Source: an uncultured Acidobacteriota bacterium (GTDB taxonomy: Bacteria; Acidobacteriota; Thermoanaerobaculia; UBA5066). From it: DNA of 64,000 bases. Shown one piece after another: positions 1 through 64,000 of the stretch; the stretch's first letter is position 1, and each line of letters starts with the position of its first letter. The notes under the pieces were generated by a model that worked only from the letters and a program-made list of their open reading frames with translations, did no database searches and was not told the DNA's origin. The DNA lies in the NCBI GenBank assembly GCA_963821435.1, contig CAWGDR010000004.1, positions 255,596 through 319,595 on the forward strand. The letters are read 5' to 3'. A program made the position numbers and the translations under genes.

Positions 1-439
1 GCCGCGACGACGACCTTCTCGAGGTTCTCCTTCAGCGCCGGCTCCACGTCGGGGTCGACCGGGCGGCGGCTCGCCAGCGTGATCTCGAGCTTCGCCGGCG
101 AGAAGACCGAGGCGGCGGCGGCCTCGACGTCGGGAAACGAGAGGCTCTGCTGGAGAAACAGCCGCGCGAACTCGGCCTCCGCCGGGAGCGTCCCCGCGGG
201 CCGGGACCGGCGGGGTCGCCGGCCGGCTCGCGCGGGCCATCGTCTCCTCGACGAGGCGCAGCGTCTGCGCCGCGCTCGCCGAGAGGACGACGGAAGCGAC
301 CTCCCGCACGGGCTCGGGCGCGGGCGCCGGCCGGCGCCGCGGGCTCGGTCGCCTGACGGACCGCGGCCGTCGAGAACGAGGAGGTCTCGAAGACCGGCGC
401 CGAGTAGGGCGAGACCGGCGTCTCGGCCGGGACCTTCAT
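1..439 (-). CDS. hypothetical protein, N-terminal portion (gene runs off the window start); Ala/Pro-rich linker; frame disrupted
   Basis: A minus-strand ATG at 437-439 overlaps the stop of the upstream GAF gene (ATGA coupling). The translation 'MKVPAETPVSPYSAPVFETSSFSTAAVRQATEP...' is protein-like. Further downstream, readable protein appears in two other frames ('APAPEPVREVASVVLSASAAQTLRLVEET', 'FARLFLQQSLSFPDVEAAAASVFSPAKLEITLASRRPVDPDVEPALKENLEKVVVA'), implying indels. No family recognised. Confidence 0.3.
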
Positions 440-982
440 CGCCGACGTCGACGACCGAGGGGCTGTCGAGCGCGTGCCCGGCGCCGTTTCCCGCGCCCTC
501 GCCCTCCTGCGTGATCCCGCGTCGGGCGGTACTGCGGGTGGCGCTTCAGCATCTGGGCGAAGCGCCGCAGGAGCTCGGAGACTTCGTGCACGTCGTCGTG
601 CGTGAAGGGGACCCGGCCCGCCTTGTCGCGGATGTCGAGGATGCCGATGATCCGCCCGTCGAGGTAGATGGGCGCGGTGAGGATCTTCGTCGTCGAGGCG
701 CCCTCGAGGAGGTCGGCGAGCTTGCCGGCCTGCCGCAGGTTGTTCACGAAGAACGGCTCGCGGTGCTCGTAGACATGCGTGGCGAGCGGGTCCATCCGGG
801 CGAAGCGGTCGGGGATCCGGTCGGTTCGCGTGAAGCCGAACTGGGACTTGAGGCGGAAAGCTCCCGTGGCGTCGATCGTGTAGACCGCCGCCTTCAGCGG
901 CTGCCATCTCTTCCGCAGCGCGGCGAGAAGGTCCGCGTAGGGTTTCTCGTCTTCCGGCGACAGCACGGGCAGTTTTTCCCAT
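436..982 (-). CDS. GAF domain-containing protein (about 180 aa)
   Basis: The translation 'WEKLPVLSPEDEKPYADLLAALRKRW...AVYTIDATGAFRLKSQFG...IYLDGRIIGILDIRDKAGRVPFTHDDVHEVSELLRRFAQMLKRH' is a typical small-molecule-binding GAF fold signature. The start is either GTG at 966 or ATG at 982 with a +1 shift. The 3' tail is Arg-rich and may be out of frame. Its stop overlaps the next ATG. Confidence 0.5.
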
Positions 983-1167
983 GACAGGATAGCAGCCGGC
1001 GTGCCGGGAACTTCCGATCGGTCCCGGATGCTCGAATGTGGAGCCGCCGCCTCAGCTTGTGGGACCCGACGCCACACCGAGGACCCCGATGCGTGCCCGA
1101 CAACCCTCTGAAATGCAATTAGTTGCGCCCGCCGGCGGATGGCACCGCTTCTGCACCGGAATCGGAC

Positions 1168-2048
1168 GTGAGAATTGCGTCCACCATCTCGCACCCGGTC
1201 CGGGTCGCGGGCGTCGGTCTCCACACCGGTCGACACGTCGAAGCGATCCTCCGGCCGGCGGCGGCCGGCGACGGAATCGTCTTTCACAGGACCGACGTGG
1301 GCGCCGTGATTCCGGCCGTGGCCGAGGAGGCCGCGCGCTTCGACCACGCGACGTCCCTCGGCGAGAGGGGCCGCGACGTCGGGACCGTCGAGCACCTCCT
1401 CTCGGCCCTCGTCGGCGCCGGTGTCGACAACCTCCTCGTGGAGGTGGATGGGCCGGAGCTTCCGATCCTGGACGGCAGCGCCACGCCCTGGCTCGCCGCC
1501 CTCGGCCGCGCCGGCCGCCGCCCGCTCGGCATCGAGATCCGCCCCTTCGTCGCCGCCGACGCACGATCTCCGTTCCGGCGCCGGCCGGCAAGCGCCTCGA
1601 GATCCGTCCCGCGCGGGACCTCCGCGTGACGTACACGATCGACTTTCCGCATCCGATCATCGGCCGGCAGTCGGTCACGGTCGTCGTGACGCCGGAGAGC
1701 TACGCGCGGCACCTCGCGCCCGCCCGCACGTTCGGCTTCCTCTCCGAGTACGAGGCGCTCAAGGCGCACGGCCTCGCCCGCGGCGCCGACGCCGGCAACT
1801 GCATCATCGTCGGCGAGGACCGCGTCGAGAACGGCGAACTCCGCTTCCCGGACGAATTCGTGCGGCACAAGGCGCTGGACCTCCTGGGCGACCTCGCGCT
1901 CGTCGGGCGCCCGGTGGTCGGCCACGTCGTCGCCTACCGGGCGGGCCACGGCCTGCACGCGGCGCTCGCGAGCCGCCTGCGCGAGGAGATGCTCCGCGAG
2001 ACGGAACCGGCCGCCGCCGCCGGCCTCGGCTACTCCCGCCAGGCCTAG
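1168..2048 (+). CDS. lpxC: UDP-3-O-acyl-N-acetylglucosamine deacetylase LpxC, frame broken by an indel near 1555-1590
   Basis: The N-terminal part 'VAGVGLHTGRHVEAILRPAAAGDGIVFHRTDV...TVEHLLSALVGAGVDNLLVEVDGPELPILDGSA' and the C-terminal part 'RLEIRPARDLRVTYTIDFPHP...FVRHKALDLLGDLALVGRPVVGHVVAYRAGHGLHAALASRL' are both diagnostic LpxC motifs. They lie in two frames that join around 'PFVAAD/RTISVPAPAGK'. The GTG at 1168 is chosen as start rather than the ATG at 1123, based on the typical LpxC N-terminal length. Confidence 0.8.
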
Positions 2049-2090
2049 CGGCGGATCCCCGAAGTCCGGGCCCTCCGTCCCCGCGCTAAA

Positions 2091-2699
2091 GTGAGGCGTG
2101 CTCGCCCGCGCCCGGACCCCGGCCGCCTCGACGAGGCTCGCCCTGGCGTTCCTCGCCGCGGTGCTCGTTCCGGGCGCGCCGCCCGCGCGCAGGAGGACCC
2201 CGAGCGGCCCCAGATCCCGAACGTCCTGATCTCGTGGAAGGGCCGGGACATGCACGTCGAGACCTGGCTCGCGCCGGGCCTCCCGAAGGACGTCGAACAG
2301 CGCCTCGCGTCGGGCCTTCCGACGACCGTCACGTGGCGCGTCCGGCTCTTCGAATTCCACAATTTCTGGCTCTGGGACACCCTGAGGAGCGAGCGGCGCT
2401 ACGAGGTGACGGCCACGTTCCGCCCGGTCTCGGCCGACTGGCTGGTCGAGCGGCGCCTGGACGACCGGCTCCTCGCCGCCGACCTGGTCCCGACCCTCGA
2501 GGACGCCGCCCGGCTCCTGACGCGCGTGCCGAAGGTCCCCTTCTTCACGATGGGCCCCGACGTCGCCGGAAAGCCGCTCGTCGTCCGCGTCCGGTGCCTC
2601 TACTCGCGGAGCGTCGCGCTCGGCGTCGTCCCGACGACGTTCGAGACCGACTGGAGGCGATCGACGATCTTCGCCTGGAACGGCGGGACGGAGCCGTGA
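2091..2699 (+). CDS. DUF4390-like periplasmic protein (commonly precedes NtrY-type kinases)
   Basis: 'DMHVETWLAPGLPKDVEQRLASGLPTTVTWRVRLFEFHNFWLWDTLRSERRYEVTATFRPVSADWLVERRLD' is protein-like. A signal-peptide-like 'LALAFLAAVLVPGAPPA' sits in an adjacent frame at 2097-2200, so an indel is likely. The gene position immediately upstream of the sensor kinase supports the call. Confidence 0.45.
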   Translation: MRRARPRPDPGRLDEARPGVPRRGARSGRAARAQEDPERPQIPNVLISWKGRDMHVETWLAPGLPKDVEQRLASGLPTTVTWRVRLFEFHNFWLWDTLRSERRYEVTATFRPVSADWLVERRLDDRLLAADLVPTLEDAARLLTRVPKVPFFTMGPDVAGKPLVVRVRCLYSRSVALGVVPTTFETDWRRSTIFAWNGGTEP

Positions 2700-4855
2700 C
2701 GCCCGGCGCTGGTCCCGCGACAACCGGAGCCTCGCCGCCATCGCGCTGGCGCTCGGCCTCGCGCTCGCCGGCCTCTACGCCCTCTTCCTGAAGACGCGCA
2801 CGCTGACGCCGGCGGCGGCGACGAACCGGGTCCTCCTCTTCGTCCTCTTCTACTTCGTCGTCCTCCTGATCCTCATCCTCCTCTTCGTCATCGTCCGGAG
2901 CGCCGTCCGGCTCGTTCCTCGAGTCGCGGCGCGGCGTCTTCGGCTCGCGGTTTCCGCGTCCGCGTCGTCGCGACGAACGTCGGGCTCGCGCTCCTCCCCA
3001 TCGCCCTGCTCGTCCTCCCGACGACGGGCCTCCTCCAGAAGAGCGTCGAGCAGTGGTTCGCGCCCGCCGTGGAGGAGACCGTGCGGGCGGGCCGCGAGGT
3101 GGCCGACCTCGTCCGCGCCCGCGACGGGGCTTTCGAGGCGCGGACCGGCGCGCGCCTGAGGTCGCGGCTCGCGCGGGTGGAGTCGGACGACGCGGCCGTG
3201 CTCCATCCTCCAGACCGTCCGGGAGGAGTCGGGCGCCGACCTCGTCGAGTGGCGCCGGGCGTCGCCGCCGGGCGCGACGCCGCTCGCCGTCAGCTCGCCG
3301 CGCTGGCCCCTCCACGACCTTCCCGACCCGGGCCCCGACTGGATCGCCGACGCGACCGCCCGCGGGCGCCTCCCGCCGCATCGAGCAGGCGCGGGACGGC
3401 GGCCAGGCGGCGCGGACGCGTCCTGCCCGCCCCGAACGGCGTCCTCGTCGTCGGGACCTACGACCCTCCGGCCGAGGCGGGAGCCGCTCCGCCGGCTCTC
3501 GGAGGCGACCTCGGCGTACGCGATGCTCCAGGCCGAGCGCTCGTCGCTCGCCGCGATCCAGGTCCTCCTCTTTCTCCTGCTCGCGTTCCTCGTCCTCCTC
3601 GCGTCGGTCTGGGTCGGGCTTCTCCTCGCCCGCCGCGTCACGCGGCCGATCGCGGCCCTCGCCGCGTCGGCCCGGCGGATCGGCGCGGGCGACTTCGACG
3701 CCGCCGTCGAGGTGGAGGGGGGGACGAGATCGCGGCCCTCTCCGGCGCCTTCAACTCGATGACGGCCGAGCTGCGCCGGAGCCGCGCTCATCTCGTGAAG
3801 GCGAACGAGGAGCTCCTCGGGACGAACCGGCGCCTCGACGAGGAGCGCCGGCGCGTCGGGACGATTCTCGCCCACGTCGGCGCCGGCGTCGTGGCCTTCG
3901 CCGACGACCGGACCCTCCTGGCGCTCAACGAGACCGCGCGCCGGCTCCTCGCGGCGCCGCACGCGGCCGAGGGGGAGCCGCTCGACGACGCTGCTGGCCG
4001 GACGGGAGCTGGAGCCGCTCCGGCAGTTCCTCCGGGGCGCGGTCGAAGCCGATGCTCCCCGCGAGACGACGCTCTCCCTGTCCGGCCGCGTCCTCGACGC
4101 GCGCGTCGCCCGCGTCCCGGCGCAGCCCGGCGAGAACGCGTCGTGGGTCGTCACGCTCGAAGACACGACCGCCCTCGTCCGGGCCGAGCGTGCCTCCGCG
4201 TGGGAGGAGGCGGCCCGCCGGATGGCGCACGAGATCAAGAACCCACTCACGCCGATCCGGCTCGCGGCGGAGCGGATGCGCCGGCGGGCCGCGGCGGCGG
4301 GCGACCGCGAGCTGCACCAGGTCGTCGAGGAGGGGGCCTCGACGATCATCGACGAGGTCTCGACGCTCTCCGGCCTCGTCGACTCCTTCGGGCGATTCGC
4401 GCGGCTGCCGGCCGCGCGGCTCGAGCCCGCGGACCTCGGCGGCGTCGTCCTTCAGGTGGCGAAGCTCTACGGCGCCATGAAGCCCGGCGTCACGGTCACG
4501 GCGGAGGTCCCGCCCGACCTCCCCGCCGTCCGCGCCGACGCCGAGCAGGTCAAGCGGCTCCTCGTGAACCTGGTCGACAACGCCGTCGCGGCGACCCCGG
4601 CGGGCGGGGCGGTCTCGATCCGGGCGACGGTCGACGGGGGACGGGCCGTCGCTCTCCGTGACGGACGACGGCCCCGGCATCCCGCCCGCGGACCGCGGAC
4701 GCGTCTTCGACCCGAGCTTCTCGACGAAGGAGCGCGGGACGGGGCTCGGGCTCTCGATCGCCGCGCGGATCGCCGCGGAGCACGCGGGGCGCGTCACCCT
4801 GGAGGAGAATGTGCCGCACGGATGCCGTTTCGTCTTCGAGTGGCCCGCCGGGTGA
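2700..4855 (+). CDS. ntrY: NtrY-like sensor histidine kinase (TM/HAMP/PAS/HisKA/HATPase_c), fragmented by at least 4 indels
   Basis: The TM segment and HAMP domain ('RRVTRPIAALAASARRIGAGDFDAAVEVEGG', 'DEIAALSGAFNSMTAELRRS') are present. The HisKA H-box 'MAHEIKNPLTPIRLAAERM', the N/G1 box 'LLVNLVDNAVAAT' and the G2 box 'DDGPGIPPADRGRVFDPSFSTKERGTGLGLSIAARI' are all found, but spread over at least four frames. The gene ends 'EWPAG*' at 4855, just before the response regulator. Confidence 0.7.
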
Positions 4856-4859
4856 GGCG

Positions 4860-6254
<1,395 letters not shown>

Positions 6255-6290
6255 GCGCCGCCGCGAAGGAGGCCCGGCCGGCCCGGGGCG

Positions 6291-7214
6291 TCACTCCCCC
6301 TTCGACGAGAAGGCGAGGTCGAGGAGCTTGTTCTCGAGGACCTGCGGGCCCGGATCGGCCTCGAGCCTGAGGTAGTGAGACGCCGCGCCGAAGAGCGCGG
6401 GGGCCGGGACGAGGCCCACGATCTCGCTCCCCACGACCGGGACGCCGTAGCGCTCGGCCTCGATCCGCACGGTCTCGAAGACGCGGTGGAGCGGCGTCTT
6501 TTCGTAGTTCGTCATGTTGATCGAGACCTGGACCTGGCCCCGCGCCTCCAGCTTCACGCCCATCGCCTTCACGAACCGGTAGCCGCCCGAGAGGTGCCGG
6601 ATGGCCTTTGCGATCCGGTCCGCGACGGCGAGGTCCGCCGTGCCGAGGTTGACGTTGTAAGCGATGAGCGGCGCGCGCGCTCCGACGACCGTCGCGCCCC
6701 CGCGGGGGTGCGGCGCCGGAGGGCCGAAGTCCGGCGTCCACGCCGGGTCCTTCATCTTCGCGGCCAGCCCTTCGAACTCCCCCTTCCGGACGTTCGCGAG
6801 GTTCTGCCTTTCGGGCGACGACGCCGCGTCCTCGTAGAGGTAGACGGGGAGGTCGTACCGCGCGGCGAGCGCCTTCCCCAGCTCCCTCGCGAGGGCGACG
6901 CAATCGGCCGACGTGGCGCCGCGGACCGGGACGAACGGAATCACGTCGACCGCGCCGAGGCGCGGGTGCGCGCCCCGGTGCGTCGCGAGGTCGATCTCCT
7001 CGAGTGCCGCCCCGACGAGTGCCGTCATCCCCCGGACGAGAGCGGGCCCGTCGCCGAGGTAGGTGAAGACCGAGCGGTTGTGGTCCTTGTCCGAGGTCCG
7101 GTCGAGGAGGAGCACGCCCGGGCCCGCGTGGACCGCGGACTCGGCGAGCCGCGCGACGACGTCGTCCCTCCGGCCTTCGCTGACGTTGGGGATGCATTCG
7201 ATCAGGCTTTTCAT
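6291..7214 (-). CDS. glutamate formimidoyltransferase (FTCD N-terminal domain family)
   Basis: The gene is intact. 'MKSLIECIPNVSEGRRDDVV...' is the classic formiminotransferase N-terminus, and the length is about 307 aa. Confidence 0.85.
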   Translation of the reverse strand: MKSLIECIPNVSEGRRDDVVARLAESAVHAGPGVLLLDRTSDKDHNRSVFTYLGDGPALVRGMTALVGAALEEIDLATHRGAHPRLGAVDVIPFVPVRGATSADCVALARELGKALAARYDLPVYLYEDAASSPERQNLANVRKGEFEGLAAKMKDPAWTPDFGPPAPHPRGGATVVGARAPLIAYNVNLGTADLAVADRIAKAIRHLSGGYRFVKAMGVKLEARGQVQVSINMTNYEKTPLHRVFETVRIEAERYGVPVVGSEIVGLVPAPALFGAASHYLRLEADPGPQVLENKLLDLAFSSKGE

Positions 7215-7261
7215 CGCGCCTCTCGTCTCCAAGCCCATCGTACCCTGCTAGCATTCCGTCG

Positions 7262-9250
7262 ATGAATTCGTACGAGGGCAGCCCCTCCCTCGCCCCGGAG
7301 GCGCGCGAGAAGGTCCTGCAGACGTTCCGGCACACGCTCCAGCTGGCCCGCGACGCGCGAAACGAGGAGGCCCTTCTCGGCTGCGACTTCATCCTGAAGA
7401 TGGACACCCGCTTCTCGCCGGCGCGCCAGCTGCTCGAGAGCCTGCGCGGCGTCCCCTCGGGAACCCGCGTCGACCTCGCGCCCTTCGATCCCTTCCTCGG
7501 CCCGGCGGCCGCCGCGCCGCCCGCTCAGGCGGCGCCCGCGCCGGGGTCGGTTTTTCCGCCGCGCCCCGCGCCCGTGGCCCCGATGGTCCCGCCCGGGCCG
7601 GCCCCCGCCGCGCCCGCGCCCACCGGCTCCCTCGACGACCTCGTTTTCGACGACTTCGCGGCCGCCGACCCTTTCGGCGGAGCCCCGGCGGCTCCCGGTC
7701 CGGCGGCGGAGGCCGCCCCGGCGCCGTCGTTCGGCGAGCCCGAGCCGCCGCCGTCGGATGAGCCGCCCGAAGCGATCTCCGGCGGCTTCGACCTCGTGCA
7801 GGACCCGTTCGGCGCCGGCACCGAGCCCCCACTTGCGGCCGCGCCCGGGGCTTCGCCACCGTCTCCGGAACTCTCCCCGTCCGCCTCGCGCGTCGGCCCC
7901 GGCCCGAGCGCGGCCATGTCCGGAGACCCGCGGATCGCGCAGTTCCTCAAGCAGGGGGACGACGCGCTCGCGCGCGGAAACCCGCAGGAGGCGATCGACC
8001 TCTGGAGCCGCGTCTTCCTGATCGACCTTTCGAACGACGAGGCGTCGCGCCGGATCGACGCGGCGCGGGACCAGCTGGCCGACTCTTCCCGGAAGGTCGA
8101 CCTCCTCGTCTCCGAAGGGGTGCAGCTCTACGAGGCGGGAGACCTCCCGGGCGCCCGGAGCAAGTTCCTCGACGTCCTCGCCATTTCGGAGCACGACGCG
8201 ACGGCCCGCTCGTACCTGAACCAGATCGAGGCGGCGCTCTCCGCCCCGGCGTCCGCGGCGTCCACGCCGGGGACCGACTCCGACTTCATGCGCCACGAGC
8301 TGGAGGCGCCGCATCCCCCCTCGTTCGCCGACAGCTCCGAGCCCAGCCTCGAGGCGGCGCTCTCGGCGCCCGACGCGCCCGGGACGGCCGGCCAAGAGGC
8401 GCCCGCGGCGTTCGAGGCGCGCGGCCCGCGGCGGGGCGGCCTCGACCTCAGGGTGGTTCTCGCCGTCGGGTTCGCCCTCCTCCTCGCAATCGGAGGCGGA
8501 GCGTGGTGGCTCTTCCGGGGACGGCGCCCCCGCCCGCCGGCGGACGCGAAGGGGACGGCCGGGCAGCCGGCGGCCGGGGCCGCCTCGAAGGCGAAGCCGG
8601 CGCCCGACGATCCCGTCGCCAAGGCGCAGCAGCTCTTCGAGCAGGGAAAGGTCGACGCCGCAATCCAGGCGCTGCTCGCCATCCCCGATGGCGACCCGCG
8701 CCACAACGAGGCCCTGACGAAGATCGACCAGTACCGGAACGCCGCGGCACCGACGCCGGCCGCGAACGCCCCGGGGCCGGCGAACCTGGAGGAGCTCCGC
8801 GCGCAGGGCTTCGCCGCCCTCAAGGCGAGCCGGTACATCGACGTGGTCAAGGCGCTCGACCCGGTCGTGAAGGCGCGGCCCGAGGACGCCGAGGCCGCCC
8901 AGGCCCTCAAGAAGGCCCGCGAGCAGGTGGACGCGCTCCGGAGCGCCGCGAAGTCGTACGCCGAAGGGGACTACGACGGCGCGATCAAGCTCCTCTGGGA
9001 GCTCCGGAAGATCGATGCGAAGAACCAGGACGTCGAGGAGTACCTCCTCAACTCCTACGTCAACAGCGGCATCCAGGCCCTGCAGTCCGGGAACATGGAC
9101 CGGGCTTCCGCGGCTTTCCTCGAGGCGATCAAGATCCGGCCGACGGACACCGACGCGCAGCGCCTCCACAAGTTCGCGAAGCGCTACGCGAAGGGAACGA
9201 ACGACCTTCTCGCGCGCATCTTCGTCCGTCACCTGACGATCCGGCAGTGA
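7262..9250 (+). CDS. TPR-repeat membrane protein with long Pro/Ala-rich linker and one TM helix
   Basis: The gene is intact at 662 aa. It has TPR-like helices ('AIDLWSRVFLIDLSNDEASRRIDAARDQL'), a Pro/Ala low-complexity region and a TM segment 'VVLAVGFALLLAIGGGAWWLF'. A TAGCAT -10-like hexamer lies 7 nt upstream of the ATG. Confidence 0.65.
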   Translation: MNSYEGSPSLAPEAREKVLQTFRHTLQLARDARNEEALLGCDFILKMDTRFSPARQLLESLRGVPSGTRVDLAPFDPFLGPAAAAPPAQAAPAPGSVFPPRPAPVAPMVPPGPAPAAPAPTGSLDDLVFDDFAAADPFGGAPAAPGPAAEAAPAPSFGEPEPPPSDEPPEAISGGFDLVQDPFGAGTEPPLAAAPGASPPSPELSPSASRVGPGPSAAMSGDPRIAQFLKQGDDALARGNPQEAIDLWSRVFLIDLSNDEASRRIDAARDQLADSSRKVDLLVSEGVQLYEAGDLPGARSKFLDVLAISEHDATARSYLNQIEAALSAPASAASTPGTDSDFMRHELEAPHPPSFADSSEPSLEAALSAPDAPGTAGQEAPAAFEARGPRRGGLDLRVVLAVGFALLLAIGGGAWWLFRGRRPRPPADAKGTAGQPAAGAASKAKPAPDDPVAKAQQLFEQGKVDAAIQALLAIPDGDPRHNEALTKIDQYRNAAAPTPAANAPGPANLEELRAQGFAALKASRYIDVVKALDPVVKARPEDAEAAQALKKAREQVDALRSAAKSYAEGDYDGAIKLLWELRKIDAKNQDVEEYLLNSYVNSGIQALQSGNMDRASAAFLEAIKIRPTDTDAQRLHKFAKRYAKGTNDLLARIFVRHLTIRQ

Positions 9251-9257
9251 CCCGCTG

Positions 9258-9935
9258 ATGGCCGAGCCGCCTCGCGACCCCCTCGCCGAGCATCCACTCG
9301 GCGGGGAGCCGCCCCGCAAGGCCCCGCGCGGCAAGACGCTGTCGCTCTTTCCGGACGTCGGCGAGACGCCGCTCCGGCCGGGACGGGAGACGGCCCCGAC
9401 CGCCGCGCCCGCGGTCGAGGCGGAGGCCTCGCGCCTCCCCGAGGCCGTCGAGGCGGGGGGCCCGCGGAATACGGAGGAGGACGAGGCCCCGATCGTGAGC
9501 CTCTCCGCCGAGTCCGACGGGCGCGTCGTCTTCGCGCGCCGCATCGCCGCGGGCCTCGCGGACCTCCTGATCCTCGCGCTCGTGGCGGCGGTGGAGCTGG
9601 CGGCCGGCGCCCTCCTCCTCGAGCTTCGCTTTCCGCTTCGTGCCCTCGTCCCGCTCGCGGCCTTCCTCTTCATCGCGGCGCTCGTCCTCCTCGTCCTCGC
9701 GCCGTTCGTCTGGGGGACGACGCCGGGGATGGCGCTCGCCGACCTCCGGATCCGCGCGGAGGACGGAGGGTCGCCGACGCTCCTCTCCTCCTTCCTTCGC
9801 TTCGTCGGCTTCCTCCTGACGGGCCTCCTCGCCGGCGTGCCGCTCCTCCTCGCCGCGTTCGACCGGCGCGGCCGGACCCTCGCCGACCTCCTCTCGTCGA
9901 CGACCGTCGCCGCGGCCGAACGGCCCGACGCCTGA
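9258..9935 (+). CDS. RDD family membrane protein
   Basis: The 'RR..AG..DLLILALV' motif followed by two or three TM helices matches the RDD-domain topology. The Pro-rich N-terminus is consistent with this family. Confidence 0.65.
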   Translation: MAEPPRDPLAEHPLGGEPPRKAPRGKTLSLFPDVGETPLRPGRETAPTAAPAVEAEASRLPEAVEAGGPRNTEEDEAPIVSLSAESDGRVVFARRIAAGLADLLILALVAAVELAAGALLLELRFPLRALVPLAAFLFIAALVLLVLAPFVWGTTPGMALADLRIRAEDGGSPTLLSSFLRFVGFLLTGLLAGVPLLLAAFDRRGRTLADLLSSTTVAAAERPDA

Positions 9936-11629
9936 TGCGGCTGGCCCTCGCCCAGATCGACACGACCGTCGGCGATTTCGAGGGAAATGCCGCGAAGATC
10001 CTCCGGAGCCTCGCCCGCGCCGAAGAGGCCGCCGCGCACCTCCTGGCCGTCCCCGAGCTCTCGCTCTGCGGCTACCCCCCGCGGGACCTGATCGAGCGGC
10101 CGGCGTTCCAGCAGGAAGGCGCGCGGGCGCTCGCCGCGCTGACGCGGCGCGTCGGGGAGACGGCCCTCCTCGTCGGCACGTTTCTTCCGAATCGGAAGCG
10201 GACCGGCAAGCCTTTCCACAACGCGGCCGTCCTCCTCCACCGCGGGAAGGCGAAGGCCGTCGCCCGGAAGCTTCTCCTCCCCACCTACGACGTCTTCGAC
10301 GAGGGGCGGCACTTCGAGGCCGGAGCCTCGTGCACGCTCGTCCGCCTCGCGGGCGAAACGCTCGGCCTCTCGATCTGCGAGGACCTCTGGAACGACAAGG
10401 ACTTCTGGCGCACGCGGCGGCTCTATCGCGAGGACCCCGGCGACGAGCTGGTCCGACGGGGCGCGACGCTGATCCTGAACGTCTCGGCCTCCCCCTTCAA
10501 CGAGGGAAAGCCGGCGCTCCGGAGGCGGATGCTGGCGCGCCTCGCCCGCGACGGCCGCGTCCCCGTCGCCTACGTCAACCTCGTCGGCGGGAACGACGAG
10601 CTGGTCTTCGACGGCGGGTCGATCGTCCTCGACGGCTCGGGGCGCGTTGCGGCCCGCGCCGCCCTCTTCGAGGAGGACTTCGTCGTCGTCGAGCTCGGGC
10701 CGGGGAGGGGACGCGCCCGCCGGATCCGCGCGGTTCCGGGGCGCCGGCCCCGCGCCTTCTCCGACGACGCCGATGGAAACCCGCTCGAGTCGCTCCGGCG
10801 GGCGCTCGTCCTCGGCATCCGCGATTACGCGGCCAAGTGCGGATTCCCGACCGCGGTCCTCGGCCTCTCGGGCGGCATCGACTCGGCGCTCGTCGCGGCG
10901 CTCGCTGCCGAGGCCCTCGGGGCGGAGAACGTGACCGGGATCGCCCTCCCGTCGCCCTACTCCTCGGCCGGTTCGATCGCGGACGCGCGGGTCCTGGCGA
11001 AGAACCTCCAGATCCGCTTCGAGGTCCTGCCGATCGGCCCGCTCTTCGCCGCCGCGAAGGAAACGCTCGGCCCGCTCTTCTCGGGGCGCTCCGAGGACGT
11101 GGCCGAGGAGAACGTGCAGTCGCGCCTCCGCGGCCTCCTCTTGATGGCGGTCTCGAACAAGTTCGGACCGCTCGTCCTGACGACCGGGAACAAGAGCGAG
11201 CTCGCGATCGGCTACTGCACGCTCTACGGCGACATGTGCGGGGGCCTCGCCCCGATCTCGGACCTTCCGAAATTGCGTGTTTACGCGCTCGCCCGGCACC
11301 TCAACGCCCGGGCGGCCCGGCCGCTGATCCCCGAGGCGAGCCTGACGAAGCCGCCATCGGCCGAGCTCCGGCCGGGCCAGACCGACCAGGACACGCTCCC
11401 GCCCTACCCGCTGCTCGACGCGATTCTCGAGTCGCTGGTCGAGCGGGGCCTCTCGGCGCGCGCGACGGCCGCCCGGGTGAAGGCGCCGCTCTCCCTCGTC
11501 ACCGGCATCGCACGGCAGCTCGACCGCGCCGAATACAAGCGGGCACAGGCCGCGCCGGGCCTGAAGGTCTCCGCGAAGGCGTTCGGCACCGGCCGGCGGA
11601 TCCCGATCGCGCAGAGGTCACCCGTCTGA
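9935..11629 (+). CDS. nadE: glutamine-dependent NAD+ synthetase (CN-hydrolase + NAD synthetase domains)
   Basis: The gene is intact at 564 aa. The nitrilase-like N-terminus contains 'LSICEDLW' and the PP-loop is 'GLSGGIDSALVAAL'. The ATG overlaps the upstream stop (TGATG). Confidence 0.9.
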   Translation: MRLALAQIDTTVGDFEGNAAKILRSLARAEEAAAHLLAVPELSLCGYPPRDLIERPAFQQEGARALAALTRRVGETALLVGTFLPNRKRTGKPFHNAAVLLHRGKAKAVARKLLLPTYDVFDEGRHFEAGASCTLVRLAGETLGLSICEDLWNDKDFWRTRRLYREDPGDELVRRGATLILNVSASPFNEGKPALRRRMLARLARDGRVPVAYVNLVGGNDELVFDGGSIVLDGSGRVAARAALFEEDFVVVELGPGRGRARRIRAVPGRRPRAFSDDADGNPLESLRRALVLGIRDYAAKCGFPTAVLGLSGGIDSALVAALAAEALGAENVTGIALPSPYSSAGSIADARVLAKNLQIRFEVLPIGPLFAAAKETLGPLFSGRSEDVAEENVQSRLRGLLLMAVSNKFGPLVLTTGNKSELAIGYCTLYGDMCGGLAPISDLPKLRVYALARHLNARAARPLIPEASLTKPPSAELRPGQTDQDTLPPYPLLDAILESLVERGLSARATAARVKAPLSLVTGIARQLDRAEYKRAQAAPGLKVSAKAFGTGRRIPIAQRSPV

Positions 11630-12322
11630 GCGCCGCCTCCCCGGGTCCGCGCTACCCGTGGAAGCCGATTCCCGGCTCGTCCCACGAGGTTCTCCTCTCG
11701 AAGATCGGCGCCCGCGGCACGGGACTGCGTCTTCTGGACGTCGGGTTCGGCGCCGGCGAGCTGGCCCGCCGCGTCCGCGATCGCTGTTCGTATCTCGCCG
11801 GCATCGAGCTCGACACCGAGGCCGCCGCCGTCTCGGCCGCACCTCTTCGACCGCTGCGTCGCCCGCGACATCCTCGAGTCTCTCTCGGCGATCGACGAGG
11901 CGCCCTTCGACGTCGTCGTCGTGGGAGACGTCCTCGAGCACCTTCCGGACCCGGGCGCCGTGCTCGAAAGGCTCCGGCCCCTCCTCCGGAAGGACGGACG
12001 GCTCCTCGTGTCGCTCCCGAACGTGGCGAACGTGACGGTCCGCCTGTCGCTTCTCGCCGGCCGATTCGAGTACACGCCGCGCGGCATCCTGGACGAGACG
12101 CACCTCCGGTTCTTCACGCGGAAGACGGGCCGGCGGCTCCTCGCGTCGCACGGCTTCACGGTCCTTTCCGAGACCGCGACGGCGATGCCGCTCGAGCTCG
12201 CGCTGCCGTTCCTGGGGCGCCCGCCGCTCGCCCCCGTCGTGCGCGGCGCCGCGGTCGCGGCGGCGCGGCTCCTTCCCGGGCTTTTCGGCTACCAGTTCGT
12301 CTGGGAGGCGGCCGTCGCGTGA
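11630..12322 (+). CDS. class I SAM-dependent methyltransferase (indel near 11840; start uncertain)
   Basis: The SAM-binding motif 'LDVGFGAGELA' is present. After a shift it continues 'HLFDRCVARDILESLSAIDEAPFDVVVVGDVLEHLPDP...GRLLVSLPN', which is Methyltransf_11/23-like. Confidence 0.55.
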   Translation, partial: APPPRVRATRGSRFPARPTRFSSRRSAPAARDCVFWTSGSAPASWPAASAIAVRISPASSSTPRPPPSRPHLFDRCVARDILESLSAIDEAPFDVVVVGDVLEHLPDPGAVLERLRPLLRKDGRLLVSLPNVANVTVRLSLLAGRFEYTPRGILDETHLRFFTRKTGRRLLASHGFTVLSETATAMPLELALPFLGRPPLAPVVRGAAVAAARLLPGLFGYQFVWEAAVA

Positions 12323-13045
12323 GGCCCGATCTCTCGATCGTCATCCCGGCCTTCAACGAGGAGACGCGCCTCCCGTCCTCCCTCGAGTCGGTGGCGGCGT
12401 TCCTCTCGCAGCGCCAGGCGCCGCTCTCGGCGGAGGTCGTGGTCGTGGACGACGGCTCGCGCGACCGGACCGCAGGCCGCGCCGAGGAGGCGGGCCGCCG
12501 CCTCGGTCTCTCCCTCCGCGTCGTCCGCCTCCCGGAAAACCGCGGAAAGGGGGCGGCCGTCCGCGCGGGCGCGCTCGCGGCGGAGGGGGCGAGCATCCTC
12601 GTCTCCGACGCCGACTTCTCGACGCCGATGCCGGAGTGGGAGAAGCTGGCCGCCGCGGGCGCGCCCGTCGCCATCGGCTCGCGAGCCGTCGACGAGACGC
12701 TCGTGAAGGAGCGCCAGGCGCTTCTTCCGCGTCTTCGCCGGGAAGCTCTTCAACCGCGTCGTCCGGGTCGTGGCCCTCCCCGGCATCCGCGACACGCAGT
12801 GCGGCTTCAAGCTCTTTTCGCGGGAGGCGGCGCAGGCCGTCTTCTCCCGCGCCCGGGTCGACCGCTTCGCCTGGGACGTCGAGGCCCTGCTGCTCGCGCG
12901 GAAGCTCGGCTTTCCGATCGCGGAGGTCCCGGTCCTCTGGTTCAACTCCGCCGACTCGCGCGTCACCCTCTGGGGGGGCGTGCAGGCCTACCTCGACCTC
13001 TTCCGGATCCGCCTCGGCGTCTCGCGCGCTCTCAAGAAGCGCTAG
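12319..13045 (+). CDS. family 2 glycosyltransferase (dolichol-phosphate mannosyltransferase-like); indel near 12715
   Basis: '[11 protein letters not shown]...[12 protein letters not shown]' carries the GT2 DxD motif. After the shift it continues '...[20 protein letters not shown]'. The GTG at 12319 overlaps the methyltransferase stop. Confidence 0.7.
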
Positions 13046-14326
13046 TACAGGGGGAAGGCGGACGTCAGCTCCCGGACCTTCGCGTGGACGCGCGTCTGGA
13101 CGGCGGTGTCCTCCAGCGCGTCGAGGACCTCCCCGATCCAGCCCGCGATGGTCGTCATCTCGCCCGTCCCCATGCCGCGCGTCGTGACGGCGGGGGTCCC
13201 GATCCGGAGGCCCGAGGTCACCATCGGCGGGTTCGGGTCGAACGGGATGGTGTTCTTGTTCACGGTGATCCCGGCGGCGTCGAGCGCCTTCTCGGCGGCC
13301 TTCCCCGTCAGGTTCTTCTTCCCGACGTCGACGAGGAAGAGGTGGTTGTCGGTCCCGCCCGAGACGATCCGGAAGCCGCGCGCGGCGACGGCGTCCGCGA
13401 AGACGCGGGCGTTCTCGACGACCTGCTTCTGGTAGGCGGCGAACTCGGGCGTCGCCGCTTCCTTCAGCGCCACGGCCTTCGCCGCGATGATGTGCTCGAG
13501 CGGCCCCCCCTGCTGGCCGGGGAAGACCGCCTTGTCGACCTCCTTGGCCCACTCCGGAGTGCAGAGGATGAGCCCGGCGCGGGGACCCCGGAGCGTCTTG
13601 TGCGTCGTCGTCGTGATGAAGTGGGCATGTCCGACCGGCGAGGGGTGGAGGCCCGTCGCGACGAGGCCCGCGATGTGGGCGATGTCGACCATCAGGAGCG
13701 CGCCGACGGCGTCGGCGACCTCGCGGAACTTCGGGAAGTCGAGCGTCCGCGGGTAGGCCGAGGCGCCCGCGACGATGAGCTTCGGCTTCTCCTGTTCGGC
13801 GATCCGGCGGAGCTCGCCGTAATCGATCCGCTCGTCCTCCTTCGGCCACGCCGTAGGCGACGACGCGGTAGAGCTTCCCCGAGACGTTCAGCGGGTGGCC
13901 GTGCGTGAGGTGTCCGCCGTGCGCGAGCGACATGCCGAGGAGGGTGTCGCCCGGCTTCAGGCACGCCATGTAGACCGCCGCGTTCGCCTGCGAGCCGGCG
14001 TGGGGCTGGACGTTCGCGTGGACGGCGTCGGGATTCCCCGGCGAGAAGAGGGCCTTCGCGCGCGCGATCGCGAGCGACTCCCCCTCGTCGACGTTCACGC
14101 AGCCGCCGTAGTAGCGCTTGCCGGGGTAGCCCTCGGCGTACTTGTTCGTCAGGACCGAGCCCATCGCCTCGAGGACGGCCCGCGAGGTGAAGTTCTCCGA
14201 GGCGATCAGCTCGATCCCGTCCTGCTGGCGCGCCAGCTCGTTCGCGAGGACGCGCGCGATGTCGGGGTCGACCTCGGCGAGCGGGCGGTTCAGGAGGCGG
14301 GCGCGGGCGGCGACGGTCGTGCTCAT
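13042..14326 (-). CDS. glyA: serine hydroxymethyltransferase; single indel near 13850
   Basis: The N-terminal part is '[38 protein letters not shown]...HGGHLTHG'. The C-terminal part '[14 protein letters not shown]...[14 protein letters not shown]' carries the PLP-lysine motif. The two parts sit in adjacent frames and rejoin as '...[37 protein letters not shown]'. Confidence 0.85.
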
Positions 14327-14763
14327 GAGGGCTCTCCGTCCAGCTTCTTCACCCGGCGCTCGTGGCGGCCGCCGGCGAAAGGGGTCGAGAGGAAGAGGTC
14401 GAGCATCGCCTCGGCGAGCGGCACCGCGGTCTGCCGGGCGCCGAAGGCGATGACGTTCGCGTCGTTGTGCTCGCGCATGAGCCGGGTGGCGAAGAGGTCG
14501 TTCGGAACGCCGGCGCGAACGCCCTTGACGCGGTTCGCGGCGATCGCGATCCCGATCCCCGTGCCGCAGCAGATGACGCCCCGCTCGGCGCGGCCCGCCG
14601 GCGACGGCCATCCCGACCGCGAAGCCGAAATCGGGGTAGTCGACCGACTCGGTCGAGGTCGTGCCGAGGTCGATGACCTCGTGGCCCCGCGCCGGCGAGG
14701 TAGGTCCCCAGCTGCTCCTTCAGCGGGAAAGCCCGCGTGGTCGGCGCCGAACGCGATCTTCAC
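14323..14763 (-). CDS. rpiB: ribose-5-phosphate isomerase B; at least 3 indels
   Basis: '[11 protein letters not shown]' opens the protein, '[24 protein letters not shown]...[14 protein letters not shown]...[10 protein letters not shown]' is diagnostic, and the middle segment '[33 protein letters not shown]' is recovered from other frames. The start overlaps the glyA stop. Confidence 0.7.
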
Positions 14764-14786
14764 GCGGCGATCTTATCCCCAGCCGA

Positions 14787-16146
14787 TCACTCGGGGCTTC
14801 CGAGGCGGCGCCGCGGATAGGCCGAGACCATCCCGTCGTACTCCGCGAGCGCGTAGCTGTCGGTCATCCCCGCGAGGTGGTCGGCGATCGAGCGGAGGAA
14901 GAGCGGCTTCCGGTGGTAGTTCGCGGCGATCTCGGCGTCGAGCCGCTTGAGCGGGATGTCTCGGAGGTACCCCACGCCCGCGAGGTCGCGGTAGCGGAGC
15001 AGGACGTCGTCCGGCAGCAGGCGCGGGTTCCGGTACCAGGCGCCGAAGAGCGTCGTGACGACGAGCTGCGCCCTCCCGTCGTGCTTCGACACGAGGTGGC
15101 TGTGGATGACGTGCTGGTAGATGAACTCCTTCAGCTCGCGGTAGAAGCGCTCGCCCGCCTTCGACGGGGCGACGAGAGAGCCGGGAGCTTCCGCCTCTGG
15201 GCGTAGAAATCGTCGGGCGTCGCGATTCTCCGGGACGTGACCCACGCCTCGATCGAGCCGCGCGAGGCGGTGATGAGGTCCGTGACGAGGAGGTGGATCA
15301 TCCCGCGGATCAGCATCGCGTGCCGCACCGTCCGATCCTCCGTCGCCTCCCAGCGGGGGCCGAGCGCCTCGAGCACCGCCTTCGCGATCGGCAGCGCGAG
15401 GACCTTTCCGAACTCCACGAGCTTCAGGCCGTCCTCGAGGTCGTGCGCCTGCTGCGCGAACTCGTCGGCCCAGCCCGTGACCTGTCCCTCGAGGTGCCCG
15501 CCGGAGGAGAGGTTGAGCCCCTCGTCGTCGAGGTCCGGGAAACGGGAAATCCCGGCGCCAGGTCGTGTGCTTGAGGATCCCCTCGCGCGTGTCGTTCGTC
15601 AGGTTCAGGCCCGGGTGGGCGTAGCGCTTCTCGAGGACGTCGACGACGCGGACCGACTGGTAGTTGTGCTTGAAGGCGCCGGCGAGCGCCGCGACCTTCG
15701 GCTCGACCGGGATCGACGGCTCGGCTCCGGCGAGGATCCGGTTCAGGACCTTCTCGCCCGAGTGGCCGAACGGCGTGTGCCCGAGGTCGTGCCCGAGGCA
15801 GCACGCCTCGGTCAGGTCCTCGTTCAGGCCCATCGCGCGCGCGACCGTCCGGCCGATCTGCGTCACCTCGAGCGTGTGCGTGAGCCGGGTCCGGTAGTGG
15901 TCCCCCTCGAACGGGAATGAAGACCTGCGTCTTGTGCTTCAGCCGGCGGAAGGCGCGCGAGTGGATGATCCGGTCGCGGTCCCGCTGGTACTCGGTCCGG
16001 TAGTCGTAGCTGCGCCCCTCACCTTCGACCGGCCACCGGCGTGTCGCGCGGGAGGAGCGAGACGCGGTGACGGCCAGGCTCCGCTCCTCCATCGCCTCGA
16101 GGTCCCTCTTCGTGAAGGTGACGACCCGGGGAAGGTCGCGGCTCAT
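14787..16146 (-). CDS. dGTP triphosphohydrolase-like HD-domain protein; several indels
   Basis: The N-terminal part is '[28 protein letters not shown]'. The HD motif region is '[43 protein letters not shown]'. The C-terminus is '...[13 protein letters not shown]'. The ATG at 16144-16146 overlaps the folC stop (ATGA). Confidence 0.7.
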
Positions 16147-17344
16147 GGCGGGGATATTAGAGCGAGCACCTCGCCGACGAGATAGAGGGAGCCGGCCACG
16201 AGGACCGGGGGCGCGGACGTTCCCGCCGCGTCGAGCTCGGCGACCGCCGCCGCCACGGAGGGCGCCGTCCCGGCATCGTGCCGCCCGAGCCTTTCGGACG
16301 AGCGCCGCCGGGGCGGCCGCGCGGGGCGAGACGGGCGCCGCGAAGAGGACCCGGGCGACCCTCGGAGCGAGCGGCGCGAAGACCGCCTCGAGGTCCTTGT
16401 CGGCCATCCCGCCGAAGAGGAGGTCGACCCGCCCGGAGAGCCCCTCGGCGTCGAGCCAGGCCGCGAGCGCCCGGGCGCCGTCCGGGTTGTGCGCGCCGTC
16501 GAGGATCCACGCGCGTGCGCCGGGGCGCACGACCCGCTGCAGGCGTCCCGGCCAGCGCGTCGCCGCGAGGCCGCGCGCGATCGATTCCTCGTCGAGCGGC
16601 GCCATCGTGCGCGCGGCCGCGACCGCGAGCGCCGCGTTCGCCCGCTGGTGCGCGCCTGCCAGCGAGAAGACGCCGTCCCACCGGGCATCCGGGGCGATCT
16701 CCGCGAGCCGGGCTCCGACCCGCGCCGCCTCGGCGCGGAGGACCGCCGCCGCGTCGGGAGGGCTCCCGGCGGCCCCGACGAGGGCGGGCCGGCCGCTCCG
16801 GAAGGTCCCGGCCTTCTCGCGCGCGACGTCGGCGAGGGTCGGGCCGAGCACGTCGAGGTGGTCGGCGCCGACGTTCGTGACGACGGAGACCTCGGGGGTC
16901 GAGGACGTTCGTCGCGTCGAGCCTCCCGCCGATCCCCACTTCCACGACGGCAACCTCGACGCGCGCCCTCCGGAAGAGCTCGAAGGCCGCGACGGTGAGC
17001 GCCTCGAAGTAGGTCGGGCCCCGGTCGGCCGGTCCCGCGACGGCCGCGACGAGGGCGAGGGCGTCGTCGAGCGCCGCGGCCGGAACGTCGGCGTCGTCGA
17101 CCCGGATCCGCTCCGTGACGCGGATGAGGTGGGGCGACGTGTAGAGGCCCGCCCGGACGCCGGCGGTCCGGAAGATCGCGGAAAGGGCGGCCGCGGTCGA
17201 CCCCTTGCCGTTGGTCCCGGCGATCAGGGCGGAGCGGAAGGCCCGTTCCGGGTTCCCGAGCGAGGCGAGAAGGGCCCGCGTCCGGTCGAGGCCGGGGCGG
17301 ATCCTCTGCGGCCCGAGCGCGTCGAGCCAGCCGAGCCCGCTCAC
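16143..17344 (-). CDS. folC: bifunctional folylpolyglutamate synthase / dihydrofolate synthase; several indels
   Basis: The P-loop '[12 protein letters not shown]' is present, along with '[15 protein letters not shown]', '[26 protein letters not shown]' and a C-terminal '...[12 protein letters not shown]'. The GTG overlaps the accD stop (GTGA). Confidence 0.75.
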
Positions 17345-18187
17345 TCCCCGAAGAGCTTGAGGAGCGTCCCGATCGTCGCCTTCAGCTTCTCGCGAGGGAC
17401 GACGGCGTCCACGAACCCGTGGTCGAGCAGGAACTCCGCGCGCTGGAATCCCTCGGGGAGCGTCTGGCGGATCGTCTGCTCGATGACGCGCGGGCCCGGC
17501 GAAGCCGATCAGCGCCTTCGGTTCCGCCAGGATCACGTCTCCCTGCATCGCGAACGAGGCCGTCACGCCTCCCGTCGTCGGGTCGGTCAGAACGGAAAGA
17601 TAGGGCACGCGCGCGTCGCCGAGGCGGGCGAGCGCGCCGGAGATCTTCCCCATCTGCATCAGCGAGAGGATTCCCTCCTGCATCCTCGCGCCCCCCGACG
17701 CCGAGACGATGATCAGAGGGAGCCGCTCGCGCAGGGCGAGCTCCGCCGAGCGCGTGATCACCTCGCCGACGACCGAGCCCATCGAGCCCCCGCTGAAGGC
17801 ATAGTCGAGAACCGCCACGACGACGCGCCGGCCGTCGAGGTTTCCGGTCGCCGCGATGATCGCGTCGGGGCGCCCCGTGCGGGCCTCGTACTCCTTCAGC
17901 CGGTCGCGGTAACGCTTCGAATCCTTGAACTTCAGCGGGTCGACGGGACGCACCTCCGAGTAGAGCGCCTGCCAGCGCTCGTCGTCGAAGAGGAGTCGGA
18001 GTCGGGCATCGGCCGAAAGGCGGAAGTGGTGCTGGCATTTCGGGCAGACCGAGAGGTTCCGCTCGACTTCCTTCGCGTAGAGCGTCTCGCGGCACCCCTC
18101 GCACTTGAGGAACAGCCCCTCGCCGAGCGACGCCGACTTCTGGTCGCGCACCGGCCGCGGGCTCTTGTCCTTCTTGAACCAGATCAT
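17341..18187 (-). CDS. accD: acetyl-CoA carboxylase carboxyltransferase beta subunit; one indel near 17490
   Basis: '[31 protein letters not shown]' is the Zn-ribbon. The carboxyltransferase core is '[21 protein letters not shown]...[14 protein letters not shown]'. After a shift the C-terminus reads '...[26 protein letters not shown]...LKLFGE'. Confidence 0.85.
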
Positions 18188-18203
18188 GGCGAAGGGGGCG
18201 ATG

Positions 18204-18977
18204 TTACCCGAGCCGGCTCGCGAGCGAGACGACGGGGCGCCCGCCCGGTCCGGGCGTCACCGACGCCGAGACGCGGAAGAGCTCCGAGAGGAGGGGCCCC
18301 GTGAGGACCTTCGCGACCGGCCCCGCCGCCACGACGCGGCCCGCCGACAGGAGGACGGCACGGTCGGCCGCCGAGGCCGCGAGGTCGATCTCGTGGGTCG
18401 AGAAGAGGACCGCGGCTCCCTCCGAGGCGCGGCGGCGGAGAGCCTCCGTCACCAGGAGGCGGTGCCGCGGGTCGAGGTTTGCCGCGGGCTCGTCGAGGAG
18501 AAGCGCCTGCGGCTCGCCGGCGAAGACCCGGGCGAGGAGGACGCGCTGCCGCTCGCCGCCGCTCATCTCGAGCAGGTCGGTCCCGGCGAAGGCCTCCGCG
18601 TCCACTTCCGCGAGCGCCCGTCCGGCGGCCGCGACGTCGCCCGGCGACGGCCCGCCGAACGCCGGCAGCCACGGCGTCCGGCCGAGGAGGACCGCGTCGA
18701 GCGCCCGCATCGGGAAGAGCGGGACGAACGCCTGCGGCAGGTAGCCGATCCGCCGCGCCGCCTCGCGGCGCGGCACGTCCGCGAGAGGCCGCCCTCCGAG
18801 CAGGACCGCGCCGGCGCGCGGCCGGAGGAGCCCCGCGAGGACCTTGAGGAGCGTCGACTTTCCCGCGCCGTTCTCCCCGAGGAGCGCGACCGTTTCGCCC
18901 GGCGCGAGCTCCAGGTCGACGCCGTGGAGCGTGTCGGCGCCGCCGTAGCCCGCCCGGACCCCGCAGAGCTCGATCAA
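18204..18977 (-). CDS. ABC transporter ATP-binding protein (iron-siderophore/hemin/cobalamin type, FecE/BtuD-like)
   Basis: The gene is intact. It has Walker A 'GENGAGKSTLL', the ABC signature 'MSGGERQRVLLA' and Walker B 'LLLDEP'. The small size is typical of a type II importer ATPase. Confidence 0.85.
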   Translation of the reverse strand: MIELCGVRAGYGGADTLHGVDLELAPGETVALLGENGAGKSTLLKVLAGLLRPRAGAVLLGGRPLADVPRREAARRIGYLPQAFVPLFPMRALDAVLLGRTPWLPAFGGPSPGDVAAAGRALAEVDAEAFAGTDLLEMSGGERQRVLLARVFAGEPQALLLDEPAANLDPRHRLLVTEALRRRASEGAAVLFSTHEIDLAASAADRAVLLSAGRVVAAGPVAKVLTGPLLSELFRVSASVTPGPGGRPVVSLASRLG

Positions 18978-19975
18978 CCGCGCCTCCGCATCAGGACGAG
19001 GAAGGCCGGCGCGCCGAGGAGCGCGGTGATGGCGCCGACGGAGATCTCGGCCGGCGCGAAGAGCGTCCGCGCCGCCGTGTCCGCGAGGACGAGGAGAACC
19101 GCGCCTCCGAGGAACGAGAGGAGGAGCAGCGGCCGGTTTCCTCGCGAGACCGCCCGGACCGCGTGGGGGACGAGGAGGCCGACGAAGCCGATGATCCCCG
19201 AGAAGGCGACCGCCGCCGCCGCGAGGAGCGACGCGGCCAGGTAGGCCGTCCTCTTCACCGTCTCGACCGGCACGCCCAGCGTGAAGGCGGTCTCGTCACC
19301 GAGCGCGAGGGCGTCGAAGGCCCGCGCGAGCGGGACGAGCGCGACGAGCCCGAGCGCCGCGTAGATCGCGAGCGTCCGGACCGCGTCGCCCGTGGCGCCG
19401 GCGAGGGAACCGAGCATCCAGTAGACGAAGCCCTGCGTCCGCGCGGCGTCGCTGAACGACAGCAGGAAGAGGAGCACGGCCGAGGCCAGGGCGTTCACGA
19501 CGACGCCCGAGAGGAGGAGCCGGCCCCGGTCGAGCCGCCCGCGGACGGACGCGCCGAGCCCGACGAGGAGGACCGCCCCGAGAGCGCCGAGGAAGGCCGC
19601 GAGCGGGAGCGCCGCGGCGCCGAGCGGCCCGGCCGCGGAGAGCCCCGCCATCCCGCCGACGAGCGTCCCGCACGCGGCGCCCCCGGAAACGCCGAGGAGG
19701 TACGGGTCGGCGAGCGGGTTCTGGAGAAGCGCCTGCAGCGCCGCGCCGGAGAGAGCGAGCGCGCCGCCGACGAGCGCCGCGAGGAGCGCCCGCGGGAGAC
19801 GGAGGTCCCTTACGATCGTCACGAACGCCGGGTCCCCGGAGCCGGCGAGCGCGCGGAGGAGGTCGCCCGCCGGGATCGGGACGCTTCCGACGGCGAGCGA
19901 GGCCACGAACGCTCCGGCGAGCAGCAGGAGGAGGACGAGCGCCGTGGCCGCCGTGCGCGGCCGGACCGGGGTCAT
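18974..19975 (-). CDS. FecCD-family ABC permease (iron-siderophore/B12 type)
   Basis: The gene is intact at about 333 aa. It has a polytopic topology with 'ADPYLLGVSGGAA...' typical of FecCD/BtuC permeases. Its start and stop overlap the neighbouring genes. Confidence 0.85.
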   Translation of the reverse strand: MTPVRPRTAATALVLLLLLAGAFVASLAVGSVPIPAGDLLRALAGSGDPAFVTIVRDLRLPRALLAALVGGALALSGAALQALLQNPLADPYLLGVSGGAACGTLVGGMAGLSAAGPLGAAALPLAAFLGALGAVLLVGLGASVRGRLDRGRLLLSGVVVNALASAVLLFLLSFSDAARTQGFVYWMLGSLAGATGDAVRTLAIYAALGLVALVPLARAFDALALGDETAFTLGVPVETVKRTAYLAASLLAAAAVAFSGIIGFVGLLVPHAVRAVSRGNRPLLLLSFLGGAVLLVLADTAARTLFAPAEISVGAITALLGAPAFLVLMRRRG

Positions 19976-20829
19976 CGCGGTCCCGCCGCGCCGGACGGCG
20001 GAAGCGCCGCCAGGATCTCGAGCGCCTCGACGAGGCCGGGACCCGGCCGCTCGAGGAGGTTCCCCGGAATGGTCACGACGCGCCCCTCGCGGACGGCGGC
20101 GACGAGCGTCCAGCGCGCGTCGTCCCGGAACGCGCGCCGGAACGCCGCCTCGTTCTCCTTCGTGGCCGGCCGGATCAGGAGACGAGGGTTCCAGGCGGCG
20201 AGCGCCTCGTGGGAGACGCGCGGCCACTCGGCGCCCCCCACCGGAACGACGTTTGCGATCCGCGCGCGCGAAAGGACGTCTCCGACGAACGTCGACGGTC
20301 CCGCGACGACGGGCGGGTCGGGCCAGATGACGGCCACGGCGCGCAGCGGCGGACCGGGGCGCGCGGCCGCCCGCGCCTCGGCGGCCGCGATACGGGCCGA
20401 GAGCGCCGCGACGAGCTTCCCCGCCGCCGCCGACTCCCCCGCGGCCGTTCCGACGGCCCGGATGTCCTCGAGGACGCCGTCCAGCGTCCGGCCGGAGGTC
20501 ACGACGACCGGCAGGCCGAGCGCCGTCAGCTTCTCCCAGGAGGCCCGGTCGGTGCCGTCGCGCGAGACGACGACGAGGTCGGGCTTCAGCGCCACGACGC
20601 GCTCCAGGTCGGGCGTGAAGCCGCCGAGCGTCGGCAGGCCCTCGGCGCCGGGCACGTCGGCGGCGAAATCCGCGACGCCCGCGAGCCGCGGGCCGGCCCC
20701 GAGCGCGACGAGGATCTCCACGGCGGAGGGAGCAAGAGCGACGATCCGCCGGGGCGCCGGGCCCCCGCGGCGCGGGCGCCGCGCCGAGCGCCAGGGCGAG
20801 GAGGAGCGGCGCGGCCGGGCGGAAGGTCA
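19972..20829 (-). CDS. periplasmic substrate-binding protein (BtuF/FhuD-like, cluster A type 2); indel between signal peptide and mature part
   Basis: 'RRIVALAPSAVEILVALGAGPRLAGVADFA...GLPTLGGFTPDLERVVALKPDLVVV' resembles BtuF. The signal-peptide-like 'TFRPAAPLLLALALGAAPA' is in an adjacent frame. The start codon is unclear (CTG or an indel). Confidence 0.6.
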
Positions 20830-21049
20830 GGGCTCTTCCGGCTCTTCCAGATCGTTCGGGATGCCGAGCCGCAGGCAGGCCGCGGCGTACATCTGGCGGG
20901 CCGCCTTCTGGGCGTTCTGAAGGTCCGCGAGACGCTCCTTGACCTTGGAGAGCTCCTCCTGGATCAGTCCCCTCCATCTCGTCGATCTCTTTCTTCGTCA
21001 CCTGGAGCGTGTTTTCGTAAAACTTCCGCTGTTCGTCGGTCAGGCTCAT
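20827..21049 (-). CDS. small (~74 aa) acidic helical protein of unknown function; possible single indel
   Basis: An ATG at 21049 sits 5 nt downstream of a GAGGAG Shine-Dalgarno. 'MSLTDEQRKFYENTLQVTKKEIDEMEG' then (after a +1 shift) 'LIQEELSKVKERLADLQNAQKAARQMYAAACLRLGIPNDLEEPEEP*'. Codon usage is locally AT-richer than the surroundings. The ORF lies between the TonB_C segment and the SBP gene. Confidence 0.35.
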
Positions 21050-21074
21050 TCGATCTCCTCGGCGTGATGACCCG

Positions 21075-21820
21075 TCACGGCTTGACCGTGATGGCGAAGG
21101 TGGACCACATCTTGACTTTCACGCCGTCCTTCGTGGCCGGCGTGATTTTCGCACTTCGGAGGGCCCGGATCGCGGCCTCGTCCACGAACTTGTGCGGCGA
21201 AGGCCGGATCAGGCGGACGTCGGTCACGTTTCCGTTCTCGTCGACGAGGCCCATCAGGACGGTGATTCCGAGGCTGCCGTCGGACGACGTGCGCGTCATC
21301 TGGCGGGCCTGGGGCGGAAGACCCGTGAAGGCGCCGAGCCGGACGAGCTTCGGTTCGACGACCCCTTCCCCGGGCCCGACGAGCTCGCCGACGCTCGGCA
21401 TTCCGGCGACGGGCGCGGGAAGCGGGGGCGGAGCCTGGGGGATCGAGACCTCGGTCGGCACGGCGCGCGCCGCCTCGGCCATCGGGGCCGCCGGCTGCGC
21501 GGCCGGCTGGGCCGCGACCGCCACGGCCGTCGGCGCGGGAGCCGCTGCCGCGGTCGCCAGCGGCGGTGCGGCCGGAACCGCCGCCGAGGTCGCCGGCGCA
21601 GCCGCGGCCGTCGCAGGCGCGGCCGTCGCAGGCGACGGCCCCTCCACCGACTTCGGGGGTTCCGCCGGCGCCTTCGCCGCGAGCGAGAGCCCCGGCGCGG
21701 CCGTCGCGGGCGTTCCCGCCTTGCCCGCGGCCGCCTTCTTCTCCGCCTCCTTACGGGCCTTCTCGGTCTCGAGCAGCGAGCCTCTTCGCCTCGGCCTCGA
21801 CCGCTTTCGGGTCGACGACC
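21075..21820 (-). CDS. Pro/Ala/Glu-Lys-rich spacer plus TonB C-terminal domain; most likely the 3' part of the upstream kinase gene (21751-24282) separated from it by an indel
   Basis: The frame is open from about 21820 down to 21075. It reads '...LLETEKARKEAEKKAAAGKAGTP...(Pro/Ala-rich)...LPPQARQMTRTSSDGSLGITVLMGLVDENGNVTDVRLIRPSPHKFVDEAAIRALRSAKITPATKDGVKVKMWSTFAI', which is the TonB_C fold signature (compare E. coli TonB 'YPARAQALRIEGQVKVKFDV...'). This frame has no TM helix or signal peptide of its own. Confidence 0.6.
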
Positions 21821-24282
21821 TTCAGCGCCTCGGCAGCGGGCGGCGCCGGGGCGTCCGTGGCCGGCGCCGAAGCCGTCGACGGCACGGCCGGGGTCGGCGG
21901 CGGGGGCGCGGGCGCAAAGCCGCGGCCCCGGGCGAAGTAGAGGCCCGCGGCCGCGAGCAGGACCGCCGCGACGCCGATGCCGGCGATGAGCCCCGTGCGG
22001 CTCCTCTTCGACTCGCCCCCTTCGGGAAGCGCGCTCCGCGCCTCGCCGACGGCGACCGGGCGGGACGGCTCCCGCCGCGCGGGAACCGACATCGGCCGCG
22101 TCTCGGCCACGGGAGCGATCGTGGGAACCGTCATCGCAGACGGCCTCGCCTCGCCGCTCTTCTCCCGTTCGCTCCCCTTCGCGAGGACCAGCCCCTTCCC
22201 TCTCTTCGGCGACGGCGTCACCTCGAGGGGCTGCTGCGCCGCGGCGAAGGCGGCGTCGATGTCGTCGTCTCCCGTCGACGGCGGGGTCTCCAGGAGCCGG
22301 TGGACGTAGATGGCGAGGTCCGCCGGGCCCGGAGACGGCTGGTACCCGTAGAGGACCGACAGGAGGTCCTTCTCGAACTCGGAGGCGTTCTGGTAGCGGT
22401 CCTGGGCGTTCTTCGCGAGCGCCTTGAGGACGATCTGGTCGACCTTCCGGGGCACGTCGGTGTTGCGCGCCGACGGCGGCTCCACCAGGCCGTCGCGCAC
22501 CTTCTCGAGGATCGTCATGTCGTTCTCGCCCTCGAACAGGGGGAGGCCGGTGAGCATCTCGAAGAGGACGGCCCCGAGCGCGAAGATGTCGCTCCGCCTG
22601 TCGACTTTCTTGCCCCACGCCTGCTCCGGGGACATGTACTGGAGCTTCCCCTTGAGCGCCCCGGACATCGTCGTGGAGACCTTCGTCGCGGCCTTCGCCA
22701 CGCCGAAGTCGCAGAGCTTGATGTCGCCTTCCCACGAGATGAGGATGTTCTGCGGCGAGACGTCGCGGTGGACGAGGTTCAGCTCGGTGGCGTCCCCGGA
22801 GCCACGCCGGTGGGCATAGTCGAGCGCGTTCGCGATGCGGGACGCGATGAAGAGCGAGAGCTCGACGGGGAGCGGGTAGGAGCGGTCGCGTCCCATCTTC
22901 AGGATCGAGCGGAGGTCCTTGCCGTCCACGTACTCCATCGCGATGTAGTGCCAGGCGTCGACCTTGCCGAGCTCGTAGATGTGGATGATGTTGTTGTGCG
23001 AGAGCTGGGCCGCGAGCTTGGCCTCGTCCACGAACATCGTGATGAAGCCCTCGTTCGTCGCGAGGTGCGGGAGGATCCGCTTGATCGCCACGATCTTCTC
23101 GAACCCCTCTTCGCCGCTCATCCGCGCCTTGAAGACGTCGGCCATGCCTCCGGAAGCGATCCGCTCGAGGAGCTGGTACCGCCCGAAGGCGCCGGGCCCC
23201 GACGGCGGCCGCGCGGTGCGGCTCGGGACGCGCGCCGGGGCGAGAGCCGGTGAAGCCGGCGTCGCGATCGTGTTCGCCGGAAGCGGCGCGGCGACTGCCG
23301 CCGGGCGCGGCGCCGCGGGCGGCGCCGCGACGGGGGGAAGGGTCGGCGCCGAAGTCGGCACGGGCGCGATAGGGGGCGGGACGACGCGTTCCCGCCGCGG
23401 CTCGGGGAGCGCGGCTGCGGGCGGGGAGGGAGCCGCCGCCGAGGCCCCGGAGAGGGGTCTTGCCGGAGCGGTGACGCCCGGGTCCGTCAGGCCGGAGCCG
23501 GTTCCGGACTTCGACTTGATCTTGAGGCCCGAGAGCGTCTCCTGGAGCAGCCTGTCGACGGACGCCGACGTCCCGGCGCCGGTCTTCGGCCTTTCGGGCG
23601 GCCGGCTGACGGGCACGAGGTCGCCGAGGTTCACCTTCAACGTCTCGGCCGTCCCCGGGGAAGGCATCTCGCCCGAGCTCCGCGGAGCCGGGGCCCGGGG
23701 CGGCACGAAACCGGGAGACGACTCGCCCTTCCTCGGCGGGATCAGCCCCGAGAGCGTCGTCTCGAGGCGCTTCTCCATCGCCGGGTCCATCGCCGGCGGC
23801 GGCACCGGAGCGGGAGCGATCTCGTCGATGCCGGAGAGGATGTCCGAGAAGATGTCGTCCGCCGAAAGGAGCGGTTCGCCCGACTCGTGAGCGCCGGCGG
23901 CCGGTGGGGGGTCGAGCGCCGGGCGAAGGCCGAGGGCCGCCTGGACCTCGGCCATGAAGATCTCCTCGCCAAACGGTTTCTCCAGGATGCTCCAGGCTCC
24001 GATCCGCTGCGCGTCGGCGCGCTTGTTGCGCCCCTTGTAGCCGGACATCATGAGGAGGATCGGGGGCGTCGCGCCCAGAGTCTGCATGCCCCGGATGACG
24101 TCGGGCGTCCGGAGGCGGGGCAGCACCGAGGAGACGAGGACGAGATCCGGCCGCGAGAGCCGGTACTGCGCGAGTCCCTCGTCGCCGTCCCGGGCGACGA
24201 TCAGCTCGAAGTCCTTCCGGTCGAGGTATCCGCGTATCCGTTCGAGATACCTCGGCTCGTATTCGATGAGGAGGATCTTCAT
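21751..24282 (-). CDS. receptor-type Ser/Thr protein kinase with N-terminal pseudo-receiver domain, one TM helix and Pro-rich periplasmic tail
   Basis: The N-terminus is 'MKILLIEYEPRYLERIRGYLDRKDFELIVARDGDEGLAQYRLSRPDLVLVS', a REC fold with Ser at the phospho-acceptor position. The kinase domain contains 'YQLLERIASGGMADVFKA', '...VAIKRI...', 'HRDVSPQNILI', 'DFGVAKA' and 'SPEQ'. The TM helix is 'LIAGIGVAAVLLAAAGLYFA'. A TAA stop lies at 21751. Confidence 0.85.
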   Translation of the reverse strand: MKILLIEYEPRYLERIRGYLDRKDFELIVARDGDEGLAQYRLSRPDLVLVSSVLPRLRTPDVIRGMQTLGATPPILLMMSGYKGRNKRADAQRIGAWSILEKPFGEEIFMAEVQAALGLRPALDPPPAAGAHESGEPLLSADDIFSDILSGIDEIAPAPVPPPAMDPAMEKRLETTLSGLIPPRKGESSPGFVPPRAPAPRSSGEMPSPGTAETLKVNLGDLVPVSRPPERPKTGAGTSASVDRLLQETLSGLKIKSKSGTGSGLTDPGVTAPARPLSGASAAAPSPPAAALPEPRRERVVPPPIAPVPTSAPTLPPVAAPPAAPRPAAVAAPLPANTIATPASPALAPARVPSRTARPPSGPGAFGRYQLLERIASGGMADVFKARMSGEEGFEKIVAIKRILPHLATNEGFITMFVDEAKLAAQLSHNNIIHIYELGKVDAWHYIAMEYVDGKDLRSILKMGRDRSYPLPVELSLFIASRIANALDYAHRRGSGDATELNLVHRDVSPQNILISWEGDIKLCDFGVAKAATKVSTTMSGALKGKLQYMSPEQAWGKKVDRRSDIFALGAVLFEMLTGLPLFEGENDMTILEKVRDGLVEPPSARNTDVPRKVDQIVLKALAKNAQDRYQNASEFEKDLLSVLYGYQPSPGPADLAIYVHRLLETPPSTGDDDIDAAFAAAQQPLEVTPSPKRGKGLVLAKGSEREKSGEARPSAMTVPTIAPVAETRPMSVPARREPSRPVAVGEARSALPEGGESKRSRTGLIAGIGVAAVLLAAAGLYFARGRGFAPAPPPPTPAVPSTASAPATDAPAPPAAEALKVVDPKAVEAEAKRLAARDREGP

Positions 24283-24582
24283 GTCTCTCCGCGGAGGGGG
24301 CGCCCCCAGAACATCCCGCAAGTCTTTCCGGAGCAAACTATTATCGTCCCGGGTCTCGACGTGTCAACGGACGAGTCCCGACTCGCGGGCGTGAGCCCCG
24401 TCACGGCGGCGCGTCCTCGCGCTCGGCGCGGGACGTCGCCCCGGCAGCCGACTCCCCGCATGGCTCGCGTTGTGAGGGGAAAGCGCGATCGGGACCGCGT
24501 TCGCCACAGGCGAAGCTGGTACTATTTCGCCCCCCTGACGACGCCCGCGACGATTCCGGGCAGACACGATCCGAGGTGAGGC

Positions 24583-25323
24583 ATGTCCGGACACAGCAAG
24601 TGGAGCACGATCAAGCACAAGAAGGGAGCCGCTGACGCGAAGCGCGGGCGCCTCTTCACGAAGCTGATCAAGGAGATCACGATGTCCGCCAAGGTCGGCG
24701 GCGGCACCGTCGAGTCGAACCCCCGCCTCCGCTCCGCGGTCCAGGCCGCGAAGAAGGCCTCGATGCCCTCCGACAACATCGACAAGGCGATCAAGCGGGG
24801 CACGGGCGAGCTGGAGGGCGTCACCTACGAGGAGGTCGTCTACGAAGGGTACGGACCGGGCGGGGCCGCCCTCCTGGTCGAGGTGATGACAGACAACAAG
24901 AACCGGACGACCGCGGAGATCCGCCACCTCCTGACGAAGTACGGCGGCAACATGGCCTCGGCCGGCTCCGTCGCCTTCCAGTTCCACAAGAAGGGCTACA
25001 TCGCGATCGAGAAGGGCGCCGCGAAGGAAGACGCGTTGATGGAGCTGGCCCTCGAGGCGGGCGCCGAGGATTTCCTGACCGAGGACGCCGAGGTCTTCGA
25101 GATCCTGACCGACACGGCCTCGTTCGAGGCGATCCGGTCGAAGATCGAGGAGAAGGGGATCGCGATCCAGACGGCCGAGGTCCAGTCGGTGCCGCAGAAC
25201 ATGATCGCCGTCGGGGACAAGGGGCCCTCCCTCCTGAAGCTCCTCGAGATGATCGAGGACCACGAGGACGTGCAGAAGGTCTGGTCGAACGGCGACATCG
25301 AGGACAAGTACCTGAGCGCGTGA
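24583..25323 (+). CDS. yebC: YebC/PmpR family DNA-binding transcriptional regulator
   Basis: The gene is intact at 246 aa. '[22 protein letters not shown]...LFTKLIKEI' is diagnostic. An SD 'GAGGTGAGG' lies upstream. Confidence 0.9.
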
Positions 25324-25852
25324 GAATCCTCGGCGTCGATCCCGGCAGCCGCGCGACGGGATGGGCGCTCGTGACCTTCGCCCCCGGCCCGCCCTCGAGG
25401 CCGCGGGCGTCCTCCGGGCCCCGGCCCGGCTCGACTTCGCCGGGCGCCTCCGCTTCCTCCGGGACGGCCTCGCCGCCGTCGTCCGCGAGCGCCGGCCCGA
25501 CGCCGCCAGTGTGGAACGGGTCTTCGCCGGCGTGAACCCGCAGAGCCTCATCACCCTCGGGGAAGCCCGCGGCGTCCTCCTCCTCGCCCTCGCCGAGGCG
25601 GAGCTCCCCGTCGCCGAGGTGACGCCCGCCGAAGTCAAGCGCGCCGTCACCGGGACCGGGGCCGCCGGGAAGGAGCAGGTGCGGCGGATGGTGACGGCGC
25701 TCCTCGGCCGGCGGCTCCCCCTCGACGCCTCCGACGCGGCCGCCGCGGCCCTCGCCCACGGCTTCGTCGCGGCTCCCCGCAGCGCCGTCCGGAGGGGGCC
25801 GGAAGGCCCCGGCGGGGCGCCCCGGAGCTGGAGGCGCCGGCCCTCGGGTTGA
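25320..25852 (+). CDS. ruvC: crossover junction endodeoxyribonuclease RuvC; indel near 25380
   Basis: A GTG overlapping the yebC stop begins '[18 protein letters not shown]'. After a shift the protein continues '...[78 protein letters not shown]'. This is the conserved yebC-ruvC order. Confidence 0.75.
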
Positions 25853-25889
25853 GCGGTCTGGACGCGGCTGTTATCTTGACGGCGTCCGA

Positions 25890-26778
25890 ATGTCATTCCA
25901 GGGCTCACTGACCGACCTTCCGCTCGCCGACATCGTCCAGCTCGTGGCGGTCTCCGGCAAGACGGGGATGTTCTCGCTGACGCGCGCGGCGGAGGCCGGG
26001 ACCGTCTACCTCTCGAGCGGGCAGATCGTCCACGCGAACCTCGGAGAGATCGAGGGAGAGGACGCGATCTACTCCCTCGCGCTCTGGACGAGCGGCAGCT
26101 TCCAGTTCTCGCCCGGCGTCGAGGCCGGCAAGCAGACGATCACCCGCTCGAACACGAACCTCCTGATGGAGGCGGCGCGGCGGAGCGACGAGTGGAAGAT
26201 CCTCTCGCGGAAGATCCCGTCGACCGAGGGGGTGCCTCGCCTCGTCGCCTCCGAACGGCATTCCGGGCCGATCACGCTGACGCCCCAGGAGTGGGCCGTC
26301 ATCACGCGCTGCGACGGGCGCGACGACGATCGACGAGATCGCGCGGCTCCTGAAGCGCTCGGCGTTCGAGGTCGCCAAGACCCTCTTCGGCCTCGTGACG
26401 GCCGAGCTCGTCGAGATCGCGAAGCCGGCGCCGGCGGCGAACGGGCGCACGGTCGCGCCGCCGCCGGTCCCGGCCGACGCCGAGGTCCCGAGCGTCACGA
26501 CACACACCGGGGTCTTCCGGGTCCTGACGCGGGGGGACGAGAAGCGGAGCCTCCAGATTCTCTGCACCAAAGTGAAACAGGAGGCGGAGGGGGTTCTGGG
26601 GGCGCCGGGAGACGCCGGGATCGACCGCTTCTACCGGAGCGCGCTCGCCGAGCTGGACCGGGGACGGGGCCTCGACGTCGTCAGGGACCTGATCCGCGCT
26701 CTCGAGGGGCACCTCGTCCGCGTCCGCGGCGGCGAGGCCGGGTCAGCCTTCCGCGACCGGATGTCCCCGCTCCTGTAG
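25890..26778 (+). CDS. DUF4388 domain-containing protein; indel near 26320
   Basis: The N-terminus 'GSLTDLPLADIVQLVAVSGKTGMFSLTRAAEAGTVYLSSGQIVHAN...DAIYSLALW' matches the DUF4388 signature. After a shift the C-terminal part reads '...RSAFEVAKTLFGLVTAELVEI...'. Confidence 0.55.
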
Positions 26779-26784
26779 GGGATC

Positions 26785-26811
26785 GGGGAAACCCGGCCCA
26801 CGGGTTTCCCC
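26785..26811. repeat. REP-like perfect hairpin GGGGAAACCCG-N5-CGGGTTTCCCC (copy 1), flanked by CCCCTTCCGCGG
   Basis: There is an 11-bp perfect inverted repeat 8 nt after the DUF4388 stop. The same stem with flanking CGCGGAAGGGG recurs in the opposite orientation at 41982-42026. Confidence 0.5.
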
Positions 26812-26971
26812 GCGCGGCGCTCCCCTTCCGCGGCGGCGGGGGATGCCCCGATTTTGGGTTCAGGGCCGGAAAGCGGTAAACTCCATCGGCTATTCCCGTC
26901 CTCTTTCGGAAGCGCTTTTTCGGCGGTGGTCCGGGCCGTTCCCGGACGTCGTCGAGCTAAAAGGAGATTCC

Positions 26972-28367
26972 ATGCGACGGATGCGGATCGGACTCCTCCT
27001 CGCCGCGACGGTGCTCCTCGCCGTGTCGCCCTCGGCCCTCTCGCAGGTGGCGCCCACGCTGACGGGCGACACGGGACTGATCCAGACGGTGACCGCCGAG
27101 ACCGTTCCGCCCGGGCTCTTCTCGTTCGGTCTCTACGGCAACCGCTGGCAGCTGACGGCGGCTCCGCCGATCAACTATCCGGTCCTCGCCGGAAATCCCC
27201 TCCGGTACGGCGAGGGAAGGCTCGGCATCTCCGTGACCTACGGCATCCTCCCGGGCTGGGAGGCGTCCATCCTCGGCGGCGGACTCCATTACTCGGCCGA
27301 CACCCGCGACTGGACGGGGAACATCAACGGCCGCGACACCTACGGCGGGTTCTCGATCAACGAGACGGACAAGATCCGCTTCGGCACGAAGCTCGTCCTC
27401 AATTCGCGCGATCCCGTGCGCGTCGCGCTCTTCGGTGGCATCTGGATCCCGACCGGCGGCGGCGTCGGCGACCCGAACTCGTTCTCGACGGGAAAGACGG
27501 ACTACGACTTCGGGCTCTCGTTCAGCTACGACTGGGCGAGCATCCAGATCCAGTACTTCAACTACGCGGACTACGGGACCCCGGACGCCAACCCGGCCAC
27601 GCCCACGGTCGGTGCGGCCCTGGCGAGCCAGTACGTCTGGAGCTTCGGCGGCGCCTGGCCGATCTTTAGCGAGCAGTTGCGCCTCATCGGCGAGATCAAC
27701 CGCAACTTCTTCAGCGGCGGCCAGACCGCTCCCCCCTCCTACTCGGAGGCCCTCCTGGGCGCCCGCTTCTTCTTCTCGAAGGAGAGCGGCCTTTCCGCCA
27801 CGGGCGCGGTCCGGATCAACATCGACCAGTGGGCGAACTACGGATCCTCGCCGAGTCCGATCGGCGGCTACGTCCAGATCGCCTGGTCGCCGGCGCCCCC
27901 GGGGGCGACGCGGCCCACCGTCCAGGTGGCACCGCGCGAGGCCGAGGCCCCGACGGCGGCCGCGCCGCCCCCGGCGCCCGCCCCCGCGCCGGCGCCCGCC
28001 CCCGGCGAAGCCGCCGTCGCCGAAGCCGCGCCGGCCCCGAGGACGACGACCACGACGACCGACGAGGTCCTCTTCGACGCGAGCAAGAGCCGCCTGACGA
28101 ACATCGCGAAGGCGATCCTCGACGGCGTCGCCCTCCGGCTGAAGAACAACCTCTCGGCCACCTGCTCGATCACCGCCACGACCGACCCGAAGGAGAAGGG
28201 AAACCGGCAGGCGCTCGCGATGGCCCGCGCCGAGGCCGCGAAGGACTACCTCGTCAAGCGGCACGGCATCGATCCCGGCCGGATCACGGTCTCGGCGCAT
28301 GGGCGACGGCGGCGCCACGGACGCCACGCGCAACCGCCGCGCCGTCGTCACCGTCACCTTCCCCTGA
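26972..28367 (+). CDS. OmpA-family outer-membrane protein (N-terminal beta-barrel-like domain + Pro/Ala linker + OmpA_C peptidoglycan-binding domain); indel near 28300
   Basis: An SD AAAGGAG precedes the ATG. The signal peptide is 'MRRMRIGLLLAATVLLAVSPSALSQ'. The barrel-like region is rich in Y/G/F/W. The OmpA_C domain reads 'EVLFDASKSRLTNIAKAILDGVALRL...ITATTDPKEKGNRQALAMARAEAAKDYLVKRHGIDPGRITVSAHG' and rejoins as 'DGGATDATRNRRAVVTVTFP*'. Confidence 0.75.
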
Positions 28368-28448
28368 CGCCTCCCGCGCCCGCCCTGCCGCGGCCTCCCG
28401 TCGCGGCGACGGCGGGCGCCGTGTCGCGGGCGGTAAACTGCCCGCAGG

Positions 28449-29618
28449 GTGGACAGCGGGCTCTTCTCGACCGGGACGTTCTCCACCGGGGGGGGCCCCG
28501 GGACGGGCGTCTTCCGCTCGCGGGCGCTCGTCGTCCTCGCGACGGCGGCCATCGTCGGGCTGCTCTGGGCGGGAAAGGTCCTCTTCGTCACGTTCTTCTT
28601 CGCCCTCTTCATCTCGCTCGCGATCCAGCCGTTCGTCGCCCTTCTCGAGAAGGTCCGCCTGCCCGAGGACGCTCGCCGTCCTCGTCGTCCTCGTCGCGCT
28701 CGCCGCGCTCGTCGTCTTCTTCCTCATCAACGCGCTCGAGCAGATCCAGGCGTTCACCGGGAATCTCCCCGCCTACCAGTCGAAGATCCGCGACCTCACC
28801 TCGCGGCTCCAGGGGCTCTTCGCCCAGATCGAGGAGCGGACGCGGCTCCTCCTGCCCGAGGCCGACCGCTCCGATCCGCTCCGTGAAGGTCGAGCAGGGC
28901 GCGCTCGAGTCGGTCTCGAAGGTGGCGCTGCAGGTCCGGACGGTCCTCTCGCTGCTCCTCTACGCCGCGGCGGTGCCGATGCTCTCGTTCTTCATGCTGA
29001 AGGACCGCGAGAAGTACGCCGGCGCGCGTCACGAAGATCCTGCGGCTGAAGGGAGGCCGCGCGGCGTCGGACTTCGCCGAGGGGGTGGCGCGCGTCCTGT
29101 CGGGCTACGTCCTCGGCGAGCTCTTCGTCGTCCTGATCACGGCGTGCATCTCGACGGCGGGCCTCCTCGTCCTCCGCGTCCCGTACGCCTACGTCCTCGG
29201 CCCGCTCGCGGGGCTCTGCGTGCTCGTCCCCTACGTCGGCGTGATCGTCTCGACGACGCCCGCGCTCTTCGTGGCGTTCCTGACCGGGACGGACGGCGCC
29301 CTGCCGCTGAAGGTCCTGATCTTCTACGCGATCGTGCAGTTCCTCGAGGGGAACATCCTGACGCCGTTCATCGTCGGGAGCCGCGTGAAGCTCCACCCGC
29401 TGGCGGTCCTCGTGGCGTTTCTCTTCTGGGGGATCCTCTGGGGCGTGCCGGGCGCGATCCTCGCGGTCCCGCTGACGGCGACGCTCAAGGTCGTGGCGGA
29501 GCGCTTCGACCGCTTCGCGCCGTTCGCCGCGCTTCTCGGCGACCGGACGCCCGACCCCGAGCCGAAGGAGGACCTCGAGGCCGCCGTCGCGGGGCCCGCC
29601 CCGTCGCCGAAGCGCTGA
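28449..29618 (+). CDS. AI-2E family transporter (PerM/UPF0118); multiple indels
   Basis: TM-rich segments appear in 3 frames, including 'LFVTFFFALFISLAIQPFVALLEKVRLP', 'LAVLVVLVALAALVVFFLINALEQIQAF' and 'LGPLAGLCVLVPYVGVIVSTTPALFVAFLTG...LHPLAVLVAFLFWGILWGVPGAILAVPLTATLKVV'. Confidence 0.6.
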
Positions 29619-29625
29619 GGCGCCC

Positions 29626-30533
29626 CTAGACCAGGTTCCGGCGCCGGACGGCGATGCCGCCGCCGAGGAGGCCCGCGACGAGCCCGCCGGCCACGAGGAG
29701 CGCCGCCGTCGCGCGGCGGCAGGAACCGGAGCCCGAGGAGCCCGGCGACGTTCTCCTGCGCGCGCGAGCTCCACCAGACGAGGGCCCGGAACGCGAGCGC
29801 GAGGAACGCCGAGCGCGAGGACTCCGCCGAGGAGCCCCTGCACGAGGCCGCCGAGGAGGAACGGGCCGCGGATCAGGAACTCCGGGCGCGCCGACGAGCC
29901 GCAGGATCTCGATCTCGTCCCGGTGGAGGAGGATCGTGAGGCGGACGACGTTCGCGATCGTGAAGGCGGCGCCGAGGACGAGGATCACCGCGAGCGCCGT
30001 CCCGCCCGTCCGGACGACGGCGACCACGCCGCGGAGGCGGCGGATCCACTCGACGTCGAACTGCACCTCCTCGGCCGCCGGGTGCGACGGCGAGGTTCCC
30101 GAGGAAACCGGGGAGCGCCTCGGACCGCGCCGCGTCGGGGAGGAGGTCGAACTCCAGCGACTCGGGGAAGGGGTTCGTCGTCATCGCCCCCGCGGCCGGC
30201 GCGAGCGAGCGCCACCAGGACGAGAAGCGCGCGCGCGCCTCCTCGGAGGTGACGTGGCGGACCGCGCCGACGAGGCGCGAGTCGCGCGCGACCCGCGCGA
30301 GGTCCTCGCGGGCCTCCGCCGTCGCGGCCGGCCTGAGGAAGACCGTCACGGACGTCTCGCCCCGCACGGTCTCGACGAGGCCCCGGAGGTTCTCGGCGAC
30401 GAGGAGGAAGACGCCGACGAGGAAGATCGAGACGGCGATCGTCAGGACCGAGATCGTCGTCATCCGCCGCGCGCGGACGAGGCCCGCGCCACGCCTCCTC
30501 GACGAGCGCGGCGAGGGAGGCGGCGAGCGCTCA
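29626..30533 (-). CDS. ftsX: cell-division ABC transporter permease FtsX; multiple indels
   Basis: '[43 protein letters not shown]' covers TM1 and the periplasmic domain. '[22 protein letters not shown]' is the conserved FtsX motif. The gene lies downstream of ftsE. Confidence 0.6.
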
Positions 30534-31257
30534 CGTCCGGTCCGCCTCGCCCGCCTCTCGCCGCGCTTCGTCGCGGCCTGCGGCGGGAGGGCGGCCTCGA
30601 CGAGCCCCTCGACGATCCGCCCGCGGTCGAGCGTCAGGCAGCGGCGCGCCCGACTGGCGGACGAGGTCCTGGTCGTGCGTCGCGACGACCACCGTCGTCC
30701 CGCGGATGTTGATCTCGGCGATGAGCTTCATGACCTCGCCCGCGAGGCGGTGGTCGAGGTTGCCGGTCGGCTCGTCGGCGACGAGGAGCGTCGGATCGTG
30801 GACGAGGGCCCGCGCCAGCGCGACGCGCTGCTGCTCGCCTCCCGAGAGCTCCTCCGGGAGCGCGCCGAGCCGGTGGTGGAGCTCGACGAGCCGGAGCACC
30901 TGGTAGGCGCGCCGCCTCCGCTCGGCCGGCGGGACGCCGAGGAACTTCTGGACGTACGTGACGTTCTCGAGGACGGTCCGCGTCGGGAGGAGCTTGTAGT
31001 CCTGGAAGACGATGCCCGATCGACCGGCGAAGCGCCGGGACCCGCGAGACGCGGCATCGCCGAGACGTTCATGCCGTTCACGATGATCTGGCCGTCGTTC
31101 GGCCGCTCCGCGCGGAAGACGAGGCGCAGGAGCGTCGTCTTCCCCGCGCCCGAGGGCCCGGTCAGGAAGACGAACTCTCCCTTCTGCACCTGGAACGTGA
31201 CGTCCTTCAGGACGCGGCGCCCCTGGTACTCCTTGGCGACCCGGTAGAACTGGATCA
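30531..31257 (-). CDS. ftsE: cell-division ABC transporter ATP-binding protein FtsE; indels
   Basis: '[46 protein letters not shown]' carries Walker A, and '[32 protein letters not shown]' is the ABC signature. The GTG at 31257 overlaps the gatB stop. Confidence 0.75.
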
Positions 31258-32721
31258 CGAGGGCTTCTCGAGCGCTGCCTTCAGGAGCCGGTTCACGACG
31301 GCGGGGCTCGCCTTGCCGCCGGTCGCCTTCATCACCTGCCCGACGAACCACCCGAACGTCGCGGCCTTTCCGGCGCGGTAGGTCTCGACCTGCTGCGGGT
31401 TCGCGGCGAGGATCTTCCCGATCGCCTCGAGGATCGGCCCCTCGTCGACGATCTGGACGAGGCCGCGCTCCTTCACGACGGCGTCGGCCTCCTTCCCCGT
31501 CGCGATCATCTCCGGGAGGACCTCCTTCGCGATCTTCCCGGAGATCGTGCCGCCGTCGATGAGGGCGACGAGCCGCGCGAGGGCCGCGGGGGCGACCGGC
31601 ACGCGCCCGGCCTGCTTCTCGGCGTCGGTCATCCGGCCGAGGAGGTCCGAGAGGAGCCAGTTCGCGATCCCCTTCGGGTTCGCCGGGTGGGCCGCGACGG
31701 CCGCCTCGTACCAGTCGGCGAGCGGGCGCGAGAGGCAGACGAGGTCGGCGTCCGGCGGGCGGGAGCCCGAGCGACGATTCGAGCCGCTTCGCCCGCGCCT
31801 CCGGCAGCTCCGGGAGCGTCGCCGCGACCTCCCGGCGCCACGCGGCGTCGACGACGAGCGTCCCGAGGTCGGGCTCCGGGAAGTAGCGGTAGTCCATCGC
31901 CTCTTCCTTCCCGCGCATCGGCTTCGTCGCGCCCGCGCCCGGCGTCCCAGAGGCGCGTCTCCTGGACGACCGCCCCGCCGGCCGCAAGAACGGCCGCCTG
32001 CCGCCCGATCTCGTGCTCGAGCGCCTTCTTCACGTGGGCGATCGAGTTCAGGTTCTTGATCTCCACCTTCGTTCCGAGCGGCTCCGCGCCCGCCGGGCGG
32101 ACGGAGACGTTCGCGTCGCAGCGGAGAGAGCCCTCCTCCATGTTCCCGTCCGAGGCGTCGACCCACCGGACGAGCCGGCGGAGCTTCACGAGGTAGTCGT
32201 ACGCCTCGTCGGCCGAGCGGAGGTCGGGCTCCGAGACGATCTCGATGAGCGGCGTCCCGGCCCGGTTCAGGTCGACGAGCGAGGCGCCGGTCGGCACGTC
32301 GTCCCACGGAAACTCGTGCATCGACTTCCCGGCGTCCTCCTCGAGGTGGATCCGGTGGAGGCGGACGCGGCGCGCGGCGCTCCCCGCGAGGACGTCCACG
32401 AACCCGCCCGTCGCGAGCGGCCGGTCGTACTGCGAGATCTGGTAGCCCTTCGGCAGGTCCGGGTAGAAGTAGTTCTTCCGCGCGAAGACCGAGCGCTCCT
32501 GGATCGTCGCCGCCGGTCGCGAGGGCGACCCGCATGGCGAGCGTCACCATCTCGCGGTTCATGACCGGGAGGACCCCCGGGTAGCCGAGGCAGACCGGGC
32601 AGACCGCCGTGTTCGGCGCCGCGCCGAAAACGACCGGGCAGGGGCAGAACGCCTTGCTCTTCGTCCGGAGCTGGCAGTGGACCTCGAGCCCGATGACGGG
32701 CTCGAACGCGGCGGGCGGCAT
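31255..32721 (-). CDS. gatB: aspartyl/glutamyl-tRNA(Asn/Gln) amidotransferase subunit B; indels
   Basis: The N-terminal part is '[50 protein letters not shown]'. The middle part is '[13 protein letters not shown]...[14 protein letters not shown]' and the C-terminal part is the GatB/YqeY tail '...[33 protein letters not shown]'. The three parts lie in different frames. Confidence 0.8.
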
Positions 32722-32739
32722 CCGGGGAAGTCTAGCGAA

Positions 32740-34140
32740 TCAACCCGGGAGGACTTTCCCCGGATTCAGGATCCCGCGCGGGTCGAGCGCGGCCTTGACG
32801 GCCCGCATCGCGTCGAGGAACGCCGCGTCGCGGCGCATCGGGAGGAGATCCTTCAGGATGACGCCGACGCCGTGCTCCCCGGTGATCGTCCCGCCGAGGC
32901 GCGACGGCCTCCGCGTAGATCCCGTGCACCGCCCCCTCGAAGACGCGCCGCTGGCTCCGTCGTCCCTTCGCGGAGGAGCCGCACGTGGACGTTCCCGTCG
33001 GCCGCGTGGCCGTAGCAGAAGGGCGAGAGCCCCGCCGCCGCGGCGATCCGCCGGACGCCCGAGGACGAGGGCGACGAGCTCGGAGCGCGGGACCGCGACG
33101 TCGATCTCGACCGAGACGCCGACGTCGTGGATCGCCTCGGCGATGCCGCGCCGGACGTCCCAGAGCGTCCGCCGTTTCGCCTCGTCCGTCGCGAGGGCGA
33201 CGTCGAGCGCGCCGGCCTCGAGGAGGATCTCCCCCGCCCGCGTCACGTCCCGCTCGACCTCGCTCGTCCGAGGCGCCGTCGAAGTCGAGGAGGAGCCGCG
33301 CCTCGGCCCCGGGGAACGGCACGCCGACCCCTTTCTTCCGCGACGAGATCTCGACGCTCGGGCGGTCGACCATCTCGCAGGCCGACGGGAGGAGGCCGCG
33401 CCGGTGGACCTCGAGGACCGCGCCCGCCGCCGCCTCGAGCGAGGCGAAGGGCGCGAGGAGCGTGGCCCACGCGGCCGGCTTCGCGATGAGCCGGAGCCAC
33501 GCCGCCGTGACGACGGCGAGCGTCCCCTCGCTCCCGACGAGGAGCGCCGTCAGGTCGTAGCCCGCCACGTCCTTCCGGGTCTTGCCGCCGGTCACGGTGA
33601 CGCCGCCGTCCGCGAAGACGGCCTCGAGACCCAGCACCCACTTCCCCGTCACGCCGTACTTGGCGGCGTGAGGGCCCCCCGCGTTCTCGGCGACGTTGCC
33701 GCCGATGCAGGCACGAGCCGCGCGAAGAGGGGTCGGGCGGGTAATAGAGCCCGGCCTCCTCCACCGCCTCCTGCAGCGTCTGCGTCACGACCCCCGCCTC
33801 CGCGACGGCGACGAAGTTCGCCGCGTCGATCTCCCGGATCGCGTTCAGGCGCTCGAGCGACAGGGCGACGCCGCCGTGGACGGCGAGGGCGCCGCCCGAC
33901 ATTCCGGTCCGGCCGCCCTGCGGCGTCACCGGGATACGCCGCTCGTGGCAGAACGCGAGGAGGCGCGAAACCTCCGCCGTCGTCCCCGGCTTCACGACCG
34001 CCGCGGGAACGTGGACGAGGTCGCGCGTCCAGTCCTTCGCGTAGGCCGAGAGGTCCTCCCCGGCGGCGAGGACGTGCCGCTCGCCGACGACGAGCGGCGA
34101 GCGCGGAGAGCTCCTCGGGGGCGAGCTCGCGCCGGGCCAT
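32740..34140 (-). CDS. FAD-linked oxidase (glycolate oxidase subunit GlcD / D-lactate dehydrogenase family); multiple indels
   Basis: The FAD-binding part is 'VKPGTTAEVSRLLAFCHERRIPVTPQGGRTGMSGGA', and 'VTGKWVLGLEAVFADGGV...DVAGYDLTALLVGSEGTLAVV' follows. The C-terminus 'ITGEHGVGVILKDLLP...LDPRGILNPGKVLP' is the FAD-oxidase_C signature. Confidence 0.7.
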
Positions 34141-34250
34141 GACCGGAGATCTTAAGATCGGAGCGGGCCGGCGCGACGCAGCGGAAAAAAAGCGGCCCAC
34201 TCGCCGCGCCCCCCGATAGAATCGTGACGCGGCCCGGCGAAGGAGTGACG

Positions 34251-35620
34251 ATGAGCAGTTTCGTGGAGAAGATCACGGAGGACGCCCGGCGCGAACGCCG
34301 CCTCGTTCCGCGGCGAGGGAATCGACGCGCTGGTCGTGCAGGCGGTCTTCGAGGCCGACCGCGCGAAGCGCGACGAGGCGCGGCACGCGATCCGGGCCGC
34401 CGCGGCGGTCTACGGCATCCTGCCGGCCTCGATCCACGACCTCTACATGGCGATCGGGCGCGGCGAGTCGGGCGGTTTCACGACCCCGGCCATCAACGTC
34501 CGGATGCTCGCCTACGACACGGCGCGCGCGATCTTCCGCGCGGCGAAGAAGCACGACGTCGGCGCGTTCATCCTCGAGATCGCCCGGAGCGAGATGGGCT
34601 ACACGGACCAGCAGCCGGGCGAGTACGCCGCCGTCGTCCTGGCCGCCGCGATCCGGGAAGGACACGAGGGCCCGGTCTTCATCCAGGGCGACCACTTCCA
34701 GATCAACGCCAAGAAGTACGCGCACGAACCCGGAGGGGGAGCGGAAGGCCATCGAGGCCCTGATCGGCGACGCGATCCCGGCGGGCTTCTTCAACATCGA
34801 CATCGACACGTCGACGCTCGTCGACCTCTCCCAGTCCACCGTCGTCGAGGAGCAGCGGCGCAACTTCGAGAACGCCGCGCACTTCACCCGTTTCATCCGG
34901 GCGCGCGAGCCGAAGGGGCTGACGATCTCGGTCGGGGGCGAGATCGGCGAGGTCGGAAAGGACGTCTCCACGCCGGAGGAGTTCCGCGCCTTCATGAACG
35001 GCTACAAGGCCGCGCTGCCGGCCGGGATGACCGGCGTCTCGAAGATCTCGATCAACACGGGCACCTCGCACGGCGGCGTCGTCCTGCCGGACGGCACGGT
35101 CGCGAAGGTCTCCATCGCCTTCGACTCGATGCAGGCGATCTCGAAGGTCGCCCGGGCCGAGTACGGCCTCGGCGGCGTCGTCCAGCACGGCGCCTCGACG
35201 CTGCCGGCGGAGATGTTCCACGAGTTCCCGAACCACGGGGCGTGCGAGGTCCACCTCGCCACCGAGTTCCAGAACATGGTCTACGAGCACCCGGCGCTCC
35301 CGAAGGAGCTCAAGGACGAGATGTACGCCTGGCTGAAGGCCAACGCCGCCGACGAGCGGAAGCCGAACGACACCGACGAGCAGTTCCTCTACCGCTCGAG
35401 GAAGAAGGCGATCGGCCCGTTCAAGAAGGCGGTCTGGAACCTGCCGGAGGCGGCGCGCTCCGAGATCGGAGCCGCGCTGCAGGCCAAGTTCGAGTACCTC
35501 TTCGGGAAGCTCCGCGTCCAGGGGACGAAGAACGCCGTCTCGCGCTTCGTGAAGCCGGTCGAGGTCGAGCGGACGGTCGCGGCGGGCTCGTTCGTCCGCG
35601 ACGACGAGGCGGGGGACTAG
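34251..35620 (+). CDS. fba: class II fructose-bisphosphate aldolase (long, actinobacterial/cyanobacterial-type); indels
   Basis: An SD GAAGGAG precedes the start. 'TTPAINVRMLAYDTARAIFRAAKKHDVGAFILEIARSE...VFIQGDHFQ' matches the M. tuberculosis Fba pattern 'FPAINCTSSE...HTDHC'. The C-terminal part is 'ISINTGTSHGG...VQHGASTLP'. Confidence 0.65.
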
Positions 35621-35627
35621 TCCCTGC

Positions 35628-37361
35628 TCAGGAGGGGGGGCGCGGCCGGAAATAGACCGCCGCGTCCGCCCGGAGCCCCCGCGGCCGCGGCCCCGGCGGC
35701 CGCTCGAGCCTCTCGACACCCGCCATCTGCCGGCCGAAGACCCGCATGAAGTCGTCCAGGTAGCCCTGCCCGAAATACGGGCGCCGGTACTCCAGATAGG
35801 ACCGGTTGACGATGAAGGCGGCCCCGGGGCGCGTCCGGTCCAGCGCCTCGATCATCTCCCGCTCGTCCTCGGGTCCCTGGTCGCCCGGGTTGAAGTGCTC
35901 GAACGCGAAGGGCGTCCTTCGCTCGGCGAGGAACAGGACGACGCCGGGCTCGGGGAATCCCGCCACGTAATCTCCCTCCTTCGTGTCGCGCACGAGGCGT
36001 TTCACGAGCCCGTCGACGAGCCGCGCCTCGGCGGCGGGGAGGAGCAGGCTCCCCCGGGGAGCCCGCACCCACTCGCGAGGCGTGTCGTGGAAGTCCCGGA
36101 CAACCGCGCCGCCCAGCCCGAGCGCCAGCCCGAGGACGAGGGCCCCGAGCGGCGTCGTCCCGCCCGTCCAGCGGGCGAGAGTCGAGAGGGAGAAGGTGAG
36201 GGCGAGCGGGCCCGAGAAGGCGCTGTACGGGCAGTACCTCAGGAGAAAGAACGGCTGGCGCGAAAGGAACGGCACCATCGCCGCGCCCGCCGCCACCCAG
36301 GGAGCGTCGCCGGAGGCCGGATCGCGCCAGCTCTTCCGGACGAGGGCCCGCGCGATCTCGACCGCGAACGCGACGCTCGCCAGCGGCACGAGCGCCTGCA
36401 CGGCGAGACTCGCCGGCAGGAGAGACGCCGCGAGCCCCAGGGCGAAGAGGAGCGGCGCCGCGAGCCGGGTCCTGAGCGCGCGGGCGAGGAGCACCGCCAG
36501 GGCGAAGAGCGCCGCCGAGGGGAGGTACCGCGAGAGGATCTCCGCGGCGGGGAATCCCCCCTCGGCGAGGTAGCCCCAGCGGACGCTGCGGTAGAGGCCC
36601 TTCAGCTCCTCCGACACCTTCAGGGCCATCAGGAACCCGCGCCTCTCGAGGAGGTCGCGGCCGTACCGTGCGAGCGGGACGAGCCAGAAGAGGCTTCCCG
36701 CGGCGGCGGCCAAAAGGAGCGAGAGGAGCGCCTCGCGGCGAGGCCGTCTCCAGAGGAGCGCGATGCCGACGCCGGCGAGCGCCATCGGGACGATCTCGAG
36801 CTTGGTCCCGCAGGCGACCGCCGCGGCCGCCGCGGCGAAGAGGGAGCGGCGCGGTCCGGTCGACCCGAGCGCCGCCTCGAGGGCGACGAGCGAGAAGACG
36901 GTCCCCTCGAGAGCCGCGACGGCGTACGGGAACGGCCAGGCCCCGCCTCCCGGCTCGAAGACGCAGACGCTCAGGACGAGGCAGGTGACCGCCGCCGCGA
37001 AGCCCCGCGACGGGACGAGCCGGCACGTGAGGCGGCGAAGCGCTTCGACACCCGCGAGGGCTAGAGCGGCCCGGAGGGCGAAGAGCGCCTCGAGGCGCTG
37101 GCCGAGGATCCGGAAGGCCAGCGCGTCGAGCGCCGGCGGCACCGGCCCGAACCAGTAGGCGATGTCGCGGTAGAGCGCCTCCCCGAGGAAGAAGCGGCTC
37201 GCGACGCCCACCTCGCGCCCGCAGTCCTGGAACGGCAGGACCCAGCACTTGTACGTCGCGCCGTAGAGGACGGCAAAGTAGAGCGCCGGCCCGACCGCCG
37301 GCAGCCCGCGCGAGACGACCGCGACGATGCGGCGGCCCGCGGCCGCCACCCGTTCCCTCAC
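35628..37361 (-). CDS. large polytopic membrane protein, glycosyltransferase family 39 / ArnT-PMT-like (tentative)
   Basis: The gene is intact at 577 aa. About 11 predicted TM helices are rich in aromatic and Gly residues, with periplasmic loops. A C-terminal soluble domain reads '...DYVAGFPEPGVVLFLAERRTPFAFEHFNPGD'. The fold class is inferred from topology only. Confidence 0.45.
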   Translation of the reverse strand: MRERVAAAGRRIVAVVSRGLPAVGPALYFAVLYGATYKCWVLPFQDCGREVGVASRFFLGEALYRDIAYWFGPVPPALDALAFRILGQRLEALFALRAALALAGVEALRRLTCRLVPSRGFAAAVTCLVLSVCVFEPGGGAWPFPYAVAALEGTVFSLVALEAALGSTGPRRSLFAAAAAAVACGTKLEIVPMALAGVGIALLWRRPRREALLSLLLAAAAGSLFWLVPLARYGRDLLERRGFLMALKVSEELKGLYRSVRWGYLAEGGFPAAEILSRYLPSAALFALAVLLARALRTRLAAPLLFALGLAASLLPASLAVQALVPLASVAFAVEIARALVRKSWRDPASGDAPWVAAGAAMVPFLSRQPFFLLRYCPYSAFSGPLALTFSLSTLARWTGGTTPLGALVLGLALGLGGAVVRDFHDTPREWVRAPRGSLLLPAAEARLVDGLVKRLVRDTKEGDYVAGFPEPGVVLFLAERRTPFAFEHFNPGDQGPEDEREMIEALDRTRPGAAFIVNRSYLEYRRPYFGQGYLDDFMRVFGRQMAGVERLERPPGPRPRGLRADAAVYFRPRPPS

Positions 37362-37371
37362 GATGCCCGGA

Positions 37372-38388
37372 TTATCGGCGGTAGCGCTCCCGGATGTTCG
37401 GGATCAGGTACTCGCTGAAGGCCCGGGAGAGGTCGTAGCGGGTCGTGAAGCCCCAGTCGCGCCGCGCCGCGGAGTCGTCCACGTCGGCGGGCCAAGAGTC
37501 GACGATCCCCTGCCGCTTCAGGTCGGGCTCGAAGCTGATGGCCGCTCCGGGAAAGGCGTTCACGACGAGGTCGCGGATCTCGGCCGCCGAGGGGTTGAAC
37601 GATCCGACGTTGTAGATCCGCCGGGTGAGCCTCGCGGCCGGCGCCGCCGCGAGCTTCAGGAGAGCGTCGACGCCGTCGGGCATCGCCATGAACGGGATCC
37701 GGGAGTCGGGCCGGACGAAGCAGTCGTACGGCTTCCCCTGTGCGGCGGCGTGGATCATCTCGGGGGCGTAGTCCGAGGTCCCGCCCGACGGGACGGTCAC
37801 CGCGGAGATGAGCCCCGGGAAGCGGACGCAGCGGAAGTCGAGGCGCGGGACCGGCTCTGCGGAGAGCTGCTTGTAGTGCCCCGAGAAGTAGCGGCCGAGG
37901 TGCTCGCAGTAGAGCTTGTTGCAGCCGTACATCGTCGTCGGCGCGTTGAAGGCGTCCTCCCCGACCTTTCCCGCGCGTCCCTTCGCCACGAGGTCCGGCA
38001 GGCCGTAGGCCGCGATGGACGACGGGTAGAGGAACGTGACCGGCCGGCCGTGCGAGCAGCGCTCCGAGTAGGCGAACTCGAGGAGCAGGAGCGTTCCCTC
38101 GACGTTCACCTGGTGCGCCGTCACGGGGGTGAACTCGCTCCGCGTCGAGAGGAGCGCCGCGAGGTGGAAGATCAGGTCGATCTCGTACTCGGACAGGATC
38201 CGCTCGAGGAGGTTCCGGTCCAGGATCGAACCGGTGAACTGCCGCTCCACGCGCCGCCCGAGGTCCTCCTCGAGCGTCTTCAGGTCGAGCGTGACGATCT
38301 TCCGGGAGCCGTCGTCCGAGAGGTGGGTGATCAGTCCGTGCCCGATCTCGCCGCTGGCTCCGGTGATGAGGACGACGGGTCGCCGCAT
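37372..38388 (-). CDS. NAD-dependent epimerase/dehydratase (SDR, L-threonine 3-dehydrogenase / UDP-sugar epimerase-like)
   Basis: The gene is intact. It has the Rossmann motif 'VLITGASGEIGHGLI', 'IFHLAALLS' and the YxxxK motif 'YGCNKLY'. Confidence 0.8.
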   Translation of the reverse strand: MRRPVVLITGASGEIGHGLITHLSDDGSRKIVTLDLKTLEEDLGRRVERQFTGSILDRNLLERILSEYEIDLIFHLAALLSTRSEFTPVTAHQVNVEGTLLLLEFAYSERCSHGRPVTFLYPSSIAAYGLPDLVAKGRAGKVGEDAFNAPTTMYGCNKLYCEHLGRYFSGHYKQLSAEPVPRLDFRCVRFPGLISAVTVPSGGTSDYAPEMIHAAAQGKPYDCFVRPDSRIPFMAMPDGVDALLKLAAAPAARLTRRIYNVGSFNPSAAEIRDLVVNAFPGAAISFEPDLKRQGIVDSWPADVDDSAARRDWGFTTRYDLSRAFSEYLIPNIRERYRR

Positions 38389-38475
38389 GTTCGCGTCTCC
38401 TTCCGGGCGTCGGGATCTTAGACGCTGGGCGGCGCTCCGGAGCCGGTCTCCTGCATCGGTATCATCCCGGCCGCC

Positions 38476-39429
38476 GTGCCCGGACAGCCCTCGATCGTCG
38501 CGCAGCTCACCCACCGCACGTTCGGGCTCTGGTTCTCGTTCTTCCGCTGGATGGCGCGGACGCTGCCGCCGGAGTGGGTCGCGCGGCTCGCGGCCGCGAC
38601 GGCGGAGCGGGCGATCTGGGAGCGGGAGAGCGTCCACGACGCCATCGCCGACAACTTCGCGGCCGTCCTCGGCCTCTCGCCCAAGGACCGCCGCGTCGAG
38701 GAGGCGGGGCGCGAGATGGTCTCCCGCCACTCGCGGCTCTGGATCGACCTCCTTCGCTACTCGGGGCGCGGGGACGTCGACGCGCGCGCGCTCCTCGCGC
38801 GCCGCTCGGGGGACGAGCGGCTCCTCGACGCGCGGGACGCCGGCCGGGGGGCGATCCTCCTGACCGCCCACGTCGGCAACTTCGAGCTGGGCGGGCTCTT
38901 CCTCCGCGAGCTCGGCCTCTCCTGCGCGGCGGCGTACGTCCCGGACCCGTCGCCCGTCATCGAGAAACACCGCGAGGACGCCCGGAGGGCGCTCGGCGTC
39001 ACCGGCATCCCGGTCACCTCCTCCCCTTTCGCCTTCGTGCCGCTCCTCCGCGCCCTCCGCGAGGGGCGCTTCGTGGCGATGCAGGGAGACCGGGACGTTT
39101 CGGGCACCGGGAGGGCGTTCCCGTTCTTCGGGCGGTCGGCATCGTTTCCGGTCGGCCCGTTCCGCCTCGCGGCGCTCTCGGGCGCTCCGCTCCTTCCGGT
39201 CTTCGTCCTCCAGGAGGCCGACGGCCGCTACCGGACGCACGTGGACGATCCGATCCGGCTCACGCTCGCCGCCGGATCGCGGTCGGAGCCGGAGGAGGGG
39301 GAGCTCGAGGCCGCGCTCGCTCGCTGGGTGGAGCTCCTCGCCCGGGTCATCCGCGAGAACCCGACGCAGTGGTACCTCTTCACGCGATTCTGGGAGGAGC
39401 AGGACCCTTCGGAGGCCACCTCCCTATAA
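38476..39429 (+). CDS. lysophospholipid/lipid A biosynthesis acyltransferase (LpxL/HtrB-like LPLAT)
   Basis: The gene is intact at 317 aa. The HX4D-like acyltransferase region is 'ILLTAHVGNFELGG', and 'FVAMQGDRD' is also present. It is divergent from the epimerase. Confidence 0.75.
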   Translation: MPGQPSIVAQLTHRTFGLWFSFFRWMARTLPPEWVARLAAATAERAIWERESVHDAIADNFAAVLGLSPKDRRVEEAGREMVSRHSRLWIDLLRYSGRGDVDARALLARRSGDERLLDARDAGRGAILLTAHVGNFELGGLFLRELGLSCAAAYVPDPSPVIEKHREDARRALGVTGIPVTSSPFAFVPLLRALREGRFVAMQGDRDVSGTGRAFPFFGRSASFPVGPFRLAALSGAPLLPVFVLQEADGRYRTHVDDPIRLTLAAGSRSEPEEGELEAALARWVELLARVIRENPTQWYLFTRFWEEQDPSEATSL

Positions 39430-39502
39430 TCCGCGCGCGCCGCCGGACTCTCCCGCCGACCGTTCTCGGCACGGGTGTTGCTGACGCCGCGGAGCCCGCG
39501 CC

Positions 39503-41011
39503 ATGAAGATCCTCATCGCCACCGACCGAAACCAGCCGAACGACCGCTACCGCGGGGCGCTCCTCTGCGCGGGGGCGCTGCCCGAGGAGGTGGCGATCGT
39601 CACGCCGGGGCAGAAGCTCCCCGACGACTTCGACGGGCTGCTCCTCGCCGGGGGGCCGGACGTCGCGCCGGAGCGCTACGGAGAGACCGCGGCGACGAGC
39701 ACCCTGGAGGTCGACGCCGCGCGCGACGCGCTCGACTTCGCGCTCTTTTCCGCCGCGGCCGAGCGGAAGATCCCCCTCTTCGGCATCTGCCGGGGCATCC
39801 AGGTGGTCAACGTCGCCCTCGGCGGGACGCTCTGGCAGGAGCTCGAGGCGCAGCGGCCGCGCGGCGTCGTCCACGATTGCGACCGGGATGCCGCGCTCAT
39901 TCCCGAACACCTCGTCCGGTCCCGCGCCCCCTCCGCCGGCGCGTCGGCGTTCGCCGCCGCGCTCGCCTCCCCGAACGGGGCCTCCGTCAACACGCGCCAC
40001 CACCAGGGGATCAAGGACCTCGCGCCGGGACTCGCGCCGCTGGCCGCCTCGCCCGACGACCTCGTCGAGGCGGTGGAGAAGCCGGGCGAGCCGTTCCTCG
40101 CGGCGGTGCAGTGGCACCCCGAGGACCTCGTCGCCCGGCCCGACCAGAAGCGGCTCTTCCGCGCCTTCCTCGAGGCCTGCCGCGCGCGGGTCCGGCGGAC
40201 GGGGCGGCGTCCCGCGGCGCTGATCGAGGTCGCGCTCACCGGCCGCGTCCCGGTCGTCCGCTTCAACCGGCCGTCCGCGCGCAATGCGTTCACGGCCCCA
40301 ATGGCCGCGATGCTCGCCGACACGGTGGACGCCCTCGGCCGGGACACGACCGTCCCCGCCATCGTCCTCACGGGGAACGGGGGCGCCTTCTCCTCCGGCG
40401 GCGATCTCGACGTGATGCGCGCCCTCGCCGCCGCCTCCGACGACGAGGGGTTCCGGGAGCTTCTCGAGGAGGGGGGCCGCGCGGTCCTCGCGATGGTCGA
40501 CGCGCCGCGCCCCGTCCTCGCCGCGGTGGACGGCGCGGCGGCCGGCGGCGGGATGAGCCTCGCGCTGGCGGCCGACGTCCGCGTCGCGTCGTCGGCGGCC
40601 GGCCACGCGGCGCTCTTCGTCCCCTCGTACGCGGCGGTCGGCCTCATCCCCGCGTGGGGAGCGACGCTGCACCTGCCGGAGCGCCTGGGCGCCGGCATCG
40701 CGGCCGACGTCGTCTTCGCGGCGGAGCGCATCGGCGCCGTCCGCGCGCGCCAGATCGGCCTCGCCGACCTTCTCGTCGAGGATGGCCCGAGCCTTCCGTC
40801 CGCCCTCGCCCGCGCCGAGACCTACGCGGAGCGCTCGCTCGCCGCCGTCGCCGCCTCGAAGCGGCTTCTCGCGGCCGAGCGGCGCCCGCGCCTCGTGGCC
40901 GCGCTCGCGCGCGAGGTGGAAAGCCAGATCGAACTCTTCCGGAGCGGAGAGCTCCTCCGGCGTCTGCCGGTAACCGAGCGGAGCCGCCCGGACGAACAGG
41001 AGACCTCATGA
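39503..41011 (+). CDS. fusion protein: N-terminal peptidase C26 / gamma-glutamyl-GABA hydrolase-like class I glutamine amidotransferase domain + C-terminal enoyl-CoA hydratase/isomerase (crotonase) domain
   Basis: The gene is intact at 502 aa. The C26 nucleophile elbow is 'FGICRGIQVVNVALGG' and the His motif is 'NTRHHQGI'. The crotonase oxyanion region is 'IVLTGNGGAFSSGGDLD...DGAAAGGGMSLALAADVRVA'. Confidence 0.7.
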   Translation: MKILIATDRNQPNDRYRGALLCAGALPEEVAIVTPGQKLPDDFDGLLLAGGPDVAPERYGETAATSTLEVDAARDALDFALFSAAAERKIPLFGICRGIQVVNVALGGTLWQELEAQRPRGVVHDCDRDAALIPEHLVRSRAPSAGASAFAAALASPNGASVNTRHHQGIKDLAPGLAPLAASPDDLVEAVEKPGEPFLAAVQWHPEDLVARPDQKRLFRAFLEACRARVRRTGRRPAALIEVALTGRVPVVRFNRPSARNAFTAPMAAMLADTVDALGRDTTVPAIVLTGNGGAFSSGGDLDVMRALAAASDDEGFRELLEEGGRAVLAMVDAPRPVLAAVDGAAAGGGMSLALAADVRVASSAAGHAALFVPSYAAVGLIPAWGATLHLPERLGAGIAADVVFAAERIGAVRARQIGLADLLVEDGPSLPSALARAETYAERSLAAVAASKRLLAAERRPRLVAALAREVESQIELFRSGELLRRLPVTERSRPDEQETS

Positions 41012-41964
41012 CCACGTTTCGTCCCGTCCTCCCCGCCGCGCTCGCGGCCCTCTTCGTCGCGGGAGCCGCGGCGTCCCAGACGCCGACGCCGCCGAAGGCC
41101 CCGGAGCTCCCTCCGTTCGAGGTGGCCCAGACCGATCCGCACTCCTGGATGGGCCGGTTCGGCATCACGAACTGTTCCTGGTTCGATCTCGGCGACGGCG
41201 TCGTCCTCATCGACACGGGCGCCTCGGAGGCCGACGGCCGGAACCTCCTCGCCGAGGTGAAGCGGACGGTGCCCGGAAAGCCCGTGAGGTGGATCGTCAT
41301 GACCCACCTTCACGGCGACTCCAATGGCGGGTTCCAGGCCCTCATGCCGACCGACGCGATGATCATCGTGAACGAGCGCGCGCTGCCGGGCTTCACCGCG
41401 CTCCTCCGCGGTGGCGGCAAGGTGCCGACGATGGTCGGGGTGAAGGACAAGCTCGTGCTCCAGGGAAAGACCCAGGCGCTCGAGATCCGCGCGACGACCG
41501 CTCCCGCCCACACGGCGGACGATCTCTGGGTCTTCCAGCCGACCGCGAACGTCGTCTACGTGGGCGACCTCGTGACACCCGCCCGATGCCCGATGATGTC
41601 CGACCCCGGGACCGATCCGAAGGGCTGGCTCCTCGCGCTCGACCAGATCGAAGCCGTCCACGCCGCGGCGCTCGTCCCGACGCGCGGGCCCTCGACCGTC
41701 AAGGTCGCCGAGCAGATCCTCGGGACGCGGTCGTACATCAAGCGGATGCTCGAGATCCTGACGGCGATGAAGAAGATCAACGCCGCGGAGGCGCGCGTCT
41801 CGGGCGAGCTCGCGGCCCAGAAGATCGGCGAGTACTGCCCGAAGGAGCTGGACGTCACGAACGCGCTCTATCTCTACCGCCGGATGAACGAGGACGGGAC
41901 GTTCAATCAGAAGCCCGGCGGCCCGGCCGGCGGCCCGGCCAAGCCCCCCGCCAAGAAGAACTGA
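41008..41964 (+). CDS. secreted MBL-fold metallo-hydrolase
   Basis: The ATG overlaps the upstream stop (ATGA). The signal peptide is 'MTTFRPVLPAALAALFVAGAAAS'. The metal-binding motif is 'MTHLHGDSNGG'. Confidence 0.75.
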   Translation: MTTFRPVLPAALAALFVAGAAASQTPTPPKAPELPPFEVAQTDPHSWMGRFGITNCSWFDLGDGVVLIDTGASEADGRNLLAEVKRTVPGKPVRWIVMTHLHGDSNGGFQALMPTDAMIIVNERALPGFTALLRGGGKVPTMVGVKDKLVLQGKTQALEIRATTAPAHTADDLWVFQPTANVVYVGDLVTPARCPMMSDPGTDPKGWLLALDQIEAVHAAALVPTRGPSTVKVAEQILGTRSYIKRMLEILTAMKKINAAEARVSGELAAQKIGEYCPKELDVTNALYLYRRMNEDGTFNQKPGGPAGGPAKPPAKKN

Positions 41965-41999
41965 CCCGACTCCGGTTCTTTCCCGCGCGGAAGGGGTTT

Positions 42000-42026
42000 G
42001 GGGAAACCCGGGCGCGGGTTTCCCCA
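42000..42026. repeat. REP-like perfect hairpin GGGGAAACCCG-N5-CGGGTTTCCCC (copy 2), preceded by CCCGCGCGGAAGGGG
   Basis: The stem is identical to the copy at 26785-26811. The element, including its flank, is in inverted orientation relative to copy 1. It lies 36 nt after the MBL stop. Confidence 0.5.
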
Positions 42027-42030
42027 AGAC

Positions 42031-42064
42031 AGGAAAAGGGGTCCCGGCGTTTCGCCGGGACCCC
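42031..42064 (-). terminator. canonical Rho-independent terminator on the minus strand (11-bp GC stem GGGGTCCCGGC, GAAA loop, followed by UUUUCCU)
   Basis: The minus strand reads GGGGTCCCGGCGAAACGCCGGGACCCC + TTTTCCTGTCTT. It is a rare U-tract terminator in a 70% GC context. It lies 240 nt downstream of the queF stop. Confidence 0.55.
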
Positions 42065-42300
42065 GCTGTCGGGCGGCTCATGATTGCCGCCCTGTCCCAG
42101 GACCGCATCCGCGGCCCTTAGTTGTGGCCGGATCGTCATCGAGGCGCTCTCCCGGTCGGGAGACCCGGGCTCGGATCCGGCCGTGTCGCGCGTCCAACCC
42201 CGAAGTGGGCGACCCTCGGTGACGGTTTCTCGAACTCGTGCTCGGGTCGTCGTTCGATGGCGGGCGCGCACCTCCAAGATGGTTTCGGAAGAGGGCCGTG

Positions 42301-42726
42301 TCAAGGGGAACGACGTGCGCGACGGCGAAGCCGCGGCCAGGCCGCCTCCACCGTCGTCTGGAGCCCTCCCCGGGGCGTGAAGATGCCGCGGACCGTCATC
42401 CGGCGCGGGCGAACCGCCGCCACCAGGTCGTCGAGCACCCGGTTGACGGCGTTCTCGTTGAAGATGCCGAGCGAGCGGTACGCGAGAAGGTATTCCTTCA
42501 GGGATTTCAGCTCCACGCAGCGCTCCCGGGGCACGTAGGTCACGGTGAGCGTCGCGAAGTCCGGAAGGCCGGTCTTCGGGCAGATCGAGGTGAATTCCGG
42601 GACGGAGATGGCGATCTCGTATTCGCGCCCGTACTGGTTGGGAAAGGACTGAAGCGGCGGGAGCGGCTCGCGCGTCCCGGACGCCGCGTGCTCGTCGGTG
42701 TAGCGGGGCTTCGGCGGCCTTTTCAT
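42301..42726 (-). CDS. queF: NADPH-dependent 7-cyano-7-deazaguanine reductase (YkvM-type preQ1 synthase)
   Basis: The gene is intact. 'YEIAISVPEFTSICPKTGLPDFATLTVTYVP...LKSLKEYLLAYRSLGIFNENAVNRVLDDL...GIFTPRGG' is diagnostic, with the Cys in 'SICPKTG'. Confidence 0.85.
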   Translation of the reverse strand: MKRPPKPRYTDEHAASGTREPLPPLQSFPNQYGREYEIAISVPEFTSICPKTGLPDFATLTVTYVPRERCVELKSLKEYLLAYRSLGIFNENAVNRVLDDLVAAVRPRRMTVRGIFTPRGGLQTTVEAAWPRLRRRARRSP

Positions 42727-42733
42727 GGCCCGG

Positions 42734-42752
42734 AGGATAAACTCCCGCCCCT
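42734..42752. promoter_or_regulatory. 26-nt divergent intergenic region with overlapping -10-like hexamers (plus TAAACT, minus TATCCT) 9 and 7 nt from the lepB and queF start codons; CCCGCCCC tract
   Basis: The plus strand reads GGA-TAAACT-CCCGCCCCT-ATG (lepB). The minus strand reads TATCCT-CCGGGCC-ATG (queF). No SD is present on either side, which suggests leaderless transcripts. Confidence 0.4.
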
Positions 42753-43457
42753 ATGCCGTTCTCCAAGGAAAAGCGTGCGGCCCTCCTCCGCGACCTCCGG
42801 CACCTCGTCCTCATGGCCGCGGTCATCCTGACCGGCCGTTCGGTCCTGGCCGACTGGTACGTCGTTCCGACCGGCTCCATGAAGCCGACGATCCTCGAAG
42901 GCGACCGGGTCTTCGTCTGGAAATCCGCCTACCAGATCCGCGTTCCGTTCTCGCGGGTCAAGCTCTTCTCGACCGGGGTGCCCCGGCGAGGCGACGTCGT
43001 GGTGGTCCGGAACCCCGACGGGGGGAGCATCCCGTTCGTGAAGCGCCTCATCGGGCTCCCCGGCGACGTCGTCGAGCTGCGGAACGAGACGCTCTACCTG
43101 AACGGCGCCGCGATGCCGGCCGACTTCCTCCCCGAGCGGAAGGCCGACGACGGCGAGACCCTCCTCCTCGGCACCGAGGACCTGATGGGGCGAAAGCACC
43201 CGATCCGGATCCTGCCGGACCGGCCCGCCTTCCGGACCTTCGGCCCGATCACGGTCCCGGAGGGGGAGATCTTCGTCATGGGGGACAATCGGGACGAGAG
43301 CCGCGACGCCCGCTTCTTCGGGACCCGGCCCGTCTCCGACCTCCTGGGGCGCGCCGTCGGCATCATGTGGAGCTGGAACAACGAATTCGCGAAGGGCCCC
43401 CGATGGAGTCGCTTCGGCCGGAAGTTCATCAGCGAGGCGAACGAGGTCAAACCCTAG
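42753..43457 (+). CDS. lepB: signal peptidase I
   Basis: The gene is intact. The N-terminus is a TM anchor. The catalytic Ser is in 'VVPTGSMKPTI', 'VKRLIGLPGD' is the box with the catalytic Lys, and 'VMGDNRDESRDARFFG' is also present. Confidence 0.85.
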   Translation: MPFSKEKRAALLRDLRHLVLMAAVILTGRSVLADWYVVPTGSMKPTILEGDRVFVWKSAYQIRVPFSRVKLFSTGVPRRGDVVVVRNPDGGSIPFVKRLIGLPGDVVELRNETLYLNGAAMPADFLPERKADDGETLLLGTEDLMGRKHPIRILPDRPAFRTFGPITVPEGEIFVMGDNRDESRDARFFGTRPVSDLLGRAVGIMWSWNNEFAKGPRWSRFGRKFISEANEVKP

Positions 43458-43506
43458 GCCGCCGCCGGCTTGCGCCGGCGCCTCTTTGGACTTAATCTAA
43501 GGTCGA

Positions 43507-43917
43507 ATGGAACCGCGCGTCCGGACCGAGGAACGGCTCCGCGAAAAAGGGCTCCGCGTCACGCAGCAGCGCGTGGCGGTGCTGAACTACCTCGGTTCCG
43601 TCCGGCACCACCCGACGGCCGAGGACGTCGGGGAGGCGGTGAACCGCCTCGTGCCGACGGCCCGCGCGTCGGTCTACAACGTCCTCCGGTCGCTCCGGGA
43701 AGCGGGCCTGATCGAGGAGCTCGTCTTCGACGACGCCGTCGTCCGCTACGACGCGAACCTCGAGAAACACCACCACTTCGTCTGCGCGGTCTGCGGCGGC
43801 GTGGCGGACGTGCCGTGGGACTCCCTGCCGCAGGCGCCGAAGCGGAGGCTCGCCGACGGGCGCACCGTGGACGACTGGAACGTGACGCTCCACGGCCGCT
43901 GCCCGGGTTGCCAGTAG
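43507..43917 (+). CDS. fur: Fur-family metalloregulator (Fur/Zur/PerR)
   Basis: The gene is intact at 136 aa. 'LRVTQQRVAVLNYL...HPTAEDV' is the winged helix. The metal ligands are 'HHHFVC..CG' and a C-terminal 'CPGC'. A TAATCT hexamer lies 8 nt upstream of the ATG. Confidence 0.85.
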   Translation: MEPRVRTEERLREKGLRVTQQRVAVLNYLGSVRHHPTAEDVGEAVNRLVPTARASVYNVLRSLREAGLIEELVFDDAVVRYDANLEKHHHFVCAVCGGVADVPWDSLPQAPKRRLADGRTVDDWNVTLHGRCPGCQ

Positions 43918-44012
43918 CTCCGGCCGGCGCCGATCCGGCGCTTCCCTTGCTTAGAATCGGTCGAGATCCCGGGCCGCGCGCCCTTCCGGCGCCTTTCCCG
44001 CAAGGAGACCCG

Positions 44013-44761
44013 ATGAACCTCCGGCGCCACCTGATCGAGACGGCCACGCTCGTCGCCGTGTCGGTCGCCGTCGCCCTCGTCTCGAACGCGCTCGCCTCGA
44101 TGGAGCGGAAGCTGAAACTCCCGGGCGACTACCCCGATGCCACGTCCGTCCCGCGGCCGGGACCGACGGATGTTCCTTCTGCTCCCATGCAGGCCGATCC
44201 GGCGCCGTCGTCTCCTGCTACCGCGCAGCAGACACCACCGAGTTCTTCTTCGAAGGTGAATTGGGAGCCAGCTGCCGCACCGGCGAAGCCGCGAGGCTCC
44301 GCCGGCACAGCTGTTGGGCTTTCACCTTCTGAGAAATCCCCGGGCGCCGTCTCCCCGGCTCAGCCATCCGCGTCAACGGATCTCCTCTCCCGCTTTCCCC
44401 CGCACCCCGACAAGCCGTGGGTCGAGATCGGCGGGGACGACGCGGCGTTCCTCGAGGCGCGGGGCGTCCTCTTCCTCGACGCGCGGAGGACGAAGGACTA
44501 CGAGCAGGGGCACGTCCGCGGCGCGCATCCGTTCTCGGTCTGGGAGTCGGACATCGACGACAAGGTCCTCGCCCTTCTCGGCGAGGGGCGCGACCCGAAA
44601 CAGCCCGTCGTCCTCTACTGCTCGGGGGGGACTGCGAGGACTCCCACATGCTCGGCCAGAAGCTCTTCGGGGCCGGATTCAACAACCTCCTCGTCTACAA
44701 GGACGGCTTCCCGGACTGGGTGAAGCGGGGCGGGGCGGTCGCGCGCGGATCCCGGCCATGA
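44013..44761 (+). CDS. membrane-anchored rhodanese-domain protein with Pro/Ser/Ala-rich linker; indel near 44640
   Basis: An SD AAGGAGAC precedes the start. The TM anchor is 'TATLVAVSVAVALVSNA'. The rhodanese domain reads 'VLFLDARRTKDYEQGHVRGAHP...PVVLYCSGG' and, after a shift, 'DCEDSHMLGQKLFGAGFNNLLVYKDGFPDWV'. Confidence 0.55.
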
Positions 44762-45231
44762 AGGGAGTTCGCGACGTTCTCGCCGGTGACTGGCTGTCGA
44801 CCCGGGTCGGGATCGCGCTCGGGCTCTTCTTCGTCGCCGCGGCGCTGCCGAAGCTCGCCGACCCCCCCTCCTTCGCCCACATGATCTACAACTACCGCCT
44901 CGCGCCCGGCTCCCTCGTCAACCTCGCGGCCCTCGTCCTGCCGTGGCTGGAGCTGACCTGCGGCGTCGCGCTGATCCTCGGGATCTGGAGCCGGCCGGCC
45001 GCGGCGATCGTCGGGGGCCTCCTCCTCGTCTTCGTCGCCGCGGTCTCGGCGAACCTCCTCCGGGACCACGCGATCGACTGCGGCTGCTTCGACGTCCGGG
45101 ACGCCGGGAAGTCGGTCGACGAGCGGCTCCAGGACATGCGGATGGTGATCGTCCGCGACGCCGGGATGCTCCTGATGGTCGCCCAGATCCTCTGGGCGGG
45201 GGCGAGGCGCGAGGCCGGCCCCGCGGGCTAG
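44758..45231 (+). CDS. DoxX/MauE-family membrane protein
   Basis: The ATG overlaps the rhodanese stop (ATGA). It has four TM helices, for example 'VGIALGLFFVAAALPKL' and 'LPWLELTCGVALILGIW'. The conserved 'DCGCF' motif is typical of MauE/DoxX-like thiol-disulfide membrane proteins. Pairing with a rhodanese gene is common. Confidence 0.55.
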   Translation: MKGVRDVLAGDWLSTRVGIALGLFFVAAALPKLADPPSFAHMIYNYRLAPGSLVNLAALVLPWLELTCGVALILGIWSRPAAAIVGGLLLVFVAAVSANLLRDHAIDCGCFDVRDAGKSVDERLQDMRMVIVRDAGMLLMVAQILWAGARREAGPAG

Positions 45232-46754
45232 AGCGCGGAGGTCTCCCGCGCCGCCGCGAGGACCTCGTCCACCGTGGCGTCCGCGTCCGCGAGCGTCGAG
45301 CGCGGGTTGATGAAGCAGGGGCGGATCGCGAACCGTCCGCCGACGCGCGTATGCGAAGGAACGGCGCGGCCGCGCGCCCGGACCCGGAGCAGCACCTTCT
45401 CGTTCAGCGCGTCGAGCGCGGCCTCGTCCGCAACGCCCTTCGGCCGGACGCGGAAGCAGCAGATCGAGAGGACCGGCTCGGCCAGGAGCTCGAGCGACGG
45501 GTGCGCCCTGACGCGCTCGGCGACGCGGCGGGCCGAGTCGTGGTGGCGGACCACGCGCGCGCGCATCCCGCCCGCCCCGATCTCCTTCAGGAGGGCCCAG
45601 ACGGCGAGCCCGCGGGAGGGCGCGGAGTGGTCGACCGAGAAGTCCGGGTTCCCCTCCCCCCGCTCGTCGAACGGCGAGTCGACGTCCCCGGTCCCGGTCG
45701 GCGCCATCTCGACGTAAGCCGCCGGCTCGAGCGTCAGCGCGCGCGCGAGGAGGCCGCCGTCTCGCACGAATCCGGCTCCGCAACCGATCGCGATCGCCAT
45801 CCACTTGTGCGGGTCGACGGCGAAGGAGTCGATCTTCGCGAGGTCCCCGAAGAGCGGCGCGACGCGCGGGTCGAGGACGCCGAACCCACCGTACGCGCCG
45901 TCCACGTGCAGCCAGACGCCGCGAGCGTGGGCGATCCCGCGCAAGGCGTCGACCGGATCGACCGCGCCCGTGTTCACGTCGCCGGCGGAGGCGACGACCG
46001 CGACCGGCGTCGCGCCGCGGGCGAGGTCCTCGTCCAGCATCCTCTCGAGCGCCGAAAGGTCGGGCCGCCGCGCCGCGTCGACGGGCACGAGGCGCAGCGC
46101 CTTCCGGCCGAGGCCGAGGACGCCACAGGCGCGGTGGATGACGTGGTGCACCTCGGTGGAGGCGTAGACGCGCGGCGACGGGAGCCCCGCGAGGCCGTCG
46201 AGCGACGGGTCGACGCCGCGGCGCTCGCCGGCGTGCTGGCGGGCGGCGGCGAGGCCCAGCAGGTTCGCGAGGGCGCCGCCTCCCACGAAGGCGCCTTCGA
46301 AATGGTCCGGGAGGCCGACGAGGCGGGCGAGCCAGCGGAGGCCCAGCACCTCGAGGAAGTTGCCCGGCGTCGCCCACCACCGCTGGGCGGCCGTGAGCGA
46401 CGCCGCGAGCTGCGCGACGGCCGGGACCGTCGTCGGCATCGTCGTCACCCAGCCCGTGAAGCCGGGCGCGCCGATCCGGAGACCGTTCGGGATCACGACC
46501 TCCGCGAGCGTCTTCAAAACGGCCTCGCGCCCGAGCCCGGCTTCCGGGAGCGGCTCGTCGAGCGCGGCCCGCCAGGCGCTCCGCTTCGCCGCGCCGTCCG
46601 GCCCCTCGAAGCGGAGAAAGCGGTCGAGGGCCGGCTGGAGCGCCGCGAGCGACTCGGCGAGGGCGTCCGTCGACGCGGCCTCGACGGGACCCGCGATCTT
46701 CTCCGGCGGCGCCGCGCCCGGCCGGGCTTCCGCGGCGGGATGTGGGTCCTTCAA
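45228..46754 (-). CDS. PLP-dependent decarboxylase (group II: L-2,4-diaminobutyrate / aromatic amino acid decarboxylase family)
   Basis: The gene is intact at 508 aa. The PLP-lysine region is 'SFAVDPHKWMAIAIGCGAGFV'. 'HVDGAYGG' is also present. Confidence 0.8.
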   Translation of the reverse strand: MKDPHPAAEARPGAAPPEKIAGPVEAASTDALAESLAALQPALDRFLRFEGPDGAAKRSAWRAALDEPLPEAGLGREAVLKTLAEVVIPNGLRIGAPGFTGWVTTMPTTVPAVAQLAASLTAAQRWWATPGNFLEVLGLRWLARLVGLPDHFEGAFVGGGALANLLGLAAARQHAGERRGVDPSLDGLAGLPSPRVYASTEVHHVIHRACGVLGLGRKALRLVPVDAARRPDLSALERMLDEDLARGATPVAVVASAGDVNTGAVDPVDALRGIAHARGVWLHVDGAYGGFGVLDPRVAPLFGDLAKIDSFAVDPHKWMAIAIGCGAGFVRDGGLLARALTLEPAAYVEMAPTGTGDVDSPFDERGEGNPDFSVDHSAPSRGLAVWALLKEIGAGGMRARVVRHHDSARRVAERVRAHPSLELLAEPVLSICCFRVRPKGVADEAALDALNEKVLLRVRARGRAVPSHTRVGGRFAIRPCFINPRSTLADADATVDEVLAAARETSAL

Positions 46755-49246
46755 GACCGGCCTATTATGATGCGGGTTTCCCGCCCATGCCGGCCGACCG
46801 CTCGACCCACGTCGCTCTCCTGAAAGCCTTCGAGGGAGCCCTCAAAGAGGGACTCCTCCTCGACGAGGCTCTGGGGGGAATCCTGGGCGCGGCGCTCCAC
46901 CTTTTCGACGCGCCGGTCGTCGCCCTCCTGCCCGGCCCCGGCGTGCCGCCGATGACGCGCTCCGGGCGGACCTCCGGAGCCGCCGCCGCCGAGAGGCGCC
47001 TGTCGCAGCACCTCGAGGAGATCCTCGCCCAGGGGCGCGCCAAGAAGGTCTCCGAGGGGAGCTTCACGTACCTCGGAGCGCCGGTGAAGCTGAAGGAGAA
47101 GACGCAGGCGGCCTTCGGCGTCGCGCTCTCCGACGAGGGGGACGACTCGGACGAGGCGGTCCGGCTCTTCGCCCGGACGGTCGGCCACGTCCTCGAGCGC
47201 GACCGGACCCTCTCGACCCTCATGAAGCGCCGCGAGGAGGCCGTCGCCCTCTTCGAGCTCGCCTCGGGCGCGTTCCTCTCCCTGAACCCCGACGAGGTGA
47301 TCCGCCTGACGGTCGCCTCCCTCTCGCGCGAGCTGGAGTTCGACCGGGTCCAGGCCTTCCGGTTCCGCGCGGAGACGCGCGAGATCGAGGAGCTGATGAG
47401 CCACGGCCCCGCGACGAGCGGGGAGCGGCCGCGGAGCCCGCGGGGCCCGCTCGACGCCGACGAGCTCCTCCTCCGGTGCCTCTCCGCCCACGGCCCCGTC
47501 TTCGACGACGAGCCCGGGAGCGGGGGCGGCCCGCCGCGCCGGCGCCGGATGGCGCTGCCGCTCCACGCGGGCGACTCCGTCTTCGGCTTCCTGACGATGT
47601 CGCGGCGCGGCGGCTTCGTCCTGACCGCGCAGGAGATGCGGCTCGCCCAGGAGCTCTCGAAGCTGGCGGCCGGCGCGCTGGAGAAGGCGCGGCTCCTCGA
47701 CTCCGAGCGGAAGGCGAACGAGAAGAACGCCTTCGTCTCGCGCCTCCACACGGCGCTCTCCGGCCTCATCGACGTCGTCGCGATCGTCCGGCGGACCGTG
47801 GAGGAGGTCGGGCCCCACTTCGACCTCGACCTCTGCGCGCTCCGGATCGTCCCCTCCGGGGAGCTCGCGGGGGCGCAGGCCGTCGCGGTCCGCGGCGGCG
47901 GCGGCGACTCGACGATCGAGGTGCCGGACGCCCTGCTTCAGCACCTCTCCGCCGAGGGGTCCCACGTCTTCCTGTCCGACGTCGCGGCGGACTCCGTCGT
48001 CGGCGCCCTGCTGCCGAAGGGCCCCGCCATGTCGCGCCTCCAGCCGCCGGTCAGCTTCGTCGCCGTGCCGCTCGCCTACCGAGGGCTGCCTGTCGGCGTC
48101 CTCACGGGCGTCGCCTCGGGCCGGCCCCAGGGCCTCGCCCCGTCGGTCCTCGAGACGTTCGAGGCGCTCGCCGTGGAGGTCTCCCTCGCCGTCGCGTCGG
48201 CGCGGCTCCTCCAGCAGGAGCGCGACTCCCACCGGTTCCTCGACCGCCTGCGCGAGGTGGGGCGCTCGCTCTCGACGACGTTCGACATGGACCGGATCAA
48301 GCAGACCCTCTGCGAGCAGGCCGTCACGCTTCTCCAGGTCGACTCCGCGCACTTCTGGGACGCCGACGCCGACGCGAAGGCGCTCCAGATCTCGGCCCGC
48401 TGGGGCGCCGACACCGGCGAGGCGGGCGCCCGGTCGGTCTCGGCGGACCAGGCGCGCCACCCCGCGGTCCGCGCCTTCCTCGAGAAGTCGGCCGTGACGG
48501 TGCGCGGGAAGGACGCCGCCGCGCTCTTCCCCTCGGTCTCGCGCGCGCTCGTCCTCCCCCTCCTCTTCCACGACGAGCCAATCGGCGTCTTCTCCCTCGC
48601 CCAGCGCCGCGGGACAGACGACTTCGCGCCCGAGTTCCGGGGCCGGGTCGATCTCCTCGCGGACGCGGCGGCGATCGCGCTCCACAACGCCCGGCTCATG
48701 CGGCTCATCGAGCAGCAGGCCGAGCGGGACGGCCAGACCGGCCTCAACAACCGGACGTCGCTCGTGAAGCGCCTCGAGTCGGAGATCCGGCGCGCCGAGC
48801 GGAACGGCCAGTCGATCGGCGTCGCGCATCTCCGGGTGGACGGCCTGGCCGACGCGATGCGCCGGCTGGAGCCCGGCGTCGCCGACGCCCTCCTCCCGAA
48901 GATCGCGTCCCGCCTCGTCCGGTCGACCCGCGCCGTCAACCTCGTCGCCCGGGACTCCGGCGACCGCTTCTGGATCCTCATCTTCGAGGCGTCGAAGCTC
49001 CAGGCGCACCGCGCCGTCCGGGCGATCCAGCGCAACTTCGAGTCGCAGGCCGACGCGCGGCTGGAGCCGGCCGGTATCCGGTTCGCGCTGACGACCGGGA
49101 TCTCCGTCTACCCCGACGACGGCTTCGACAGCGCCGCGCTCCTCGCCAAGGCCGCCGAGGCGCTCGAGGAAGCGGCCCGGACCGGCCCCGGCACGATCGT
49201 CGTCCGCGAGGCCCCGGCCGAGACGGAGCCGCGCCTCCCGGCCTGA
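46742..49246 (+). CDS. multi-GAF domain protein with C-terminal degenerate GGDEF (diguanylate cyclase-like) domain
   Basis: The gene is intact at about 820 aa. Repeated GAF-like blocks are present. The C-terminus 'TGLNNRTSLVKRLESEIRRAERNGQSIGVAHLRVDGLADA...VARDSGDRFWILIFE' is a GGDEF fold with SGDRF in place of GG[DE]EF. Confidence 0.75.
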   Translation: MGPSRPAYYDAGFPPMPADRSTHVALLKAFEGALKEGLLLDEALGGILGAALHLFDAPVVALLPGPGVPPMTRSGRTSGAAAAERRLSQHLEEILAQGRAKKVSEGSFTYLGAPVKLKEKTQAAFGVALSDEGDDSDEAVRLFARTVGHVLERDRTLSTLMKRREEAVALFELASGAFLSLNPDEVIRLTVASLSRELEFDRVQAFRFRAETREIEELMSHGPATSGERPRSPRGPLDADELLLRCLSAHGPVFDDEPGSGGGPPRRRRMALPLHAGDSVFGFLTMSRRGGFVLTAQEMRLAQELSKLAAGALEKARLLDSERKANEKNAFVSRLHTALSGLIDVVAIVRRTVEEVGPHFDLDLCALRIVPSGELAGAQAVAVRGGGGDSTIEVPDALLQHLSAEGSHVFLSDVAADSVVGALLPKGPAMSRLQPPVSFVAVPLAYRGLPVGVLTGVASGRPQGLAPSVLETFEALAVEVSLAVASARLLQQERDSHRFLDRLREVGRSLSTTFDMDRIKQTLCEQAVTLLQVDSAHFWDADADAKALQISARWGADTGEAGARSVSADQARHPAVRAFLEKSAVTVRGKDAAALFPSVSRALVLPLLFHDEPIGVFSLAQRRGTDDFAPEFRGRVDLLADAAAIALHNARLMRLIEQQAERDGQTGLNNRTSLVKRLESEIRRAERNGQSIGVAHLRVDGLADAMRRLEPGVADALLPKIASRLVRSTRAVNLVARDSGDRFWILIFEASKLQAHRAVRAIQRNFESQADARLEPAGIRFALTTGISVYPDDGFDSAALLAKAAEALEEAARTGPGTIVVREAPAETEPRLPA

Positions 49247-49250
49247 GCCG

Positions 49251-50093
49251 TCAGCCGTAGACGGCGACGGGAAGGTCCGGCGCCGCCTCCGACAGCGCCG
49301 CCGCGATCTCCCGGAGCTCCGCCTCCGAGAGTGGCGTGATGCCCGGCTCCATCGTCTCGCGGGCGACCGTGTAGACCTGCACGAGAGCGATGCGGCCCCC
49401 GGCGTCCCGGACGTCCCGGAGGCGGCCGGCCCAGAGCGCGACCTCGCCCGCCGGCGGCCGCGCTCCATGGAGCCGGAAGAACATCGACTGGACCACTACC
49501 GGATGCCTCCTCGCGGCCGCGCGGAGGTTCTCGAGGATGCGGCCGAAGGGTACCGACGTCCGGCAGACCGCGCGGTAGAACGCCTCGCTCCCCGCGTCGA
49601 GCTTCACCCAGAACGCGCCGCCCCGCAGGGCGAAGAGGTCCTGCGCCTCCCTCATCTCGGCCCGGTCGAGGCCGCTCCCGTTCGTGATCAGGACGAACGG
49701 CACGCGCCGGAAGCCCTCGGCGTCCCGGACGTCGAAGAGCCTCCGGGCGAGCGGGAGGAATCCCGGGAACGTCGAGGGCTCGCCGTCGCCGGCGAAGGCG
49801 ACGTCGCGGAGCGGCTCCGGCTCCGCGCCGGGCCGGTCCCGGAGGAGCCGGAGCTCGGCGCCGAGCTCCTCCGCGACCTCCTCCGCGTCGATCGGCGGCC
49901 GCCCGGTCTTCTTCTTCATCTCCCGCCGGTCGACGACCTCGCAGTAGACGCAGTCGAAGTTGCAGGTCTTCTGCGGGTCGAGATTGACCCCGAGCGAGAG
50001 GCCGCCGCTCCGCCGCGCGCGGACGAGGTAGACGTAGCGGTTGAAGCGGCGCGTCCGGGAATGGAGGGCCGGGACGCGGGGGTCGTGCTCCAC
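49251..50093 (-). CDS. radical SAM protein (unassigned subfamily)
   Basis: 'CNFDCVYCE' is the CxxxCxxC motif near the N-terminus. A 'GDGEP' glycine-rich SAM motif is present, and 'LITNGSGL' follows. The start is uncertain (GTG at 50093). Confidence 0.55.
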   Translation of the reverse strand: MEHDPRVPALHSRTRRFNRYVYLVRARRSGGLSLGVNLDPQKTCNFDCVYCEVVDRREMKKKTGRPPIDAEEVAEELGAELRLLRDRPGAEPEPLRDVAFAGDGEPSTFPGFLPLARRLFDVRDAEGFRRVPFVLITNGSGLDRAEMREAQDLFALRGGAFWVKLDAGSEAFYRAVCRTSVPFGRILENLRAAARRHPVVVQSMFFRLHGARPPAGEVALWAGRLRDVRDAGGRIALVQVYTVARETMEPGITPLSEAELREIAAALSEAAPDLPVAVYG

Positions 50094-50138
50094 GGGGCGA
50101 TTGTGCGACGCGGCGCGCGCGCCGTATATCCTCACGAC

Positions 50139-52080
50139 ATGCCCGTCGTTTCCGGCACTCTCCTCGGGCGCTACCGCCTTCTCGAGAAGGCGGGGGCCGG
50201 TGGCATGTCCGAGGTGTGGAAGGCCGAGGACCAGACGCTCCACCGGACCGTCGCGGTCAAGGTGATCCACCCGCCGATCGCCACCGACCCCACCTACCGC
50301 GAGCGCTTTCTCCGCGAGGCGCGCCTCGTGGCCGGCCTCGACCACCCGAACGTCCTGCCCGTCTACGACTTCGGCACGACGGCGATCGACGGCCAGGAGC
50401 TCTCCTACCTCGTCATGCCGCTCGTTTTGGGAGGGACGCTCAAGGGGCGGATCACCGGGCCCGTCCCGTTCCCGCTCGCGGTGTCGTGGCTCCACGCCGT
50501 CGCCCTCGCGCTCGACCACGCGCACGCCAAGGGGATCCTCCACCGAGACGTCAAGCCGGGAAACGTCCTCCTCGACTCGCAGGGGAAGCCGATGCTGGCG
50601 GACTTCGGTCTCGCGCGGAGCGCCGAGAGCCTGACCTCCGGCCTGACGCAGACCGGCACCGTGCTCGGGACGCCGCTCTACATGGCGCCCGAGCAGGCGC
50701 AGGGGGGACGCTCGACGCGCGCGCGGACCAGTACGCCCTCGCGATCATCGCCTTCGAGCTCCTGACCGGCCTCGTCCCGTTCCGCGCCGAGTCGCCCGCT
50801 CGCCGTCCTCCACCAGCACGTCTCGGCCCCGCCCCCGCCGGCGTCGAGCGTCGTCCCCGCGATCCCCGCGGCGGCGGACGCCGTCCTCGGCCGCGGCCTC
50901 GCCAAGGCGCCCGCCGACCGGTTCGCGTCGTGCTCCGCGTTCGTAGAGGCACTCGGAGGGGCGCTCGGGGTCCCCGTCGTCGCGACGACCCAGCCCACGG
51001 CGCAGCCTCTTCCGGCGGCGGCTCCCGCGGCGCCCCCGACCTACGGCGGGGTCCCGGCATCCTCCAGGTCGCAGGCCGCCACCGTCGTCTCGGGCCGCGA
51101 CCTCGACCCGCACGATCGTCTCGCCGCACCCGCCTCGCTGCCGCCCCTGCCGGCGGCCGCTCCGACCGCCGTCACCGTTCCCTCGCCTCCGCCGAAGCGA
51201 GGTGCGCGGATTCTCCTCGCGGCCGGCGTCGTTCTCCTCGCCCTCGTCGCGGTGGCGCTTTTCGTCCAGCAGCGTCGGGCCGCGCGGCCGGCGGAGAACC
51301 CCGTGAGGACGGAGATCGCCGCCCTGCCGACCCCCCTCCCCCCGACCCCGATGCCCGTCGAGACACCGGCCCCTCCGAAGGAGGAGAAGGCCGAAGCCCC
51401 CGCCGCCGCACCGACCCCCGCGCCGCCGCCCGCCCTCCCAGCGCTTCCCAAGGGAGCGCGCGCGCCCGGAACGGGCGAAGCCGTCCCGGCTCCTCCGGCG
51501 CCCCCGCCCGCGCCGAGGCTTCCCCGTCCGGAAGCCCTCCTCGGGCAGCGCCTCGCAGGCGGGCGACACGCGCCTCGCCGAGGCGTACCACGCGCTCGAC
51601 AACTCGCGCCGGCGCCGGCTGACGCGCGAAGACTTCGTCGGCGCGATGGGGTCGGCGCGCGAGGTCCTCGCCTCGCGCCCCTCGAACGAAGTGAGAGTCC
51701 TGGACGCGTACGCGCGTGCCGGCGTCGCCTTCAGCGACGGGAACGACGCCGAGGCGTGGCAGCTCCTCAGCCGCGCCTTCGACCTGGCCCCCGGCCTCGC
51801 CCGGGGCCGCGTCCTCGGCTTCGTCGACCACGAGATGCGGTCGCTCGGCCCCACCCCGGGCCCGGACGGAGCGTGGGTGATGGGGCTCGCCTTCTGCGAC
51901 GTGCGCGGAGACTTGGCCGAGGAGCTCGGAAAGGCGCTCGGGCGCTCGCCCGAGTCGGCCCGCGCCCACTACGCCGCGGCGCTCGCCGCCTGGCAGGCGG
52001 GACGCGCCGCCGACGCCGCGCGCGAGGCCCGGAAGGCCTGCGACCACGGCATCAACGAAGCGTGCGATCTCCTGAGGTAG
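50139..52080 (+). CDS. receptor-type Ser/Thr protein kinase (kinase domain + TM + Pro-rich linker + C-terminal extracytoplasmic helical domain); several indels
   Basis: The kinase domain contains 'YRLLEKAGAGGMSEVWKA', 'VAVKVI', 'HRDVKPGNVLL' and 'DFGLAR...GTPLYMAPEQ'. The TM helix is 'ILLAAGVVLLALVAVALFV'. The C-terminal domain '...WQLLSRAFDLAPGLARGRVLGFVDHEMRSLG...' lies in another frame. Confidence 0.65.
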
Positions 52081-52095
52081 AGGAAACCGGCCCGG

Positions 52096-53017
52096 TCAGT
52101 TCTTGATGGCGTCGCCCGCCTTGAAGCCGGAGCCCGAGACGACCTTCGCCGTGGAGAGCCGGGGCCCCATGACCTTTTCGACGCGCAGCCGGCCGACCTT
52201 CGTCTCGTTCTGGCCGAGGACCTCGCCCGAGTCCGGATCCTTGATCGGGGCGCCCAGCCGCATGACGTTGAACTCCTCACCTTCCTTCACGCCGGCCTCG
52301 GAGCCGACGTTCAGGTAGATCTCCCCGCCGTCGACGCGGGCGATCTTCCCCGCCACCCCCGAGGAGTCGCCCGAGCCGCCCGCGCCGCTCGAGGAGAGCG
52401 ACTTCTGGGCGAGCGAGTCCGCGAGCTTCGTGACGACGGGCCGGACCAGATGGTCCAGCTTCCGCTGGTCGTCGACGCCGCCGCCGGCACCCGCCACGTA
52501 GACGCTCGAGCTGGAGGACTCCTCCTTGGCGGAGTCGGCCCAGACGATCTCACCCGTCGTCGTCGAGAAGGCGCGCGCGTCGATGGCGCAGTCCATCTTC
52601 GAGACGCCGACGTTGACGCTCGGGATCCCGCGGATCCACGGCGTGTTGACGTTCGTCTTCTGCGCGCCGAGCTCGGTCAAGGCGCCGGCGATGAGGTACT
52701 CGACGCCGAGGAGCTTCCCGATCTTCATCGCCGTCTTCGGGTCGACGTCGCCGGAGAGCGTCAGGTGCTTCTCCTGCATGATCGCGTTCAGCTGCTCGCG
52801 CTCGATGACGCGGTACTTCCCGGTCTTGACGAGCGCGGTCACGAACATGTCCTGGGCCTGGGTGCCGGCCTGGTACCAGTTCCAGCTCCAGCCCGAGACC
52901 TTGTTCTTGAACTCGATGACCGCCACGCGCGGCTTGGCCTGGGCGAAGGCCGGGCCCGCGGCCGCGAGCGGCCAGGGCGCCCGAAACGAGGAAACCGGCA
53001 ATCCGGGTCGCTCTCAT
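52096..53017 (-). CDS. CsgG/HfaB-family lipoprotein with about 100-aa C-terminal beta-rich extension; one indel after the signal peptide
   Basis: An SD GGGAGGAG precedes the start. The signal sequence is 'MRATRIAGFLVS...LAAAGPAFA'. The CsgG-like core reads 'RVAVIEFKNKVSGWSWNWYQAGTQAQDMFVTALVKTGKYRVIEREQL...AMKIGKLLGVEYLIAGALTELG'. Confidence 0.65.
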
Positions 53018-53062
53018 GTCTTTCTCCTCCCTGTGGTGTTTCGAGACGCACATTCTAGACGC

Positions 53063-53075
53063 TTAGACTCGGCCC
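53063..53075 (+). promoter_or_regulatory. conserved motif TTAGACTCGGCCC abutting the GTG start of the Smr gene (member of the TTAGACTCCGCCCC motif family)
   Basis: TAGACT (TANNNT) lies 6 nt upstream of the GTG at 53076 and there is no SD. The divergent csgG-like promoter (TAGAAT on the minus strand) shares the TCTAGA palindrome at 53055-53060. Confidence 0.4.
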
Positions 53076-53405
53076 GTGGGAGAGAGCCGCGACGGACCGC
53101 CCGACGCGCCCGGGGCGCCCCCGTCCCCCGTCGAGATCCCGATCGAGGATGCCCTCGACCTCCACCCGTTCCGGCCCGGCGAGACCGCCGCCGTCGTCAC
53201 CGACTACGTGGAGGCCGCCGCGGCGCGCGGCTTCTCCGAGGTCCGGCTCGTCCACGGCCGGGGCGCCGGCGTCCAGCGCCGCATCGTCCGGGGGGCTCTC
53301 GCCCGCTCGCCTTTCGTCGTCTCGTTCGCCGACGCGACGCCCGACCGGGGAGGCTGGGGCGCGACCGTGGCGGTCCTGCGGAACCGCGGAAACGCTCCGC
53401 GTTGA
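53076..53405 (+). CDS. Smr (MutS2 C-terminal-like) domain protein
   Basis: 'DLHPFRPGETAAVVTDYVEAAAARGFSEVRLVHGRGAGVQRRIVRGALARSPFVVSF...GGWGATVAVL' matches the Smr pattern 'DLHG...v.iIHGkG.g.Lr..v...L...p.V..f.......GG.GaT.V.L'. Confidence 0.6.
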   Translation: MGESRDGPPDAPGAPPSPVEIPIEDALDLHPFRPGETAAVVTDYVEAAAARGFSEVRLVHGRGAGVQRRIVRGALARSPFVVSFADATPDRGGWGATVAVLRNRGNAPR

Positions 53406-53420
53406 CGCGTGTCGGGTGAA

Positions 53421-53434
53421 TTAGACTCCGCCCC
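53421..53434 (+). promoter_or_regulatory. conserved motif TTAGACTCCGCCCC immediately upstream of the FabH-like GTG start
   Basis: TAGACT lies 7 nt upstream of the GTG at 53435. A TTGACG -35-like hexamer lies 14 nt further upstream. There is no SD. Confidence 0.4.
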
Positions 53435-54529
53435 GTGAAAAATCTGACGCCCGCGCCGGGGAACCGGATCATGGCCATCCGTGGCTCCGGCTTGCATGTC
53501 CCGCCCCAGGTCGTCACGAACGAGATGATGTCCCGGATCATGGAGACCTCGGACGACTGGATCGTCCCGAGGACCGGGATCCGCGAGCGGCACTTCGCTC
53601 CGCCGGGCGTCGGCTCGGCAGGCCTCGGCGTGAAGGCCGCCGAGGCGGCCCTCGCCGACGCGGGGCTGACGGCGTCCGACATCGACTTCGTCGTCTTCGC
53701 CACCATGACGCCCGACCTCTACTTTCCCGGCAACGGCGGCCTCCTGGCGCGGGACCTCGGGATGAAGACGACGCACGCTCTCGACATCCGGATGCAGTGC
53801 GCGGGATTCCTGTCGGGCCTTCAGACCGCCGACGCCTTCATCCGCTCGGGGATGTACGACCGGATCCTCCTCGTCGGCGCCGAGGTCCACAGCGGCCTGA
53901 TGCCGTGGCCGGAGTCGGTCTGGGACGTGATGCTCGGAAAGTCCCCGGGACCCTGCGACCCCGACTGGTACCGGAAGGTGACGAGCTTGCGCGACCGGGC
54001 GGTCCTCTTCGGGGACGGGGCCGGGGCGTTCGTCCTCGAGGCGAACGAGTCGGGGGACGGGCGCGGGTTTCTCTCCTTCGCGATGTACACGGACGGCGCG
54101 CACTGGGACAAGCTCCACGTCCCGGGCGTCGGCTGCCGGTTCCGTCCCTACGTCACGCACGAGATGGTGGAGCGGCTCGACTCGGTGCCGATCGTCGAGG
54201 GGCGGCAGGTCTTCCGCCTCGCCGTGCAGCTGATGCCGGCCGCCGTGATGGAGGTCCTCGGGGCGAACGGGAAAACGCTCGACGACCTCGACCTCCTCCT
54301 GATGCACCAGGCGAACCTGCGGATCAACGAGGCGGCGCAGAAGGCGCTCGGGCTGCCCGACGGGAAGGTCTTCAACAACATCGAGAAGTACGGCAACACG
54401 ACGGCCGCGACGCTCCCGATGGCCTTCCACGAGGCGAAGCTCGCGGGCCGGGCGAAGGCCGGCGACCTCGTTGCGTTCACCGCCCTCGGCGCGGGCCTCC
54501 ATTGGGGCGCGGCGCTCGCGCGCGTCTAG
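53435..54529 (+). CDS. 3-oxoacyl-ACP synthase III-like (FabH/KAS III family)
   Basis: The gene is intact at 364 aa. 'WIVPRTGIRERHFA' is present. The catalytic Cys is in 'MQCAGFLSGL', the His in 'LLLMHQANLRI' and the Asn in 'NIEKYGNTTAATLP'. The gene also has unusual N-terminal and internal insertions. Confidence 0.8.
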   Translation: MKNLTPAPGNRIMAIRGSGLHVPPQVVTNEMMSRIMETSDDWIVPRTGIRERHFAPPGVGSAGLGVKAAEAALADAGLTASDIDFVVFATMTPDLYFPGNGGLLARDLGMKTTHALDIRMQCAGFLSGLQTADAFIRSGMYDRILLVGAEVHSGLMPWPESVWDVMLGKSPGPCDPDWYRKVTSLRDRAVLFGDGAGAFVLEANESGDGRGFLSFAMYTDGAHWDKLHVPGVGCRFRPYVTHEMVERLDSVPIVEGRQVFRLAVQLMPAAVMEVLGANGKTLDDLDLLLMHQANLRINEAAQKALGLPDGKVFNNIEKYGNTTAATLPMAFHEAKLAGRAKAGDLVAFTALGAGLHWGAALARV

Positions 54530-55995
54530 CCGGCGGGCTTCTCCCGGAGCTTCGCGACCGCCTCGGCCGGCCCGGCGAGGAGAGCGGCGCGGCGGCGGGC
54601 CCGGTCGGCCAGTTCCGGGCTCGTCCCGGGAACTCCCGCGCGGACCTCCAGCGCCTCCGCCGAGCGGGCGAGCGCAGCCGTCACCTCCAGCGCGAACGGC
54701 TCTCCCGCCTCGCTCTCGAGGCCTTTCCGGTCCGCGAGGCGGACGACCCCCGCGAGGCCGTGGATGAGGACCGGAAGCAGGGCTGGATCGCGGTCGAGGT
54801 CGAGGAGCAGGCGGCCGATCACCCGCTCGACGGGGTGCCAGAGGACGCGCGTGAAGGCGCCGTCGTCCTTCTCGACATCCTCCCTCATCCACGAAACGAG
54901 CGCCGCGGCCCACGGCCCGACGCTCGCCGCCTCGGCCCCCGCCGCGGTGACGATGCGGGCCAGCGGGCGCATCGCGCGGTCCGCGGCGCCGTCGAAGAGG
55001 CCCGCCCGGGCCACGTCCCTCATCGCGCCGACGAAGGAACGGGCGGCGTTCCCGACGAACTGCTCCATCCCCTTCTCCCGGCCCGCGAGGAGGAGGCCGC
55101 ACCAGCCGTCGAAGTAGGCGAAGGCGACCGACGGGGACCCACGCCGGACGACCGGCACGCGCAGCTCGGCGAACCAAGGCGTCACGAGGAGCTGGTAGAT
55201 CCGGTCGTGGGACTCGTCCGCGAGCTCGGCGAGCCGGCGGGCCACGAGCGACACCGACGACGTGACGACGGAGGCGGGGCTCTGCCCGACGACGGTCTCG
55301 AGGACGTCGTGGACGGTGACGAGCGGGTCGTCGGCCTCGCCCGGCGCCATCCGGAAGGCGAAGATGAGGTCGTTCAGCGTGTCGGCGCGGCCCCGCTCCG
55401 TCGCGTCGACGCCGAGGAGCCGCCGCTCCCGCGCGTCGAGGTACGGGCCATCCACCTGCGAAAGCGCCGCGCCGAGGAGCCGCTCCTGCGTCAGGAGGGT
55501 CGGGATCGTCCGGAAGAGACGGACGAGGGCGACGATGACCGCGCCGAACTGCAGGTAGCCGCCGAACGAAAGGAGGAAGACCGTCCCCTCGCTGTGCGAG
55601 ACCCGGGGCAGGTGCGAGAGAAGGAGCGCGAGGCAGCAGGCGAGGATCGTCACGATGGCGCCCGTCTGCGCGAGGCGGAAGTCGGGGTCCTTGAGGACGA
55701 TCGCGCCGAGGTGCGAGCGCTGGACCGACGTCCCGAGCGTCATCGAGAGGATCAGGACCGAGCCGGCCACCGCCATGATGCCGGCCAGGACCGAGGCCAT
55801 CGTGCCCAGGAGGTAGGTGAACGGCACCATGTCCTCGGACGGGACGGGGTTGGGGGCCGGCGATGCAAACGCCGAGAGCACCGACGCGGCCTGGAGGACG
55901 AGTCCGACCGCGAGGATCGCGAGCAGGACCCCGCGCGTCCGGGCGTCGGCCGCGGCCTTCAGGCTCCGGGCCTCCCGATCCGCCGCCGTGCTCAT
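54526..55995 (-). CDS. hypothetical membrane protein (about 6 N-terminal TM helices + about 270-aa cytoplasmic domain), unknown function
   Basis: The gene is intact at 489 aa. Its start overlaps the stop of the upstream ATP-grasp-like gene. Its TAG stop shares a CTAG palindrome with the convergent fabH-like stop. No family recognised. Confidence 0.45.
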   Translation of the reverse strand: MSTAADREARSLKAAADARTRGVLLAILAVGLVLQAASVLSAFASPAPNPVPSEDMVPFTYLLGTMASVLAGIMAVAGSVLILSMTLGTSVQRSHLGAIVLKDPDFRLAQTGAIVTILACCLALLLSHLPRVSHSEGTVFLLSFGGYLQFGAVIVALVRLFRTIPTLLTQERLLGAALSQVDGPYLDARERRLLGVDATERGRADTLNDLIFAFRMAPGEADDPLVTVHDVLETVVGQSPASVVTSSVSLVARRLAELADESHDRIYQLLVTPWFAELRVPVVRRGSPSVAFAYFDGWCGLLLAGREKGMEQFVGNAARSFVGAMRDVARAGLFDGAADRAMRPLARIVTAAGAEAASVGPWAAALVSWMREDVEKDDGAFTRVLWHPVERVIGRLLLDLDRDPALLPVLIHGLAGVVRLADRKGLESEAGEPFALEVTAALARSAEALEVRAGVPGTSPELADRARRRAALLAGPAEAVAKLREKPAG

Positions 55996-57209
55996 CGGCC
56001 CGGCCGGATCGCGACCGACGACCCGACCCAGGTGAAGTCCTTGTTGAAGTCGACGCCGAGCATCTTTCCGCGGGAGAGCCGGCAGAGGTTGAGCCCCAGG
56101 GTCAGCCCGTTTTCCCCCTCGGGCCGGTAGAACATCATCCGGATCTCCACCTTCACCCCCCCGCCGTCGGCCGCCGCGAGGCAGGGAGCGTACGAGATCT
56201 TCTCCTGCAGGCACCACGCGGCGCGCTCGGAGGCGGGGATCCTCTCCACGTCGGCGCGCGTCGGCTCCACGTTGACGCCCCCGCCCGCGAACGAAAAAAG
56301 CGGCTTCAGGACGTACCGCTCCCGGAGGTCGGCCGGGAGCTCCGCGAGGTCGGCGAGCGACGTCGCCTTCGGCACCGCGGGGTGGGAGAGGAGCGGGATC
56401 GACGCCTTCGACCAGGTCCAGTACCAGTTCGGGTGCGGGACCCACGTGACGTCGAGCGGCTCCCGGTAGTCGAACGGCAGCGCGACGTTCTCCTTGATCA
56501 GCTCGTCGAAGACGACCCGGTTGTAGATCCGCTCGACCGGCACCTTCCGCCCGTCCTTCGTCCGGAAGAGCCTCCGTCCTTCCTTCACGAGGTCTCGCGG
56601 GTCGACCGCGTCGACGCCGAGCAGCTTCTTCGTCGCGGCGAAGTCGACGTGGGTCTTCTGCTTCGCCGGATGGAGGTCGACGAGCACGACGCGCTCCGGT
56701 TCGTGGCGGCCGACGATCGTCCGGCGGAAGAGGTCGAGGAAGCGCTCGCGGGTGAGGCCCGAGAAGTAGGGGCTCCACGGCCCCTCCGGGAGGCCGGGAA
56801 TCCCCTCAAGGCACTCGCTCCAGACGTCGGACTGCAGCACCTCGAACGCGGAGAGGGACGGGAAGCCCTGCAGCTCGATGAGACGCGGGACGAGGCGGCC
56901 CGACGGGTCCTCGACGACCGCGAGGTCGACCTGCGCCACCTCGGGGAGCGCCTCCATGCCGGGTGCGTGCCACGCCGCCGGGATGTGCGCGCGCATCGCC
57001 GCCGCCTTCGCCGGGTCCGAAAGCTCGGCGACGATCTCCACCGCCGTCGCGACGAGCTGCCGCTCGAGGTCTTCCGTCAGGAAGACCGGCGTCTCCGCGA
57101 GACGGAAGCCCGCCGCCGCGCCGGCGCGCGCGGCGAGCGCTTGCGCCTGGCGGCGGTAGAGATCGTCGGTGAAGGCCGCGTTGAAGGCGCGGCGGTATCC
57201 GGCATGCAC
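55992..57209 (-). CDS. putative circularly permuted ATP-grasp (glutathionylspermidine-synthase-like) family protein
   Basis: The gene is intact at 405 aa. 'RYVLKPLFSFAGGGVNVEPTRADVE' resembles the CP-ATP-grasp nucleotide-binding loop. The GTG start is preceded by the motif TTAGACTCCGCCCCCA. The assignment is tentative. Confidence 0.4.
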   Translation of the reverse strand: MHAGYRRAFNAAFTDDLYRRQAQALAARAGAAAGFRLAETPVFLTEDLERQLVATAVEIVAELSDPAKAAAMRAHIPAAWHAPGMEALPEVAQVDLAVVEDPSGRLVPRLIELQGFPSLSAFEVLQSDVWSECLEGIPGLPEGPWSPYFSGLTRERFLDLFRRTIVGRHEPERVVLVDLHPAKQKTHVDFAATKKLLGVDAVDPRDLVKEGRRLFRTKDGRKVPVERIYNRVVFDELIKENVALPFDYREPLDVTWVPHPNWYWTWSKASIPLLSHPAVPKATSLADLAELPADLRERYVLKPLFSFAGGGVNVEPTRADVERIPASERAAWCLQEKISYAPCLAAADGGGVKVEIRMMFYRPEGENGLTLGLNLCRLSRGKMLGVDFNKDFTWVGSSVAIRPGR

Positions 57210-57233
57210 TGGGGGCGGAGTCTAACCTCCGCC
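57210..57233 (-). promoter_or_regulatory. conserved motif TTAGACTCCGCCCCCA embedded in a perfect palindrome GGCGGAG-GTTAGAC-TCCGCC, 9 nt upstream of the ATP-grasp GTG
   Basis: The minus strand reads GGCGGAGGTTAGACTCCGCCCCCAGTG. There is no SD. Confidence 0.4.
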
Positions 57234-57314
57234 GTCGCCGGTCCGGGCCCAGGAAGCGCGACACTCCGGCACGCTCCGCTGACGCGGCGCGCCGTTCCGG
57301 CTTAAGCTCACGAC

Positions 57315-57809
57315 ATGGCGACCGTTCCGAAACCCCTCGTCGGCGTCGTGATGGGCAGCCGTTCCGACTGGGAGACGATGAAGTTCACGGACGAGGTGCT
57401 GACCCGCTTCGGCGTTCCGCACGAATGCCGCGTCCTTTCGGCCCACCGCAGCCCGAAACTGACGTCCGCGTACGCCCTGGCCGCCGAGAAGCGCGGCCTC
57501 GCGGTGATCATCGCGGCCGCCGGCGGCGCCGCCCACCTGGCCGGCGTCCTCGCGGCCCACACCGTCATTCCCGTTCTCGGGGTTCCGATGGAGAGCGCGT
57601 CGCTGAAGGGCCTCGACTCGCTCTTGTCGACGGTGCAAATGCCGGGCGGAGTCCCCGTCGGGACCCTCGGAATCGGGAAGCCCGGCGCCACGAATGCCGC
57701 GCTCCTCGCCGTCGCGATCCTCGCAGCGGGCGACGCCTCCCTCAAGATGAAGCTCCGGAGGTTCCGTGCCGACCAGGAGAAGGCGGTCCGGACCCAGACC
57801 CTCCCCTGA
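57315..57809 (+). CDS. purE: 5-(carboxyamino)imidazole ribonucleotide mutase
   Basis: The gene is intact at 164 aa. 'VGVVMGSRSDWETM' and 'VIIAAAGGAAHLAGVLAAHTVIPVLGVP' are diagnostic. Confidence 0.9.
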   Translation: MATVPKPLVGVVMGSRSDWETMKFTDEVLTRFGVPHECRVLSAHRSPKLTSAYALAAEKRGLAVIIAAAGGAAHLAGVLAAHTVIPVLGVPMESASLKGLDSLLSTVQMPGGVPVGTLGIGKPGATNAALLAVAILAAGDASLKMKLRRFRADQEKAVRTQTLP

Positions 57810-57830
57810 GCGGGTCGAAAGGACCGCCCC

Positions 57831-58353
57831 ATGAGAAAGCCCGTTCCGCTCGCCGTCCTCGCCCTTCTCGCCCTCGCCGCCGCCGCCGACGCCGGTGGCA
57901 TTCCCGAGGCGCTGAAGCCCGACGACGTGCCGAACTACCACCGCGTCTCCCCGCAGCTCGCCACCGCGGGCCAGCCTTCGCCCGAGTTCCTGAAGAAGGC
58001 GAAGGAGCTCGGCTTCGCCACGGCCGTGAACATCCGGATGCCGAGAGGAGGGGATCGAGGCCGACCGGAAGATCCTCGAGGGGCTCGGCATCCGCTTCGT
58101 CAGCGTCCCGGTGACGCCCGGTTCCTTCAGCCTCGCCGACGCGAAGGCCGTGGCCGCCGTCCTCGACGACCCTAAGGCCGGGCCGGTCCTCTTCTACTGC
58201 AGCTCCTCGAACCGGGTCGGGGGCGTCTGGGCCGTCGTCCAGGCGCTCCACGGAAAGAGCGACGAGGAGGCGCTGGCCGAGGGGAAGAAGGCCGGGCTGA
58301 AGAGCCCGGCCATGATCGACGCCACGCAGCGGGTCCTCCGGGAGGCCCGCTGA
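57831..58353 (+). CDS. secreted DUF442-like (beta-lactamase-hydrolase-like / sulfur-transferase-associated phosphatase fold) protein; indel near 58040
   Basis: The signal peptide is 'MRKPVPLAVLALLALAAAADA'. 'YHRVSPQLATAGQPSPEFLKKAKELGFATAVNIR' is followed, after a shift, by '...VLFYCSSSNRVGGVWAVVQALHG', a CX5R-like 'CSSSNR' motif. Confidence 0.5.
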
Positions 58354-58357
58354 CCCT

Positions 58358-59779
58358 TCAGGCGGCGAGGGCGTCGACGACCCGTTCCAGCCTCATCCCC
58401 CGGCTCCCCTTGACGAGCACGACGTCGCCGGCACGGAGACGGGGGCGCAGCCAGCCGAGAAGGGGCTCGATCTCGAGAAAATGCGCGGCCTCGGTCCGGC
58501 CGCCCTTTGCCGCCTCGAACGCGGCCGCGGAGCGGGGGCCGAAGAAGGCGAGGAGCTCCGCCGATTCCGCCGCCCGCTCGCCGAGCGCGCGGTGCTCGGC
58601 CTCCTCGCCGGTCCCGAGCTCCAGCATGTCGCCGAGAACGGCCACCGCACGCCCCCGGCCCGCGACGGAGCGAAGCATCCGGAGCGCGGCCTCCATCGAC
58701 GACGGGTTCGCGTTATAGCAGTCGTCGAGAAGAATCAGCCCGGACGCGGTCTCCACGATCCGGGACCGGTGGGAGTAAGGCCGTGCCGCCGAGAGTCCGG
58801 CGGCGATTTCTTCGAACGAACAGGAAAGCGAAAGGGCCAGCGCCGCCGCGGCGGTCGCATTCATCGCATTGTGCTCACCGACGAACGCAAGCCGGACGTC
58901 GACCCTGCTCCGCTGTAGGTTCCGACCGGGAAGCGAGCGGCCTGTCCTGCCTTCCCCCTCTTCCCCTTCTAAGCAGATTTCCTGCCCTTCCGATCCAAGA
59001 GGCGTGACCCGAAGCAAACGGACATCAGCCTCCGCACTCTTACCAAAAGAAATCGTCCGAACCCCGGTCGCGATCCGCGCCGCCTGCGCCACGCAGCGCG
59101 GGTCGTCGGCGTTCACGACGGCCACCGCCCCGGGCCGGAGCCCGGCGTAGAGCTCCCCCTCGGCCGCCGCGACGCCGTCGAGGTCCTTCAGGAACTCCAG
59201 GTGCTCCGCCGCGACGAGCGTCACGACGCCCGCGTCCGGCCGTGCCATCGCCGTCAGCCGCGCGAGCTCGCCCGGGCCCGACGTCCCGAGCTCGACGACG
59301 GCGGCGCGGTGCTCCCCGGCGAGGCGGAGGAGAGTCAGCGGGACCCCGATCTCGTTGTTCAGGTTCCCCTCGGTCGCGAGCGCCGGGCCCCGGGTCCGGA
59401 GGATCGCCGCGACCATTTCCTTCACCGTCGTCTTGCCGTTCGAGCCGGCTACGGCGCCGAGGGGGATCGAGAACCGGCCGCGGTGGAACCGCGCGAGCGC
59501 GCCGAGCGCCGCGAGGGTGTCGTCCACCTCCACGAGCGCGCCGCCGTCCGGCGCGACGGCGCCCCGCCGGACGACCGCCCCGGCCGCCCCCTTCGCGAAC
59601 GCGTCGCCGAGGAAGTCGTGCGCGTCGAACCGGTCTCCCCGGAGCGCCACGAATAGGGCGCCCGGCGTCACCGTCCTTGTGTCGGTCGAGACGCCGTCGA
59701 AGGTGGGACGCGCCCCCGCCCGGGCGAGCCGGCCTCCCGTCGCCTCGAGGACCTCCCGCTCGGAGAACCGCGCCGTCAC
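58358..59779 (-). CDS. murF: UDP-N-acetylmuramoyl-tripeptide--D-alanyl-D-alanine ligase
   Basis: The gene is intact at 473 aa. The P-loop is 'GSNGKTTVKEM', and 'DDCYNANPSSM' is also present. The typical dcw-cluster neighbours (murE, mraY) are absent. The gene contains an atypical low-GC insertion (see findings). Confidence 0.85.
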   Translation of the reverse strand: MTARFSEREVLEATGGRLARAGARPTFDGVSTDTRTVTPGALFVALRGDRFDAHDFLGDAFAKGAAGAVVRRGAVAPDGGALVEVDDTLAALGALARFHRGRFSIPLGAVAGSNGKTTVKEMVAAILRTRGPALATEGNLNNEIGVPLTLLRLAGEHRAAVVELGTSGPGELARLTAMARPDAGVVTLVAAEHLEFLKDLDGVAAAEGELYAGLRPGAVAVVNADDPRCVAQAARIATGVRTISFGKSAEADVRLLRVTPLGSEGQEICLEGEEGEGRTGRSLPGRNLQRSRVDVRLAFVGEHNAMNATAAAALALSLSCSFEEIAAGLSAARPYSHRSRIVETASGLILLDDCYNANPSSMEAALRMLRSVAGRGRAVAVLGDMLELGTGEEAEHRALGERAAESAELLAFFGPRSAAAFEAAKGGRTEAAHFLEIEPLLGWLRPRLRAGDVVLVKGSRGMRLERVVDALAA

Positions 59780-59795
59780 GCCGCCCCCTTCCGCC

Positions 59796-61439
59796 TCATT
59801 CTCCCCGAGCCGCGGCCGTCGCGTCCGCGACGGGCCCGGCGCACGGGAGGCCGATCTCCGATCCCTTCGGAAGGTCCGGGAGGGGCGAGGCCGCGGCCGA
59901 CGCGGAGGCGAGGCGGGCCGCGTCGGAGAGGTCGAAGAGCGTGAGCGTCAGCTCCGCCCCGGGGATCCCGCCGGGGGGCTCGAGCGAAAGGCTCTCCCGC
60001 TCGGTCCCGATCGTTCGGAGGTAGCCGAGGACGACCTCCCGTTCCCGGAAGGCCGGGAGGGCGTGTGTCACGAGGATCCAGACGCGCGGGCTTCCACGGA
60101 AGGCGTCGAGCTCCCGGAGGACCTTCCGCGGTTCGTCGCGGCCGCAGGCGCCGAAGACGACCTCGCCGGGGGGGAGCTCGGCGAGGCCGAAGAGCGGGGC
60201 GTAAAAGCGGAAGGCGGGCGCGGCCCCGTAGAAGACGTAAACCGGGTCTCCCGGGCGCCGCCGCTCGCGGAGCCTCTCCAGCGCCGGGCGGACCGGCTCC
60301 GGACCGTACGGAGGGGGCTGCGCCCGGAGCGCGAGGAGCGGCGCCGCCGAGGCGAGGGCGACGAACGCCCAGCCCGCCGGGGGCGCGAGCCCCGCGAGGA
60401 GGCCGCGGATCGCCTCGACGGCGGCCGCGACGAAGAAGAGGAGCGCGGGGACGAGGAACGCCGTGAGCCGCCCCGGCGCCCACGGGTAGAGCTTCAACGC
60501 GGACGCCGCGAGGACGACGCCGACCGGGAGACCCAGCATCAGGGCGGCGTCGGGGCGCTTCCGGGAAAGCACGGCCGCGCCGGCGACGCAGAGGCACGCG
60601 AACGCCGGGGCGGCGGGGAAGAAGAGGAAGCCCGGGCCGAAGAGGTGCTCCAGGTGCCCCCACGCCCAGCGGAGCGGCTCGAGCCCCCTCGGGGGCCACG
60701 GCATGAAGCCGAGCGCCCAGTAGGAGCGGACGTAAGCCCGCCCTTCGGCGGTCATGAGGCGGAGGTTCGAGACGAGGGCGAACGCCGCCCCGGCGCCCCA
60801 GAAGGCGAGCGTGACGGCGAGCGGGAGGAGCGCGGCCCGGTCCCGCCTCCGGAGTGCGATAAAGGTGGCCGCCCCGAAGAGGCCCGCGAGCGTGAGGACG
60901 ACCGACTGCGACAGGAGGGCGAGCGCCAGCCCCGCGGCGCCGAGCCGCGCCGCCCGCTGAAGCGTCAGCCCCGCGGCGAGCGCCCGGGAGGCGAGAAGCG
61001 TGACGAGGAGCGTCGCCGCGATCTCCGTGGCGTACTGCTTCAGGTGCCCCGAGTAATAGACGAAGCCGGGGCTCAGCGCGAACGCCCCGACCGCGAACGG
61101 GACCGCGGCCCCCGTCAGCAGCCGCTCCGCGAGCTGCCGGACGAGGAAGCAGGAGGCGATCGAGGCCGCGAGCGGCAGAAGGCGCAGTCCGAGGTCGCTC
61201 CGTCCGAAAAGGTGGAAGAGCCCCCGCTCGAGGACGAGGAAACCCCAGGGCGCGATCTGCCCCCCCACCAGCGGCGAGAGGTAGGTCGAGACCGGCCGCT
61301 CGACGATCGTCAGGGCGACCGCCGCCTCGTCCAGCGTGAGCGACGGGCGCGCGAGGAAGTTCAGGAGCCGGAGCGCCACCCCCGCCCCGACGAGGAGGCC
61401 GAGGAGGGTCCGCGTCGCCGCGTCAGCCCTTCGGGACAA
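59796..61439 (-). CDS. large polytopic membrane protein, glycosyltransferase family 39 / ArnT-PMT-like (tentative), second copy
   Basis: The gene is intact at 547 aa with about 11 TM helices. Its topology is similar to the gene at 35628-37361. The C-terminal soluble domain reads '...PVYVFYGAAPAFRFYAPLFGLAELPPGEVVFGACGRDEP'. It overlaps the upstream ATP-grasp gene by 17 nt. Confidence 0.5.
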   Translation of the reverse strand: MSRRADAATRTLLGLLVGAGVALRLLNFLARPSLTLDEAAVALTIVERPVSTYLSPLVGGQIAPWGFLVLERGLFHLFGRSDLGLRLLPLAASIASCFLVRQLAERLLTGAAVPFAVGAFALSPGFVYYSGHLKQYATEIAATLLVTLLASRALAAGLTLQRAARLGAAGLALALLSQSVVLTLAGLFGAATFIALRRRDRAALLPLAVTLAFWGAGAAFALVSNLRLMTAEGRAYVRSYWALGFMPWPPRGLEPLRWAWGHLEHLFGPGFLFFPAAPAFACLCVAGAAVLSRKRPDAALMLGLPVGVVLAASALKLYPWAPGRLTAFLVPALLFFVAAAVEAIRGLLAGLAPPAGWAFVALASAAPLLALRAQPPPYGPEPVRPALERLRERRRPGDPVYVFYGAAPAFRFYAPLFGLAELPPGEVVFGACGRDEPRKVLRELDAFRGSPRVWILVTHALPAFREREVVLGYLRTIGTERESLSLEPPGGIPGAELTLTLFDLSDAARLASASAAASPLPDLPKGSEIGLPCAGPVADATAAARGE

Positions 61440-62382
61440 GGCCCGCTGCCCGCGGCCACGAGCCGGTCGGCTCGAACGGCCGCGGGCTCCGCGCGCGCTC
61501 CATCAGGAGCTCGGCCATCGCCCGGACGATCCAGTCGAAGTTCTCCTTGCCGACCGAGTGGAGGTCCGCGTCCGGCGCGGCGTTCATGAAGTCGATCGCG
61601 TACGGGACGCCGTCCCGCACCGCGAACTCCGCCGTGTTCAGGTCGTAGCCGAGGGCGTCACAGAGCGCGAGCGCGTCGCGCGTGACTCGCTCGACCAGCG
61701 CGGCCGGCATCGCCTTTCCCTTCGCGGCGGCGTAGCGGAGGTGGTGCGGCTCCTTCGGCGCGTACGGCATGATCCGGACCCGCTTCCGCCCCACGACGTA
61801 GCAGCGGTAGTAGTCGGTGAAGTCGATGGCTTCCTGCGCCATCATCGTCAGGTCGCGGGTCTTGTCGTACGCCGCGAAGAGCGCCTCGCGGTCGTCGCAC
61901 TTGTAGACATCCTTCCAGCCGCCGCCGTAGGCCGGCTTCAGGAAGATCGGGAAGCCGAGGTAGGCGAAGACGGCGTCCCAGTCGACGTACGTCAGGTTCC
62001 GGAACGACGTCGACTCGGTGCCGGGCGGGTGCTCCTTGTGGGGCAGGAGGACCGTCCGCGGCACCGCGACGTTCAGGCTCAGCGCGACGACGTTGTTGAA
62101 GAACTTGTCGTCCGCCGCGCCCCACATCGGGTTGTTGACGACCTGCGTCCCCCGGGCGATCGCGCACTTCAGCCAGGTCCGGTAGTAAGGGACCTCGTGG
62201 CTGATCCGGTCCAGGATCACCGCGTACTCGGCCGGGGCGTCCTGGCGGATGGCCCCGATCCGGACCGGCTCGGCCGCGACCGCCTCCCCGCCCGCCGCCG
62301 CGAGGCGGTTGATCTCCTCCACGAGCGCCCACGGGAAGGTGTTCTCCATGCCGAACAGGACGCCGATCTTCTTCAGGGCCAT
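61423..62382 (-). CDS. ATP-grasp domain protein (RimK/GshB-like fold; function unknown)
   Basis: The gene is intact at 319 aa. 'FPIFLKPAYGGGWKDVYKC' is the Gly-rich ATP-grasp loop, and the motif order matches the classical (non-permuted) ATP-grasp. Confidence 0.5.
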   Translation of the reverse strand: MALKKIGVLFGMENTFPWALVEEINRLAAAGGEAVAAEPVRIGAIRQDAPAEYAVILDRISHEVPYYRTWLKCAIARGTQVVNNPMWGAADDKFFNNVVALSLNVAVPRTVLLPHKEHPPGTESTSFRNLTYVDWDAVFAYLGFPIFLKPAYGGGWKDVYKCDDREALFAAYDKTRDLTMMAQEAIDFTDYYRCYVVGRKRVRIMPYAPKEPHHLRYAAAKGKAMPAALVERVTRDALALCDALGYDLNTAEFAVRDGVPYAIDFMNAAPDADLHSVGKENFDWIVRAMAELLMERARSPRPFEPTGSWPRAAGLVPKG

Positions 62383-62434
62383 CTCGGGCGACTCCGTTTC
62401 TTCCGGGTTCCGCGGATCCTAGCAGGGGGTCGGC

Positions 62435-62448
62435 TAGACTCCGCCGCG
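62435..62448 (+). promoter_or_regulatory. conserved motif CTAGACTCCGCCGCG immediately upstream of the esterase ATG
   Basis: TAGACT lies 8 nt upstream of the ATG at 62449. There is no SD. Confidence 0.4.
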
Positions 62449-63153
62449 ATGCTGCGGAGCTACGGAGCGTGGGAGAGCCCCTCTCTCGGCCGTCGGATGG
62501 AGTACCTATGGTTCGGGGAGCGCGGGCGGCCGCTCCTTCTCTTCCCGACCTCGATGGGGCGCTTTTACCAGAACGAGGACTTCGGCCTCGTCGGCGCCCT
62601 CGCCGACAAGGTGGACGCCGGCTTCCTCCAGCTGATCTGCGTCGACTCGGTCGACGCCGAGAGCTGGTACGACACCCGGGCTCACCCCCGCGACCGCGCC
62701 CGCCGGCACGACCAGTACGACCGATACCTCAGGGACGAGATGTTCCCGCTGATCGTCCAAAGGACCGGGGGCAACATCGCGGTCGGCGGCGCCTCCTTCG
62801 GCGCCTACCACGCGGCGAACGTCGCGGGGCGCTACCCGGGGCTCGTCACGAAGGCCCTCTGCTTCTCCGGCCTCTACCACATGGGGCGCTACCTCGACGG
62901 GTACTGGGACGAGACCTGCTACTTCCACTCCCCGGCGGCCTACATCCCGAACATGGACGAGGGGTGGTGCGGCCGGCTCCGAAACGTGGAGTGGGTCGTC
63001 GCGACGGGCGAGAACGACTCGCTCATCGCCGAGAACCGGGGCCTCGCGGAGATCCTTTCCCGGAAGGGGATCGGCTGCCACGCCGAGTTCTGGCCGGGCG
63101 TCTTCGGGCACGACTGGCCGTTCTGGAACGAGGCGGTGAAGCGGCTGATCTAG
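62449..63153 (+). CDS. esterase-family alpha/beta hydrolase (putative esterase / S-formylglutathione-hydrolase-like)
   Basis: The gene is intact at 234 aa. The nucleophile elbow is 'IAVGGASFGAY', and 'WPGVFGHDW' is also present. Confidence 0.6.
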   Translation: MLRSYGAWESPSLGRRMEYLWFGERGRPLLLFPTSMGRFYQNEDFGLVGALADKVDAGFLQLICVDSVDAESWYDTRAHPRDRARRHDQYDRYLRDEMFPLIVQRTGGNIAVGGASFGAYHAANVAGRYPGLVTKALCFSGLYHMGRYLDGYWDETCYFHSPAAYIPNMDEGWCGRLRNVEWVVATGENDSLIAENRGLAEILSRKGIGCHAEFWPGVFGHDWPFWNEAVKRLI

Positions 63154-63171
63154 AGAGGGACGCCGGGCCGC

Positions 63172-63957
63172 TCAGCGTTTGCTGGCGGCGGCGATCTCCT
63201 TGTCGGCGGCGATCGCGCGCTGGAGCGCCTCGGCGGCGGCGTTCGGGCGGCCGAGGGCGCCGTTCACGTTCGCCAGCGACCGCCAGAGCTCCGCGCGGTG
63301 CGGCGCGGCGCGCGCCGCCTCCTCGGCCGCCTCGAGCGCGAGGTCGAGGTTCCCCTGGCGCTCGTAGCCCGTCGCCAGCGCGTGGAGGATCTCCCACGAC
63401 TCCGGGAAGACGTGCTTGGCGTCGGCCAGGACCTCGAGCGCTCCCTTCCGGTCGCCGTCCCACTGGTGGTAGCGCGAGAGGAAGACGTAGTCCTCCGGGC
63501 GCCTCTCGTCGAGGCTGTGGGTGATCGACTCGAAGAAACGCCGCGCCGACTCCCCCGCGGCCTTCGCCCCTTCGAGCGACAGGCCGGACTCGAGGCCGAG
63601 GACGAGGGCCTGCGCCCCGGCGCGCTTCAGGACCGTGCTCTTCGGCCACGCCTTCAGCCACGGGTCGCAGAGCGACAGGGTTCGCTCCCACCCCCCCGTC
63701 CTCACGAGGCACGTGATGTAGAGCTCGGCGCGCTCGCGCCCTTTCTCGCCCGAGCGCGAGAGGTTCACGGGGTCGCCCAGCTCCGCCAGCGCCTCCTCCC
63801 ACCGCTCGAGGAGGACGAGCGTCTTGACGAGCGCCATCGGCGTCCTGGGAGAGGCGTCGGGTTTCCCCATCGCCTCGCGGAAGAGGGCCGCCGCCTCGCG
63901 GAGCTCCTTGAGCCGCTCCGGGCGGCTCCGCTCCGAGGCCTTCACGGCCACCTTCAC
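63172..63957 (-). CDS. TPR-repeat protein (may extend past the window end)
   Basis: Tandem TPR-like helices are present, for example 'ALEAAEEAARAAPHRAELWRSLANVNGALGRPNAAAEALQRAIA'. The frame remains open toward position 64000. Confidence 0.5.
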   Translation of the reverse strand: MKVAVKASERSRPERLKELREAAALFREAMGKPDASPRTPMALVKTLVLLERWEEALAELGDPVNLSRSGEKGRERAELYITCLVRTGGWERTLSLCDPWLKAWPKSTVLKRAGAQALVLGLESGLSLEGAKAAGESARRFFESITHSLDERRPEDYVFLSRYHQWDGDRKGALEVLADAKHVFPESWEILHALATGYERQGNLDLALEAAEEAARAAPHRAELWRSLANVNGALGRPNAAAEALQRAIAADKEIAAASKR

Positions 63958-64000
63958 GAGGAGCGCCGCGGCCGTCTCCAGCGCCGGCGTGTCGCGCCCC

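Follow-up and report, generated by a model that had tools for sequence, protein, structure and literature searches.

The uncultured Acidobacteriota DNA analysed here, a stretch of 64,000 nucleotides referred to as the window, encodes a 502-residue protein in which a peptidase C26 domain with a conserved catalytic triad is joined to a crotonase-fold domain (ECH*) that has kept its fold and lost both catalytic glutamates. Our leading interpretation, judged about as likely as not, is that the protein works as a PuuD/SpuA-like hydrolase whose crotonase domain is no longer a hydratase and serves instead as a scaffold or as an acyl-CoA-binding module. As originally predicted, the gene is a single intact ORF matching Pfam Peptidase_C26 and ECH_1 (Table 1), and the motifs quoted for it were all found, i.e., GICRG at residues 94-98, HHQ at 166-168, GNGGAFSSGGDLD and AAGGGMSLALAADVRVA. 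Using gene calling by a GC1>GC2 and GC3 score, the ORF displays codon-position GC values of 0.79/0.53/0.95, like real genes of DNA with 72% GC. Both halves fall within one AF2 model of a single compact protein (pLDDT 91.8, pTM 0.90), and the linker between C26 and ECH* is short and alignable across homologues. The short linker and the pTM of this model suggest a fixed arrangement of the two domains. Comparing the model with the PDB by Foldseek gave single-domain matches only, and no chain covers both halves.

Table 1 Features of the fusion gene and its surroundings, with coordinates counted from the first nucleotide of the window
Feature	Position	Strand	Evidence or remark
577-aa membrane protein	35628-37361	-	
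SDR epimerase	37372-38421	-	
LpxL/PatA-family acyltransferase (Lip_A_acyltrans)	38476..39429	+	PF03279 1e-30, 107 bits; 73 nt upstream of fusion gene
Fusion gene C26 + ECH*, 502 aa	39503..41011	+	intact ATG ORF; Pfam C26 + ECH_1; >100 full-length homologue clusters
C26 / class-I GATase-like domain, aa 1-232	39503..40198	+	PF07722 1.7e-47
C26 catalytic residues	C96 39788-39790; H205 40115-40117; E207 40121-40123	+	
Crotonase-fold domain ECH*, aa 240-490	40220..40972	+	PF00378 4.9e-36
Lost-Glu positions of ECH*	S352 40556-40558; S375/Y376 40625-40630	+	
AGGAG Shine-Dalgarno of MBL gene	40998..41002	+	read in sequence; inside last fusion codons (Q-E-T-S); 5-nt spacer to ATG
MBL-fold hydrolase, 318 aa	41008..41964	+	PF00753 7e-18, 65.7 bits vs 22.7
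12-bp GC-rich hairpin between convergent MBL and QueF genes	42038..42064	.	terminator scan

The fusion is shared by more than 100 protein clusters of around 500 aa (47-90% identity) from Thermoanaerobaculia/Acidobacteriota MAGs and was seen in 10 independent genome loci, with homologue clusters originating from NCBI, JGI, ENA and Logan assemblies of differing technologies. The joining of adjacent C26 and ECH genes by a sequencing or assembly error near position 40200, through a lost stop codon or a frame shift, had been raised as a worry, and indel-type frameshifts do occur in the window, in three housekeeping genes within 8 kb upstream (GatB, FBA and a GlcD-like oxidase). Yet the same unbroken architecture recurs across these clusters and loci, which refutes the missing-stop concern, and together with the short alignable linker and the compact modelled protein it leaves an artefact with a practically negligible probability. 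The architecture had also been called unusual and not recognised among described ones, which agrees with the PDB comparison and with two further searches. When 1.84 billion representative proteins were searched exhaustively with a profile, the C26+ECH proteins among the best 150 matches all came from this one clade, and a full-text search pairing peptidase C26 with enoyl-CoA hydratase found no paper on such a fusion. Other two-stretch matches of ~470-550 aa in the protein search were C26-C26 or ECH-ECH tandems rather than independent C26+ECH fusions.

The C26 half matches Peptidase_C26 (PF07722) over aa 37-207 with 162.5 bits against a gathering cutoff of 20.5, and it matches the GATase family as well (PF00117, 4e-14, 53 bits). 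Its identity to the nearest relatives of solved structure, PuuD (6vtv), SpuA (7d4r/7d53) and Lin1909 (3fij), is 31-32%, and its score lies far under the cutoff of the PuuD equivalog NCBIfam NF008471 (101.9 vs 266 bits). The triad of C96, H205 and E207 and the HHQ motif align with PuuD and Lin1909; they show no variation across 29 fused proteins, nor across the 86 C26 sequences from related loci that cover these columns. Judged from these residues, the C26 half is an intact PuuD/SpuA-like hydrolase. It is predicted to be a cytoplasmic cysteine hydrolase that would act through a gamma-glutamyl-thioester intermediate on the Cys96-His205-Glu207 triad, and the substrate would probably be a gamma-glutamyl amide, or a close relative, cleaved to glutamate and an amine.

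The crotonase half matches ECH_1 (PF00378) over aa 249-480 with 124.8 bits against a gathering cutoff of 27, as well as ECH_2 (1.3e-23), and its AF2 model superposes on 3lke with a Foldseek TMt of 0.92. An NRPxxxNA-type motif is retained and the oxyanion-hole motifs (FxxGxD; DGxxxGxG) are conserved at F296, G299, D301, G344, G348 and G350, while the core motif residues common to ECH* and active ECHs are P257, N261, F296, G299, G344, G348, G350 and D358. The middle Gly of the GGG stretch (Gly349) is mostly Ala in the fused family. None of the named NCBIfam crotonase equivalogs (oxepin-CoA hydrolase alt., EchA19, PaaG and others) was reached, the best match scoring 149.8 against a cutoff of 300. 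PDB alignments place S352 at the position of Glu144 (rat numbering) and S375/Y376, within an indel-rich loop, at that of Glu164. Across the fused family, the Glu144 equivalent is S/N/G/A/T and the Glu164 equivalent S-Y/F or a gap, whereas both glutamates are present (GGGxE...PE) in 51/51 stand-alone ECHs encoded beside C26 in related loci. The original prediction had taken both catalytic sites to be complete; this holds for the C26 triad with HHQ and for the crotonase fold with its oxyanion-hole motifs, but not for the two crotonase glutamates, whose absence on alignment it had itself named beforehand as counting against it.

With both glutamates lost, ECH* would no longer hydrate enoyl-CoA. 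On the alignments, ECH* is degenerate for hydratase catalysis, yet it is under purifying selection, with dN/dS values of 0.16 (window-L006) and 0.20 (L002-L008), the same as for the C26 half; these values come from close pairs only, as saturated dS and strong codon bias make distant pairs unreliable. Within ECH*, evolution across clades is fastest in the former catalytic loop (aa 362-392; dN 0.5-1.0), which is also rich in indels. Clade-specific features include insertions at 312-315 and 368-370 and the invariant residues D313 (in the 4-aa insertion), R437, R480 and R414, the last replacing a conserved Glu.

The fused ECH domains are monophyletic in NJ trees, which fits a single fusion event. 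The trees do not single out the source paralogue (CFP/Dch-like, canonical or upstream type), and the higher hmmsearch scores of fused ECH to the canonical crotonase paralogue may merely reflect its slower evolution. In sister clades, C26 is part of thiolase/ECH/ALDH/aminotransferase operons, where the order of separate genes is thiolase>C26>MBL>ECH>D-aminotransferase-like (AT4) in ~20 loci and ECH>(ALDH)>thiolase>C26>ECH in ~20 loci. Thiolase precedes C26 in type B and C loci, and the partner ECH is, by sequence, an ordinary two-glutamate hydratase. These unfused orders indicate that the fusion goes back to a long-standing association of C26 with ECH in an operon of catabolic type and not to an envelope-lipid module; most probably it represents the remodelling, within one lineage, of an older and uncharacterised operon, not a new two-step enzyme. 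A formerly separate crotonase-fold operon partner would have been captured permanently at the C26 C-terminus and, either at the fusion or later, deprived of its two general acid/base glutamates; selection still maintains it as a folded domain. At the same time, ECH* is dispensable in some lineages. It was deleted in at least three, where C26>MBL remains; the ECH-less forms (P0108, P0111 and P0118/L012) differ in their deletion endpoints and still have MBL downstream, and locus L003 is nested inside the fused clade, which is evidence for dispensability. The proposed combination of hydrolysis and CoA-thioester (crotonase) chemistry in one polypeptide finds no support, given the missing glutamates, the variability of their positions and these deletions.

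Catalysis in many members of the crotonase superfamily depends on other residues, and ECH* may instead belong to a neofunctionalised bifunctional enzyme that binds acyl-CoA and relies on the oxyanion hole and new residues such as D313, with no water-activating Glu needed. Ammonia or an amine released by C26 might then attack the thioester or the enoyl-CoA beta-carbon to form an amide or a beta-amino acyl-CoA; thioester hydrolysis and decarboxylation are other candidate reactions. Going by their conservation, D313, R437, R480 and R414 could constitute a new active site, and catalysis would also be compatible with the oxyanion-hole motifs having been retained, with purifying selection being strong and with the confidently modelled, apparently fixed placement of the two domains. 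A bifunctional enzyme would further agree with the NRPxxxNA-type motif, with selection on ECH* equal to that on the C26 half, with the class-I GATase match of the C26 domain, and with C26 and ECH being long-standing operon partners. However, the former catalytic loop is the part that evolves fastest, the partner ECH in sister clades is an ordinary hydratase, and the deletions of ECH* would leave a GATase without acceptor, i.e., a futile glutaminase, beside MBL. To our knowledge, no ammonia-channelling subunit has been described within the C26 family, all of whose characterised enzymes are hydrolases, and we know of no degenerate crotonase acting as an ammonia acceptor. Overall, a bifunctional enzyme appears unlikely. 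Its amidotransferase-like form seems less probable still: C26 would split a gamma-glutamyl donor, and the ammonia or amine set free would take the place of water in attacking an acyl- or enoyl-CoA bound in the oxyanion hole of ECH*, the product being an amide (primary or secondary) or a beta-amino acyl-CoA. If so, the loss of the water-activating Glu would be an adaptation suppressing hydration, with D313 in the new site.

Alternatively, ECH* might be a purely structural scaffold for oligomerisation or stability that binds no ligand and either fixes the stoichiometry of an earlier C26-ECH complex or assembles C26 trimers or hexamers. The lost catalytic residues and variable active-site loop, the retained fold under selection and the dispensability in some lineages all suit such a role, but a scaffold has no need of the conserved CoA/oxyanion-hole motif residues, even if their glycines are also structural, and we regard this explanation as doubtful. 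Crotonases are typically trimers or hexamers. In the preferred interpretation, an active hydrolase with a non-hydratase crotonase domain, ECH* would most likely serve as an oligomerisation scaffold and/or, by analogy to EchA6, as a non-catalytic acyl-CoA/CoA-binding module.

The original prediction had coupled the fusion to an MBL-fold hydrolase through an overlapping stop and start, and this overlap (ATGA; stop TGA 41009-41011, start ATG 41008-41010) was confirmed and is conserved. The MBL gene is always next after the fusion gene, and the C-terminal QE[TI][SA] of the fusion protein recurs in many homologues. The expected signal peptide was likewise recognised, as the MBL N-terminus (MTTFRPVLPAALAALFVAGAAAS followed by Q; ~aa 1-23, 41008-41076) is Sec signal-peptide-like by eye, and the same kind of N-terminus is seen in MBL homologues of 30 loci. 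Among the metal ligands, H100-L-H102-G-D104, H168 and D187 are kept. In type A MBL, Ser stands where the DH-His is expected and Arg takes the place of the last His (PTRG), leaving the binuclear set (HxHxDH...H...D/C...H) incomplete, while type B MBL homologues have all of its ligands. The closest PDB entries are 6xfr, 8d2z and VIM (~1e-11 to 1e-7), and B1/SoxH-like NCBIfam matches are weak, at 46-85 bits against cutoffs of 200-300, including subclass B1 beta-lactamase NF033088 (46.5 vs 200 bits). Downstream, the GC-rich hairpin, with its T-tail on the minus strand, likely forms the 3' boundary of the unit. The fusion would be translationally coupled to an exported hydrolase acting outside the cytoplasm, and the two proteins probably handle successive forms of one nitrogen-containing substrate. 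Still, a cytoplasmic fusion protein and an exported MBL need not work in one pathway.

Upstream of the fusion gene, the predicted LpxL-type acyltransferase and SDR epimerase were both borne out, the former by Pfam (PF03279), although its best NCBIfam match, a PIM acyltransferase, stays below the cutoff (124.7 vs 209 bits). The third predicted neighbour, a GT39-like glycosyltransferase, corresponds to the 577-aa membrane protein and found no support: no family was matched at E<=0.01, only a spurious 12.9-bit match appeared at E<=10, and neither Pfam nor NCBIfam gave any glycosyltransferase (PMT/GT-C) signal. Among the compared loci, this protein is confined to the window and L006. The acyltransferase and C26 are separated in several loci by a KS pair and an AAT-like gene (PF03417). 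The spacer between the acyltransferase and C26 is not conserved and no more structured than shuffles (z = 0.46), and a regulatory element in it was rejected on these grounds. No sigma-70-like promoters were detected in 38300-42900, and no Rfam or tRNA matches in the window.

These neighbours had led to the proposal of an envelope-lipid or acyl-amide module, in which the fusion protein and MBL would act with the acyltransferase, epimerase and glycosyltransferase on a glycolipid. The same-strand acyltransferase does lie upstream in 11/13 type A/A' loci besides the window, and the KS pair and AAT-like insertions point in the same direction. However, the acyltransferase is absent from L001, L007 and all type B and C loci, confining the link to the fusion clade, and the sister-clade C26 genes belong to the catabolic-type operons described above. 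Furthermore, the spacer lacks conservation and structure, the epimerase and membrane protein are on the opposite strand, the latter without a glycosyltransferase signature, and ECH* has no hydratase residues. Such a module is therefore judged highly improbable.

If the preferred interpretation is true, the fusion provides a Rosetta-stone link showing that a PuuD-like hydrolase has long been partnered with thiolase and crotonase genes in the class Thermoanaerobaculia, often together with an exported MBL-fold hydrolase, as a conserved module of a large uncultured soil and sediment lineage. It would also be a clear natural example of pseudoenzyme evolution, in which a hydratase was captured, stripped of its glutamates and maintained by selection, with some lineages dropping it again independently. 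The names now in use ('gamma-glutamyl-gamma-aminobutyrate hydrolase family protein', 'enoyl-CoA hydratase/PuuD') imply activities that the sequence supports for one half only.

Among characterised systems, the C26 half resembles E. coli gamma-glutamyl-GABA hydrolase PuuD (6vtv), the SpuA/PauD-type gamma-glutamyl-polyamine hydrolase of P. aeruginosa (7d4r/7d50/7d53) and Lin1909 (3fij), which share its fold (Foldseek TMt ~0.8), Cys-His-Glu triad and HHQ motif. The Puu pathway includes an aldehyde dehydrogenase, and type C operons likewise carry one beside C26. In contrast, none of the solved C26 enzymes in the PDB has the C-terminal crotonase-fold domain, nor is any characterised one known to, no PuuA-like gamma-glutamyl ligase lies near the fusion gene, and the neighbours of the fusion are an exported MBL and, in the ancestral arrangement, genes for thiolase and ECH. 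Class-I glutamine amidotransferase fusions also combine an N-terminal GATase1-type Cys-His-Glu domain with a second enzyme-fold domain, but here the first domain belongs to the C26 hydrolase branch and has been retained where the second disappeared, as happened repeatedly. The MBL partner has the Lactamase_B fold, HxHxD motif and predicted export in common with B1 metallo-beta-lactamases and SoxH-like periplasmic zinc hydrolases, yet it is only weakly similar (E ~1e-11 to the closest PDB entry), its last His ligand being Arg and Asp standing in place of the Cys221 equivalent. ECH* has the fold of rat ECH (1dub/2dub) and bacterial crotonases (3lke, 3p5m, 5z7r), with TMt up to 0.92 and rmsd 1.8 A, and the NRPxxxNA, FxxGxD and DGxxxGxG motifs, but differs in the replacement of both Glu, the indel-rich active-site loop and the two insertions. 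Finally, Mycobacterium tuberculosis EchA6 (Rv0905) has a crotonase fold and, as summarised in PMC5501465 citing Cox et al. 2016, binds acyl-CoA and acts non-catalytically; like ECH*, it is maintained although canonical catalytic residues are missing. EchA6 stands alone and works with FAS-II, whereas ECH* is fused to a C26 hydrolase, and the likeness proposed here is one of function.

The predicted C26 and crotonase-fold domains lie in a single intact reading frame (see table), and its ATGA overlap with a metallo-beta-lactamase-fold (MBL) gene whose product opens with a typical signal-peptide-like segment (MTTFRPVLPAALAALFVAGAAAS) is borne out by the ORF, Pfam and the sequence itself. In DNA of ~72% GC, the codon-position GC of the fusion gene (0.79/0.53/0.95) follows the pattern of genuine genes in the window. 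Besides the matches in the table, Pfam recognizes a class-I GATase in the N-terminal half (4e-14) and ECH_2 in the C-terminal half. The fusion protein ends in Q-E-[T/I]-[S/A] (40997-41008 in the window), which recurs across many homologues in the alignment. As this motif coincides with the AGGAG of the overlapping MBL gene, it is probably dictated by the MBL ribosome-binding site. Upstream, the LpxL-type acyltransferase (Lip_A_acyltrans; same strand, 73-nt gap) and the SDR epimerase (opposite strand) named in the original prediction are present according to Pfam. The 577-aa membrane protein, also on the opposite strand, had been called GT39-like, a label that finds no support in Pfam or NCBIfam: it belongs to no family of either, its sole match at E<=10 being spurious (12.9 bits). 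Among 85 related loci, it is detected in L006 only.

Features of the fusion gene and its surroundings in the window
Feature	Position	Strand	Evidence or remark
GatB	31267-32721	-	4 pieces over 3 frames; broken vs intact homologues
GlcD-like FAD oxidase	32749-34091	-	at least 3 pieces; broken vs intact homologues
Class II fructose-bisphosphate aldolase (FBA)	34300-35617	+	2 frames; broken vs intact homologues
Multi-pass membrane protein, 577 aa	35628-37361	-	strong coding signal
Fusion gene, 502 aa, ATG start, intact ORF	39503-41011	+	sequence, Pfam
Peptidase_C26	aa 37-207 of fusion protein		Pfam, E 1.7e-47
ECH_1	aa 249-480 of fusion protein		Pfam, E 4.9e-36
AGGAG	40998-41002		within final four codons (Q-E-T-S) of fusion gene
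MBL (Lactamase_B), 318 aa	41008-41964; ATG at 41008-41010		ATG overlaps fusion-gene TGA 41009-41011
GC hairpin, 12 bp	42038-42064		between MBL and convergent queF
Group II PLP decarboxylase	45228-46754	-	best NCBIfam L-2,4-diaminobutyrate decarboxylase, 160 bits vs 900 cutoff

Because GatB is normally essential, the breaks in the GatB, GlcD-like and FBA genes are more readily read as indel-type assembly errors than as pseudogenes; frame breaks of the same kind occur in many genes of the related locus L011. Since the window carries such frameshifts, it was reasonable to caution that a missing stop might have joined two ordinary genes. This reading is ruled out by conservation of the fusion across homologues, and we assign it a vanishingly small probability. 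Searched against 5.8 billion protein clusters, the fusion protein finds over 100 clusters of ~500 aa that share its four Pfam matches, at identities from 90% down to 47% and drawn from NCBI, JGI, ENA and Logan assemblies. Their named sources are Thermoanaerobaculia/Acidobacteriota MAGs, and the nearest genome locus, L006 (89% amino acid identity), comes from a MAG of an uncultured Acidobacteriota bacterium. Among the best 150 hits of an HMM search of 1.84 billion representatives, only P0023 and P0105 show the C26-ECH architecture at full length, alongside some fragments. Other two-stretch hits in that set were considered as independent fusions, and all those checked are C26-C26 or ECH-ECH tandems. 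No PDB chain spans both halves (TMq <= 0.47), and no paper found by full-text literature search describes the fusion. The architecture is genuine, as unusual as first supposed, and confined to one clade; each half comes from a well-known superfamily, while the combination itself is undescribed in the literature searched and in the PDB.

The C26 half aligns over its full length with PuuD (6vtv), Lin1909 (3fij) and SpuA (7d4r/7d50/7d53) at ~31-32% identity. Twenty-nine diverse fused proteins all carry C96 (in GICRG), the H205 and E207 of WHPE, and HHQ166-168, and the same triad and HHQ are found in all 86 related-locus C26 sequences with a residue at those columns. At 101.9 bits, against the NCBIfam curated cutoff of 266, the half falls outside PuuD orthologues. 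Judged from its sequence, it has the defining features of C26 and is fully equipped as a predicted hydrolase.

Of the two complete domains originally proposed, this one stands, but the crotonase apparatus of the C-terminal half (ECH*) is incomplete. In PDB alignments, S352 takes the place of the first catalytic glutamate (GGGM-S-LA vs GGT-E-LA) and S375/Y376 that of the second (VP-S-Y vs IP-E-V). Across the fused family, residue 352 may be S, N, G, A or T, indels abound in the 372-385 loop, and the middle glycine of GGG is mostly alanine; GGGxE and PE are found in 51/51 stand-alone ECHs encoded beside C26 in related loci. ECH* retains the motifs that define the fold and the oxyanion hole (P257, N261, F296, G299, G344, G348, G350 and D358), and the AlphaFold2 model of the whole fusion protein (pLDDT 91.8, pTM 0.90) superposes on crotonases in this half with a TMt of 0.92. 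ECH* is thus a predicted crotonase fold lacking the catalytic residues expected of an enoyl-CoA hydratase, and therefore a hydratase annotation should be avoided. The clade has invariants of its own, namely D313 in a 4-residue insertion, R414 in place of a conserved glutamate, R437 and R480. According to the main rival explanation, which we consider rather unlikely, the oxyanion hole, D313 and other residues have been re-tooled for chemistry involving the nitrogen nucleophile that C26 sets free.

Estimates of dN/dS, limited to two close pairs with unsaturated dS, are 0.20 for C26 and 0.16 for ECH between the window and L006, and 0.18 and 0.20 between the related loci L002 and L008; the similar values show that the ECH domain is maintained and not decaying. 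Between clades, ECH dN is ~1.5x the C26 value, and within ECH* the loop that was once catalytic evolves fastest.

When mapped by HMM and phmmer, the 85 loci fall into four clean classes (> and < denote gene direction, brackets genes not always present). Type A, comprising the window and 10 loci, reads (lpxl>)(AAT>)(KS pair<) c26-ech> mbl> queF< lepB> fur>, and type A' (3 loci) has the same order without ECH. Type B (~20 loci; L014-L042, e.g., L015 4777-9985) reads PLP-decarboxylase< thiolase> c26> mbl> ech> class-IV aminotransferase> (OsmC>) queF<, with a diaminobutyrate-decarboxylase-like PLP enzyme, a predicted exported MBL and an OsmC-like protein. Type C (~20 loci besides L029 351-7463) reads ech> (ALDH>) thiolase> c26> ech> (ech>), without MBL and with genes overlapping by 4 nt; the ECH after C26 is Dch-like, the last a canonical crotonase, and a 678-aa protein without Pfam or NCBIfam match may head the operon. 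By Pfam/NCBIfam, the partner genes encode an acetyl-CoA C-acyltransferase-type thiolase, a betaine/aminobutyraldehyde-type ALDH, two-glutamate crotonases and a D-amino-acid-transaminase-like protein, and the ECH adjoining C26 is closest to cyclohexadienecarbonyl-CoA hydratase, all named NCBIfam matches lying under curated cutoffs except the thiolase subfamily hit. Among the loci mapped, these neighbours are all missing around C26 genes of other phyla. A homologue of the window PLP decarboxylase lies directly upstream of the type B operon and could link it to polyamine/diamine metabolism. Downstream of the type C operon, L029 encodes a 998-aa protein (8299-11292, +) with a NACHT/STAND NTPase region and a C-terminal FGE-sulfatase (SUMF1-like) domain.

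The flanking queF makes types A and B positional homologues. The C26-adjacent ECHs of types B and C are sister clades with a common short 'CFP-PxAA' loop, and the fused ECH domains are monophyletic. From the unfused orders, C26 and ECH were operon partners long before they fused in one lineage. Their fusion argues for a functional link, hydratase chemistry apparently being lost afterwards in the fused copy. An envelope-lipid module, suggested by the acyltransferase and epimerase upstream, is not the conserved neighbourhood of C26 and seems very improbable. In many fusion-clade loci (L002 5836-7964, L003, L005, L007, L008 and L010), an inserted, divergently oriented pair of ketoacyl-synthase (KS)-like genes separates the LpxL-like acyltransferase from the fusion gene, often accompanied by an AAT (PF03417)-like gene; the window and L006 are without the KS-like insert.

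The ECH domain has been removed several times. It is reduced to the first strand and C-terminal tail in cluster P0108 (23 member sequences, contigs >350 kb), has a different deletion endpoint in P0111, and is replaced by an unrelated ~60-aa tail in P0118 and L012; all ECH-less forms directly precede the MBL gene. In the C26 tree, L003 (P0108 type) nests within the fused clade, making its loss secondary, and L004 and L012 branch at the base. The type A MBL reads HLHGD-S instead of HxHxDH (window aa 100-104), and its last histidine ligand is replaced (PTRG vs PGHG, ~222-227); type B homologues keep the full metal-ligand set, and both types have export-signal-like N-termini. As far as residues tell, both C26 partners in the fusion clade have drifted from canonical active sites.

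With about even confidence, we favour an active C26 hydrolase joined to a scaffolding or CoA-binding ECH* and coupled to an exported MBL. Family membership and the invariant triad make a PuuD/SpuA-like mechanism most likely: attack by Cys96 on a gamma-glutamyl or related amide would expel the amine, and the glutamyl-thioester would be hydrolysed with assistance from His205 and Glu207. ECH*, without canonical water activation, would most plausibly act as a scaffold for oligomerisation and/or bind CoA or acyl-CoA without catalysis, a precedent being M. tuberculosis EchA6, a crotonase-fold protein reported to bind acyl-CoA non-catalytically (PMC5501465). That ECH* is a scaffold and nothing else has a low probability in our estimate. 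In the favoured reading, the predicted-exported MBL, from its tight and conserved translational coupling, would probably act on a related substrate in the form it takes outside the cytoplasm. The locus offers a clear case of pseudoenzyme evolution following fusion and reveals that Thermoanaerobaculia conserve a thiolase-C26-(MBL)-ECH module that is so far uncharacterised. In type C, the ALDH that accompanies C26 is reminiscent of the Puu pathway, here joined by beta-oxidation-type genes.

Follow-up and report, generated by a model that had tools for sequence, protein, structure and literature searches.

The 64,000-nucleotide stretch of DNA analysed here (the window) comes from a bacterium of the class Thermoanaerobaculia (Acidobacteriota), a little-studied class. 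It raises the question of why a short sequence, TAGACTC(C/G)GCC, recurs 6–9 nt ahead of the start codons of four genes, which encode an Smr protein, a FabH-like protein, a protein of 405 amino acids (aa) and an esterase. The initial annotation offered two readings of this motif: the −10 element of leaderless mRNAs, abutting the start codon, or an alternative-sigma element or operator that would define a small regulon. Here, these readings are weighed together with a chance resemblance and a translation signal acting at the RNA level.

Sequences and gene calls

The window was compared with 47 related loci of the same class (800 kb altogether). All of the compared loci are syntenic with one region, so that they represent few gene families and their orthologs are not independent. 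Genes were called by a codon log-odds model; some genes had no clean starts after this calling, for which frameshifts in the assembly are a partial cause. The assembly contains indel errors, and the lengths of spacers with C-homopolymers may therefore be off by one. Motif-independent start calls were obtained for 537 genes by the longest-ORF rule. Metagenome contigs were searched with the pattern TAGACTCCGCCN{0,4}ATG in place of the degenerate TAGACTCCGCCSSS; this pattern presupposes the ATG, and the other two reading frames served as the control.

Sites in the window

The four sites and a relative of the motif ahead of lepB were all present as initially annotated (Table 1), but the sequence that follows TAGACTC varies between sites, so that the term 'strictly conserved' overstates their likeness. 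Each of the five TAGACT copies in the window lies ahead of a start codon, at spacings of 6, 7, 7, 8 and 9 nt. The copy ahead of gatB was absent from the initial list. Generic hexamers that had been reported ahead of a supposed TPR gene (the 662-aa gene), fur and queF were also found, with spacings of 7, 8 and 7 nt, respectively.

The spacers of the Smr, FabH-like, 405-aa and esterase genes are C-rich, and their 6–9 nt leave no room for a Shine-Dalgarno (SD) sequence, as the initial annotation had recognized; the sole GGAGG near the start of the 405-aa gene ends 16 nt before the GTG. The overlapping hexamers of queF and lepB share an intergenic gap of only 26 nt, in which neither a leader nor an SD sequence can fit on either side. 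The assignment of the 405-aa product to the ATP-grasp proteins could not be established, as it has no Pfam match and its sole NCBIfam match is the uncharacterised PRK06849 (0.008).

Two divergently oriented, SD-led genes have likely −10 hexamers close to these sites. The TAGAAT of the CsgG gene is arranged back-to-back with the Smr −10 and is kept as ATTCTAGAC or ATTCTAA in loci L001–L004 and L061, and the GATCCTAGCAGG upstream of the RimK-like gene is kept in L001–L003.

Table 1. Predicted promoter cores and likely −10 hexamers in the window
Feature	Position	Strand	Hexamer	Discriminator or spacer	Start codon	Product match
Smr promoter core (predicted)	53064..53078	+	TAGACT 53064–53069	CGGCCC	GTG 53076	Pfam PF01713 (1.3e-17)
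FabH-like promoter core (predicted)	53422..53437	+	TAGACT 53422–53427	CCGCCCC	GTG 53435	NCBIfam PRK09352 (319 bits)
405-aa gene promoter core (predicted)	57207..57224	−	TAGACT 57224..57219	CCGCCCCCA	GTG 57209	See text
Esterase promoter core (predicted)	62435..62451	+	TAGACT 62435–62440	CCGCCGCG	ATG 62449	Pfam Esterase (9e-8)
gatB promoter core (predicted)	32719..32734	−	TAGACT 32734..32729	TCCCCGG, 7 nt	ATG 32721	GatB (3.8e-70)
queF/lepB divergent overlapping hexamers (predicted −10s)	42734..42755	both	queF, TATCCT 42739..42734 (−); lepB, TAAACT 42738–42743 (+)	queF, 7 nt; lepB, CCCGCCCCT, 9 nt	queF, ATG 42726; lepB, ATG 42753	lepB, signal peptidase I, TIGR02227 (1e-39)
purE promoter core (predicted; generic class member)	57303..57317	+	TAAGCT	6 nt	ATG 57315	
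Fur-family gene promoter core (predicted)	43493..43509	+	TAATCT	8 nt	ATG 43507	
662-aa gene promoter core (predicted)	7249..7264	+	TAGCAT	7 nt	ATG 7262	Weak family matches only
Likely −10 of divergent SD-led CsgG gene	53052..53057	−	TAGAAT	SD GGGAGGAG	ATG 53017	
Likely −10 of divergent SD-led RimK-like gene	62416..62421	−	TAGGAT		ATG 62382	

The initial annotation had considered the recurrence of the motif very unlikely by chance. This held for the exact 11-mer, TAGACTCCGCC, of which the window contains three copies where composition predicts 0.03; none of 100 shuffles reached three. It did not hold for TAGACT alone, which is not over-represented (5 versus 3.9 expected), and when one mismatch is allowed in the 11-mer, the observed count (4 versus 1.7 expected) was reached by 9 of 100 shuffles. 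The latter two figures are what would be expected if the sites resembled one another by chance or belonged to a short, functionless repeat of the dispersed (REP- or MITE-like) type. A search for repeats, however, yielded only GC-rich chance families, none of which covered the sites, and the flanks of the sites are dissimilar. Furthermore, the copies in the window are all position-locked to starts, and the positional peak and the conservation in orthologs described below contradict this explanation, which we regard as extremely unlikely.

Position of the hexamer relative to gene starts

Enrichment of the motif near starts, a check proposed with the initial annotation, was evident across the 800 kb. 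Among 88 copies of TAGACT, 69 are located 6–12 nt before a good ORF start (58 at 6–9 nt and 11 more at 12 nt, all at high-scoring starts), and the median for 180 permutations of the hexamer was 2% at such positions. The signal extends beyond this one hexamer: with the motif-independent starts, TANNNT forms a peak at 6–9 nt that comprises 119 of the 537 genes, with 41, 28, 28 and 22 genes at 6, 7, 8 and 9 nt, respectively, compared with approximately 2 per position elsewhere. Thus, approximately 22% of the called genes carry the signal.

In total, 31 unrelated families, including purE, ychF, fur, queF, lepB, gatB and a kinase, have TANNNT 5–10 nt before the start, and each keeps its own conserved hexamer. 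The family-weighted matrix gives the consensus (G)nTA[G/T][A/C][C/A]T with a C-rich tract downstream; G occupies −14 in 63%, and each of the first four bases 3′ of the hexamer is C in 48–60%. The matrix shows no information content between −40 and −3, has no −35 element, and its −10 is TANNNT. A scan for two-hexamer sigma-70 promoters between 52800 and 62600 returned none, a result that is compatible with promoters lacking a −35 element and is uninformative by itself. The GCGTTGAC/GCGTTAAC upstream of the FabH-like gene was considered as a candidate −35 and ruled out, both on its spacing of 13–14 nt and on its overlap with the 3′ terminus of the Smr gene, stop codon included. In the genes that carry the signal, codons 2–6 are rich in A (fraction of 0.22–0.32, versus ~0.12 later) and have a GC3 of 0.68, versus 0.9.

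Conservation in orthologous loci

Comparison of orthologous upstream regions, which had likewise been suggested as a check, revealed that the position of the hexamer is kept. In 34 orthologous loci, TAGACT or TACACT precedes the GTG of the FabH-like gene by 6–9 nt and is followed by the conserved A-rich GTGAAAAATCTGAC; the hexamer and spacing are retained, and the flanking bases are changeable. In one clade, the FabH spacing is 12 nt, which suggests a short leader, a few nucleotides long. The Smr orthologs have TAGACT, TACACT or TATTCT 6–9 nt before the start, and the 405-aa orthologs open with ATGCATCC at the same position, 6–9 nt (mostly 8 nt) after TAGACT, TAAACT or TACACT. For the esterase, an identical TAGACTCCGCCGCC-ATG layout is found in L001–L003. 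The purE orthologs use TAAGCT, TAGGAT, TACGAT or TAAGGT. This conservation reaches down to ~73% protein identity. Across the window sites and their orthologs, T1, A2 and T6 of the hexamer are invariant, and positions 3–5 vary (TAGACT, TACACT, TAAACT, TATTCT).

These invariant positions bear on the possibility that the motif is a non-SD translation initiation signal that is read in the RNA, within longer transcripts such as one on which FabH is co-transcribed with Smr. The FabH hexamer lies within the 29-nt gap 3′ of the Smr stop codon (TGA 53403–53405), so that read-through transcripts would include it, and the lack of an SD sequence is also in line with such a signal. However, the bases that never change are exactly those that are fixed in a −10 hexamer (T1, A2 and T6), with the middle ones free to vary, and the spacing fits the distance from a −10 to a transcription start site. 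In addition, in eight loci, an outer-membrane gene led by AAGGAG has TAGACT, preceded by TGc, approximately 100 nt upstream, where the hexamer appears to act as an extended −10 promoter element rather than as a translation signal. No Rfam or tRNA matches were detected in the window, L029 or L043, which indicates that such TAGACT sites away from starts are not known RNA genes. We know of no complementarity-based rationale for the pyrimidine-rich UAGACUCCGCC, which further weakens an RNA-level role. Taken together, a translation signal of this type is very unlikely.

A possible common regulatory factor for the four genes

The regulon proposed in the initial annotation would require a dedicated factor, namely a repressor or activator covering the −10 and discriminator, a factor sensing the discriminator or an alternative sigma factor, that targets TA[G/A]ACTCCGC[C/G] and co-regulates the FabH-like, 405-aa, esterase and Smr genes. 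Several observations are in its favour, including the excess of the exact 11-mer in the window. CCGC directly follows the hexamer at 49% of the sites in the four families, compared with 7% in the other 27 (approximately seven-fold), an excess that a generic-consensus model accounts for only partly. The FabH-like and 405-aa genes are conserved neighbours in essentially all of the related loci. Finally, as the initial annotation had noted, the 405-aa site lies inside a genuine 7 + 7 palindrome (GGCGGAG-TCTAAC-CTCCGCC on the + strand, 57214–57233).

The palindrome, however, is present at the 405-aa site alone and is retained in only L001 and L003, and the sites otherwise lack operator symmetry; the conserved core of 6–7 bp is asymmetric, unlike typical operators, and nothing is conserved in common upstream of the hexamer. 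An alternative sigma factor of the ECF type would be expected to recognize a −35 element at a fixed spacing and a −10 other than TANNNT, and the weighted matrix contains neither. Moreover, both the hexamer and the discriminator drift independently in each of the four families and in each lineage: FabH stays TAGACT, and divergent forms include TACACTgt.. or TATTCTaggacg for Smr and TAAACTccgcgccc or TAGACTgcgccgcg for the 405-aa gene.

The gene set is also not coherent. TAGACT precedes gatB and the SD-led outer-membrane gene, lepB has a close variant, and the generic consensus of the 31 families is already near the motif. Among metagenome contigs with a GC content of 62% or more, 35 of the 48 matches to TAGACTCCGCC-N0-4-ATG open an ORF that is 100 codons or longer, and 27 of these 35 have a GC3 of at least 0.8, versus 0 in the other two frames. 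The genes behind the exact 11-mer include those for homoserine dehydrogenase (hom) and chorismate synthase (aroC), asd, ugd, meaB and a thiolase gene. Nine of the metagenome proteins were tested and are unrelated housekeeping enzymes, with Pfam domains starting at residues 1–13 in six and 24–82 in three. We therefore consider a dedicated factor for the four genes improbable. There is a similarly slim chance of a narrower version, in which, within the subclade formed by the window, L001–L004 and L061, the four promoters converged on or were held at TAGACTCCGC by a discriminator-reading factor that co-regulates an uncharacterised lipid-related module. Such a reader may be a regulator whose site overlaps the −10, or a sensor that responds to GC-rich discriminators in the manner of the stringent response.

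Probable core promoters of leaderless genes

The repeated TAGACTCCGCC is most probably the core of ordinary promoters, a −10 plus a GC-rich spacer, of leaderless genes, presumably served by the housekeeping sigma factor. TAGACT would serve as the −10 hexamer, with T−12, A−11 and T−7 as the invariant contacts, and the C-rich 6–9 nt that follow would form the discriminator. Transcription would start at, or a few nucleotides from, the A or G of the ATG or GTG, and the mRNA would have neither a 5′ UTR nor an SD sequence, with ribosomes presumably initiating at the 5′-terminal start codon. The four sites would resemble one another because each is near the lineage consensus for this promoter class, and because selection has maintained each inherited promoter in the family of genes to which it belongs. 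We infer the leaderless status from the geometry and conservation of the hexamer. The statistics on hexamer position, the conservation among orthologs and the metagenome matches thus support this part of the initial annotation, and they likewise support its suggestion that the organism mixes leaderless and SD-led genes.

These results have a practical use, as TANNNT at 6–9 nt can help to correct gene starts in metagenome-assembled genomes (MAGs) of Thermoanaerobaculia, for which gene finders tuned to SD sequences will misplace such starts. In the window, the starts of the FabH-like gene (GTG 53435), the 405-aa gene (GTG 57209) and the esterase gene (ATG 62449, versus 62469 in the mechanical ORF list) were confirmed in this manner. 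Approximately one-fifth of the genes are apparently leaderless in this uncultured and environmentally common class. The findings extend an architecture established in Deinococcus and Actinobacteria to another phylum and involve no new mechanism.

Comparison with known systems

The closest counterpart is the '−10 motif adjacent to ORFs' of Deinococcus-Thermus (de Groot 2014, PMC4007540; Zhong 2025, PMC12340547), which shares TANNNT directly before ATG or GTG without an SD sequence, invariant T1, A2 and T6, conservation among orthologs, no pathway bias and coexistence with SD-led genes. In D. radiodurans, the hexamer lies 6–7 bp before the ORF and is most often TACACT, and transcription rises after it (PMC12340547). 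TACACT is one base from TAGACT and occurs here upstream of orthologs of Smr and FabH. The two systems differ in phylum (Acidobacteriota here) and in spacing, which is 6–9 nt here versus ~6–7 nt there; the 8–9 nt spacings of the esterase, 405-aa and lepB sites exceed the 6–7 nt typical of Deinococcus, which counts against the leaderless reading. The signal is found in ~22% of the called genes here, compared with approximately one-third to 60% in Deinococcus, where the architecture was demonstrated experimentally, whereas the start site and promoter activity are predicted here from sequence.

The same signal, with the distance counted from the first T, defines the 'TA-led' leaderless genes of Zheng et al. 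2011 (PMC3160421), who predicted TANNNT ~10–12 bp upstream of the start in all three Acidobacteria surveyed, in 9.7–19.4% of genes (mean 13%). In their high-GC groups, the middle positions of the hexamer are poor in information, whereas some information is present here (C/A as the fifth base, and C downstream of the hexamer). That survey is older than the Thermoanaerobaculia genomes, and our analysis adds conservation among orthologs. The leaderless promoters of Actinobacteria (Mycobacterium and Streptomyces; PMC3898074) are alike in occurring in high-GC genomes, in their TANNNT −10 and in a −35 that is weak or missing, and leaderless ATG and GTG starts account for a large minority of genes there, as they appear to do here. 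They belong to a different lineage, and the preference for a C-rich, not G-rich, non-template discriminator seen here may be a further difference.

Motif sites in the window

Sequence inspection placed the four TAGACT copies and the related TAAACT of lepB, the signal peptidase I gene, exactly where the initial annotation had located them. A further copy, absent from its list, lies ahead of gatB; this is the fifth TAGACT, and therefore every TAGACT in the 64 kb precedes a start codon. The hexamer is not over-represented (five copies versus 3.9 expected); the 11-mer TAGACTCCGCC occurs three times versus 0.03 expected, and the recurrence of the motif is real and non-random. The label 'ATP-grasp' for the 405-aa gene is not established, because Pfam gave no hit for it and NCBIfam no more than a 0.008 match to the uncharacterised model PRK06849. 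The palindrome around the -10 of this gene is present in the related loci L001 and L003 and absent from more distant relatives.

The assembly contains indel errors, as seen in three frame shifts in gatB and in a CsgG-like gene whose 5' end is one base longer than in L001, and C-homopolymer spacer lengths may therefore be off by one. Matches to the GatB model are confined to the two ends of gatB, and its frame changes point to assembly indel errors or a pseudogene. The extra C in the CsgG-like gene, a probable 1-nt assembly error, puts the Shine-Dalgarno (SD)-preceded ATG out of frame with the gene body. Three stretches with little or no coding signal by a codon-score gene caller, in which Rfam and tRNA scans were negative, may represent frameshifted genes or atypical sequence.

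Motif sites and other features in the window and in related loci
Feature	Position	Strand	Details
Smr gene	TAGACT 53064-53069; GTG 53076	+	CGGCCC between; Smr Pfam 1.3e-17
KAS III/FabH-like gene	TAGACT 53422-53427; GTG 53435	+	CCGCCCC between; family match
405-aa gene	TAGACT 57224..57219; GTG 57209	-	CCGCCCCCA between; encodes 405 aa
Esterase gene	TAGACT 62435-62440; ATG 62449	+	CCGCCGCG between
lepB	TAAACT 42738-42743; ATG 42753	+	CCCGCCCCT between
gatB site	TAGACT 32734..32729	-	7 nt ahead of gatB ATG
gatB	31255-32721	-	best coding frame switches near 32550, 31980, 31800
Palindrome	57214-57233		GGCGGAG-TCTAAC-CTCCGCC
Divergent promoter pair	53052-53069	-/+	TAGAAT (-) 6 nt from TAGACT (+)
Divergent promoter pair	62416-62440	-/+	TAGGAT (-) 13 nt from TAGACT (+)
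queF/lepB gap	42727-42752	-/+	queF ATG 42726 (-)
Fur-family gene, upstream	43480-43506		TTGGACTTAATCTAA
CsgG-like gene, extra C	~52986 within 52940-53017	-	GAGCGGCC against GAG-GGCC in L001; SD-preceded ATG 53017
Low-coding stretches	15900-18200; 26800-29000; 32740-34200		
FabH-like cluster	53435-57209		FabH-like gene, 492-aa and 405-aa proteins
543-aa ORF segment	59790-61412	-	~1.6 kb
Outer-membrane gene leader	L043 16300-16440	-	~95 nt 5' UTR
Tandem array	L044 ~16160-16199		TTAGGGC/TTAGAGGGC

Conservation among orthologous loci

A search of species-representative genomes with the FabH-like protein as query gave 66 loci. Of these, the closest ~47, from MAGs labelled Thermoanaerobaculia, Acidobacteriota or Holophagales (73-95% protein identity, 67-72% GC), formed with the window an 800-kb comparison set of the same class. 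The related loci all correspond by synteny to a single region of the genome, with small family counts and with orthologs that are not independent of each other. In the FabH-like orthologs, the GTG is preceded at 6-9 nt by TAGACT (30 loci) or TACACT (4 loci); in one clade, TAGACT lies 12 nt from an ATG. Hexamer and spacing are thus retained, while the bases before the hexamer vary and the discriminators differ (CCGCCGC, CGGCCGC, CGCCCGC, CCGTCG and GCCCCTC). This conservation, together with the lack of similarity in the flanks of the sites, excludes chance or a dispersed repeat as the origin of the motif. The FabH-like gene opens with GTGAAAAATCTGAC, codons whose nucleotide sequence is itself conserved and whose A content is unusually high for a genome of 70% GC.

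The initial annotation had also proposed that the motif marks a dedicated regulon or an alternative sigma factor. If the four families shared an operator, they should have retained it in concert, but their hexamers diverge separately. Only in the subclade of the window (the window, L001-L004 and L061) is TAGACT present in all four; outside it, Smr has TACACTgt.. or TATTCTaggacg and the 405-aa gene TAAACTccgcgccc or TAGACTgcgccgcg, and in this comparison the FabH hexamer is TAGACT throughout. This proposal nevertheless keeps a small probability, because CCGC directly follows the hexamer at 49% of the sites in the four families versus 7% in the 27 other families described below, and because the FabH-like and 405-aa genes are neighbours in nearly all related Thermoanaerobaculia loci (L001-L047).

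The 492-aa and 405-aa proteins of the FabH-like cluster match no Pfam family, and FabH-like homologs occur in Bacteroidota at ~43% identity. The 543-aa ORF segment is missing from the otherwise collinear L001 (88.6% DNA identity).

Generality of the arrangement

The 800 kb contain 88 copies of TAGACT. High-scoring ORF starts follow 58 of them at a distance of 6-9 nt and 11 more at 12 nt, whereas the median fraction at ORF starts for all 180 permutations of the hexamer is 2%. TANNNT stands 5-10 nt ahead of the start in 31 unrelated gene families, with the hexamer conserved family by family (purE, TAAGCT or TAGGAT; ychF, TACTCT; fur, TAATCT; queF, TATCCT; lepB, TAAACT; a kinase, TATCCT). When each start was assigned as that of the longest ORF, without reference to the motif, TANNNT peaked at 6-9 nt (119 of 537 calls, versus ~2 per position elsewhere), and a control pattern gave no such peak in the same test. 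In codons 2-6 of these genes, GC3 is lower and A more frequent than further downstream, which is the pattern expected of 5'-terminal initiation regions. The family-weighted matrix has G at -14 (63%), then T, A, G/T, A/C, C/A and T, followed by C at 60, 58, 50 and 48%, and holds no information in the -35 region. Therefore, TAGACTCCGCC is near the consensus of the whole promoter class, which, like the generality of TANNNT, argues against a dedicated regulon.

The same holds for metagenomes, searched with TAGACTCCGCC-N0-4-ATG, a pattern that presupposes the ATG. On contigs of at least 62% GC, 35 of the 48 matches have an ORF of 100 codons or more starting at this ATG; GC3 is at least 0.8 in 27 of these ORFs and in none of the other two frames. 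Matches on lower-GC contigs behave as chance. Nine of the proteins are, by Pfam, unrelated housekeeping enzymes (homoserine dehydrogenase, chorismate synthase, carboxyltransferase, UDP-glucose dehydrogenase, MeaB, enoyl-CoA hydratase, thiolase, P-type ATPase and aspartate-semialdehyde dehydrogenase), with the domain starting at residues 1-13 in six and 24-82 in three.

TAGACT also appears to be active away from start codons. Eight loci have retained TTGCCG-N16-TAGACT, including a TGc extended -10, at ~100 nt before the AAGGAG-N6-ATG of a signal-peptide protein, and in the window the SD-led CsgG and RimK-like genes have TAGAAT and TAGGAT at the corresponding upstream position. Thus, TAG..T hexamers appear to be the ordinary -10 of the lineage, and their presence before SD-led genes is a further point against an alternative sigma factor. 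It likewise contradicts a translation signal acting at the RNA level, as do the invariant positions, which follow a -10-type pattern.

The eight loci with TTGCCG-N16-TGcTAGACT are L043, L029, L030, L031, L034, L040, L041 and L045. There this promoter is highly conserved; the leader between it and the outer-membrane protein gene has no Rfam match, and the conservation of that leader suggests a structured regulatory RNA. The two back-to-back divergent pairs, each joining an SD-led and a predicted leaderless gene, are conserved in L001-L003. Between queF and lepB, the starts are separated by 26 nt and the -10-like hexamers TATCCT and TAAACT share two bases, which leaves too little space for a leader on either gene. 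Upstream of the Fur-family gene, a sequence conserved in seven orthologous loci overlaps the -10 and may be an autoregulatory Fur box. The tandem array in L044 ends in TAGACT with no gene start adjoining.

Proposed leaderless promoters and known systems

The comparative evidence, which shows the geometry, conservation and generality of the motif and the lack of a -35 element, supports its leaderless -10 interpretation and not its reading as a regulon or alternative-sigma signal. As to sigma factor, transcription start and mode of translation, we infer that a housekeeping-sigma holoenzyme would recognise TAGACT as the -10 without a -35, helped at times by the -14 G, melt the C-rich discriminator and initiate at or beside the purine of the ATG or GTG, yielding a leaderless mRNA translated from its 5'-terminal start codon.

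TANNNT ~10-12 bp upstream of starts has been interpreted as marking leaderless promoters across bacteria, and this signal was predicted in three of three Acidobacteria, for a mean of 13.3% of genes (PMC3160421). In Deinococcus, 47-60% of mRNAs lack a leader and start with AUG or GUG (PMC4007540). The Deinococcus '-10-motif', most commonly TACACT, lies 6-7 bp ahead of ORFs, its T1, A2 and T6 are conserved among orthologs, and transcription rises after it (PMC12340547). Read from sequence alone, our sites agree with that class in every sequence-level feature; they differ in that they come from another phylum, are spaced more broadly (6-9 nt) and visibly favour C, both at hexamer position 5 and within the discriminator. 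Judged in this way, the motif is most likely an ordinary example of a known leaderless-promoter architecture, in a class for which it had not been specifically documented before.
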